Shown: positions 1 to 32,000 of the stretch, in pieces
Position numbering within the stretch: the stretch's first letter is position 1
How the letters are laid out: each line of letters starts with the position of its first letter
Notes under the pieces: generated by a model
Told to the model about the DNA's origin: nothing
The model's input: the letters and a program-made list of their open reading frames with translations, nothing else
Databases searched by the model: none
Translations under genes and position numbers: made by a program
NCBI GenBank assembly: GCA_043815805.1
Contig: JBDRIN010000004.1
Coordinates: 1 to 32,000 of the forward strand
Length of the DNA stretch: 32,000 nucleotides
From: an archaeon
GTDB taxonomy: Archaea > Nanobdellota > Nanobdellia > Woesearchaeales > JBDRIN01
Reading direction: 5' to 3'

Positions 1-204
1 TTGCGCGGGGCTTGAGGAGGTCGTTTGGTTGCTGCGAGCGTTTACAGCTCATTACCCTCAGCGACTGTTGCTTTCCCAAGTCCCGCGCTCCCTTTGGAGT
101 CAACAGCCAGGCAAGACCTACAGGCTGGGTCTGGCTAGGAACCACATAAAGAGTGTTCATGATAGTTCGGCACTTGGATGCACGCAAAGAAGGAGGTTAG
201 CGCC

Positions 205-1020
205 ATGAGAACGTTCACAAAGACAGCCTTTGCCATCATCATCTTGCTGGCGACGCTGCTCTTGACATCAGGCTGCGCAGTGAAATCGATGCGCGGGCCC
301 CGGAGAGCGCCTCCAGACCTGAACCATTCCAGTCAGACCGACCTGATGGGATGGAAGCACGACCTGGTCGAGGCGATCGAACACAAGCAGAGGATATACA
401 TCTCCCCTGCCCAGCTTCAGGCATTGCATTGGAATGCTATGAAGGCCAGGTACGACATCGACGACGACATCGAGGTGTCAGAACTGGTTGCACTCGGCAC
501 CTACTCGGACAATGGTATGTGGCCCCACACCAAGTCCGAGATGATGTATTCTCTGGATGTGCTCTATCCGGAGAAGCTCACCAGGATAGACGAGGGCTAC
601 TGGATGCTCTACACTGTCGAGAAGATCTTCGATAGCTTCGACTACATGTTCGTTGAGATGGACGAAGTCCAGGAGCCAAGATACGCCACGCACCGTGAAG
701 ACGGCAGAGTAGCCTGGGATCGGGAAGTCAACGAGCCCAGCATGGTAGAGCAGAGGAGAGGGTATCGTGTTCCGTTCGCGCACAAGAGCCACCTCTACAG
801 CTTCAGACAGCGCTACGCGGTGTACTGTCCGGACTATCCAAACCCACCTGGCTTCTATTCGCTGGAGCTCGAGACCAAGCGGGGACCGACCAGGTATTTC
901 TGGCCGGAGAGGAGAAAGATCCGAGACAAACTCGCGGAGCTCAAGAAGAGGGGCGGGCTCACGCTGGAAGAAGGACAGACAGCAATCAAGTGGTTGAGAA
1001 ACCTGGTATCATCAATCTGA
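205..1020 (+). CDS. Putative lipoprotein, unknown function
   Basis: ORF track gives 178..1020. I prefer the ATG at 205 because it lies 9 nt after GAAGGAGG (188-195). The N-terminus MRTFTKTAFAIIILLATLLLTSG|C looks like a signal peptide plus lipobox-like cysteine. G/C-ending codons dominate. No family recognised. Confidence 0.6.
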   Translation: MRTFTKTAFAIIILLATLLLTSGCAVKSMRGPRRAPPDLNHSSQTDLMGWKHDLVEAIEHKQRIYISPAQLQALHWNAMKARYDIDDDIEVSELVALGTYSDNGMWPHTKSEMMYSLDVLYPEKLTRIDEGYWMLYTVEKIFDSFDYMFVEMDEVQEPRYATHREDGRVAWDREVNEPSMVEQRRGYRVPFAHKSHLYSFRQRYAVYCPDYPNPPGFYSLELETKRGPTRYFWPERRKIRDKLAELKKRGGLTLEEGQTAIKWLRNLVSSI

Positions 1021-1033
1021 AGGGAAAACGAAG

Positions 1034-1789
1034 ATGAAGAAGCTCATGATAGTTGCGATGGTGCTGTGCCTGGTGCCGACGATGATGCTCGCAGAGAGCA
1101 TCAACCCGCGCGATTTCACCGAGGGCCAGCTCCTGCTTCGGAGCGTCAACCGACAGCTCGAGGCTGCACGGGTCGAGACCCTGCGAGTCGTGATTCCTGA
1201 AGACGTCATCGAGGAGTGCTTCAACATCCTCGTGTTCTCCGGCGACTACGAGCAGGAAGCCACGTTCTACAAGAATCTCATACTCGGCGCGCACTTCGAG
1301 AGCGACATCCATGTCTGGCACTGGCTCATGCAGCTTCATCAGCTGCGGCTGGAGCAACTCACCAGAGTTGACAACGAGCTACTCTCGCAGCCCATAGCTC
1401 TGATACACATCGGCGAGATGGAGCTCCTGTTCTCTGAACTCAGCGCACAAATCAGGACGTGGCACGAGTACGCCGATCTGGTCATCGAGACCTTCGAGGA
1501 GGATTACCCTGGGAAATTCTACGGGTCTCAGTCTGCAAATGATGTCATGGCCAACTTCGAGAGAGAGCATCCTGAGTTCGCCCGCGACGCAATCTGGCCT
1601 GGACTTCGTGCGACGGAATTCGCGAGGTACCTCGACAGCGAAGGAAGTCGGAGCTGGATCGACGCCTTCGGACCCGAGGAGATCACGGCGAGAGCGGTCT
1701 ACGACGAGGTCAAGGATCAGACCTACATCACCCAGGACAAGGCGAAGACCTACATGATCAGCGTCTACCCGGACTTCCTCGTGTACTAG
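1034..1789 (+). CDS. Secreted protein, unknown function
   Basis: ORF track. N-terminus MKKLMIVAMVLCLVPTMMLA|E looks like a signal peptide. It starts 13 nt after the preceding stop, so it is probably co-transcribed. No family recognised. Confidence 0.55.
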   Translation: MKKLMIVAMVLCLVPTMMLAESINPRDFTEGQLLLRSVNRQLEAARVETLRVVIPEDVIEECFNILVFSGDYEQEATFYKNLILGAHFESDIHVWHWLMQLHQLRLEQLTRVDNELLSQPIALIHIGEMELLFSELSAQIRTWHEYADLVIETFEEDYPGKFYGSQSANDVMANFEREHPEFARDAIWPGLRATEFARYLDSEGSRSWIDAFGPEEITARAVYDEVKDQTYITQDKAKTYMISVYPDFLVY

Positions 1790-1921
1790 AACGGTTCACG
1801 GACGCGCGGGTGCATCGGAGCGCACACTGTGTGGCAGAGTCCATGTGGGGCATGCAGAGTGCGGTGTTATTTGGCACGATCCTTTGTGCCCGCGCAAACG
1901 AAACGCTATAAGGGGGTTCCC

Positions 1922-3067
1922 ATGTTTCATTTCCGGAGCAATATCCGGATTGGATTGATGATCATCATCATGGTGGCCATGGCAGTACCTGCGTTCGCGG
2001 AGAACAAAGCGCCGCTGGAGGTATGGGGGCACATGCTCTATGATGTCACCACCTTCCCGGCGGTCGATGACTCTCTGGGCATCTCAGACAAGGAGGTCTC
2101 AAGAGCAAGACAGCTGCAGTTCGGGATTAAGCAGGATCTCGGCGGCGGCATGATGACCAGCATCGCGGTGGACGTCGCCGGCGGCAACATAGCTGTGATG
2201 GATGCCTACCTCAAGAGGAAGGACATCTACGCTGGCTGGGACCTCAGGTTCGGGCACACTGTCGAACCAGGACCGCTCACTTCGTGGATCCCTCCGAAGA
2301 GCATGGCATGCCTGGAGCGAGCGTCGATCGACGCTTTCTTCGCCGGGATGAACGTCGGGTTCCTGGCTGAGAAGTCAACGCCGCATACGGCACTCGCCGT
2401 GGGTATCTTCAGGGACACTGACAGATATCTCAAAGGCGAGGGCAAGACCGGCGGGCTGAGCGGGAGGTACACTCACATCATCGGCGAGGATGCTTCCTCC
2501 CGGCTGATCCATCTTGGGGCCTGGGGTTCACTTAGGAATCCTGAGAGCGTCCAGTTCCAGGCGAAGCCTGAAGTGAGCGGCTGTGAGCCGATCTTTGAGA
2601 CTGCTGAAGTGCCGACTTCGAGGACCTTCACGTCTGGTGTCGAGTTCGCTGGTGTCCGTGGACAGACCCACTTTGCGGTGGAATACGTCCAGGTGGATGT
2701 CGACGGCGACTACGAAGCCGAAGCCTGGGGCTACTACACTCAGGTCGGGTATTTCTTCAATCATGGGAAATACCGGCTGTACGATAAGGATAAGGGGATC
2801 TGGCAGCAGGTCGAGCTCGAGGAAGGCGAAAGCGCATTGGAGCTTGTTGCCAGGTTCTCCAGGATTGACCTCGGCGACTTCGAGTCAGGGGGCGAGCTCG
2901 CAAGCTACAACCTTGGCCTAAACTGGTACCTGAACAGCCAGGTCAAGATCATGCTGAACGCCACTAACTTCGAGGCCTTCGACGCCTGCGGAGACAATAT
3001 CGGCGACGGCACTGCTTTGAGTGCACGGTTGCAGGTGCAGTTTTCAGAGAAGTTGTACGGGAAGTAA
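1922..3067 (+). CDS. OprO/OprP-family (Porin_O_P type) outer-membrane beta-barrel porin
   Basis: ORF track gives 1829..3067 from a GTG. I prefer the ATG at 1922, preceded by AAGGGGG, which gives the signal peptide MFHFRSNIRIGLMIIIMVAMAVPAFA|E. Family-typical blocks are SRARQLQFG, VMDAYLK...LRFGHTVEP...LERA, GVEFAG...AVEY, ELVARFSRIDLGD and YNLGLNWYLNSQVKIMLN. A beta-signal-like ...RLQVQF lies near the C-terminus. Confidence 0.75.
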   Translation: MFHFRSNIRIGLMIIIMVAMAVPAFAENKAPLEVWGHMLYDVTTFPAVDDSLGISDKEVSRARQLQFGIKQDLGGGMMTSIAVDVAGGNIAVMDAYLKRKDIYAGWDLRFGHTVEPGPLTSWIPPKSMACLERASIDAFFAGMNVGFLAEKSTPHTALAVGIFRDTDRYLKGEGKTGGLSGRYTHIIGEDASSRLIHLGAWGSLRNPESVQFQAKPEVSGCEPIFETAEVPTSRTFTSGVEFAGVRGQTHFAVEYVQVDVDGDYEAEAWGYYTQVGYFFNHGKYRLYDKDKGIWQQVELEEGESALELVARFSRIDLGDFESGGELASYNLGLNWYLNSQVKIMLNATNFEAFDACGDNIGDGTALSARLQVQFSEKLYGK

Positions 3068-3310
3068 CAGAACGTGAGGTGGACGCGGTCGTAGGAGGCC
3101 ATGACAAGGTCGCTAAATACCATCGGCGCCTTGGTCTCGCTTGTTGGCCGCGTCCCCTCCGCTGAGAACGGAAGAGGATTACGCATCCAAGGAGAAGCAT
3201 CAGAAAAAAAGAATCCCTAGTTAGGGATAGAAAGTGAGGTGAACCTGAAACAAGACTTGGGTTGAATCATTGTTGAGTCACTCCTGGCTTTCCAAGAGAA
3301 AGGCAGACCA

Positions 3311-5416
3311 ATGCAGCCAGATGCTTTCCAAGCGCATCCTGTGACCTTCCCACGAGAACCTTTGTGGGAGAGGAACATCAGGAAGAAGGATCGGTTGCGG
3401 ATCGTCAACGAAGGTGACTTTCCGCGTGACGCACTCCTGGCAGGAATTGGAGTTGGCCAGTCACCGCTCAAGGATACCTTTGGCATCACGGACCCGGACG
3501 AGATCCGTCATCGGAACGGTCTTATGTGGTGGCTGTTCGAGAACCCTCAGGCCTGCAGGTGGATCAAGGCGGCCGATAAGGAAAGGCGGCCCCTGCCGGT
3601 CACGCAAGAAGAGTTCCTCAAGTACTTCGACCGCAGGAGGACGCACAATCCTCACTGGACCGCGGTTCACAAGTTCATCGAGATCTGCGATGCAGCCGGG
3701 AAGCTTCCACCACGGCTCCGTACTATGGTCAACACGTTGAAGGCCAGCCTGCCTCTCGAAGGAGACGAGCAGCGGATGGCCGACTTCCTGTCTGACCAGA
3801 TTGTGAACATCACGGTCATCGAGGGTCTTCTCGAGTTCACGATCAAGATGGACACTGAGTGGGACCATCGAGGTGAAGGAAGGGGAAAGATCCAGGGCCT
3901 CGAGGATATCAACCTGGTCGAGGATACGATGCGTGTCTGGGGTCACAGCATGTACTCCTACGCGCTCAGCGAGACCGCGCTGGTGACGTACCCCGACTGG
4001 GCCAAGAAGGGTAAGTGGAACCCGGTCAACTGGATAGGTCTGGGCTGGTTCGTGCGACGCAAGATCAAGAAGGAGAACGCGGCGCGCAGAGCGGCGGCCT
4101 ACAAGGAGACCGTCATCACCCACTTGGACGGTGGTCTGGCAATAGAAGTCGAGAGAGGGGTGCTCCAGCGGCTCAAGCAGATCGCTTGGATGAAGATGTA
4201 TCCCAAGGACAAGGTGAGGTTCCAGGGCGCCACGGCCAAGGTCTACTTCTCTTACTCCAAGGAAGGCCTCTGGATCCACATCTATGGGATTGAGCCGGCT
4301 CCCTCAGCTTCGAAAACCATGTTCACCTACGGCATGTACGCGGGCTACTCTGAGAGTCGCAGGGTCGTCATCGCGAGCGGCCAGGCCGACTTCCAGAAGG
4401 AGCTTTCGTCGTACAACGACGAGATGGAACGCGCAGGCATCCGTCTGATGATCCGGGAACATGATCAAGGGCTTCCGGAGAATCAGAAGATGACGCTCCG
4501 GGACGAGTGGGCTGATCTTGTCCCTGTGGGCGAGACACCTCCGGATGCGCGTCAGATGCTCTTCCGCCAGAGCTTCAGGATACCATCTCCGGCGACGGAC
4601 AGGAAGTACCGCTGGTTCGCGCTCAGCAACCTCTACCAGGGACCTGTGCTACACGAAGTCTACGAGGCTACGAGGCGGCACCGGATCTGGTTCGAGCGTC
4701 AGCTGAATCTCCTCAAGATGGTCGCGGACCTGGCAGACGGCCAGCGCGAAACCGCCCTGAAGATCGGCTCTCCGCTTTCAAGGCCAAGGCTGGCTACGAA
4801 TGGCGAGCAGGTTGTTTCGTTCGACGAGATCTACCCCATGCACCTCATCTCCACTCTCGGCGGACGGAGGCCTGTCCCGATTAGGGAACTGCCTGTAATC
4901 AACGGACAGATGATCGGATTCACAGGCTACCACGGCGGCGGCAAGAGCGTGGCCGAGTTGAGCGTCACCGACCACATCTACATCGTCCAGAGCGGTCTGC
5001 TGGCCTTCGGCACGGGTTGGGTTTCTAACCCCAAGAAGATGATCGGTCTGGTCTTCATCGAGCGCGGCGATGGCTCGACGTTCCAGCTCCTGCTGCAGAA
5101 GATCACGAACGTCCTGCTGGAAAGCAGGCACTACCATCCGAGCGAGGTGATGGTCATCCTGGACGAGTTGGGCACCGGTACCCAGGAAGCATCCGGTCTT
5201 GATGTCGGAAAGGATGTTCTGGCGAAGCTGCAGAGGATGGGTATACCCACTCTCTTCAGCACCCAGATCACAGACCTCGCGACGTTCGCGGAGGACGAAC
5301 TCGGAGCGCAGTGCTTCAAGTTCGACCGACACCACGGCATCACGCCAGGTATCGGTGACGGCGGGGCGAAGGACCTGATGAAGCGTATGGGTCTTGCACG
5401 TCTCGTTGCCAACTAG
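3311..5416 (+). CDS. MutS-related ATPase (MutS core-like N-terminal region plus MutS domain V ABC-type ATPase); no mismatch-binding or nuclease domain evident
   Basis: Walker A is GYHGGGKS and Walker B is VMVILDELGTGT. A GDGSTF block sits where MutS has STF, and LFSTQITDL sits where MutS has (F/A)THxxEL. The N-terminal ITDPDEIRHRNGLMWWLFENP resembles the MutS core-domain 'I..R.d.V..L..n' helix. Confidence 0.7.
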   Translation: MQPDAFQAHPVTFPREPLWERNIRKKDRLRIVNEGDFPRDALLAGIGVGQSPLKDTFGITDPDEIRHRNGLMWWLFENPQACRWIKAADKERRPLPVTQEEFLKYFDRRRTHNPHWTAVHKFIEICDAAGKLPPRLRTMVNTLKASLPLEGDEQRMADFLSDQIVNITVIEGLLEFTIKMDTEWDHRGEGRGKIQGLEDINLVEDTMRVWGHSMYSYALSETALVTYPDWAKKGKWNPVNWIGLGWFVRRKIKKENAARRAAAYKETVITHLDGGLAIEVERGVLQRLKQIAWMKMYPKDKVRFQGATAKVYFSYSKEGLWIHIYGIEPAPSASKTMFTYGMYAGYSESRRVVIASGQADFQKELSSYNDEMERAGIRLMIREHDQGLPENQKMTLRDEWADLVPVGETPPDARQMLFRQSFRIPSPATDRKYRWFALSNLYQGPVLHEVYEATRRHRIWFERQLNLLKMVADLADGQRETALKIGSPLSRPRLATNGEQVVSFDEIYPMHLISTLGGRRPVPIRELPVINGQMIGFTGYHGGGKSVAELSVTDHIYIVQSGLLAFGTGWVSNPKKMIGLVFIERGDGSTFQLLLQKITNVLLESRHYHPSEVMVILDELGTGTQEASGLDVGKDVLAKLQRMGIPTLFSTQITDLATFAEDELGAQCFKFDRHHGITPGIGDGGAKDLMKRMGLARLVAN

Positions 5417-5662
5417 TTCGACGAGGAACCGGGGGCTGGTATGATTTGCATGAGCGAGTTGTGCTAGCCCCTTTCCTCACCTGACTTTAGAATCATGAGC
5501 CATTGTTTGGCTGAAGGCATAAAGAGTGACAGATGGATGACAACTTGGATGACATCTAATTCCATGCGAAGCAAGCAGTAGCACATCGAAAGACTGCCGT
5601 AATCATGGCAGCAGAAAGGAGAACATCCAAACCAGGCTTGGGTGTTGTTATACTTTCTACTC

Positions 5663-5761
5663 GTAGAACAAAACGGAGGTGCTCCCTGCAGGAGATGCTG
5701 GACCCATTTCTGGCATCGCTCGTCCTGCAGGGACCCTCCCGCGGGAGGAAACCTCTACCAG
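5663..5761 (+). repeat. Copy A of a conserved structured ~100-nt element (candidate cis-regulatory RNA or sRNA)
   Basis: The element reads GTAGAACA..GGAGGT(P1)..CTCCCTGCAGG(P2)..hairpin..CCTGCAGGGA(P2')..CCTCCCGCGGGAGG(P3)..ACCTCT(P1')..ACCAG. It ends 30 nt before ATG 5792. Confidence 0.55.
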
Positions 5762-5791
5762 TTTTTCGCCATAAGGCGAGGAGTGTAACAG

Positions 5792-6589
5792 ATGCGAAAG
5801 TACACATTGGTTTTGGTCCTGGTGCTCATCGCGATGATGGTGGGGATGGCTTCTGCCTATCCTCTCCTCATTCCAAGGAAGGCTGTGGGAGATCCTGCAG
5901 ATGAGGGGTACGAGAGGTTCGAGGAGGCCTGGGATCGGCTCTACTATGCTGCCACAGACCACTACCGCTATGTTCCAAGGGTTGACGAGCGGCTGAACGC
6001 GTTCAACTACATCAACGACAGGCCGTTGGACGAGCAGGCCAAGTACAACATACTCCGCGTGCAGGGCCATATCGCCAACACGGCGGTGATGAGTCGCCTG
6101 TTCGAAGTTGTCGGCAATCTCTGGCTCGAAGAGCTGCGCGAGGTCGAGAACCCGGTCAAACGCAAGAGCATGTTCTATAGTCGCTTCTGCGACCAACTCC
6201 CCGTGCTCTTCAGAATCCTGAACGGGGACATTGAGCGGGCGCAAAAGTTCCTTGGACGGAACAAGCACATCAAGGCCGACAGTGAGTCCAACGGAGTCAG
6301 GATCTACCCCGGCTGGTACGACGACGACTTGCCGGAGATTATGGATAGCTGGAACACGCGCGCGGGGGTGTGGAGTCGCAACAAGCGTGTCTGGGATGGT
6401 TTCCTACTTCCTGAGATCAATGCCTGCGACGACATGAGGGACGCGCTCGTGAAGTACGACGATCTCAGCATGGAGGAAGCGTACGCGTTGCTGGACAGGT
6501 ACTTCGGCATTGCATACGGTCCGGACGACGGCGGCTTGGTCTTCTTGCCGTACACGCCGCGGGAAGAGTTGCGGTCGAGGACCGAGTGA
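5792..6589 (+). CDS. Secreted protein, unknown function
   Basis: ORF track. GAGGAG lies upstream. The signal peptide is MRKYTLVLVLVLIAMMVGMASA|YP. The sequence is rich in aromatic and acidic residues. No family recognised. Confidence 0.55.
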   Translation: MRKYTLVLVLVLIAMMVGMASAYPLLIPRKAVGDPADEGYERFEEAWDRLYYAATDHYRYVPRVDERLNAFNYINDRPLDEQAKYNILRVQGHIANTAVMSRLFEVVGNLWLEELREVENPVKRKSMFYSRFCDQLPVLFRILNGDIERAQKFLGRNKHIKADSESNGVRIYPGWYDDDLPEIMDSWNTRAGVWSRNKRVWDGFLLPEINACDDMRDALVKYDDLSMEEAYALLDRYFGIAYGPDDGGLVFLPYTPREELRSRTE

Positions 6590-6600
6590 TCGACGGAGAA

Positions 6601-6706
6601 GTAGAACAGTGGAGGCTCCCTGCGGGGACGGTACTGACGGTGTTAAGGGGGACCCTGATGTACTTAGTTCCTGCAGGGACCTCCCACGGGAGGTTAGCCT
6701 CAACAG
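6601..6706 (+). repeat. Copy B of the same structured element
   Basis: The element reads GTAGAACA..GGAGGCT(P1)..CTCCCTGCGGG(P2)..CCTGCAGGGA(P2')..CCTCCCACGGGAGG(P3)..AGCCTC(P1')..AACAG. It starts 12 nt after the stop at 6589. A further GGAGGTAGAACA occurs at 6719-6730. Confidence 0.55.
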
Positions 6707-6835
6707 AGTTCGAAGATCGGAGGTAGAACAACACAACGTCCTAGCCGCGGCGGCAGTCTGACAACGCTGCTCAACAACGGTCTGGCTGGGAACCGGATTC
6801 GTTTAGAAGTAGCCGCGGTATAGGATAGGCCCAAA

Positions 6836-6882
6836 GGAAGAGGCGTAGGTTCGCCAGAAGTAATCCGCCTGTGCCTCTTTCC
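6836..6882 (+). repeat. GGAAGAGGC...GCCTCTTTCC hairpin upstream of ORF 6918
   Basis: It has a 9-bp stem with one bulged T and a 28-nt loop. It is related in sequence to 7608-7659 and, at its 5' arm, to 9901-9942. Confidence 0.45.
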
Positions 6883-6917
6883 TAGGGCTCGGACATATTC
6901 CCCTGGAGGAAAAGGTT

Positions 6918-7145
6918 ATGGTAAAGAAACGCGGTGGTGAGGCTCCCCTGCCAAGATACACCAGAGGTGCTGCCCTGAACAAGGCTGCAAGTCCCAGCTA
7001 CAAGTACAAGCTCACCAAGAGCACTCGGGCTGGTGTCGAGGAGTGGGAGAAGGATCCAAACCAGGATCCGAACAAGCTCATGCACCAGATTACTGCGAGT
7101 GCGGTGGCGAGGGAGTTCGGCTGGGTGATCATCGAGGACGAATAG
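6918..7145 (+). CDS. Small soluble protein (75 aa), unknown function
   Basis: ORF track. GGAGGA lies 7 nt upstream. Third codon positions are mostly G/C by hand count (about two thirds), consistent with coding in this GC-rich segment. Confidence 0.45.
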   Translation: MVKKRGGEAPLPRYTRGAALNKAASPSYKYKLTKSTRAGVEEWEKDPNQDPNKLMHQITASAVAREFGWVIIEDE

Positions 7146-7158
7146 GAGGGACTCGAAT

Positions 7159-7428
7159 ATGCGTTTCACAGTTGTTACACTGGGAGTTCTGGCAGTCGTC
7201 GTGGCCCTGGCTTTCTTCTTTGGTCCCAGCGGGAGGGAGGCGGCTGCTTCGGACAACTTCTTCGCAGGCAACGTGTGGGTTGTCTGTTTCGCCTGGCTCG
7301 GGATAGTAGCCATGATAGCCTCGACAGGCAGGAACTTCGGACTGGGCGATAGGATCATCCGCTGTGCGGCCAGGTTCGCGTCTGGGATGTGCGGCGTCTT
7401 TGCCCTGGGGTGGTTCATGACACCGTAG
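7159..7428 (+). CDS. Small integral membrane protein (about 3 TM segments)
   Basis: ORF track. AGGAGGG lies upstream and the gene starts 13 nt after the previous stop. Hydrophobic segments are VVTLGVLAVVVALAFFF, VWVVCFAWLGIVAMIA and GMCGVFALGWF. Confidence 0.5.
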   Translation: MRFTVVTLGVLAVVVALAFFFGPSGREAAASDNFFAGNVWVVCFAWLGIVAMIASTGRNFGLGDRIIRCAARFASGMCGVFALGWFMTP

Positions 7429-7607
7429 GGCTTCGTAGGAACTAGGGTCCGTGGCCCTAGAGGTGCTGGCTGCTTTTGAGCCAGCTGTTGGAAGCGTTCT
7501 AGTTGGGAGGGACGCTATGTGCACTGCTGTCCTTGGTCTGAAGTTGGGCTTCCGAGCAAATCAAGATATCAGGCGCACGGGAGCTATGAGGCTAAGGATA
7601 GTCCTAT

Positions 7608-7659
7608 GGAGAAGGGCGTGGGTAGTTTTTGTTGGGCTGAATGCCTGCGCCTCTTCTCC
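7608..7659 (+). repeat. GGAGAAGGGCG...CGCCTCTTCTCC hairpin upstream of the TPR lipoprotein gene
   Basis: It has an 11-bp stem with one bulged T. The flanks (CCTGCGCCTCTTCTCCTGGGG) parallel those at 6868-6887 (CCTGTGCCTCTTTCCTAGGG). Confidence 0.45.
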
Positions 7660-7771
7660 TGGGGTTTTGGAGTACCCTAACTCGGAAACAAGGTCTGGCT
7701 TGTAAGCTAGACTTCTTGATAGATTACATGAGTGTAACTCAGGATCCAAAGACAAACGAAAGGAGCTAAAG

Positions 7772-8971
7772 ATGCGACGCATCATGTCAGTTTTTGTAAT
7801 CGCCGCACTCATGTTGGGAGGCTGCGTCGGCACCATGCCTCCGCCAGCACAAGAGACCACCATGACGCTGATGACCATCCAGGGCAGCGACAAGGAAAGG
7901 AACGAGCTGACTCCTGCACAAAAAGCAGTGCAGCTGGCTGGCGAGTTCTACAGCGTGAGAGAGATCGACAAGGCTATTGAGAAGTATCAGGAAGCCTTGG
8001 TTCTCGATCCAGACATGATCGACGCGTATCTTGGACTCGCCAGGATTTATCTGGTTGAGATCCAGGACTACGACAAGGCCCTGGCGATGTATCAGGCGGC
8101 GAGCGAGAGAGCTCCTCAGGATGCATACACCAGGACTGCTCTGGCCTATGCCTACTTCGTAGTCGGCAGGTACGAGGAGTCGATCGCAGAGTACGTGGTT
8201 GCCGTGGGGATTTCGTCAGAGGATGCCGACGCATTCCTTAACCTTGGCTATGCATACGCAAAGGTCGGCGATGATGTCAGCGCGATCAATGCGTATCGCC
8301 GGGCAGCAGAGCTTTCGCCCCAGGATGGTAGGATCGTGCAGCAGCTTGCACATCTCTACTACACCAACGGCATGTACGACCACGCCATCGCCGCGTACGA
8401 ACAGCTGCAGCGACTTGGAGCGGCAAGTGACCACTCCTTATCTACGCTCGGCTTTCTATACATGAAAGTTGGAGCTTACGGCAAGGCAGAGTCGGTCTTG
8501 CTTGCATTGCTTGAGAGGGAACCCGACAACTTTGATGCGCGGGCCAACCTGGCTAGCATCTATAGGTCGACCTCAAGATTTGCTGAGGCGATTGAGCAGT
8601 TCAACACGCTCGTTGAGATGCAGCCTGGCAACCCGACCTACTTGGCTGCTCTGGCTGACGCTTACAACGACGCCGGCAGGTACGGAGACGCCATAGTTGC
8701 CGCTAGGAGGCTGTTGGTGGTTTCACCGGGGCATGGCAGTGCATACCTTGCATGGGCCAAGGCTTTGGAGAAGCAGGCCGATGCTTTGGTGGAGGCAGAA
8801 GGGTTCGACGCTGCAGTAGTGATGTATGAGAACGCGATTTCCAAACTGGAAGAGGCTCGGAGGGATCCTCAGTGGAGGTCGCATGCAGTGAAGGAGATCG
8901 ATAGGCAGAACCAGCATATCGAGAGGGCAAAGCAGAAGGAGCGGGACGAGATCTACAACAGGGACAAGTAG
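7772..8971 (+). CDS. TPR-repeat lipoprotein
   Basis: AAGGAG lies 6-7 nt upstream. N-terminus MRRIMSVFVIAALMLGG|C is a signal peptide plus lipobox. There are multiple 34-aa TPR-like units (e.g. AYLGLARIYL...YDKALAMYQAA, AFLNLGYAYAKVGDDVSAINAYRRAAELSP). Confidence 0.75.
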   Translation: MRRIMSVFVIAALMLGGCVGTMPPPAQETTMTLMTIQGSDKERNELTPAQKAVQLAGEFYSVREIDKAIEKYQEALVLDPDMIDAYLGLARIYLVEIQDYDKALAMYQAASERAPQDAYTRTALAYAYFVVGRYEESIAEYVVAVGISSEDADAFLNLGYAYAKVGDDVSAINAYRRAAELSPQDGRIVQQLAHLYYTNGMYDHAIAAYEQLQRLGAASDHSLSTLGFLYMKVGAYGKAESVLLALLEREPDNFDARANLASIYRSTSRFAEAIEQFNTLVEMQPGNPTYLAALADAYNDAGRYGDAIVAARRLLVVSPGHGSAYLAWAKALEKQADALVEAEGFDAAVVMYENAISKLEEARRDPQWRSHAVKEIDRQNQHIERAKQKERDEIYNRDK

Positions 8972-8988
8972 GGGAAAGAAGAAGTCCT

Positions 8989-9217
8989 ATGTCGACCAGG
9001 CCAACATTTGAACTGGCAGAATCAATCGAAGAAGTCATGAAGGCGCGGGGTTACGAGAACAGCTGGAGACGCTACGAGATTGAGGCTTTCGCCAAGGAGA
9101 TCGGACTGGAAGACGACGCGGTATCTCGAGATAGTACTCACTCCAGGCAAGGCAGATCCTCTGAAGAAGAAGGAGCTCGAGAGCATCAACGCCTGGATAT
9201 TCAAGTGGGCGAGGTAG
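8989..9217 (+). pseudogene. Small hypothetical gene whose coding frame appears to shift by +1 near 9105-9125
   Basis: The track ORF 8989..9234 looks protein-like up to ...FAKEIGLEDD, then becomes low-complexity (SRDSTHSRQGRSSEEEG...). The +1 frame over 9122-9214 reads YLEIVLTPGKADPLKKKELESINAWIFKWAR* and has much higher third-position G/C in my hand count (about 23/32 versus 15/37). Confidence 0.4.
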
Positions 9218-9239
9218 AGGTGAGAAGGAGGTGAACGAT

Positions 9240-9587
9240 TTGAAGAAAGCCCTAATCACATTCGCAGGGATGATCGTGTTTGCGCTTATCGTGGCGGTGA
9301 TAGCGTCTTTTGTGGACGACCCGAACGATATGACTACAACCGTGCTGGTTACCATCTTCGTGACCATGATTGTCTCTTTCATGGCGACCCAAGACGGACA
9401 GCGAGGCGCCCTCATAACCGTGCTGGTAGCAGTGTCGATGATTGGCGGCTGCAGCGTGGGTCTGATGGCGCCATGGAAAGAACCTGTTGTCCAGACCGAA
9501 GTGACGACAGATGTCGAGGACAACGGCGACACCGACACGACACTGACAGTCTGGGAGGAAGGAGGACAGGATGTTCCAGATCACTAG
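9240..9587 (+). CDS. Small membrane protein (about 3 TM) with acidic C-terminal tail
   Basis: The track starts at GTG 9231, which lies inside the SD AAGGAGGTGA. TTG at 9240, 8 nt after GGAGG, gives MKKALITFAGMIVFALIV... and is the more plausible start. Confidence 0.5.
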   Translation: MKKALITFAGMIVFALIVAVIASFVDDPNDMTTTVLVTIFVTMIVSFMATQDGQRGALITVLVAVSMIGGCSVGLMAPWKEPVVQTEVTTDVEDNGDTDTTLTVWEEGGQDVPDH

Positions 9588-9882
9588 GCGCATCCTGGGG
9601 AACAACAGAGGGGATACCCTGGTGGCCATGGCAGGGTTCATGGTGTTCGTCTTCCTCCTCTTGACTCTGCTTGCGCATTGGGGCATTTACGGATTCCCCC
9701 AGGGCGTAATCGTGGAGCTCGGAACAGTAAGTGCCAACACAAGTAGTGCGGGACTCTACGAACCAATAGAGCTTCCCGAGTGGGCTGGTGCTTTGCTGTT
9801 CGCAATGCCATACATCATCATATTCACGGTGCTCACTTTGCTAGAGAAGCCCAAGAAGCTCGTAGCGGAATGTACTGACTAG
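9571..9882 (+). CDS. Small membrane protein (2-3 TM)
   Basis: ORF track. GGAAGGAGGA lies upstream of ATG 9571. It overlaps the previous ORF by 17 nt. Third codon positions are G/C-rich. Confidence 0.5.
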   Translation: MFQITRRILGNNRGDTLVAMAGFMVFVFLLLTLLAHWGIYGFPQGVIVELGTVSANTSSAGLYEPIELPEWAGALLFAMPYIIIFTVLTLLEKPKKLVAECTD

Positions 9883-9902
9883 AACCTCCATCATCGTACG
9901 AA

Positions 9903-9942
9903 GAGGCAGAACTCAAGGCTGTTAATCTTGAAGTTCTGCCTC
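9903..9942 (+). terminator. Strong stem-loop closing the GC-rich gene block (no adjacent U-tract)
   Basis: GAGGCAGAACTCAAG (9903-9917) pairs with CTTGAAGTTCTGCCTC (9927-9942) with one bulge and a 9-nt loop. It lies 21 nt after the stop at 9882. A T7 run occurs only at 9980-9986. Confidence 0.4.
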
Positions 9943-10019
9943 GCCTAAGCGTGATTGTGTGAGCAACTGGATTTCCGGCTTTTTTTATGTACTATTTATT
10001 TTCTATATGGAAAGTTATT

Positions 10020-10692
10020 CTTACAGGTCAGGCCCCCCAAGCCCTTAAGGGCGTGGTACCATGGCCTGACCTGCGAATTGCTTGAGGGATTTCTGCAATC
10101 CGTACTGCCCCGTTGTGTTGCTCTCCCTGATGTAATGGTCTATCACCCCTCCTGTTACACTCCCCACGGTTCTCGAGAATGTGAAGGAACTCCACAACGC
10201 TTTGTACTTTCTCCTCCATGTCTGCATTTTGCGTATCTTGTAGCTTGTGTAGCCTTTCAATAGTTGAAAGGCTTTTGCCACAGACATGGTCCGTGGCAGA
10301 CGCACAAAGACGTGTACATGATCCTTCATGACTTTGCACTCGAACACTTCGATGTCGTGCTTTTTCGCCGCAACCTCTATCAGGTTGCGGCATAGCTTTG
10401 CCATACCCTCACCCTCGAAAGTTGGGTAACGATACTTGGTCACCCAGATCATGTGGTACGTGTTTTGGCTCACTCCGTGAGCCGATTTAGTCAGAACTTC
10501 GTATTCCATATTTAGCACCTCCGCAAATTTTTTATACTAGCGAGGCATAGCTAACACTAACTTAGACGTTGTTTGAATGCGTCGGCTACGCCACGCATTC
10601 ATTCTTATATTTTCTCGAGAATAAATAGGTTTTGCTTCGCAAAACCTAAAGGGGCTTCACTCGACGGGCTGAAGCCCGCAGTACCTCGCCCC
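10020..10692 (-). mobile_element. IS200/IS605-family insertion sequence (tnpA only); boundaries approximate
   Basis: A Y1 transposase ORF is flanked by subterminal hairpins typical of the family: 10024-10073 (CAGGTCAGGCC...GGCCTGACCTG with an inner GCCCTTAAGGGC), 10574-10601 (TGAATGCGT...ACGCATTCA), 10627-10647 and 10652-10677. The whole unit is bracketed by similar AT-rich hairpins at 9994-10019 and 10693-10718. Confidence 0.6.
10045..10518 (-). CDS. tnpA: IS200/IS605-family Y1 (HUH) transposase TnpA
   Basis: Motifs are YHMIWVTKYRYP, the HUH motif HVHVFV, LKGYTS, LWSS..F.RTVG and a C-terminal HYIRES tyrosine motif. The last ~9 codons run into the terminal hairpin. Confidence 0.85.
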   Translation of the reverse strand: MLNMEYEVLTKSAHGVSQNTYHMIWVTKYRYPTFEGEGMAKLCRNLIEVAAKKHDIEVFECKVMKDHVHVFVRLPRTMSVAKAFQLLKGYTSYKIRKMQTWRRKYKALWSSFTFSRTVGSVTGGVIDHYIRESNTTGQYGLQKSLKQFAGQAMVPRP

Positions 10693-10754
10693 ATTTATTT
10701 TCAGTATAGAAAATAAATAGGTTTTTATACTTATATATTTATATAATAGGAAAG

Positions 10755-10913
10755 ATGGCGCTGAAGACAGTCAAAAAAGGATGCCCTGCATGCGGCGGGG
10801 ACGTGGTAGGGAATGATGAGTTCAGGTTCTTCTGCAAGAAATGCAACATGCTCTTCAAGGAAAGAGACCTGAAAAAAGAGAAGAAGGAAGATAAAAAAGA
10901 TGCCAAGCAATGA
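10755..10913 (+). CDS. Small zinc-ribbon protein (52 aa) with K/E-rich tail
   Basis: Hand-translated as MALKTVKKGCPACGGDVVGNDEFRFFCKKCNMLFKERDLKKEKKEDKKDAKQ*. It has two CxxC pairs. An AT-rich TATA-like tract lies immediately upstream. It is too short for the ORF track. Confidence 0.5.
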   Translation: MALKTVKKGCPACGGDVVGNDEFRFFCKKCNMLFKERDLKKEKKEDKKDAKQ

Positions 10914-10917
10914 AAAG

Positions 10918-10925
10918 TTTAAATA
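10918..10925 (+). promoter_or_regulatory. TATA-box-like element upstream of the HAD-family gene
   Basis: TTTAAATA lies about 25 nt upstream of ATG 10950, which implies a leaderless or very short-leader transcript. Confidence 0.4.
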
Positions 10926-10949
10926 GTAATAATATTTTCTTATTCTGGG

Positions 10950-11777
10950 ATGGTGATTGAAAGATTAGAACTAGAGGTGGTAATAGCTGATATTGATGAT
11001 ACTCTAGCCGATTGTCTAAAGTATTACAGGGCAGTCAACCTCATGAACACAAGAATTCTACAGAGAAATCTCTTCCATCTTGATCTGGGGGATGATGACG
11101 TGAAGCCTGTGGTGAAGAGAATTTCTGATGAGCTAGAGCTGAGCCTTGGCAGGAGCAGGAAAAGATATCAGGAAACTTGGAGAAGAGTGTATGAACATTT
11201 TCTTAAGAAAGCCATTAAAGGCGCAGAGGTCGATGAAAATTCTCCCATGTTCAAAGAGATCATAGCAAACACAGAGATGCCCTATGCAAGAGAGACCTAT
11301 GAAAAGAACGGTCTCATGCCAGGAGTGGAAGGCGCGCTTGATTACTTAGTATCAGAAGGCGTTAGGTTATGCCTCTTGACAAGAGAAACTTTGTTTGACG
11401 GAGAACCTTCAACCCAAGACTTGAAGATAGATGCACTTGGCTTGAGGCAAGAAAATCCTGATGGTACAAGAAGATGGTTTGAGGATAGATACACCAAGAT
11501 CGTGCCTGAGAAGACAGTAGGTGATTTCGAAGAGCTATTGGGTGGTGTTGCTCCTGAGCGCGCAGCAACCATAGGTGACTCATGGCAAGACATCTGGCCC
11601 GGAGTGGACAGGCTCAACATGTGGGGTTTTCACGTCTATGATCCTGAGGGTTGGAATCCTGGAACTCCTCCTGAAGCATTCCATAATCATCCAAGGATAA
11701 AAAGAATCCCTGAGTTCGCGCTGATGCCAGAAATATATCCTTGGCTTAATGAAATCTTTATGTATAGACAGGAATAA
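10950..11777 (+). CDS. HAD-superfamily hydrolase
   Basis: The N-terminal motif I is VIADIDDTL (DxDxT). A late GDSWQDI acidic motif is present. Specific substrate unknown. Confidence 0.6.
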   Translation: MVIERLELEVVIADIDDTLADCLKYYRAVNLMNTRILQRNLFHLDLGDDDVKPVVKRISDELELSLGRSRKRYQETWRRVYEHFLKKAIKGAEVDENSPMFKEIIANTEMPYARETYEKNGLMPGVEGALDYLVSEGVRLCLLTRETLFDGEPSTQDLKIDALGLRQENPDGTRRWFEDRYTKIVPEKTVGDFEELLGGVAPERAATIGDSWQDIWPGVDRLNMWGFHVYDPEGWNPGTPPEAFHNHPRIKRIPEFALMPEIYPWLNEIFMYRQE

Positions 11778-11818
11778 AGAAGAACTAAAGGTCGTAGCAG
11801 GCAGCGCAGAGCGCTGTT

Positions 11819-12787
11819 ATGGAAAACCTTTTAAATCACTCTAAGTTTTTTCTTTCTATGTTCATACATACCATCGATCCGACATTATTTAGCCTGGGAC
11901 CTTTCCCAGTGCGCTTCTATGGCATTGTCTATGCAGTTGGATTCCTGTTCATGTATTTTTACCTTTATCAGGCAGCCAAGAAAGGCAAGATAAAAAACCT
12001 GAAGCCTGTGGATGTTGATTGGCTCGTGATATTCTTGATTATCGGCGTCCTAGTAGGAGCTAGATTCTTTGAAGTCGTAGTATACAATCCAGGATATTAC
12101 TGGCAATATCCACTAGATATCCTTAAGATATGGCAGGGCGGCTTGAGTTTCCACGGAGCCTTGCTGGGAGTTTTCATCCTGACTTGGCTCTACTCAAGAA
12201 AAAGAGACATCAACCTGTTCGAGATATTAGATGTTGCTGTGATTCCTCTGACAATATTTTTGTTCCTGGGAAGAATCGCTAACTTTGTTAATGGAGAACT
12301 GTGGGGAACAGTGACCAATGTTCCCTGGTGCGTAAAATTCCAGGGAGTGGAAGGATGCAGGCACCCATCGCAGATATACGAATCCCTAAAGAATCTGGGA
12401 TTGTTCTTCATACTTTTCTTCACTTCAAAACACAAGAAAGACAGGAAACCAGGATTCATATTCTGGCTGTTCGTATTACTATATGGTATATTCCGATTTG
12501 TCATAACCTTCCTGCGCTTCGACGACCTGTATTGGGGATTGAGCAAAGGACAATGGTTGTGCGTTGTCATGATAATCCTGGGCGCCTACATGCTTTACAG
12601 GATGAAAAAGCAAAAAGAATTTAAAGTTAAGAAAAAAGAGAAAATAAAAGAAAAAAAAGAAGAGAAGAAAGAAGAAAAGGCAGAAAAGAAAGAAGAACCT
12701 GTTGAAGAAGAGCAAGTAAAAAAAGAGAAAGAAGTCGAACAGCAGGTCGCTGTGGACGAGCAAGCTTCGGAGGAAAAAAATGATTAA
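11819..12787 (+). CDS. lgt: Prolipoprotein diacylglyceryl transferase (bacterial-type Lgt) with K/E-rich C-terminal tail
   Basis: Lgt-typical blocks are FSLGPFPVRFYGIVYAVGF, WQGGLSFHGALLG, GRIANFVNGELWG and RHPSQIYES. The start could instead be Met14 (11858). The last ~60 aa form a KEKK/EEKK low-complexity tail. Confidence 0.85.
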   Translation: MENLLNHSKFFLSMFIHTIDPTLFSLGPFPVRFYGIVYAVGFLFMYFYLYQAAKKGKIKNLKPVDVDWLVIFLIIGVLVGARFFEVVVYNPGYYWQYPLDILKIWQGGLSFHGALLGVFILTWLYSRKRDINLFEILDVAVIPLTIFLFLGRIANFVNGELWGTVTNVPWCVKFQGVEGCRHPSQIYESLKNLGLFFILFFTSKHKKDRKPGFIFWLFVLLYGIFRFVITFLRFDDLYWGLSKGQWLCVVMIILGAYMLYRMKKQKEFKVKKKEKIKEKKEEKKEEKAEKKEEPVEEEQVKKEKEVEQQVAVDEQASEEKND

Positions 12788-13451
12788 GCTTCCGGTCATC
12801 ATGATAAACTTCAAGACCTATGAGAAAGCAACAGGCGAGAAAGCAGAAGAACTCGCTTTGTTGTGCGATAAAGTTTCTAAGGAAACAGGAAAGAACATCG
12901 CTGTCTGCGTGCAAGCAGGAGATATCTTTAGAGTTTCTCAAAAAGTATCTATCCCTGTGCTTGCCGAACACCTAGATCCTGAAGAACCTGGCAAACATAC
13001 AGGCGACATAACAGGCGAAGACATAAAATCAAATGGCGCCATCGGAACCTTATTGAATCATTCTGAAGATCGTTATCAATTGGATCTCCTGGAGAAAGCT
13101 GTTGTAAAAGCAAAAGAGCTCGGCCTGATCAGCGTTGTCTGCGCAAACAACAGCGAAGTGGCAGAAGCAGTCGCTGCTTTTGAGCCAGACATGATCGCTA
13201 TCGAACCGCCAGAATTGATTGGCACCAAGATTTCTGTCAGTGAAGCAAAGCCAGAATTTGTGACAAAGACAGTCGATAAGATAAGAAAGATACATCCAAA
13301 CGCAGTCATCTTATGTGGAGCAGGCATACACAACGCAGAAGACGTCAAGAAAGCGATTGAATTAGGAACTCAAGGTGTTCTCTTGGCAAGTGCTGTCACC
13401 CAGGCAGATAATCCAGAAGAAGTTCTAAAAGAATTAGCTAAAGGCCTTTAG
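12780..13451 (+). CDS. tpiA: Triosephosphate isomerase, short archaeal type
   Basis: 223 aa. Motifs are MINFKTY, LLNHSE, IAIEPPELIG and CGAGI. It overlaps the lgt stop by 8 nt. Confidence 0.85.
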   Translation: MIKLPVIMINFKTYEKATGEKAEELALLCDKVSKETGKNIAVCVQAGDIFRVSQKVSIPVLAEHLDPEEPGKHTGDITGEDIKSNGAIGTLLNHSEDRYQLDLLEKAVVKAKELGLISVVCANNSEVAEAVAAFEPDMIAIEPPELIGTKISVSEAKPEFVTKTVDKIRKIHPNAVILCGAGIHNAEDVKKAIELGTQGVLLASAVTQADNPEEVLKELAKGL

Positions 13452-13993
13452 GGCACAAGCACATATATCTTGTTGAAGGTTCCTGTGTAGAGATTGCTCG
13501 GAGGATCTCCTGTACAAGCGCCTTCGCAGACATAGACATTGAATATATACGTGCCTTTCTTCGCGTCTTTAGGGACTGTTATCAAAATCAATCGAGCATT
13601 GTATTGGTCCTTCTGTATTTCTCCAAAATTATTACTTTGGACTACCCACGTGCCAAAAGGCGTTATTTGGTTGCCGTCATAGTCGACTGCTTTGTCTGGC
13701 TTCACCTCCAAGGCGAAGTATTGCGAAGTGGGAAACTCGTTGCTAACTCCGATAGAGAAAGAGTTGGTGTTGTCCCGTTCTATCTCTTTCTGCACATCAG
13801 GTATCGCGATTAATTTCCCCTGGGCCAGGACAGATTCTATCCTGCTCCTTGTCCTGTCAGATAATGTTTTTTCGAAATCAGCGCTTTCCCTGAAGACAGT
13901 GTAGAATAAAGTGAGGCCCAGCACAAAGAGAACTATGGCCACTATTAGTATGACAAGAAAATTTACCGCTATCTGCACTCCTTTCTTGTTCAT
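13448..13993 (-). CDS. Archaeal type IV pilin-like / class III signal-peptide protein
   Basis: The N-terminus MNKKG|VQIAVNFLVILIVAIVLFVLGL has a short basic leader, a small residue and a long hydrophobic helix. It is followed by a beta-rich domain. Family not recognised. Confidence 0.45.
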   Translation of the reverse strand: MNKKGVQIAVNFLVILIVAIVLFVLGLTLFYTVFRESADFEKTLSDRTRSRIESVLAQGKLIAIPDVQKEIERDNTNSFSIGVSNEFPTSQYFALEVKPDKAVDYDGNQITPFGTWVVQSNNFGEIQKDQYNARLILITVPKDAKKGTYIFNVYVCEGACTGDPPSNLYTGTFNKIYVLVP

Positions 13994-14009
13994 TTTGAAA
14001 AAAGAAAAA

Positions 14010-14237
14010 TCATTTCATGTATTCGTACTCACGCACGATCATGACCATGAAGAGTATGAACAGTATGGCACCCGCTATCAGTATCAAAAAGCTGTAGCCT
14101 AAGGTATCTGGATAGGTAATCATGCGCCAGAAGCCGAAACCGACCACAAACACGCATAACCATAAAAACTTGTCAAGCACCAGCTTCATGACTTCGAATT
14201 CTTCTTGTTTAGTTAGGTTTTTCTTCATGATTATCAC
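14010..14237 (-). CDS. Small membrane protein (2 TM)
   Basis: ORF track. Hydrophobic segments are FLWLCVFVVGFGFW and FLILIAGAILFILFMVMI. It overlaps the upstream pilin-like ORF by 4 nt. Confidence 0.45.
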   Translation of the reverse strand: MIIMKKNLTKQEEFEVMKLVLDKFLWLCVFVVGFGFWRMITYPDTLGYSFLILIAGAILFILFMVMIVREYEYMK

Positions 14238-14722
14238 CCTCTGATCTCTATGTCAAAGTCTTTGGAATATTTGACGCCAGGAGAAGCACCCATAGTTATG
14301 TCCGCTTCGCAAAGATATGTGCCTGCAGGAGCTCTATCTGTCTCAAGTATAAGCAGGTACTCGACCGTCTGTGAAGAAGGAATGTCCTTCGGGTTCACTT
14401 GTATAGACGCGAAGGTTATGGTATTGCAGGTCACATTGATAACCTTATTGACAACAGGCGTATCTGTAGGATTATAGACCTTGGCTTTCACGACCTGCGT
14501 ATCCGTGCTCTCCATGATCTTATGTTCACTGGACAGAGTTATCGGCTCTGAAAAACTAGGAGCATCTGGCTCTGGCTCGTTGGCAGCCAACTCATCTATA
14601 TTCTGTGTCAAACTGCCAAACATGCCTCTGATAAATCCCAAAGCTAGACCCAACACAACGATTCCTATAATCATCACTATAATCATATTTATGCTAAGAT
14701 TGATAGAAGCTTTCTTCTTCAT
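14234..14722 (-). CDS. Archaeal type IV pilin-like / class III signal-peptide protein
   Basis: The track starts at GTG 14731. ATG at 14722 is preceded by GAGGTG and gives MKKKA|SINLSINMIIVMIIGIVVLGLALGF. Confidence 0.45.
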   Translation of the reverse strand: MKKKASINLSINMIIVMIIGIVVLGLALGFIRGMFGSLTQNIDELAANEPEPDAPSFSEPITLSSEHKIMESTDTQVVKAKVYNPTDTPVVNKVINVTCNTITFASIQVNPKDIPSSQTVEYLLILETDRAPAGTYLCEADITMGASPGVKYSKDFDIEIRG

Positions 14723-14831
14723 GCTACACACCTCTTTTTTATAATATTATAATACCATGTAATAATATTCCAGTATTAGAGTAAAGAGTTTATAAATGTT
14801 TCTTTTTTATCTGTATTAGCATATAGAAACC

Positions 14832-14839
14832 TTTATAAA
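14832..14839 (+). promoter_or_regulatory. TATA box (TTTATAAA) upstream of rps19e
   Basis: AAACC-TTTATAAA-GAGG lies about 60 nt upstream of ATG 14900. The same octamer recurs at four other promoters in the AT-rich part. Confidence 0.5.
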
Positions 14840-14899
14840 GAGGACGTTGTTCTTCTGCTTTGGTTTAGAGGTTCTGTAGGAATACTTATAGGTGTAAAA

Positions 14900-15595
14900 A
14901 TGATAGAAGAAATTTCACCATCGGAACTCGTGGAAGCATTGGCAAAAGAGATGCCCAAATTAGTTCAAAAACCGGAATGGGCAGACTTTGTCAAGACCGG
15001 AGTGCACAAAGAAAGGCCGCCAACCAAAGAAGACTGGTGGTATATACGGACAGCTGCTGTCCTAAGGACAGTCTATGTCAAAGGCCCGATCGGTGTCTCT
15101 AAGCTCAGGACCAAGTACGGCGGAAAAAAGAACCGAGGTGTAAAACCAGAGCGCTTCAAGAGAGGAAGCGGCAAGATTCTAAGGACAGTCCTTCAACAGC
15201 TAGAAGCGGCTGGTCTCATAAAACAAGGCAAGGTAGGCGTGCATAAAGGCAGGATGCTGACTGCTAAAGGAAAAAAATTGATGAAAAGCGCAGCAGAGAA
15301 CCTGTATAAGACTAAGCCGAAGCCAGCGCCTGAACCAACGCCTAAGCCTGCACCGGCAGCAACACCGGCGAAGCCGGCAAAAGAGCCGCAGCCCAAGGCT
15401 CCAGAACCAAAGAAAGAGGCAAAAGCAGAAGTGAAGGCTGAAAAGAAAACAGAAGAGAAGAAACCCGAAGTCAAAGAAGAGAAAAAACATGAAGTGAAGA
15501 AAGAAGAACCTAAGAAGGAACCTGAAACAAAGCCAAAAGAAGAAGGCAAGGTCGCTGCAGCAGAAACCCCTGCTGAAACTAAAGATAAGAAGTGA
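14900..15595 (+). CDS. rps19e: Ribosomal protein eS19 with ~95-aa K/P/E/A-rich C-terminal extension
   Basis: eS19 blocks are PEWADFVKTGVHKERPP, DWWYIRTAAVLR, GGKKNRG and ILRTVLQQLE. The tail starts around KPKPAPEP. Confidence 0.9.
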   Translation: MIEEISPSELVEALAKEMPKLVQKPEWADFVKTGVHKERPPTKEDWWYIRTAAVLRTVYVKGPIGVSKLRTKYGGKKNRGVKPERFKRGSGKILRTVLQQLEAAGLIKQGKVGVHKGRMLTAKGKKLMKSAAENLYKTKPKPAPEPTPKPAPAATPAKPAKEPQPKAPEPKKEAKAEVKAEKKTEEKKPEVKEEKKHEVKKEEPKKEPETKPKEEGKVAAAETPAETKDKK

Positions 15596-15600
15596 TGATC

Positions 15601-15774
15601 ATGGCAAGATATAAGCATAAAAGCAAGAAGAAAAGGCTCACCAAGAAATTAAGACAAACCCGCTGGGCGCCTTTTTGGACGGTCCCAAAAATATATGGTC
15701 CTGGCAGACGCGTACATCCCGGCAGACACACAAGAGTGAAGAGAAGCTGGAGAAGGACCAAGATGAAGGCTTAA
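15601..15774 (+). CDS. rpl39e: Ribosomal protein eL39
   Basis: The sequence MARYKHKSKKKRLTKKLRQTRWAPFWTV... is typical of eL39. The track start (GTG 15592) overlaps the rps19e stop, so I prefer ATG 15601. Confidence 0.85.
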   Translation: MARYKHKSKKKRLTKKLRQTRWAPFWTVPKIYGPGRRVHPGRHTRVKRSWRRTKMKA

Positions 15775-15775
15775 A

Positions 15776-16447
15776 ATGGCAGATAAAAAGACTGAGAAGA
15801 CAGAAGAGAGAACCTACAATGTCCCTCTGAGAAGGGGCTATGTTAACAGTGCCAGGCATAAGAGGACCAAGAAAGCAGTCTCTATCCTCAGGAACTTCGT
15901 GAAGAAGCACATGAAAGTAGACGAAGTGAAGCTAGGTCAGAACCTTAATCTGGAGCTATGGAAGCATGGCATAAAGAATCCTCCTCATCATGTCAAGATA
16001 ACAGTCACCAAAGAAGACGGCGTTGCTAAGGCAGAGCTTGTGGGCTTTGATTATAAAGAAGAGAAGAGGCCTGAGAAAAAGGTCGAAGAGCAGACCAGTC
16101 TCAAAGATAAGTTGGCTGCAAAGCTAGGCGTGAAAGAAGAAGACGCAGAAGAGGAGAAACCTAAGAAAGCAAAGAAGGCTGGAGAAAAGCCAGCAGAAAC
16201 AGAAAAGAAGGAAGCGCCTAAATCAGAAGAGAAGAAAGAAGCGCTCAGAAACCAGAAGGTTTCTGGCGTGTTAGAAACGGAAAGCGTTTCAAACACTCCT
16301 GCGCCAGCAGCAAAAGAGCCACCTAAAGCTCCTGAACCTAAGGAAGAAGAGAAGAAACCTGAAGTGAAAGAAAAACCGGCTGAAAAAGAAGCTGAGAAAA
16401 AAGATAATCCTAAACCTGAATCTAAGCCGAAAGAAGATAAAAAATAA
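15776..16447 (+). CDS. rpl31e: Ribosomal protein eL31 with ~130-aa K/E/P-rich C-terminal extension
   Basis: The core is ERTYNVPLRR...RHKRTKKAVSILRNFVKKHM...VKLGQNLNLELWKHGIKNPP. It lies immediately after rpl39e, as in many archaea. Confidence 0.85.
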   Translation: MADKKTEKTEERTYNVPLRRGYVNSARHKRTKKAVSILRNFVKKHMKVDEVKLGQNLNLELWKHGIKNPPHHVKITVTKEDGVAKAELVGFDYKEEKRPEKKVEEQTSLKDKLAAKLGVKEEDAEEEKPKKAKKAGEKPAETEKKEAPKSEEKKEALRNQKVSGVLETESVSNTPAPAAKEPPKAPEPKEEEKKPEVKEKPAEKEAEKKDNPKPESKPKEDKK

Positions 16448-16451
16448 TCAT

Positions 16452-16763
16452 TCACTTTTTCTTATTTAATTCTTCATTTACCTTTTTCAAGGCAGAGTCC
16501 AAAGCTACAAAGAGATTCCTATCAGTCACTTCTGATACAAAAGGCTTTCCTTCTTTCATCACCTTGGCATGCAATTCATATTTCTGGTTCTTAGGAGTCT
16601 TATGGACCTCTTTAAGGGTCAAAGACAACTGCTCAAAGCCTTCATGGGTGTCAGAAAACCGCCTAGCATAGTTACCGACAATCTTCTTGATCACTATCAT
16701 CTCTGCATAGTCTAGGGGTTTAAAACCTACCAATACTATGTTTCCGCCTAACTCTATAGTCAT
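16452..16763 (-). CDS. HPF/RaiA (S30AE, sigma-54 modulation protein)-like ribosome-associated protein
   Basis: 103 aa. The C-terminal half LHAKVMKEGKPFVSEVTDRNLFVALDSALKKVNEELNKKK follows the HPF/YfiA pattern (...a...D.Y.AID...dKLerQLnK.K). GGGGGTGA SD lies upstream. The assignment is by eye only. Confidence 0.5.
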   Translation of the reverse strand: MTIELGGNIVLVGFKPLDYAEMIVIKKIVGNYARRFSDTHEGFEQLSLTLKEVHKTPKNQKYELHAKVMKEGKPFVSEVTDRNLFVALDSALKKVNEELNKKK

Positions 16764-16834
16764 TCACTTCACCCCCTAACAAAGAGCACTAATGCACCAT
16801 GATTTTTAAATTTTGTGATATAATAATGATAACC

Positions 16835-16842
16835 TTTATAAA
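16835..16842 (+). promoter_or_regulatory. TATA box (TTTATAAA) upstream of rpl15e
   Basis: GATAACC-TTTATAAA-TAGG lies about 90 nt upstream of ATG 16933, which has a GGAGG SD. Confidence 0.45.
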
Positions 16843-16932
16843 TAGGCCTTTTCTTCTGAGAATAGAGGAATGTGGGCTTTGCTCGCCTGAACCTCAAAAA
16901 TACATCAAATAAACAAATGGAGGCTAATAAAA

Positions 16933-17502
16933 ATGGGTTATCTAAAATATGTTCGTGAGGCTTGGAAAAAGCCCAAAGAAAATATAAAAGCTAATCAGAG
17001 GGCTAGACTGATCCAATGGAGGCAAGAGCCTGTCACAGTAAGGATGGAAAACTCCACAAGGCCAGACAGGGCACGTTCTTTAGGATATAAGGCTAAGCAA
17101 GGCTTTATCATAGTAAGGCAGCGTGTAGCCCGCGGCAAGAGACAGAGAGAGAAGTTCAGCAGCGGAAGACGGCCAGCACATATGAGGCGAAAAAAAGTAG
17201 TGGCAAAGAACTATCAACAGATAGCAGAAGAAAGGGCCAACAAGAAATACGTGAACTGCGAAGTCCTGAACAGCTATCCTGTCGGAGAAGACGGTAGAAG
17301 CAAATGGTTCGAGATCATACTTGTCGACAGGGCACATCCGCAGATACTCGCTGATAAGAGGATAAACTGGATCATCGTCAAGAGAGGCAGGGCATATAGA
17401 GGCTTGACGTCTGCTGCCAAAAAATCCCGCGGCTTGAGAAAGAAAGGGACTGGTGCAGAGAAGATAAGGCCAAGTCTCAGAGCTAGGGGAAGAAGGCACT
17501 GA
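16933..17502 (+). CDS. rpl15e: Ribosomal protein eL15
   Basis: Blocks are MGYLKYVREAWKKP, RLIQWRQEP, RPDRARSLGYKAKQGF and RGGRR-like basic blocks. Confidence 0.9.
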   Translation: MGYLKYVREAWKKPKENIKANQRARLIQWRQEPVTVRMENSTRPDRARSLGYKAKQGFIIVRQRVARGKRQREKFSSGRRPAHMRRKKVVAKNYQQIAEERANKKYVNCEVLNSYPVGEDGRSKWFEIILVDRAHPQILADKRINWIIVKRGRAYRGLTSAAKKSRGLRKKGTGAEKIRPSLRARGRRH

Positions 17503-17556
17503 TTTTTCTTTTTTTAATATCTTTAATTTATATACCTATAGAAATAAGTCTAAAAA

Positions 17557-18114
17557 CTAATGCAATACAAAGACGTTGTGCTTCTCGCCGCCCTTCAGCT
17601 CTTCGATTATCCTCTTGGTTATGACCTTGACAGGGTCAGGCATCAATTTCACTCTTTTCTTGACGTCACTGAAGTTCTTAAAAGGCTCTGCTCTTCTCTC
17701 TTCTATGATCTCCCACATGTGTTTCTTGCCGACTCCAGGAAGAAGCTCTATGACATGCATCCTAGTGCTCAATGGCTGGCTCTTGTTGAAGAATTCTACA
17801 AAGTAAGGCTCGTTCTTCTTGACAAGCTCTGTTATGACCGGCTCCAGCTCTGACTTGGCTGTCTGAGTAAGTCTTGCGACATCTATCTTGCCGTTGATAT
17901 GATGTATCTTGTCCCTCTTAGCATCACCGATATAGACCTCTTCATAAGGCTGCAAAAAAATCCCTTTCTTTGGGACTAATTCTAAGAGGGTGAAATGGTT
18001 CTTTCCTATAGCTTGCACTATCGGAGTCTTGATAGCTTTTTGATTGGTATCAAAAGGATAGCCGTTCGGCAAGAAATCTAGCACTATAGCTTCTTCTTCC
18101 TTTTCATGATGCAT
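17557..18114 (-). CDS. DUF655/COG1491-like predicted nucleic-acid-binding protein (OB-fold plus helix-hairpin-helix)
   Basis: The start EEAIVLDFLPNGYP and the HhH-like motif ELLPGVGKKHMWEIIEER are present. It sits directly downstream of rpoF, the conserved archaeal L21e-RpoF-DUF655 neighbourhood. Confidence 0.6.
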   Translation of the reverse strand: MHHEKEEEAIVLDFLPNGYPFDTNQKAIKTPIVQAIGKNHFTLLELVPKKGIFLQPYEEVYIGDAKRDKIHHINGKIDVARLTQTAKSELEPVITELVKKNEPYFVEFFNKSQPLSTRMHVIELLPGVGKKHMWEIIEERRAEPFKNFSDVKKRVKLMPDPVKVITKRIIEELKGGEKHNVFVLH

Positions 18115-18184
18115 CGTTTTATACCCCCTCCTTGAAAAGAATAATGACCTAGTAATTTATAAATTTTGCGTTAAAATCAGCGTT

Positions 18185-18541
18185 TTAACGCTTTTTAGGC
18201 AGATAATTCTTCAAAGCCGCCATGATCTTCTTCAAATTATCTCCTGTTATAGTAAGGGTATAGCCTTGTAGAATAAGCTTCAACTCAGATTCGGTCCTCG
18301 GAAGGATATCTATAATCTTATGGATCATGTTATCCTTTAATCTTGGAATATTGAGTTTCTCCATTTTCTCGACGAGCTCCTTAGCTTCCTTTGCTTTCAG
18401 GTCAGCGAACTGGTTTAGGTATTCCTCTGTCTTGTTGCCTCGAAAGCTCAGCTCAGAATCTCGCTTCTTAATCCTCTTGAGCTCTTCCTTAAGCTCAATC
18501 ATGTTTATAGGTTCTTTGGAAAGTATCTCTGGTTTTGACAT
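18185..18541 (-). CDS. rpoF: DNA-directed RNA polymerase subunit Rpo4/F
   Basis: 118 aa, helical and K/E-rich (ELKEELKRIKKRD...EYLNQF...LPRTESELKLIL). It lies between rpl21e and the DUF655-like gene, as in other archaea. Confidence 0.7.
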   Translation of the reverse strand: MSKPEILSKEPINMIELKEELKRIKKRDSELSFRGNKTEEYLNQFADLKAKEAKELVEKMEKLNIPRLKDNMIHKIIDILPRTESELKLILQGYTLTITGDNLKKIMAALKNYLPKKR

Positions 18542-18553
18542 ATTCTCATCCTC

Positions 18554-18844
18554 TTATTTCTTTCTTAGATGAACCGGGTGCACGATGGTTGTCTTCTCTT
18601 TTTTGCCATCTTTTATGGTCACTTCATAGCAGAATCCTCTCTGCTTCGCGATGGTGCCTGTCTTGCCATGGAAAGCTCTGAAATAGATCCCTTTCTGATA
18701 AGCAGGCTCTGCTTTCAAGACTACTTTGTCTCCTACCTTGAACTCCTGCAGGAAGTTCCTCAGCTTTATCTTTCTCCTTTCATGTAAGGATTTCTTCATC
18801 TTCTGACGAGTCTTCTTCCTTGCACCGCCGATTCTTTTAGTCAT
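18554..18844 (-). CDS. rpl21e: Ribosomal protein eL21
   Basis: Blocks are GGARKKTR...F.VGDKVVLKAEPAYQKG..FRAFHGKTGTI..Q.G..Y.V....GKKEKTTIVHPVHL. Confidence 0.85.
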   Translation of the reverse strand: MTKRIGGARKKTRQKMKKSLHERRKIKLRNFLQEFKVGDKVVLKAEPAYQKGIYFRAFHGKTGTIAKQRGFCYEVTIKDGKKEKTTIVHPVHLRKK

Positions 18845-18867
18845 AAAGGGAAAAGAATAAGGGAGGG

Positions 18868-18875
18868 TTTATAAA
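18868..18875 (-). promoter_or_regulatory. Palindromic TATA box (TTTATAAA) in the divergent rpl21e / M24-peptidase spacer
   Basis: It lies about 24 nt upstream of the rpl21e ATG (18844), suggesting a leaderless transcript. It may also serve the + strand gene. Confidence 0.45.
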
Positions 18876-18970
18876 GTTAACTGTCGGAATGCCATAAAAT
18901 TTATATAGATTCTTCCAATTCCAGATGTGAGGGTGAGAAGAAACCTTTGGGTTTCTGTGGAGAACAAATC

Positions 18971-20269
18971 ATGACACAAGTGCAACAAGAGAAGATACGG
19001 CTTGCGCAGAACATTCTGGATGATTTAGAGATTCCTATCTGGATGGCATTTTCAGACCACAAAATGGGCCAAGATACTATGAGTATGTTCCTCGGTGGGA
19101 CAAAAGTGCCAGCAATGCTGCTTCTTTCTCCAACCCAAAGAAGGTTGATAGTGCACGACTTGGAAGCAGATAACATCCCCCAAGATGAATGGAAACAGGA
19201 CGAAGTACGAGTTTATCTGGCAAGAAACTATACAGAGGTAATTGCTGAAGCTTTGAAAGAGCTAGGATTCAACAACACTCTGGCCGTAGATTATACAACT
19301 ATGGGAGACGCCTTGGTAGACAGGATAGGTGCTGGAACGAGAGACCGGATTGATGACACGGTAAGAAGCCATTTTCCAGAAGTTGTAGGAGACAGAGATA
19401 TCCGGGATGTTGTTACATCTTCAGAAAGGATACTATACGCGTTATATGATCGGAAGACGCCTGATGAGCTTGTTAAAATGGGAATAGCTGCCAGGCGGGC
19501 TGATGATATACTGAAACAAGCTTTTGGAGAATTAAGACCTGGAATGACAGAGAAAGAAGCCTTTGACCTTGTCAAGAGAATTACGGAAGAAACCAAGGCT
19601 GGATTCCTAGAAGAGAAAGGACTAGAGGATGAAGAATACGCATGGGATGCTGAGAGATGCCCAACCGTGCTGACAGGTCCAAGCTTTGTGAAAGGAGGGC
19701 ATAGCGGAGCATCTGATGAAATCCTACAGCCAGGTAACACAGTCTATTTTGATTTTGGTGTAAAGCTTTATTTTCCTGATGGAACCCATTTCTGCAGTGA
19801 CATCCAAAGGATGGGTTATGTCCTAAGAGATGGCGAGACACAGGCATCAGAAGAAGCACAAATAGTATTCAATGTCTTGTATAGAACCATCAGCCATGGC
19901 ATAGAAGTCATGAAACCAGGAGCAAAAGGCCATGAGATAGATCAGATGGTTAGAGATTTTATCAGAGAAGAGCTGAGAGAACATGGCATCAAGCTTCCAC
20001 CAAAGTTCAAAGATCTTGTCTATAATCATGCTACTGGGCACCCTCTGGGTGAAGAAAGCCATAACCCGGGAGCAAAATTGGGACTATATGATAAAGAGTT
20101 AGGAACACAACATCTGACGATACAACCCCATGGCGTCTACACTATCGAACCAAGAATACCTATAGTGAACGGCGGCTCGATAGAAGAAGACGTTGTCGTC
20201 AATCCAGACAATGACAACTACACCTTATGCCCAAGACAGACAGGATTCTACCTGATTTCTGGGAAATAA
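18971..20269 (+). CDS. M24-family metallopeptidase (Xaa-Pro aminopeptidase / prolidase-like)
   Basis: A pita-bread metal-ligand pattern is visible: YFDFG...CSDIQR, HATGHPLG, YTIEPRI and GGSIEEDVVV. The track start is TTG 18947; I prefer ATG 18971. Confidence 0.75.
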   Translation: MTQVQQEKIRLAQNILDDLEIPIWMAFSDHKMGQDTMSMFLGGTKVPAMLLLSPTQRRLIVHDLEADNIPQDEWKQDEVRVYLARNYTEVIAEALKELGFNNTLAVDYTTMGDALVDRIGAGTRDRIDDTVRSHFPEVVGDRDIRDVVTSSERILYALYDRKTPDELVKMGIAARRADDILKQAFGELRPGMTEKEAFDLVKRITEETKAGFLEEKGLEDEEYAWDAERCPTVLTGPSFVKGGHSGASDEILQPGNTVYFDFGVKLYFPDGTHFCSDIQRMGYVLRDGETQASEEAQIVFNVLYRTISHGIEVMKPGAKGHEIDQMVRDFIREELREHGIKLPPKFKDLVYNHATGHPLGEESHNPGAKLGLYDKELGTQHLTIQPHGVYTIEPRIPIVNGGSIEEDVVVNPDNDNYTLCPRQTGFYLISGK

Positions 20270-20376
20270 AAACATAAACTTTAAATACTAAAATATCTTT
20301 AGCTTTTCCACGGGGATGAAAAAAACAATAATACAAAATTCTGATTTCTTGTTATTAATTAGTTAAAGGCAGAACC

Positions 20377-20481
20377 ATGACAACCGGAGAATTCAACAGC
20401 TCACCAAGATGCCCAAAGTGCAAGGCAAAAGTCTTTTCTGAAGACGTAGTATGCCCTAAGTGCGGGGCAGATTTAGAATAG
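20377..20481 (+). CDS. Very small zinc-ribbon protein (34 aa)
   Basis: Hand-translated as MTTGEFNSSPRCPKCKAKVFSEDVVCPKCGADLE*, with two CPKC pairs. It is too short for the ORF track. Confidence 0.4.
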   Translation: MTTGEFNSSPRCPKCKAKVFSEDVVCPKCGADLE

Positions 20482-20489
20482 AAAACAGT

Positions 20490-21248
20490 TTATTTCTTGG
20501 CTTCTGGCTTCTTGGCACCTTCAGCAGGCTTAGCTTTACCAGCTGCTGGTGCTACTTCTGCAGGTAACAATTTAGTTATCAAAGATTCAGGTATGCCGGA
20601 TTCTGTAAGCTTGGTCTTGATAGCAGATCTCTCTTTGCCTTCCATGCTCTTTATTATTGAATTGGCAGTCGCCTCTAGCTCTGCATGTTTCTCTGCCAGG
20701 TCTGCCTGCATCTTCTTCTTCTCTTCTTCAAGCTCCTTCTGCTCTTGTGCAGAGATCTCGGTCTTCTCTTCTTTTATCTCTTTGTCGAACTTGCCTTCAG
20801 CCACTAATTTGAGAGCTTCAACCGCAGGCTTGCCTTCTACTTTGACGCCCATGGAATTGCATGTCCCGATTATCTCGCGGACCTTTTCTTTCAAGGTCTT
20901 GCCTAGCAAAGAATCTTCCTTCATCTTCGCTATCTTGATTATCTGCTCGATGACAAGGTCTGCCACGTGCTCTTCCTGAGGCCTTCCAGAACCCTTGTCG
21001 ATCTTGGCTTCTTTCTTTATCAAAGAGGCTGCTGGAGGCGTACCTATCTCTATTGAGAATTCTTTAGTATCTGTATCTATGATGACTTTTACAGGGACCT
21101 GCATGCCTTTGAAGGCTTCTGTTTTTTTATTTATTTCTGCTATAACCTTACTTATATTGACTCCTTTTGGACCTAAAGCAGGTCCTAGTGGCGGTGCTGC
21201 ACTAGCTTTTCCGCCTGCAATCAACGCATCAACTGTTTCTTTTGCCAT
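20490..21248 (-). CDS. rpl11: Ribosomal protein uL11 with ~95-aa C-terminal extension
   Basis: MAKETVDALIAGGKASAAPPLGPALGPKGVNI...VPVKV is canonical uL11. The core ends near ...AEGKFDKEI. It is followed by a coiled-coil/K-A-P-rich tail. The track start (21290) lies inside an upstream hairpin, so I prefer ATG 21248, about 24 nt below the TATA box. Confidence 0.9.
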   Translation of the reverse strand: MAKETVDALIAGGKASAAPPLGPALGPKGVNISKVIAEINKKTEAFKGMQVPVKVIIDTDTKEFSIEIGTPPAASLIKKEAKIDKGSGRPQEEHVADLVIEQIIKIAKMKEDSLLGKTLKEKVREIIGTCNSMGVKVEGKPAVEALKLVAEGKFDKEIKEEKTEISAQEQKELEEEKKKMQADLAEKHAELEATANSIIKSMEGKERSAIKTKLTESGIPESLITKLLPAEVAPAAGKAKPAEGAKKPEAKK

Positions 21249-21269
21249 CTTTTTAGAAATTATGAGCCC

Positions 21270-21277
21270 TTTATAAA
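21270..21277 (-). promoter_or_regulatory. TATA box (TTTATAAA) for rpl11
   Basis: It directly abuts the 21279-21302 hairpin and lies about 24 nt upstream of ATG 21248. Confidence 0.5.
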
Positions 21278-21278
21278 G

Positions 21279-21327
21279 CTTTTCCCTCATCAGAGGGAAA
21301 AGTTGCGAATGGTAATGAGCTAAGTTT
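21279..21327 (-). repeat. Copy 1 of a hairpin plus 25-nt conserved tail element (spt5-rpl11 spacer)
   Basis: CTTTTCCCTC-ATCA-GAGGGAAAAG forms a 10-bp stem. It is followed by TTGCGAATGGTAATGAGCTAAGTTT. Compare with 24224-24270. Confidence 0.6.
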
Positions 21328-21340
21328 TGCTTATAAAACC

Positions 21341-22087
21341 TTAATTCTCCTCGTCAGAATCCCTTCTTATGACCTTCACAGAGTCCAACTTGACTGTTAT
21401 AGGGATAGGGACAGCTGCTTCCAAGAGCTCAACCACAACTTCCTCCTTAATCTTATCCACTCTTGTGATCTTGGCCTTCTCTCTCTTGAAAGGCCCTGAG
21501 ATTATCTCTGCGATGTCTCCTTTCTGGATATTGACGTCTTTCTTGACCTGTTCGAGCATGTGCTCTATCTCTTTGTATTCTATCTCATTTGGCAATATGC
21601 CTCTAGCATAAGGTATTCCATATGCTGCTTGTTCAGCATCTGTCCTGTTAGGGGCCTCTATGAAGATATAACCTCTCATTCCATGAGGTCTAATGACAGA
21701 AAAAATCTCTATACCTTTTCTCTCTGCATTGCTCGACACGAACGTCATGACTTGGTCTTCACGATTAGCAGTCGTCCTCAAAGCAAAAATCCTTGTCTCG
21801 GGCATCGGACCTTCTGCAACCGGCTCTGGCTCCTCTTTCTTTTCAGGGCCAAGGACAGTGACAGTTGGTTCTCTTTTGGTCTTAGAAAGGTCAGGCGGGG
21901 CTGCTGTTCCAGCGCTTGGCGCTGCAGTGACCACAGACTCCTTTTCAACAGATTCTGGTTCTTCCTTTTTCTTAGGCAGTTTGGTCTCTGGAAGTTCACC
22001 TTTGGCTTCTAGCTCTGTATCTTCATTTAGCCATTTTTCGACTTCATCAGAAACATCTTCCTTCTTTTCTTGTTTTTCTTCTGCCAT
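21341..22087 (-). CDS. spt5: Transcription elongation factor Spt5 (NusG homologue) with ~95-aa K/E/P-rich N-terminal extension
   Basis: The NGN region is RIFALRTTANREDQV... and the KOW motif is GDIAEIISGPFKREKAKITRVD. It has the conserved secE-spt5-rpl11 neighbourhood. Confidence 0.8.
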   Translation of the reverse strand: MAEEKQEKKEDVSDEVEKWLNEDTELEAKGELPETKLPKKKEEPESVEKESVVTAAPSAGTAAPPDLSKTKREPTVTVLGPEKKEEPEPVAEGPMPETRIFALRTTANREDQVMTFVSSNAERKGIEIFSVIRPHGMRGYIFIEAPNRTDAEQAAYGIPYARGILPNEIEYKEIEHMLEQVKKDVNIQKGDIAEIISGPFKREKAKITRVDKIKEEVVVELLEAAVPIPITVKLDSVKVIRRDSDEEN

Positions 22088-22098
22088 AACTCACCCCT

Positions 22099-22266
22099 TT
22101 ATTGAAAAACCAACTGGTTTATTATTATAATTATGAAGCCTATTATACCTATTACCAAGATGCCTATACCCGACACCTTGACGATGGTCTTGTATTCCTC
22201 TTTTGTAGGCTTCTTGGTAACCTGGAATACTCTTTTACATTCTATAATGAATTCTTTCAGTGGCAT
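22099..22266 (-). CDS. secE: Protein translocase subunit SecE / Sec61-gamma (55 aa)
   Basis: Hand-translated codon by codon as MPLKEFIIECKRVFQVTKKPTKEEYKTIVKVSGIGILVIGIIGFIIIIINQLVFQ*. It has a single C-terminal TM. It starts 1 nt after the ftsZ stop and ends 11 nt before spt5. It is not in the ORF track because it is under 60 aa. Confidence 0.7.
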   Translation of the reverse strand: MPLKEFIIECKRVFQVTKKPTKEEYKTIVKVSGIGILVIGIIGFIIIIINQLVFQ

Positions 22267-22267
22267 T

Positions 22268-23446
22268 TTAATCTATAAACTCTATCCCTAAGTCTTCCCC
22301 CATATCTTTTCTTCCTTTTGAGACAGTGCTCCTCCCAATGATCTGGGAACTCTTCACTCCTGTGACAATCAATAAGGTCCTGATGGTGCCTTCCAGATCA
22401 TCTTGGATTTGGGCTCCCCAAATCAACCTTGCGTCTTCATCCAATTTCACAGACACAGCTTCAACAACCCTTCTTGCTTCGTCCAATGTCATGTCCGGAC
22501 CTCCGGCGACATTGATCAATGCTCCGTTGGCGCCTGAGATGTCGACGTCAAGCAGGGGATTCTGGATGGCTTTTTCAACAGCCTCAATAGCTCGGTTCTC
22601 TGTGTCAGACTCTCCGACACCGATCAAAGCGACTCCACCATTGCCCATCACAGCCCTGATGTCTGCGAAGTCAAGGTTTACTAGTCCTGCTTTGGTCACA
22701 AGCTCTGCGATGCCTTTGACTGCATTCGTCAATATCTCGTCTGCTATCTTAAATGCTGTATGCAACGGCAAGTCCGGAGCCAACTCCAAGAGCTTGTCGT
22801 TTGGTATGACAATCAATGTGTCGACGCTGCCTTCTAATTTTTCCAGGCCAAGCACAGCGTTCTCGTATCTTCTGCTGCCTTCCATCTCGAATGGAAGAGT
22901 GACGATCCCCACTGTCAATGCGCCTAGTTTTTTGGCGACGTCTGCAACAACAGGAGCGGCTCCTGTACCTGTTCCTCCTCCAAGGCCGCAGGTGACAAAT
23001 ACCATGTCAGCTCCTTGTAGGGCTTGCTTTATCTCATGCTCTGATTCACGGGCAGCTTCTTCTCCTATCTTAGGTATGGACCCTGCTCCCAAACCTTTGG
23101 TGAGGTCTTTTCCTATGAGTATCTTCTTGTCAGCTGTGGTGTAAAGCAAGTCTTGGGCGTCAGTGTTTATGGCAATGGTTTCAGCACCGACTATGCCTAC
23201 TTCTGCTATCCTGTTTATGGTATTGTTTCCGCCGCCGCCTGCTCCGACAACTTTTATCTTGGCTTTCTGCTTGCTCAAAAGCTCTTCCAGCTCAGCATCC
23301 AATATATTCCTGGATTTCTCAGCCTTTTCCTGGACAGCACTAGGCTTTGAATATCTCCCTTGTACAGCTCTCTCCTCCTCGTGTCTATGCTGTTCCCGAA
23401 GCTTTATTGCAGCGTTTTCTTGTGCAGCTTGTATGATCGAATCCAA
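22268..23446 (-). CDS. ftsZ: Cell division GTPase FtsZ with ~60-aa charged N-terminal extension
   Basis: Motifs are [14 protein letters not shown], the tubulin signature [15 protein letters not shown], and NLDFADI. Confidence 0.95.
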
Positions 23447-23501
23447 TTTAACACCTCCCGTGAGTAATAATTTTATTTAAAAGGCCTCATATATTTAAAC
23501 T

Positions 23502-24143
23502 TTATTGTTTTTGAATGGTAACGTCTTTCAATTTGGCCAGACGCTTTACGTCTTCCAGGATCTTGTCAAGGATCTCCTTGGGAAGCTCTGTGTTGAGCTT
23601 GACAGTTGCTTTGTCTTCAGCGATTGAGATTTCCTTGAATTTCATGTCAAAAAGCTTGAGCAAGGCCTCTACCTGCTCTTTCTTGTCTGAAACTACACGA
23701 GTGATCTTGAATTTGTAAATTAAGTCATGGCTTGCCAATGGATGATTAAAATCGATGATGACTCTGCCTCCGGAAACATTCCTTACAATCCCGAACGTAT
23801 TGTCCACATTGACCTCTAATCCTGGAAATGGGCTTATCTGCTGGTCCTTGAAAGTCTTCATAGGTATTAGTTTGAGAAGCTTGGCTGATTTCTTGCCGAA
23901 AGCATCCTCATCCTTTATCTCGATCTCATAATTCTGGTCGAGGTTTTTCCCCTCAACAAACTTGTCCAATCCTTTTATGAGATGTCCTTCTCCTAGCACA
24001 ACAATGACCGGCTTGTATTCTGCTTTCTCGTTCAGCTCGTTCTCTGTCGCTATTTTTGGGTCTGTGGTGTCAAAGACTTTTCCGGTGTCTTTTACAGTGC
24101 CGGTGTAAGCCAGCTCGATGAAATCTCCTTTTTTCACAGTCAT
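23502..24143 (-). CDS. FKBP-type peptidyl-prolyl cis-trans isomerase (archaeal long/SlyD-like type)
   Basis: Blocks are KKGDFIELAYTGTVKDTGKVFDTTD, VIVVLGEGHLIKGLDKFVEG and HPLASHDLIYKFKI. Confidence 0.8.
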   Translation of the reverse strand: MTVKKGDFIELAYTGTVKDTGKVFDTTDPKIATENELNEKAEYKPVIVVLGEGHLIKGLDKFVEGKNLDQNYEIEIKDEDAFGKKSAKLLKLIPMKTFKDQQISPFPGLEVNVDNTFGIVRNVSGGRVIIDFNHPLASHDLIYKFKITRVVSDKKEQVEALLKLFDMKFKEISIAEDKATVKLNTELPKEILDKILEDVKRLAKLKDVTIQKQ

Positions 24144-24214
24144 TTTGTCTACCTTCTCCTGATTAGCTCCTCTAAATTCTGAGAAGAATTATAAAACAAA
24201 GGAACAGTTGATTA

Positions 24215-24222
24215 TTTATAAA
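24215..24222 (-). promoter_or_regulatory. TATA box (TTTATAAA) for the FKBP gene
   Basis: It directly abuts the 24224-24246 hairpin and lies about 75 nt upstream of ATG 24143, which has a GGAGAAGG SD. Confidence 0.45.
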
Positions 24223-24223
24223 T

Positions 24224-24270
24224 CTTTCCCTTTGGAAAAGGGAAAGTTACGAATGTAATGAGTTAACTTT
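24224..24270 (-). repeat. Copy 2 of the hairpin plus conserved tail element (3' end of cmk / FKBP promoter)
   Basis: CTTTCCCTTT-GGA-AAAGGGAAAG forms the stem, followed by TTACGAATGTAATGAGTTAACTTT. The tail supplies the last 8 codons and the stop of cmk. Confidence 0.6.
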
Positions 24271-24822
24271 CGAATGTTTTTTGACTTCTTCCAAGACCTT
24301 TCTCTCGACTTTAGGTATAGGGAGCTTGGAAGTATCTACAACAATGTCATAGTTTGACTTGTCGTAAGGGTCAACGTTGTAATAGCGAACGAAGCGGTCC
24401 TTGGCAACTTCTATCCGTTTTTTCAGGGCAGCCCTTAACTCATCCTTGTCCTTGAACTCTCCCTCGTTCCTGTCAGTAGGCTTCTGGAGCTCTTTCCACC
24501 TCCGTTCGAGAGCGACTTCGAAATCCACGTCCAGGAATACTTTTAATGAGTTCGGAACAAAATGGAAAGCCAGATGGCCGTCCAGGACGATATTATCTTT
24601 GGTCTTGCCCAGGTCTTCCTGATACTTATCAATCTCTAAATCCCACTTAGGGTCTTTAGCAGCATGCTCTTGGAACTCATGCAATGACATGTTGTGTTTC
24701 TTGGCAATATCCCTGAGGATGCGGCCTCCAGAATAATAATACTCATATCCTAGTTCTTCAGCAAGCCATTTCCCCACAGTGCTCTTGCCGCTGCTCAACA
24801 TCCCAGATATGGTTATTATCAT
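24247..24822 (-). CDS. cmk: Cytidylate (CMP) kinase, archaeal type
   Basis: MIITISGMLSSGKSTVGKWLAEELG is a P-loop, and ...ILRDIAKKHNMSLHEFQE...DLEIDKYQ is the archaeal cmk pattern. A TATA-like CCTTTATATA lies about 25 nt upstream. Confidence 0.7.
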   Translation of the reverse strand: MIITISGMLSSGKSTVGKWLAEELGYEYYYSGGRILRDIAKKHNMSLHEFQEHAAKDPKWDLEIDKYQEDLGKTKDNIVLDGHLAFHFVPNSLKVFLDVDFEVALERRWKELQKPTDRNEGEFKDKDELRAALKKRIEVAKDRFVRYYNVDPYDKSNYDIVVDTSKLPIPKVERKVLEEVKKHSKVNSLHS

Positions 24823-24923
24823 AAAGAAAAGAGAGAAGAGCTCCTATATAAAGGTTATCAGAACTACTGGAGAAGGGCGACAATAGAAAGGTTTATATAT
24901 TAGTGAATTGTTCAGGAAAAAAT

Positions 24924-25793
24924 ATGGTTTACGCAGTTGAAGATATTGGTGGAGGAAGACATGTAGCTGTTTTTGAACAGGATATGACTGAATCCTGCAG
25001 GTTATCTCTTAGAGATCCAAATGTAGATGCTCATACTGGAGAACATGCAATAGTGATGGCTTTCCAACTTATCGGTGCCGGTTATGAAGGCGCTTTGAAA
25101 ATGAATCGGCCTAAAGGAAGTCCTCCAGATATAACGCAGGTTTCTTACGAATTCCAAAAAAAACTTCAAGTCGGTAAAGAAGCTATTTTTAGGGATACTG
25201 CATCAGAAGGCAGCTCCAAATATGAAAGTAATGTCATATCATCTCAAAGAAAGCAGTTAATGGAAGGAAAAATATCGTTCGGAGAACTGGGCACAAGCAC
25301 TGCCAAAATCATGAGCGACCCACATTACCAAAACCAATTTGTTTTAGGAGAAGAATTTGAGTATAAAAAAGAACCTGTTCCAGATTATGAACTGTTTGCA
25401 AGGGGATTAGGCCTATCAGCAGATAGAAAAACCATTGTTCACCCGATTATGGTTGCAGGTCTTTGTACAGGAAATATTGCTGACTATCTTATTGAAGAAG
25501 GTATAGTTACCAAGACCGAGAGTGGCCTAGTCGCTGCCGATCCTGAAAAAGTGTTGGTTTTCGGGAATCACGCTGTGAGACTGTACAGGGAAATAGAATC
25601 TCTTGGACACGGAGACACAATAACTTCCTATTCCAAAGCAAGGAAAGCAAGCTTTGAAGCAACAACTGAAGAAGGGGATGATAGTTTACTTATGAGAGTA
25701 CAAACCCAGCAGATAGGGCCAGATCAAAGACATTTATGTGACATAACAAGTATGCTGCTGCTTGTTCCTAAATCCAAAATTCAAGAGGATTAA
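24924..25793 (+). CDS. Hypothetical protein
   Basis: ORF track gives a GTG at 24903. I prefer ATG 24924, about 25 nt after GGTTTATATATT. No family recognised. Confidence 0.5.
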   Translation: MVYAVEDIGGGRHVAVFEQDMTESCRLSLRDPNVDAHTGEHAIVMAFQLIGAGYEGALKMNRPKGSPPDITQVSYEFQKKLQVGKEAIFRDTASEGSSKYESNVISSQRKQLMEGKISFGELGTSTAKIMSDPHYQNQFVLGEEFEYKKEPVPDYELFARGLGLSADRKTIVHPIMVAGLCTGNIADYLIEEGIVTKTESGLVAADPEKVLVFGNHAVRLYREIESLGHGDTITSYSKARKASFEATTEEGDDSLLMRVQTQQIGPDQRHLCDITSMLLLVPKSKIQED

Positions 25794-25869
25794 AACCACA
25801 ACTTTTAAATACAGTCCTTTATTCTCTTTTTTCAAGTAAAATCCTAAATCAACTTAGGGGGTGAAGTGT

Positions 25870-27507
25870 ATGGATAAGAATAACTATCAACCAGTATTTA
25901 TCTTGCCAGAAGATAGCCATAGGACTGTGGGGAGAGATGCTCAGAGAATGAACATCATGGCTGCAAAGCTCGTCGCTGAAACAGTCAGGACCACTCTTGG
26001 CCCGAAGGGCATGGACAAGATGTTAGTAGACAGCATGGGAGATATCATCATCACAAACGACGGAGTCACGATTCTCGAGGAGATGAACATCGAACATCCC
26101 AGCGCCAAGATGATTGTAGAGATAGCCAAGACCCAAGAGGACGAAGTGGGAGATGGAACAACAACCGCTGTCGTATTGGCAGGCGAGCTTCTTAAGAATG
26201 CAGAAGACTTACTAGAGCAGAACATCCATCCCACTGTGATAGCAAAAGGCTACAGGCTGGCGCAGCAGAAAGCAATAGAGATCCTTAATGAGATTGCAGA
26301 ACCTGTGACAGAAAACCAGACAGACATCCTGAAAAAGATCGCTATAACTGCCATGACAGGGAAAGGAGCAGAGTTCTCAAAAGAATTCCTTGCGGCTCTT
26401 GTCACAGACGGAATAAAAAAGATCAGCGAGAAAGATAATGGGTCCTTCTACATAGACATAGACAACATCAAGATAGAGAAAAAAGTCGGTGGAAGTGTAG
26501 AGGACACAGAGATGATCGACGGCATCGTATTAGACAAGGAAAAATCCCACTCAGGCATGCCAAGGCAGATAAAAGATGCAAAGATTGCATTGATAGATTC
26601 TGCTTTAGAGATAAAAAGCACAGAGATGGATGCTAAGATCTCCATAACAGACCCTCAAAAGATGCAGGCTTTCATAGATATGGAAGAGAACATGCTGAAA
26701 AAGATGGTCTTCAATCTGGAGAAATCCGGAGCAACCGTTGTCTTCTGCCAGAAAGGCATCGATGACCTGGCCCAGCACTTCATGTCAAAGAAAGGCATGT
26801 ATGCGTGCAGAAGAGTCACAAAGAGCGACATGGAAAGATTGGCAAAGGCCACAGGTGCAAAGATCATCACAAACCTGGATGACCTGTCAGACAAAGACCT
26901 GGGAAAAGCAGGCCTAGTGGAAGAGGTAAAGGTAGGCGACGAAGGCATGACCTATGTGAGAGAATGCAAGAATGCCAAGTCTGTCACCATACTTGTCAGA
27001 GGAGGAACAGAGCACGTCATAGACGAGATAAAGAGAGCATTAGATGATGCGATTGGAGATGTGACCGCTGCCCTGAAGAACCACAAGGTTGTGGGAGGTG
27101 CCGGCGCTCCAGAGATTGAGGTATCAAGGCAGCTCAACAAATATTCTAACTCTCTTTCAGGAAGGGAGCAGCTTGCTGTGAAAGCTTTCGCAAACGCGAT
27201 GGAAGTGATCCCCAGGACCCTTGCAGAGAACGCAGGGCTTGATCCGATAGACACATTGACAGAATTGAAAGCTGCTCATGACAAGAAGCAGAAATGGGCA
27301 GGCATAAACGTCTTCACAGGAAAGGTTATGGATGCTTGGAAAAGAGGCGTCATAGAGCCATTAAAGATTAAAACTCAGGCAGTCAGCTCAGCGAGCGAAG
27401 TCGCTATCATGATTTTAAGGATAGACGATGTCATAGCCACGGGTTCAAGCAGTCAGAACATGCCGCCTCCAGGCAGAATGCCGCATGGAATGCCAGGAAT
27501 GGACTGA
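25870..27507 (+). CDS. ths: Thermosome subunit (group II chaperonin)
   Basis: Motifs are [20 protein letters not shown] and [15 protein letters not shown], with a C-terminal ...GMPGMD tail. ATG 25870 is preceded by GGGGGTGA. Confidence 0.95.
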
Positions 27508-27562
27508 TTATAGAAAAGTATTTAAATAATCTTTCCAATTGTTATAAAAAAGAGGGTGTATT

Positions 27563-28141
27563 ATGGTAGAGGATGATTTTGAACTGGTTTCTCATGATGA
27601 GATAGAGAAGTTAAGGAAAGAAGTGGATCAGATAAAGAAGAGCCCTTTTGGTGATACCCAGACAGGGATGACCCTGCTTGATTCTATGAATGACCTCACC
27701 AGGGCCATAAACAACCTTGTCTCTATCTTTGAGAACACAGAAAAAGAGCTCTTGAACGAATATTCAAAAGAGAAAGCAGGCTATAAGATAGACACTTTAT
27801 TGCAGCAGAACAAAGAGATCGCAGAGGGCATAATAAAAGTTGCAGAGATGGTGAAGGCGCCTCCGAAAAAAGAGCAATTCATGCCTCCACCAAGGATAAG
27901 AGACAATCCTTCTTTCCCGCCAGTAGATTTTCACGAGCCTAAGCTGCCTTCGAGACCCGCATCACAGCCGCATCTCCATCCTCATTATCCTCCTATGCCA
28001 AGACCTGCCTTTGCGCCGAGAAGGCCAGTACCGTCTGGAAACAAGGACGAGTTCGGTCTGGCCATGCCTCCGCCGCCTTCTGACTTGATATTTTCAAAAG
28101 AGAAATCAAAGAAAAAACGCAGCTTGTTCGGCAAAAAATGA
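27563..28141 (+). CDS. Hypothetical coiled-coil protein with proline-rich C-terminal half and basic tip
   Basis: ORF track. GAGGGTG SD lies upstream. The N-terminal half is helical and the C-terminal half is PPP/PxP-rich, ending KKKRSLFGKK. The stop overlaps the next start (ATGA). Confidence 0.5.
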   Translation: MVEDDFELVSHDEIEKLRKEVDQIKKSPFGDTQTGMTLLDSMNDLTRAINNLVSIFENTEKELLNEYSKEKAGYKIDTLLQQNKEIAEGIIKVAEMVKAPPKKEQFMPPPRIRDNPSFPPVDFHEPKLPSRPASQPHLHPHYPPMPRPAFAPRRPVPSGNKDEFGLAMPPPPSDLIFSKEKSKKKRSLFGKK

Positions 28142-28542
28142 TCCCTCACTTCAGAAAAGATTTTTTTCTAATAGCATCCAAGTACGCTAAGAGCAAAAGG
28201 AGCAGGAATGTTGAGCGGGTGTTGAAAAAACAGCCTATAGTGAAGAAAAGGCTTCCAGACGGCAGGTCAAGACCAAAGATATATGAGATGCCTAAACCCA
28301 AACCTTATGTCAAGCCTGTCGCTCCAAGGCCTGAACCTGTCTTAGAGATCAAGAGGAAACCAAAAAGAACGGTCTCTGCAAGAAAGGTGAAGATAAAAGA
28401 GATAGAGCTGCAGCTGAAAGAGCTCGAAGTTTTCTATAAGCAATTGAAGAGAAAAGGATATCCTATGGAATCATTGAAGAAACTTGATAGGAAAATGAAA
28501 GAAATAAAAAAATCTATAAAAAAGAAGAAACAAAAGACTTAA
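28138..28542 (+). CDS. Hypothetical, very basic K/R/P-rich protein
   Basis: ORF track. It is translationally coupled to the upstream ORF by an ATGA overlap. No family recognised. Confidence 0.45.
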   Translation: MIPHFRKDFFLIASKYAKSKRSRNVERVLKKQPIVKKRLPDGRSRPKIYEMPKPKPYVKPVAPRPEPVLEIKRKPKRTVSARKVKIKEIELQLKELEVFYKQLKRKGYPMESLKKLDRKMKEIKKSIKKKKQKT

Positions 28543-28709
28543 AGGTCTTTTGCCATTATGGTCTTTCTTCCGTTGGCTTCTGCCCTTGCAACAGCGTCTT
28601 TCACAAGTCCCTTGACTTTCTCGTTCAGTGCTTCTGAGAAGTCACCACCAAGGTTGAAGTCACCGATGTTTTCCTTTATCTTAGCTTTCACTATTATCCA
28701 GTCTGCCAT
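28539..28709 (-). CDS. Small histone-fold-like (DUF1931-type) protein
   Basis: MADWIIVKAKIKE...FSEALNEKVKGLVKDAVARAEANGRKTIMAKDL resembles single histone-fold DUF1931 proteins. ATG 28709 lies 6 nt after GGAGGTG. The track start is an upstream TTG. Confidence 0.55.
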   Translation of the reverse strand: MADWIIVKAKIKENIGDFNLGGDFSEALNEKVKGLVKDAVARAEANGRKTIMAKDL

Positions 28710-28778
28710 ATTCTGCACCTCCAAGTATTCGAGGAGGTTCCAGAAATCTGAAGGATTTCCCAGAACCTCGTTGTTTTT

Positions 28779-30194
28779 CTAAACGTATTTTTTTGCCTTC
28801 TCGTGGGTCTCTTTCTCCAGACCCTTAGCATAGTTGTCCAGGAAAGAAGCTATCTTGTCTTTCACGATAGCATCAGTGCCTACTCCAGAAGGCTTGGCAC
28901 CTGTCTTTCTGACAGCTTCTCTTAATATTTCAGGATGGTCTATCACTACGCAAGGCCTCAATGGGTTCTTTATCTTTTTCTGACCTTCACGTATGGCCTT
29001 GAACAAAGGCAAGTCCATTATGGCTGAGATACTGAGACCTTTGTCGTATATGTCTTTCTGCAGGTTGCCTGCGCTGAACTGGGCAAAGGCGCAAGGTTCT
29101 ATGTCGCCGTAGGCATTCAGGTGGAAATACTTGGTTCCTGCTGCCATGCAACCGTGTGCCAATGGACCATCGTTCCAGAAGTCTGCGATAGGGAACATGT
29201 ATTTTTCACGCATCGTCCTCAACGCGTCCCTATATTCAATCCTCTGCTTTGGTGTAAGCATCAGGTCTGTGGTTGGGTTGTGGCCGTAGGGGCCGCATAT
29301 GAATGACCAGCCAAAAGTGCATCCCTTATCCATGACCTGCTTGAAGAAGATGTCGCTGGCTAGAACCTTGTAGTTGTTCGGAGTCGCTGTTACCGAGAAT
29401 CCGAAAGCCACTCCTGCCTCTCTTAGGTTGTCCATTGCCTGCAAGACCTTCTTATGGATGCCCGCATTCCTTCTTGAGTCTGTATCTTTTTCAAGTCCTT
29501 CTATGCTTATGGCAGGCATTGCATTGCCTAATTTTGCAAGTTTCTTGGCCATCGCCTTGGTGAGCAGTGTGCCGTTGGTGTATATCATAAAGATAGATTC
29601 AGGATGCTTTGCATATATCTTCAGCATGTCTGTCCTTACAAAAGGCTCCCCACCAGTTATGACAAAGAAATTATCGTTCCATTCCTTTTCCATGTCTGTT
29701 ATGAACCGGTCTATCAGCTCGAAACTCATCTCTTCATCTTTTCTTTTGGCGTGGCCGCTTGCATAGCAGCCGTCGCAGATAGGGACCATGTTGCATCTGT
29801 AAGTGGGGCTTATGACGACAAGTGCAGGGTAGGCATCGCCGTACTTCTTCCTGAACTCTTCTCTTGTCTGTATGTTGTCCAGGAAACTCTTTGCGACAAG
29901 ACTGGTGATTATACTTTTTCTTGTTGCAGAGCTGAATTCTGGAAACATGTCGAACCCTCTCTTGACCAGGGACTTCACATATAATACCTTGTCTATTTTC
30001 TCTGCCTTAGAGTAGGGTAGCTTTTCGATCTCTTCTTCGATCCGCTTCATCAGTCTAGGCTCGATCAATTTCCTGGTAGCTTTGTTCTTTATTAGAAAAG
30101 ATGCTGTTGAAGGAGCCATAGTTGTTTTTTGGACAAAACTTTCTACAAACTTATTCAACATTGCTTGGGTTACGTTTTTCATGTTAATAAACAC
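28779..30194 (-). CDS. Radical SAM enzyme with SPASM/twitch-like C-terminal cysteine domain; non-canonical CX5CX2C cluster motif
   Basis: YRCNMVPICDGCY (codons verified at 29766-29795), ITGGEPF, and a C-terminal GCMAAGTKYFHLNAYGDIEPCAF ... RPCVV. Substrate unknown. Confidence 0.75.
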   Translation of the reverse strand: MFINMKNVTQAMLNKFVESFVQKTTMAPSTASFLIKNKATRKLIEPRLMKRIEEEIEKLPYSKAEKIDKVLYVKSLVKRGFDMFPEFSSATRKSIITSLVAKSFLDNIQTREEFRKKYGDAYPALVVISPTYRCNMVPICDGCYASGHAKRKDEEMSFELIDRFITDMEKEWNDNFFVITGGEPFVRTDMLKIYAKHPESIFMIYTNGTLLTKAMAKKLAKLGNAMPAISIEGLEKDTDSRRNAGIHKKVLQAMDNLREAGVAFGFSVTATPNNYKVLASDIFFKQVMDKGCTFGWSFICGPYGHNPTTDLMLTPKQRIEYRDALRTMREKYMFPIADFWNDGPLAHGCMAAGTKYFHLNAYGDIEPCAFAQFSAGNLQKDIYDKGLSISAIMDLPLFKAIREGQKKIKNPLRPCVVIDHPEILREAVRKTGAKPSGVGTDAIVKDKIASFLDNYAKGLEKETHEKAKKYV

Positions 30195-30342
30195 CTCTAC
30201 GATATACAGTAATAATATGGACTAAATAGTTCTTTTTAAATCTTTTGGTTATGCTTAAAAGACAATGTTTTTACTATTACTACGAATTTCCAAACAGATT
30301 TCCTTTCGGCATCCTAGAAATCATTTTATGATTTCAATGATA

Positions 30343-32000
30343 CTATTTATGTGTGAACCAGAATTTGAGTTTTGTCTTGGTTTTCTCGTCTAATCTTATG
30401 AACCCGAACCTTTCTGCCTGGATGATGTCTCCTTCTTCCAGTTTAGAGATGGAATTTTCTCCAATCCCCTTTATGATGGAATGATCCGGCATCAGGACCT
30501 CTATGTTTATGTTATCTTTAGAGACCGGCAGCCAGTGCATTATCTTCTCTCCTTCCATCTTGTATTTGTGATAGTCTGTCGAATCGAACTTGAAGTCTTT
30601 GGATTTTCTGAAGTTTAGGCAATCCATCAATCGATAGAGCTTGTTGTACTCTAATTCTTTAAGATCTTTTTTTGTTATGTAGAACTCTTCATGCGTCTTG
30701 AAGTTCCTGTAGCCTCTCTTCGGATGATCAGGATGGAGTTTCAGTTGGATGTTCTGTTTCGGTGCTCCTTCAATCTTTATCTTGACCGGATCTTCTATAA
30801 AGAAATATCTGTTGACAGACTGGTCCAAAAGCCTCCTGTTGATAGCTGCGATTCTTGTCCAGTCTATATTGGTCGGGGTCTTTGAAAGTCCGACCTCTTT
30901 CACGAGCTCATAGAACATCTCTTTTATTATTCCACGCCTTTTCAGCGCTCTTAATGTTACCAGGGAAGGATCATCCCATCCCGAGACTTGTTTTTTTTCT
31001 ATCAGCTCTCTTATCTCCCTGCCCTGGGTGACTGCGCCGACGATGTTGAATCTGCCGTATTGCACGACGGTCTGTTTCTTGAAGCCAAGAAGATCCTTGA
31101 TATAGTTCTGGAGCTCTATGCGCATAAGCCCGAACTCTGAAGATCTTAATATGTGAGTTATTCCGCAGAGGTGCTCCTCTACTGCGTTCTCGAAATCATA
31201 CATGGGCCAGACAGCGTATTTGTCTTTTTGTCGATAATGTTTTTCTAATGCTATCCTAAATATGACTGGATCGCGCATGACGTAATTTTTTGATTTCATG
31301 TCGCCTTTTAATCTAAGAACTGCCTTGCCCTCCAAGTATTTTCTATCGAGCATGTTTTTCCATTCTTCTAAGTTTTTCTTGGTTCCATGACGTCTGCAAT
31401 CGCAAGCATTCCCTTTTTCTCTGAGCTCTTTCATCTTGTCCCTGTCGCAGAAACAGACATAGGCATCTTTCTTGTTTATGAGTTTTTCTGCTAGCTCGTA
31501 AAAGGTTGCCATGTCATCGCTGACAAAGACGGTCTTGTCTGGTTTTATGTCAAGGTATTCCAGGACGTCTTGTTTCATGGCGTCGACGTATTCCTGCTTT
31601 GCCGCTGCAGGGTTGGTGTCCTCGAATCTTAGTATGGATTTCCCTTTGTATCTCTTTGCATATATATAATTAAGTAGGAAACTTAAAGCATGGCCTATAT
31701 GGTTATACTTGCTGGGCTCAGGAGGTATTCTTGTTACGACTTTTCCTGGCACTGCATTGGGCAGCTCAGGCAGGTCTTTCTTTTTTTTCTCTTTCTTTTC
31801 CAACAGCTCAGGAGCGATAGCTTCCAGTTTCGCTGTCTGTTCCTCGACGCTAAGCTCATTTATATGCATCACGATCTCCCTGACTTTGGCAGAGAGCTCT
31901 TTAAGCTTGTCTTTCAGTTTAGGCTTCTCCTGAATGCAAGCACCGATGACAGCCCCCACCCTAGCGTTGCCGTCGAACTTGATGGCGTTCTGCAGGGCAT
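30343..32000 (-). CDS. gltX: Glutamyl-tRNA synthetase (archaeal GlxRS type), 5' end beyond window
   Basis: Motifs are VVTRIPPEPSKYNHIGHALS (HIGH), RFEDTNP and GWDDPSLVTLRALKRRGI. The frame stays open upstream of the track's GTG (31959) to the window edge (...ALQNAIKFDGNARVGAVIG), so the CDS is partial. Confidence 0.85.
   Translation of the reverse strand, partial: ALQNAIKFDGNARVGAVIGACIQEKPKLKDKLKELSAKVREIVMHINELSVEEQTAKLEAIAPELLEKKEKKKKDLPELPNAVPGKVVTRIPPEPSKYNHIGHALSFLLNYIYAKRYKGKSILRFEDTNPAAAKQEYVDAMKQDVLEYLDIKPDKTVFVSDDMATFYELAEKLINKKDAYVCFCDRDKMKELREKGNACDCRRHGTKKNLEEWKNMLDRKYLEGKAVLRLKGDMKSKNYVMRDPVIFRIALEKHYRQKDKYAVWPMYDFENAVEEHLCGITHILRSSEFGLMRIELQNYIKDLLGFKKQTVVQYGRFNIVGAVTQGREIRELIEKKQVSGWDDPSLVTLRALKRRGIIKEMFYELVKEVGLSKTPTNIDWTRIAAINRRLLDQSVNRYFFIEDPVKIKIEGAPKQNIQLKLHPDHPKRGYRNFKTHEEFYITKKDLKELEYNKLYRLMDCLNFRKSKDFKFDSTDYHKYKMEGEKIMHWLPVSKDNINIEVLMPDHSIIKGIGENSISKLEEGDIIQAERFGFIRLDEKTKTKLKFWFTHK

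Follow-up and report, generated by a model that had tools for sequence, protein, structure and literature searches.

Gene content of the GC-rich region

The left part of the 32-kb window (the whole stretch of DNA that was analysed), positions 1..9942, has a G + C content of 0.563, a GC3 of 0.54-0.79 and a tetranucleotide signature of its own, and is read here as the right-hand 9.9 kb of a GC-rich island whose left end lies beyond the 32 kb. It carries 11 genes, all co-directional on the plus strand, eight of which encode secreted proteins, lipoproteins or membrane proteins, and most of which are orphans. The translation of the gene at 178..1020 is a 280-aa protein with a lipobox (…LLLTSGC…), and that at 1034..1789 encodes a secreted protein of 251 aa with an N-terminal hydrophobic signal-like segment; neither matched any family in Pfam, NCBIfam, PHROG or PADLOC. 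Another orphan, a secreted protein of 265 aa by its translation, is encoded by a gene led by a Shine-Dalgarno (SD) sequence at 5792..6589. A small conserved gene at 6918..7145, preceded by the SD sequence GGAGG, encodes a 75-aa protein with an HTH-like segment (…AVAREFGW…) and has a homolog in the type-B island of a related contig described below (L010, 616-825; 42% identity over 60 aa, E = 2e-14). The minus-strand ORF at 6882-7418 was rejected as a gene, being an antisense artefact of 6918..7145. The remaining genes are an SD-led gene for an 89-aa small membrane protein (7159..7428); a gene for a TPR-repeat lipobox protein (…MLGGC…; 7772..8971), which matched many TPR families of Pfam, with every NCBIfam match below cut-off; a small gene at 8989..9217, frameshifted near 9117-9125, which is homologous to the last gene of the type-A island (L009, 4491-4580; tblastx 53% over 30 aa, E = 2e-6), the C-terminal part lying in another frame; and two overlapping SD-led genes for small multi-TM proteins of 118 and 103 aa (9231..9882).

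The gene at 1922..3067 encodes a protein with a signal peptide (…AVPAFA, followed by ENK) and matched Porin_O_P (PF07396) with 68.5 bits against a cut-off of 20.9, over model positions 43-370 of 370. Its AF2 model (pLDDT 86.5, pTM 0.83) is a predicted beta-barrel of 16-18 strands, with OprP 2o4v (TM 0.80, E = 3.5e-18) and OprO 4rjw (TM 0.82) as best PDB matches. The family score and the predicted fold confirm the OprO/OprP-type porin of the original prediction. It resembles OprP and OprO of Pseudomonas (2O4V, 4RJW) in matching PF07396 over almost the full model, in its fold (TM 0.80-0.82), in its N-terminal signal peptide and in the conserved R-x-Q-x-x-F terminal strand, but it is only 17-19% identical to the solved porins, is extended past the beta-signal and is encoded in an archaeal chromosome. 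The beta-signal RLQVQF reported earlier is present, but not at the C-terminus: the 7-aa extension SEKLYGK follows, whereas the last residue of all 7 homologs is F, W, I or L, so that the aromatic beta-signal residue is not at the extreme C-terminus of the window's porin. Among 5.8 billion proteins the nearest homologs are 31% identical and occur in bacterial contigs and operon contexts. No gene for Omp85/BamA was found in the 32-kb window. We know of no home for an outer-membrane porin in an archaeon, and of no outer membrane or BAM machinery in such organisms.

The gene at 3311..5416 encodes a MutS-domain-V-like ATPase that has some 500 aa at its N-terminus ahead of this domain. PF00488 (MutS_V) matched it with 25 bits, below cut-off, and the MutS2 ATPase domain was its PDB match (E = 8e-4). 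The family comprises 186 clusters at E<=1e-30, the named members of which are from Patescibacteria or labelled 'bacterium'; the nearest matches among the 5.8 billion proteins are 40-43% identical. Placement by homology, proposed earlier as a check, thus leads to bacterial relatives for both the porin and the MutS-like protein.

The GC-rich DNA ends in a hairpin at 9903..9942 (plus strand) with perfect outer arms of 11 nt (GAGGCAGAACT … AGTTCTGCCTC). The original prediction placed a strong hairpin just left of the switch, and it is real: a folding energy of -33.6 kcal/mol (z = -2.8) was obtained for 9884-9990, the 107 nt around it. The same 11-nt arms were found at the equivalent place in L009 and L013, 26 nt before the T-run described below versus 33 nt in the window, and nowhere else in the window or in the relatives' loci.

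Compositional switch and junction

Single-change-point likelihood placed the switch at about 9.8 kb, with a G + C content of about 0.564 to the left and about 0.432 to the right; the window contains no Ns. In 500-nt bins G + C was 0.52-0.61 throughout 1-10,000 and 0.36-0.52 past 10,500, and GC3 was 0.54-0.79 for genes on the left versus 0.29-0.55 for those on the right. Tetranucleotide correlations were 0.64-0.82 within the left side and 0.69-0.91 within the right, versus 0.03-0.47 between the two; for whole sides (G + C 0.563 and 0.431) r = 0.25, versus 0.87-0.94 between the halves of each side. The abrupt change from GC-rich to AT-rich DNA noticed at first sight is therefore borne out by G + C bins, change point, GC3 and tetranucleotides, and the tetranucleotide comparison recommended with it shows two unrelated signatures.

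No gene is truncated at the junction on either side, and both sides are cut in intergenic DNA. Homology of the window to all relatives begins at 9976, and the actual breakpoint between island and archaeal DNA lies in the spacer 9943..9975, which has partial similarity to L009 (TGTGTG…TGGA). To its right, the segment 9976..10013, which consists of a T-run and then the near-palindrome TTTTCYATATRGAAA, is archaeal intergenic DNA that is conserved and aligns to L007-L015. Judged from these alignments, this segment is both the edge of the insertion hotspot and the target of the neighbouring insertion sequence.

Archaeal flank and the lgt gene

Profile matches on the right side identified eS19, eL31, eL15, eL21, Rpo4, Spt5-NGN, L11, FtsZ and the thermosome. 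The archaeal machinery named in the original prediction was recovered in this way except for eL39, which gave a weak match only (16.8 bits). The right side is core archaeal DNA of DPANN-like type. Its first conserved gene is a small Zn-ribbon ORF (10755..10913, plus strand), found at the same position in L007-L015. It is followed on the same strand by genes for a HAD hydrolase, Lgt and TIM (10950..13451), identified by Pfam, which form a conserved core flank that is collinear in L008-L015 and shows 70-79% nucleotide identity to L009. The HAD gene is missing in L007, and L006 has only Lgt and TIM in common at this flank.

The bacterial-type Lgt (11819-12787) matched PF01790 with 236 bits against a cut-off of 24.9. 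Its gene has a host-like GC3 of 0.47 and adjoins the TIM and ribosomal-protein genes in L006-L015; its named homologs come from DPANN MAGs. Archaea have been stated to lack Lgt homologs (PMC12462473), which a clear PF01790 Lgt in conserved archaeal synteny contradicts.

SD-led genes and lipoboxes had been counted as hallmarks of diderm bacteria. Neither is a bacterial hallmark here, because SD sequences equally precede the archaeal-side genes for TIM, eL15, DUF655 and FtsZ, and because an Lgt gene of the archaeal side itself lies 1.8 kb from the junction.

IS200 element

An IS200-group insertion sequence lies at 10014..10692 on the minus strand, with tnpA at 10045-10518. The Y1 transposase matched PF01797 (98.1 bits) and NF033573 (96.6 bits, cut-off 55), and its HUH and Tyr motifs are intact, HVH and …HYI… being visible in the TnpA translation. 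Plasmid-borne members reach no more than 37% identity to TnpA. The element resembles the IS200 group in its single Y1 HUH transposase gene, its length of about 680 bp and its subterminal hairpins (10024-10073, 10575-10600 and 10626-10648), but differs in being flanked by 20-nt imperfect direct repeats of the target (85%; 9994-10013 and 10693-10712). To our knowledge, such a repeat is not expected for the IS200/IS605 family. The flanks also form a 22-nt inverted repeat, and both repeats derive from the near-palindromic target.

The site of the element is empty in L008-L015, and L007 has a truncated copy, 92.6% identical, at the same site; the element thus recurs at the same target in two genomes. 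An IS200 element beside the switch was part of the original prediction. It is indeed near, but does not abut the switch, since the 38 nt of conserved archaeal intergenic DNA at 9976-10013 intervene. The element is incidental to the junction, because it is absent in relatives with islands, present in L007 without an island, and situated 38 nt inside archaeal DNA. It would represent a separate, later insertion into a palindromic archaeal intergenic site to the right of the island edge. As the vehicle of the island it was rejected: it is an independent insertion with no detectable part in the junction.

The same site in close relatives

Eight contigs of the closest relatives (L008-L015), from ENA MEGAHIT, Logan and JGI assemblies (three pipelines), were compared with the window; they may stem from few related samples and are independent assemblies, not necessarily independent sites. 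All eight are collinear with the window from the Zn-ribbon ORF through eL21 at 70-79% nucleotide identity. Six of the eight (L009-L014) reach left of the T-run, which lies about 80 nt upstream of the same Zn-ribbon gene, with a G + C content of 0.49-0.60 there versus 0.42 downstream, and the other two, L008 and L015, end exactly at the T-run. Whether related genomes carry the same junction had been raised as a check, and an equivalent switch is present at the same T-run in L009-L014.

The flanks of these six contigs are of two types, type A in L009 and L013 and type B in L010, L011, L012 and L014, which are without similarity to each other up to the very 5' edge of the T-run, whereas the archaeal sides of type-A and type-B contigs are 99.88-100% identical over up to 8,488 nt. 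Among the closest relatives, one and the same population thus has at least two unrelated GC-rich segments at the site, and in another relative, L007, the same site has no island. The site is a hotspot at which foreign gene blocks are swapped in and out, and the island is strain-variable.

In L009 the GC-rich DNA is a 2.2-kb insert (2450-4673) with archaeal-type DNA on both sides; its left flank has the signature of the archaeal cores (r = 0.87-0.90). The signature of the window's island correlates at r = 0.75-0.77 with the L009 and L010 islands versus 0.18-0.32 with archaeal cores. The end of the window's island is homologous to type A in the hairpin arms and the adjacent small gene, and another of its genes is homologous to type B; these genes in common are short, with identities of just 42-53%. 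Searches of both ends of the L009 island turned up no integrase, att repeats or tRNA, and no repeats flank it; no tRNA was found in the window, L006, L007 or L009-L011, and no recombinase was found in the visible 9.9 kb of the window's island.

Origin of the GC-rich region

In all probability the switch is a true junction and no error of assembly, given that different GC-rich inserts are borne at exactly the same spot by close relatives; we infer continuity across the junction in this particular genome from homology. The original prediction had offered a chimera as one explanation, a GC-rich diderm bacterium having been misjoined to an archaeon, in assembly or binning, at or near the IS200 repeat. 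The compositionally unrelated sides, the bacterial contigs that hold the porin's nearest homologs, the repeat element 70 nt away and the MAG source would all fit this, but we consider it highly improbable. Relatives from three assembly pipelines show a switch of this kind at an identical nucleotide position, and the terminus of the window's island, with its hairpin and last-gene homolog, matches the island that L009 and L013 carry at this archaeal locus. The insertion sequence is not where the two sides join; it belongs to the archaeal lineage and is separated from the join by 38 nt of conserved, unique archaeal intergenic DNA; the breakpoint shares only a T-run of 7-9 nt, too short for any assembler k-mer, and the intergenic cuts on both sides left no truncated gene. 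With equivalent junctions in L009-L014 and a homologous island end, the chimera reading is not supported.

An extrachromosomal element of the archaeon, a plasmid or virus joined by the assembler via a shared attachment region, would be host-associated and not integrated here. Alternative flanks on identical cores and contigs that break at the T-run do resemble an att site in an assembly graph, and the islands have their own composition. This explanation is nevertheless very unlikely, as the L009 island is bordered left and right by chromosomal-type DNA, genes for replication, capsid or integrase are not in evidence, viral contigs, phage and plasmid records and PHROGs gave only generic TPR, MutS and transposase matches, and all versions have just a short sequence in common. 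One very recent event of direct transfer, bringing a chromosomal segment of a diderm bacterium into this one archaeon, with no island family and with the likeness between islands coincidental or due to the same donor, is unlikely too, if less so. It would account for the unameliorated composition, for ORFs that are intact apart from one frameshift, for a bona fide bacterial-type barrel and for the bacterial named relatives of the MutS-like protein. Against it, the closest of 5.8 billion proteins are no nearer than 31% (porin) and 40-43% (MutS-like), which leaves this reading without a known plausible donor; orphans make up most of the genes; islands in different species of the lineage have small genes, the terminal hairpin and the oligonucleotide signature in common; contents turn over at the site within one population; and the porin's beta-signal is no longer C-terminal, unlike that of all its bacterial homologs.

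We therefore favour, with a probability of roughly 0.7, the reading that positions 1 to about 9,950 belong to a genuine genomic island of foreign composition, of which they form the right-hand part, and that it occupies a conserved intergenic hotspot in the chromosome of a DPANN-type archaeon. This hotspot immediately precedes the Zn-ribbon, HAD, Lgt and TIM genes together with the block of ribosomal-protein genes, and the oligo-T run is its edge. The GC-rich signature and small HTH-like genes shared by the islands, and the terminal hairpin of one type, place them in one gene pool distinct from the host chromosome. On comparison of the loci, the window's island belongs with other, related GC-rich islands to a family that turns over at this hotspot. 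The islands may be mobile elements that integrate, or else flexible islands of the replacement type, swapped when the identical flanks recombine. Their genes point toward the hairpin and T-run, where transcription would stop in an archaeon. Since the cargo consists mostly of secreted, lipobox and membrane proteins, the island may be a variable cell-surface or host-interaction module, the lipobox proteins of which might be substrates of the Lgt that the host itself encodes. Genes of bacterial origin would have entered the pool, namely the OprO/P-type porin and the MutS-like ATPase with its bacterial named relatives, one from Patescibacteria; only contiguity and uniform composition tie the porin region (1.9-3.1 kb) to the end at 6.9-9.9 kb, for which there is homology support. 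The acquisition of foreign envelope genes by an archaeon, the other explanation offered originally, thus holds as regards the foreign composition and the bacterial affinity of the porin and MutS-like protein, but not as a one-off bacterial chromosome segment beside an insertion sequence.

Comparison with known islands and significance

Flexible genomic islands, replacement or additive, have been described at hotspots between core genes in marine bacteria and haloarchaea. The likeness of the present locus to them is one of concept: it has atypical composition, unrelated alternative contents on a near-identical core, a cargo dominated by exposed or secreted proteins, and assemblies that fragment at the island edge. 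It differs in that the host is DPANN-type, the islands lie 12-17 GC points above the host with the same signature across species, the cargo includes a bacterial outer-membrane-type porin, and no tRNA, integrase or att repeats were seen. 'Ca. Mancarchaeum acidiphilum' Mia14 has several islands, the largest of 36.5 kb with 41 genes, about half of them unassignable and many small (PMC5498576). Like the present organism, it is a small-genome DPANN archaeon with islands and laterally exchanged genes; unlike here, its exchange partner is its archaeal host Cuniculiplasma and the island interrupts a gene (PMC5498576), whereas in the window the cargo that can be identified is of bacterial affinity and the island was inserted between genes, at a T-run.

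A bolder reading, which we regard as rather improbable, is that the islands are an undescribed family of mobile elements moving between diderm bacteria and DPANN archaea, and that the archaeon expresses, lipidates and deploys the cargo. If so, this archaeal lineage would live in physical contact with a bacterial partner, and the lipobox proteins would be lipidated by its own bacterial-type Lgt. The OprP-like barrel would reside in its own envelope or form a pore inserted in the partner's membrane, and loss of the strictly C-terminal beta-signal would reflect BAM-independent use.

Contigs of this kind are routinely discarded as contamination, as a porin in an archaeal bin resembles a binning error; here the comparative evidence indicates that the linkage of archaeal and GC-rich DNA is real, which is a practical warning for decontamination of MAGs by GC or taxonomy. 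A rapidly exchanging and compositionally distinct gene pool that includes bacterial envelope genes would then exist in DPANN archaea at a defined site of the chromosome, and the locus would offer a place to study inter-domain gene flow, strain-level surface variation and possibly host range in an uncultured symbiotic lineage.

Composition and gene content of the window

The window falls into two compositional compartments. GC content is 0.52–0.61 in all 500-nt bins of 1–10,000 and 0.36–0.52 past 10,500, and a two-state likelihood analysis placed the best single change point near 9.8 kb (GC 0.564 to its left, 0.432 to its right); the sequence contains no Ns. Tetranucleotide profiles of 2-kb chunks correlated at 0.64–0.82 within the left side, 0.69–0.91 within the right side and 0.03–0.47 between the two, and the chunk carrying the IS200 element clustered with the right side. 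GC3 is 0.54–0.79 in the eleven left genes and 0.29–0.55 in the right-side genes, the outliers being the IS transposase (0.61) and a small Zn-ribbon ORF (0.60; 10755–10913). An abrupt switch at this position had been predicted from the sequence alone, and GC content, tetranucleotide profile and GC3 all bear it out.

The left compartment encodes a Porin_O_P protein, a TPR protein with a lipobox, a weakly matching MutS-domain-V protein, and secreted and membrane proteins that are orphans. The right compartment encodes HAD, Lgt, a short TIM, eS19, eL31, eL15, DUF655, Rpo4, eL21, L11, Spt5-NGN, FtsZ, FKBP, CMP kinase, thermosome, a radical-SAM protein and GluRS, and the ribosomal proteins, Rpo4, Spt5-NGN and thermosome agree with the archaeal machinery originally predicted there. 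tRNA and Rfam scans of the whole window gave no match. Two left-side features that had been read as hallmarks of diderm bacteria did not hold as such: GGAGG-type SDs also precede TIM, eL15, DUF655 and FtsZ on the archaeal side, and that side has, at 1.8 kb from the junction, its own bacterial-type Lgt gene (11819–12787, plus strand; PF01790, 236 bits), which bears on the lipoboxes.

Conserved synteny of the archaeal side

Gene content and order mark the right side as archaeal core DNA. Its gene order is kept gene for gene in the eight closest relative contigs (L008–L015), at 70–79% nucleotide identity to the window, and the more distant SM23-78 (L006) keeps the order Lgt, TIM, eL31, eL15, DUF655, Rpo4, eL21. 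In L016, a more distant Lgt relative, synteny differs, and this contig is uninformative on the spread of the site. The Lgt gene is host-like in composition and adjoins TIM and ribosomal-protein genes in this conserved synteny. It has homologs in L006–L015 and more than 100 in all, and every named one belongs to a DPANN MAG (Woesearchaeota, Nanoarchaeota, 'DPANN group' and 'Euryarchaeota archaeon SM23-78'). According to a 2025 paper, Lgt homologs have yet to be identified in archaea; it proposes AliA/AliB instead (PMC12462473).

Proteins eS19 (14900–15595) and eL31 (15776–16447) carry long Lys/Pro/Glu/Ala-rich low-complexity C-terminal tails, reaching 231 and 223 aa with Pfam domains of only about 137 and 70 aa; those of L009–L015 are likewise long (193–223 aa).

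The junction and the IS200 element

The junction was defined by alignment to relatives, including L008, which has an empty site, and L007, a more distant relative that has the IS without the island. L008, whose Lgt is 71% identical to that of the window, lacks the IS and reads …TTTGTTTTTTTTTGAAATAATTCTTTTCCATATAGAAAATAATTAAG…, followed by the Zn-ribbon ORF. In the window, 9976–10013, comprising an oligo-T run (T-run) and TTTTCTATATGGAAA, aligns to the relatives as conserved archaeal intergenic DNA, so the compositional breakpoint must lie within 9943–9975, between a hairpin and the T-run and at least 38 nt from the IS. The IS200-type element takes up about 10014–10692, and its Y1 transposase gene lies on the minus strand; from 10693 onwards the sequence is archaeal again.

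L007 (Lgt 63% and TIM 75% identical) carries a 5′-truncated copy of the same IS at the equivalent position. The IS core of L007 (L007 560–925) and that of the window are 92.6% identical in DNA, compared with 68–71% nucleotide identity in the flanking genes; the IS is therefore considered a recently active element of the archaeal lineage, and from these alignments it has evidently struck one near-palindromic target twice. In the window the IS is flanked (9994–10013 and 10693–10712) by a 20-nt imperfect direct repeat of that target (TTTTCYATATRGAAA). The IS200 family is not known to produce a target duplication, and such a repeat is thus unexpected. Scans with TnpA of genome representatives and of viral contigs, and a JGI metagenome scan with an IS 25-mer, gave no match.

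An IS200 element had been predicted close to the switch and was found there. Its role as mediator of the junction, either as a shared repeat or as a vehicle, was rejected, as the L008 site is empty and L007 has the IS without the island. On this comparison the IS is incidental to the junction, not a seam between two genomes, and the weight originally placed on it was misplaced.

Turnover of GC-rich flanks in the relatives

For the eight closest relative contigs, drawn from ENA MEGAHIT, Logan (SRA runs) and JGI assemblies, the region preceding the Zn-ribbon ORF was aligned. On the right of the T-run their sequences are mutually 99.88–100% identical over up to 8,488 nt, the contigs possibly deriving from related samples. 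Left of it they fall into two classes, type A (L009, L013) versus type B (L010, L011, L012, L014), which have no detectable similarity to each other and diverge at the first base of the T-run. Inversion of one type relative to the other was rejected, since blastn found no similarity on either strand. Both flanks have GC of 0.49–0.60, versus 0.42 downstream. The remaining two contigs (L008 and L015) terminate at the T-run, as expected of an assembly-graph branch point. In L007, ordinary AT-rich DNA with a membrane-protein gene is found at this site.

In L009 the GC-rich block spans 2.2 kb (about 2450–4673; GC 0.54), and the DNA beyond it, where a DUF87 ATPase gene lies, is archaeal in signature (r = 0.87–0.90 with cores). 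Directly left of the block, L009 140–2445 encodes a coiled-coil protein and this DUF87 (HerA/VirB4-like) ATPase, with host-like composition; the C-terminal tail of the ATPase is winged-helix-like. These two genes may belong to a larger mobile element or may be neighbouring chromosomal genes. A viral-contig scan with the DUF87 protein gave no match.

The GC-rich DNA of the window belongs with these flanks. The strong hairpin predicted before the switch is real (9903–9942); its 11-nt arms (GAGGCAGAACT/AGTTCTGCCTC) are the same as those of the hairpin ending the type-A island, and the motif is absent elsewhere in the window and from the other loci. The distance from hairpin to T-run is 33 nt in the window and 26 nt in type A. 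Two short genes also match: window 8989–9217 is homologous to the 91-aa gene that is last before the type-A hairpin, and window 6918–7145 (75 aa) shares 42% identity with one of the type-B genes (E = 2e-14). The tetranucleotide profile of the window island correlates at 0.77 with type A, at 0.75 with a type-B fragment and at 0.18–0.32 with archaeal cores. In all islands the genes are co-directional, SD-led, oriented towards the T-run and often encode small membrane proteins. The part of the window island carrying the porin is joined to this homology-supported end by contiguity and uniform composition only.

The first of these two genes, at window 8989–9217, is split by a 1-nt frameshift near 9117–9125 (9080–9217 versus 8989–9234), its C-terminal part matching the 91-aa L009 protein in another frame; it is either a pseudogene or an assembly indel error. 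The long minus-strand ORFs at window 6882–7418 (178 aa) and L010 433–1005 (190 aa) are artefacts that arise antisense to GC-rich genes of the plus strand, although public annotation of L010 and L014 lists one of them as a gene; what is conserved there are small ORFs on the plus strand.

Cargo of the probable island

The two recognisable genes of the island, for the porin and the MutS-like protein, have bacterial affinities. The porin (MFH1505418.1) matched Porin_O_P at 68.5 bits (cut-off 20.9), its nearest homologs being only 31% identical. A confident AlphaFold model built on an 8-sequence family alignment (pLDDT 86.5) superposed best on OprP (2O4V) and OprO (4RJW), with TM of 0.80–0.82; profile and predicted fold together make it an OprO/P-type barrel, as originally proposed. 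The nearest homologs were found beside a bacterial L7/L12-L10-L1-L11-NusG-SecE-L33 operon (L001) and beside GGDEF/EAL genes (L003). In all seven bacterial homologs the chain stops at the aromatic or hydrophobic residue of the beta-signal; in the window porin the signal RLQVQF is followed by a 7-residue extension, SEKLYGK (3047–3067). This is compatible with relaxed or altered constraint outside a BAM-containing cell and is no proof as to function. Genome-representative scans with the porin gave no match.

The MutS-domain-V-like ATPase (3311–5416; P0130, P0137–P0284) has an N-terminal part of about 500 residues without a family match. It belongs to an uncharacterised family of proteins of about 650–680 aa (186 clusters at E ≤ 1e-30), with two named members, one in a Patescibacteria MAG and the other in an unclassified 'bacterium'. 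The contig of its nearest homolog (L004; GC about 0.30) has no synteny and is uninformative on the donor, and a viral-contig scan gave no match.

The rest of the island proteins rank as orphans in Pfam, NCBIfam, PHROGs and PADLOC. Because PHROGs and PADLOC matched island proteins only generically (TPR, MutS or transposase), neither a provirus nor a defence island is supported. Identification of the TPR protein as the magnetosome protein MamA was rejected at 99.9 bits against a cut-off of 200. Neither the island DNA searched against plasmid and phage records nor a JGI metagenome scan with the first island protein gave a match.

Origin of the GC-rich DNA

We conclude that the GC-rich DNA is probably an island that varies between strains and sits at a conserved intergenic hotspot, with a probability of roughly 0.7. 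The junction recurs, flanks turn over on virtually identical cores, L009 has host-type DNA on both sides of its block, and the islands have genes, hairpin and signature in common. Such islands may be integrative elements or may be swapped by recombination in the flanks, and the hairpin and oligo-T would stop transcription. A search of the visible sequence, which in the window covers 9.9 kb of an island whose left end lies beyond it, gave no integrase, no tRNA and no att repeats. If instead the contig were an assembly mis-join of bacterial and archaeal DNA, the error would need to recur at one base, with several assemblers and in two species, and a bacterial fragment attached by chance would need an end homologous to DNA at the relatives' locus. 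Moreover, all versions agree at the breakpoint in nothing but the T-run of 7–9 nt, far below an assembler k-mer. For these reasons a chimera is extremely unlikely and was rejected.

Two weaker rivals concern how the DNA arrived. A single transfer straight from some diderm bacterium as donor, set beside the recurrence of related islands in the relatives, is unlikely. An extrachromosomal element joined via a shared att region is very unlikely. That the islands represent a family of mobile elements linking diderm bacteria with DPANN archaea, with porin and lipoproteins functionally used, seems quite improbable.

The nearest concept is that of a flexible genomic island occupying a hotspot that core genes flank, and the nearest organismal precedent is the islands of Mia14, a DPANN archaeon engaged in gene exchange with its host (PMC5498576). 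The present case differs in lacking classical integration signatures in the visible sequence, in an island pool that is GC-richer than its hosts with one signature recurring across species, and in identifiable cargo with bacterial affinities, including an outer-membrane-type porin. With 8 of the 11 proteins secreted, carrying a lipobox or located in the membrane, this cargo may serve as a variable surface module.

Follow-up and report, generated by a model that had tools for sequence, protein, structure and literature searches.

ERIC/IRU, Correia (CREE), BOX and RUP elements are structured intergenic repeats of ~100-150 nt. The families occur only in known taxa and are marked by terminal inverted repeats, many genomic copies or both; they are co-transcribed with flanking genes and have documented effects on mRNA processing and stability. 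The T7-type RNase III intercistronic sites, which serve in the processing or 3' stabilization of polycistronic phage mRNAs, are single hairpins with an internal loop. Repetitive extragenic palindromes (REPs) consist of one stem-loop of 20-40 bp, in which a stem of 6-13 bp closes a short loop. They are present in tens to hundreds of copies that mostly form inverted dimers, and those tagged with GTAG carry this tag unpaired at the foot of the stem (0-2 nt) (Di Nocera et al. 2013, PMC3733652). In attC sites, the bottom strand is the one with the more stable fold and the G:T pairs, and the R''/R' boxes follow RYYYAAC ... GTTRRRY with a conserved AAC/GTT (Nivina et al. 2016, PMC5027507).

Here we analyzed a window of 32,000 nucleotides (the whole stretch of DNA under study, from a contig of 41.9 kb) that contains two copies of a ~100-nt intergenic element, all parts of which are given on the + strand. 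Copy A (5663-5761, 99 nt) and copy B (6601-6706, 106 nt) are spaced 938 bp apart in direct orientation. Both begin with the head GTAGAACA (5663-5670 in A, 6601-6608 in B). In copy A, P1 is formed by 5675-5680 and 5751-5756, P2 by 5683-5693 and 5723-5733, with an apical hairpin of its own within 5694-5722, and P3 by 5735-5739 and 5744-5748 around a CGCG loop; a conserved tail, ACCAG, occupies 5757-5761. The counterparts in copy B are P1 (6612-6617 and 6696-6701), P2 (6618-6629 and 6667-6678, with G-U pairs at 6624 and 6627), an apical insert unrelated to that of A (6630-6666), P3 (6679-6684 and 6689-6694, loop CACG) and the tail AACAG (6702-6706).

P1 and P3 pair Shine-Dalgarno (SD)-like GGAGG with anti-SD-like CCUCC, and P2 is a 10-12-bp GC-rich helix with a variable tip and near-palindromic strands. 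The copies also conserve the sequence of perfect or near-perfect palindromic blocks: CCCTGCAGGG, found twice in each, and CCTCCCGCGGGAGG. The spacing of the two CCTGCAGG centers is 39 bp in A and 51 bp in B, or about one helical turn more. The head starts 11-12 nt from P1, and 8 nt (A) or 7 nt (B) lie between P1 and the head's conserved GTAG at 5663 and 6601. An AAC...GTT bracket encloses each copy, GTAGAAC...GTTTTTC for A and GTAGAAC...GTTCGAA for B. Terminal inverted repeats are absent and there is no target duplication around A. Small ORFs within A or B were rejected, as the copies have no common frame before a 1-nt indel and no conserved N-terminus.

The same three-way junction is predicted for A and B by RNAfold without constraints. 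On the + strand, the fold has z-scores of -4.2 for A and -3.0 for B, compared with -2.3 (A) and -2.0 (B) on the - strand. The + strand folds better under RNA and DNA parameters alike (with the latter, top versus bottom strand, -23.9 versus -22.1 kcal/mol for A and -22.0 versus -17.6 kcal/mol for B), and the top strand carries every wobble pair. When the two intergenic regions are aligned locally, the best match is a 26-nt block, TCCTGCAGGGACC(C)TCCC(G/A)CGGGAGG (z ~8-9), whose score was reached by none of 500 dinucleotide shuffles and with which the 5' blocks are collinear. The core of helices and flanks is identical at 48 of 65 positions (74%), whereas the P2 tip is identical at only 10 of 29 (34%; Fisher p 5e-4). 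This uneven divergence argues for constraint on the helices and flanks and against uniform decay. The original prediction had proposed two copies of one element with a shared three-helix fold, biased to the + strand and with a P2 insert that differs between copies, and in these respects it holds; the sequence blocks that it listed are all present where it placed them. The architecture is not in itself rare, as loose descriptors of a three-way junction have about 53 matches in the window and discriminate too little to be of use. The junction strands themselves differ between the copies (GC/-, C/-, AA/U), with joining strands of 0-2 nt.

Pairing is kept in all 43 scorable helix cells in both copies. 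The case for compensatory changes, which had been part of the original claim, is thin: P3 is invariant between the copies, P2 and P3 are nearly identical in sequence, P2 has two one-sided changes from A-U to G-U in copy B (G6624-U6672 and G6627-U6669), and three double changes in P1 depend on a 1-nt register shift in an alignment fitted to the structure. P1 does pair in both copies, as had been stated, but the description of different sequences that still pair needs this register shift, and the P1 core GAGG:CCUC is identical in A and B. Similarly, G-U pairing is indeed kept in P2 of copy B, although with two wobbles and not one. On the - strand these pairs would be C-A mismatches. However, folded single-stranded DNA likewise tolerates G-T wobbles, so the wobbles alone are no proof of the + strand RNA to which their tolerance had been ascribed. 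As only two sequences are available, covariation statistics are without power and the covariation shuffle control (49/500) is uninformative; a conserved structured RNA backed by covariation is thus not established.

The gene located between the copies (5792-6589, + strand, from the ORF list) is an ORFan encoding 265 amino acids with a Sec-type signal peptide (MRKYTLVLVLVLIAMMVGMASA). The protein belongs to no Pfam, NCBIfam or PHROG family, and searches of 5.8 billion proteins and of 1.84 billion cluster representatives gave no homologue. P1 of copy A ends 35 nt upstream of its ATG at 5792, or 30 nt if ACCAG is counted, the distance originally given, and copy B begins 12 nt past its TGA stop (6587-6589), likewise in agreement with the placement after this gene; the next ATG after copy B is 212 nt away. 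Directly 3' of copy A (5762-5783, + strand) is a predicted hairpin, UUUUUCGCC-AUAA-GGCGAGGAG, that would pair the SD sequence GAGGAG (5778-5783) of the 265-aa gene. In a partition-function fold, the SD bases are predicted to be unpaired with a probability of 0-0.15. An outer helix of A (AAAAC at 5670-5674 with GUUUU at 5761-5765) is predicted to vie with the SD hairpin for the U-tract, and the alternative state with this outer helix is predicted to lie 3.2 kcal/mol above the minimum.

The copies are part of a 10-kb island of 56% GC in which all genes are on the + strand and for which no close relatives were found. Its long intergenic regions have z-scores of -2.8 to -6.3 on the + strand and -1.0 to -3.3 on the - strand; two spacers, IGR0 (-1.05), which is cut by the window end, and the short one at 9883-9990, are excepted from the + strand range. 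Coding controls have a mean of about -1 on both strands (range of about +1 to -3). Strong hairpins are found 1-21 nt past the stop codon in all five of the five genes that have a long spacer behind them. The other intergenic regions of the island are 240-375 nt long and carry no A/B-type sites; short modules other than A/B recur between intergenic regions. A Y1 transposase gene (10045-10518, - strand) is located 3.3 kb from the copies in the 43% GC archaeal part of the contig, which in the assembly meets the island at about 9.99 kb. It matches the IS200 model with 96.6 bits and the RAYT model with 42 bits (cut-off of 80), and it is bounded by 22-nt inverted repeats that are AT-rich and bear no relation to A/B. 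No recombinase domain was detected in the ten largest ORFs of 1-10 kb searched against Pfam or in ten ORFs, nine of them in the island, searched against NCBIfam, and no regulator gene was identified in the Pfam/NCBIfam scans. The PHROGs gave only two weak matches, of unknown function, to a MutS-like protein.

No match was found with Rfam 15 in the whole window at gathering thresholds, consistent with the original view, which recognized no familiar riboswitch or RNA family in the element; at E<=10 over 5400-7000, only three chance matches to snoRNA models appear, none of them on A or B. The exact P2-3'+P3 pattern is found in none of the viral contigs and none of the GTDB genomes, and its two JGI metagenome matches are judged to be chance since they are antisense of a transporter gene. 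The 5'-half pattern has one viral and two genome matches, considered chance as all are without P2-3' and P3. The P2-only pattern has two viral matches, also chance, in coding sequence. A blastn search of phages and plasmids gave no match to the element. A covariance model of A and N-padded B, run with filters off, detects two direct copies only (111 bits for A and 79 bits for B) and no third copy in the 32-kb window. Among the neighbors, the 701-aa MutS_V-like protein has one homologue (40% identity), on a 30% GC contig, at whose locus there is no P2 pattern and one chance GTAGAACA only; the porin-like protein has homologues at 27-30% identity only. Five groundwater DNA runs contain the source organism at a depth of 2-8x and show no sequence variants. 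Nothing in the metatranscriptomes covers the element, the single island contig being at 4042-4268. Thus, no further homologue was found in any scanned collection, an outcome that the original prediction had itself named as counting against it. This is probably because the whole island comes from a lineage without sequenced relatives. The null search neither confirms a new RNA family nor makes the element a trivial duplication.

Copy B is preceded by GATCGACGGAGAAGTAGAACA (6588-6608, + strand), which overlaps the TGA stop and has an imperfect repeat at 6715-6730. The latter, on the + strand 9 nt after copy B, is a second head, GATCGGAGGTAGAACA, that holds a third GTAGAACA (6723-6730). On either side of the body of copy B, the head is thus present as an imperfect direct repeat of 16-21 nt. 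The 6715-6730 head is followed by a GC-rich branched structure of another kind, with stems on CCGCGG at 6744-6749 and 6812-6817, and the covariance-model score at 6723-6809 is only 10 bits (E 0.38), so this is no third copy of the body. The interval first proposed, which ran to 6730, does contain the two copies, but its end includes the head of this other structure, given the third GTAGAACA. The head is conserved in 8/8 positions between the copies; it is single-stranded in B and can pair with an upstream UUCUAC in A.

A bipartite block, ATAAAGAGTG-N14-ACTTGGATG (5519-5551, + strand), is located 110 nt upstream of copy A and is repeated exactly at 146-180 (two matches versus 0 expected), where it ends 25 nt upstream of an ATG at 205. 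Judged from its position alone, the block may be a candidate promoter. If the 5519-5551 block is a promoter, copy A may be in a ~245-nt leader and copy B may be on the same transcript. Six matches to the block in viral contigs were rejected as chance, all in coding sequence of AT-rich phages. A sigma-70 promoter before each copy was also rejected: only A has an extended -10-like TGTTATACT, and B and the third head have none. UUUUU occurs 5 nt after P1 in A and is weakly flagged as a terminator, while B is without a U-tract; an intrinsic (Rho-independent) terminator requires a GC-rich hairpin directly followed by a U-tract, and this identity was rejected. The island has no excess of terminator-like sites (7 versus 6.5 expected). 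A SECIS or readthrough signal for the TGA stop was rejected since there is an in-frame TAG four codons after the TGA.

The reading that we favor, with somewhat less than even confidence, is that A and B are a lineage-private structured intergenic repeat that acts in the sense mRNA as a gene-boundary, stability or translation module. Several observations support this reading: the same fold with better + strand z-scores and energies in both copies, the 43 helix cells that remain paired with the P2 changes kept as G-U, the unusually structured sense strand of the island's long spacers, the hairpins 1-21 nt after five stop codons in an island whose genes are all on the + strand, and the predicted SD-sequestering hairpin directly after A. 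The element would be transcribed and would work in the sense-strand transcript of a one-directional gene cluster, being processed or protective. Copy B would be a 3'/intercistronic exonuclease block or a site of double-strand-specific cleavage. Copy A, lying where the leader ends, would affect translation by setting the exposure of the gene's SD site, through the rivalry of the outer helix (AAAAC:GUUUU) and the sequestering hairpin for one U-tract. Against such a module are the presence of only two copies on one contig, the absence of homologues, and the conservation of P2 and P3 as sequence, as expected in a young DNA repeat or a protein-binding palindrome, as well as the metatranscriptomes, which have no contig on the element, and an architecture that by itself is not rare in the window. 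The module reading also gives no role to the single-stranded GTAGAACA head.

That head would have a role if the element were instead a mobile, dispersed DNA repeat (REP/REPIN/PATE kind) that an HUH/Y1 transposase spreads in the form of folded single-stranded DNA. In this case GTAGAACA would be the recognized head or target, the body-less GTAGAACA at 6723 an unoccupied target, and any RNA effect a by-product. We consider this unlikely, although the conserved unpaired head starts with GTAG, which also tags the largest super-family of REPs (PMC3733652), the body of B lies between the imperfect direct repeats of the head, the helices are kept as sequence with near-palindromic P2 strands, other short modules are common to intergenic regions, a Y1 transposase gene is nearby, and both the G-T pairs and the top-strand bias are compatible with single-stranded DNA. 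The copies are nevertheless 99-106 nt long with three helices and not a single 20-40-bp stem-loop, and the GTAG is 8 nt (A) or 7 nt (B) from P1 and not at the foot of a stem. The only Y1 gene is IS200-type, below the RAYT cut-off, in the 43% GC part and with its own AT-rich ends, and is not a RAYT flanked by the same repeats. As regards MITEs and PATEs, there are no terminal inverted repeats and no duplication at A, and GTAGAACA is found 5' of both bodies and once alone; the covariance model finds only two copies in 32 kb. A functionless local duplication in decay, copied with the insertion or duplication of the orphan gene, its fold inherited and its P2 tip replaced by an indel, would account for two direct copies 938 bp apart without homologues elsewhere and for the near identity of P2 and P3. 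It is improbable given the strongly uneven core/tip divergence, a core that is ~26% different with no helix position broken, and a head that is single-stranded in B, conserved in 8/8 positions and found a third time.

The element could also be an integron-type attC or another folded-DNA recombination site, where the 265-aa ORFan and B would make up a single cassette, with A as the site of the cassette before it. The positions relative to the gene (B starting 12 nt after the stop and the tail of A ending 30 nt before the start), the unit of ~950 bp with an ORFan gene in a one-direction array, and the AAC...GTT brackets would fit. The unpaired spacers in A are 5 and 4 nt, as in the canonical aadA7 attC. 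Read in this way, the sites would be 103 and 114 nt long with a variable center and conserved outer helices (features per PMC5027507), and the outer helix, spacers and P1/P2 stack could fit a single hairpin. However, P3 is a conserved side hairpin without counterpart in attC sites, the strand rule is reversed, with the top strand being more stable and carrying all wobbles, and the R boxes depart from RYYYAAC/GTTRRRY apart from the triplets. There is no integrase or other recombinase domain in the window ORFs scanned and no regular array, only two sites, the other intergenic regions being without such sites and, at 240-375 nt, far longer than attC. We consider a recombination site quite improbable. 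A riboswitch-like cis-regulatory RNA, with the junction as sensor and the SD hairpin after A as expression platform, appears very improbable. The 3' side of P1 adjoins the predicted SD sequestrator, two states are predicted within 3.2 kcal/mol and the structure is sense-strand specific, but the nearly full pairing and the joining strands of 0-2 nt that differ between copies leave no conserved pocket. Furthermore, no start site follows B (the next ATG being 212 nt off), there is no Rfam match or homologue, and the regulated gene is an ORFan, which gives no metabolic logic. It is hardly credible that the copies are double-stranded DNA operators for a dimeric regulator on the CCCTGCAGGG and CCTCCCGCGGGAGG palindromes. 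The sequence conservation of these blocks and the change of about one helical turn between the CCTGCAGG centers would suit such operators, but P1 complementarity and G-U-only changes would be meaningless for duplex binding, B has one degenerate half-site and follows a stop codon with no promoter-like site nearby, and the Pfam/NCBIfam scans gave no regulator gene.

If the gene-boundary module is functional, it would add such a structured module from a lineage with essentially no sequenced relatives, and a handle on the transcript organization of an ORFan-rich island, as all of its long spacers look like folded sense RNA. There is a small chance that the copies are the first example of a new kind of site, defined by its structure, in a groundwater lineage not sampled before: either a cistron-bracketing, cis-acting RNA module whose paired 5' and 3' three-way junctions of SD/anti-SD sequence control translation and mRNA ends, or a recombination site, specific to the top strand, that sets the limits of ORFan cassettes in the absence of a classical integron. 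On present evidence, this is one more lineage-private intergenic repeat. It does not yet amount to a new RNA family, and its practical use lies in seeding covariance-model searches of the source or related groundwater genomes.

Compared with the known systems, the element shares with three-way-junction riboswitch aptamers with SD platforms the overall shape of A plus its hairpin, but it has no conserved unpaired junction core and copy B is without a platform. Like attC sites, which are 57-141-nt structure-defined sites right after cassette ORFs, with ORFan cassettes in one orientation, it has AAC/GTT ends, unpaired spacers and a variable center; it differs in its extra conserved side hairpin and in the lack of an integrase and a regular array here. 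REP and BIME elements are similarly intergenic, GC-rich and palindromic, often grouped and often just downstream of coding regions between co-directional genes, with G-T pairing that suggests RNA action and an unpaired conserved GTAG-type head, whereas this element consists of two direct copies of ~100 nt with three helices. The likeness to ERIC, CREE, BOX and RUP is in the size class, the modular conservation and the variable internal parts, although there is no sequence similarity and no terminal inverted repeat or target site duplication here. Finally, the T7-type sites are also repeated sense-strand stacked helices of ~20 bp between co-directional genes, in which the architecture recurs while the sequence differs; here the only phage-family matches are the two weak PHROG ones to the MutS-like protein.

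Two copies of a structured repeat of about 100 nt enclose the gene for a 265-aa secreted protein (5792-6589, + strand). Copy A extends on the + strand from the octamer GTAGAACA (5663-5670) to the tail ACCAG (5757-5761) and comprises three helices: P1 (GGAGGT 5675-5680 / ACCTCT 5751-5756), P2 (TCCCTGCAGGA 5683-5693 / TCCTGCAGGGA 5723-5733) and P3 (CCTCC-CGCG-GGAGG, 5735-5748). In copy B (6601-6706, + strand), P1 is formed by GAGGCT 6612-6617 / AGCCTC 6696-6701, P2 by CCCTGCGGGGAC 6618-6629 / GTTCCTGCAGGG 6667-6678 and P3 by ACCTCC-CACG-GGAGGT (6679-6694). Our reading of 5400-7000 confirms the original prediction's description of the two copies almost to the letter. The shared three-helix fold that it claimed was also recovered: RNAfold, from the sequence alone, returns the same three-way junction in A and B, with z-scores against dinucleotide shuffles of -4.2 (+ strand) and -2.3 (- strand) for A, and of -3.0 (+) and -2.0 (-) for B. 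Local alignment of the two intergenic regions scores best over a 26-nt block that takes in the 3' side of P2 and P3 (z about 8-9, reached by 0 of 500 shuffles), and the 5' blocks of both copies are collinear with it. The similarity between A and B is not due to chance. The octamer occurs three times in the window (0.78 expected), always on the + strand and inside the two intergenic regions that hold the copies.

The interpretation as a structured RNA with compensatory changes is supported in part: the shared junction stands, while the data fit compensatory change but do not prove it, because a shuffle control of pairing (49 of 500) is uninformative with two rows. Pairs were counted on a structure-guided alignment of A and B (gaps in B written as N), and pairing is kept in all 43 scorable cells. 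P3 is invariant, P2 carries two one-sided changes, both from A-U to G-U (A5690 versus G6624 and A5693 versus G6627), and P1 shows three double changes only if B is moved one base out of register with the conserved GGAGG/CCTC. When the copies are instead aligned by sequence homology, they have the same P1 core, GAGG:CCUC, to which B adds one C-G pair at the inner end. Identity between the copies is 48 of 65 in the core and 10 of 29 in the tip of P2 (Fisher p 5e-4), an apical insert that differs in length by 12 nt. The 8-nt head is perfectly conserved; it is single-stranded in B and in A is predicted to be able to pair with an upstream UUCUAC. This uneven divergence and the perfectly conserved head argue for constraint rather than neutral decay. 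All wobble pairs are on the + strand, which is the more stable one under DNA parameters too, and this points to a folded form that is either sense RNA or the top DNA strand.

In the best-supported reading, A and B would be cis-acting modules of the sense transcript. With its start 12 nt past the stop codon and a helical stack of about 18-24 bp, copy B is arranged like the 3' or intercistronic stabilisers of REP or phage type and like processing sites specific for double strands. Copy A is the end of the leader of the 265-aa gene. Directly 3' of it, a 9-bp hairpin (5762-5783) pairs the whole Shine-Dalgarno sequence (unpaired probability 0-0.15, as predicted from the partition function); in an alternative state, predicted to lie 3.2 kcal/mol higher, a U-tract closes the outer helix of A (AAAAC:GUUUU) and AGGAG is freed. 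Copy A and the adjoining hairpin could act as a switch in which the U-tract swaps between the two helices, a concrete prediction of a purely thermodynamic kind.

The intergenic spacers of the surrounding island (the left 10 kb or so of the window) are long, at 204-375 nt, and their sense strand is unusually structured. Their z-scores range from -2.8 to -6.3 on the + strand, except in the first intergenic region, which is cut by the window edge (-1.05), and from -1.0 to -3.3 on the - strand; coding controls have a mean of about -1 on both strands (range about +1 to -3). Well-folded spacers are not limited to A and B: most long intergenic regions beat their shuffles by a wide margin, and clearly more so on the sense strand (those listed are 3068-3310, 5417-5660, 6715-6917 and 7429-7771). 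Three are unremarkable: the end-cut first region, 6715-6917 (z -1.4) and the short spacer at 9883-9990. Stems often fall on palindromic cores (CCGCGG, CGCG), and in all five genes with a long spacer behind them a strong hairpin starts 1-21 nt past the stop codon. Transcription of the entire island may yield long RNA that is heavily folded.

The spacers also share shorter modules. A bipartite block, ATAAAGAGTG-N14/16-ACTTGGATG, is repeated exactly in two intergenic regions, at 146-180 and 5519-5551, with a similar one at 3227-3263; the copy at 146-180 lies 25 nt before the ATG at 205, and spacing and position suggest a promoter (a TATA-like box and start region, or two sigma-factor boxes). Matches to this block in viral contigs were due to chance. 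The 16-mer GGTCTGGCT(A/G)GGAACC is found in two intergenic regions (128-143 and 6779-6794) and its first 9 bases in a third (7692-7700), in structural contexts that differ among the sites. TAG(G)AAC-type motifs are enriched in spacers, with 5 of 7 + strand occurrences within the 17% of sequence that is intergenic. An imperfect head repeat, GATCG..GGAG..GTAGAACA, flanks the B body on both sides, at 6588-6608 and 6715-6730. At 1-110, in the edge-cut region, a 12-bp GC-rich stem (GCGCGGGGCTTG / CAAGTCCCGCGC) precedes a small CUCC/GGAG hairpin, after which comes TCAACAG, the same tail as in copy B; this structure is possibly related to the element, in a diverged and truncated form. A public contig of 241 nt reaches 66 nt further upstream of the window start.

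The composition of the window breaks sharply, from 56% GC (1 to about 9990) to 43% GC right of an IS element (from 10720). The island carries eleven ORFs, all on the + strand and with GGAGG-type Shine-Dalgarno sites before their start codons; one encodes a Porin_O_P-like protein and one a TPR protein with a lipobox, and several are ORFans that bear signal peptides or membrane helices. The porin-like protein and the lipobox lipoprotein are like those of a diderm bacterium. The DNA right of the IS element is plainly archaeal (S19e, L31e, L15e, Spt5, thermosome, FtsZ). Exactly at the break is an IS200/IS605-type element (9992-10720) with tnpA on the - strand (10045-10518), ends in a 22-nt inverted repeat, CTATTTATTTTCTATA(T/C)(G/T)GAAA, and several hairpins at 10570-10690. 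Diverged copies in the public run X2 have AT-rich flanks, and none of the public contigs spans 9534-9996. Either the DNA was transferred horizontally into a small archaeal genome, or the assembly is chimeric. The archaeal part also holds a strong and unexpected match to a bacterial-type prolipoprotein diacylglyceryl transferase (Lgt; 11819-12787, E 4.5e-70). Archaeal housekeeping proteins there have long extensions past their Pfam domains (S19e, 231 aa; L31e, 223 aa; L11, 266 aa; the Lgt-like protein, 322 aa; loci 12600-12750, 15400-15590, 16130-16440 and 20490-21290), which at least in the Lgt-like protein, S19e and L31e are Lys/Glu-rich low-complexity tails from purine-rich repeats.

An Rfam search gave no match to the element, which the original prediction did not recognise as a known riboswitch or RNA family. 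Searches of viral contigs, GTDB species representatives and JGI metagenome contigs with three exact patterns (one for each half of the element and one for P2 by itself) gave matches that were all due to chance; each was inspected, and none had the other half of the element. Blastn against phage and plasmid collections gave no match. When the window was scanned end to end with an unfiltered covariance model, A (111 bits) and B (79 bits) were the only hits, the region of the third octamer reaching 10 bits (E 0.38). This absence of relatives is probably because the host lineage is unsampled. Neither 5.8 billion proteins nor 1.84 billion cluster representatives include a homologue of the 265-aa protein. 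The upstream 701-aa MutS_V-like protein (3311-5416) has only a weak C-terminal match to MutS domain V (ABC-type ATPase) and a single homologue worldwide (40% identity), on an unrelated 30% GC contig with glycosyltransferase and pilin-like gene neighbours; relatives of the porin-like protein reach only 27-30% identity. The region is present in public groundwater runs at 2-8x depth with no variants, and the metatranscriptomes of one groundwater study yielded one contig, inside the 701-aa gene (4042-4268), and nothing on the element.

Uneven divergence and unbroken pairing speak against a neutral duplication, and a riboswitch-like sensor is unlikely because the junction lacks a conserved unpaired core and B lacks an expression platform. 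Duplex operator sites would leave P1 and the wobble-only changes unexplained and are extremely improbable. [quoted passage not shown] The element also departs from the R-box consensus outside the AAC and GTT triplets and has an extra conserved hairpin, and no integrase was seen among the ORFs scanned. We regard this origin as quite unlikely. A REP/PATE-like mobile DNA repeat is possible, if on the unlikely side: the head is GTAG-type, the palindromic helices are conserved at the sequence level, the head is repeated around B, and other modules are shared between spacers, but the element lacks the defining size, shape and head position of GTAG REPs (PMC3733652), and the only nearby Y1 transposase is that of the unrelated IS200. 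We consider it rather unlikely that an entirely new class, of RNA boundary elements or of recombination sites, is seen here for the first time; the element is a structured intergenic repeat, a familiar kind, whose sequence family is new and confined to an unsampled lineage.
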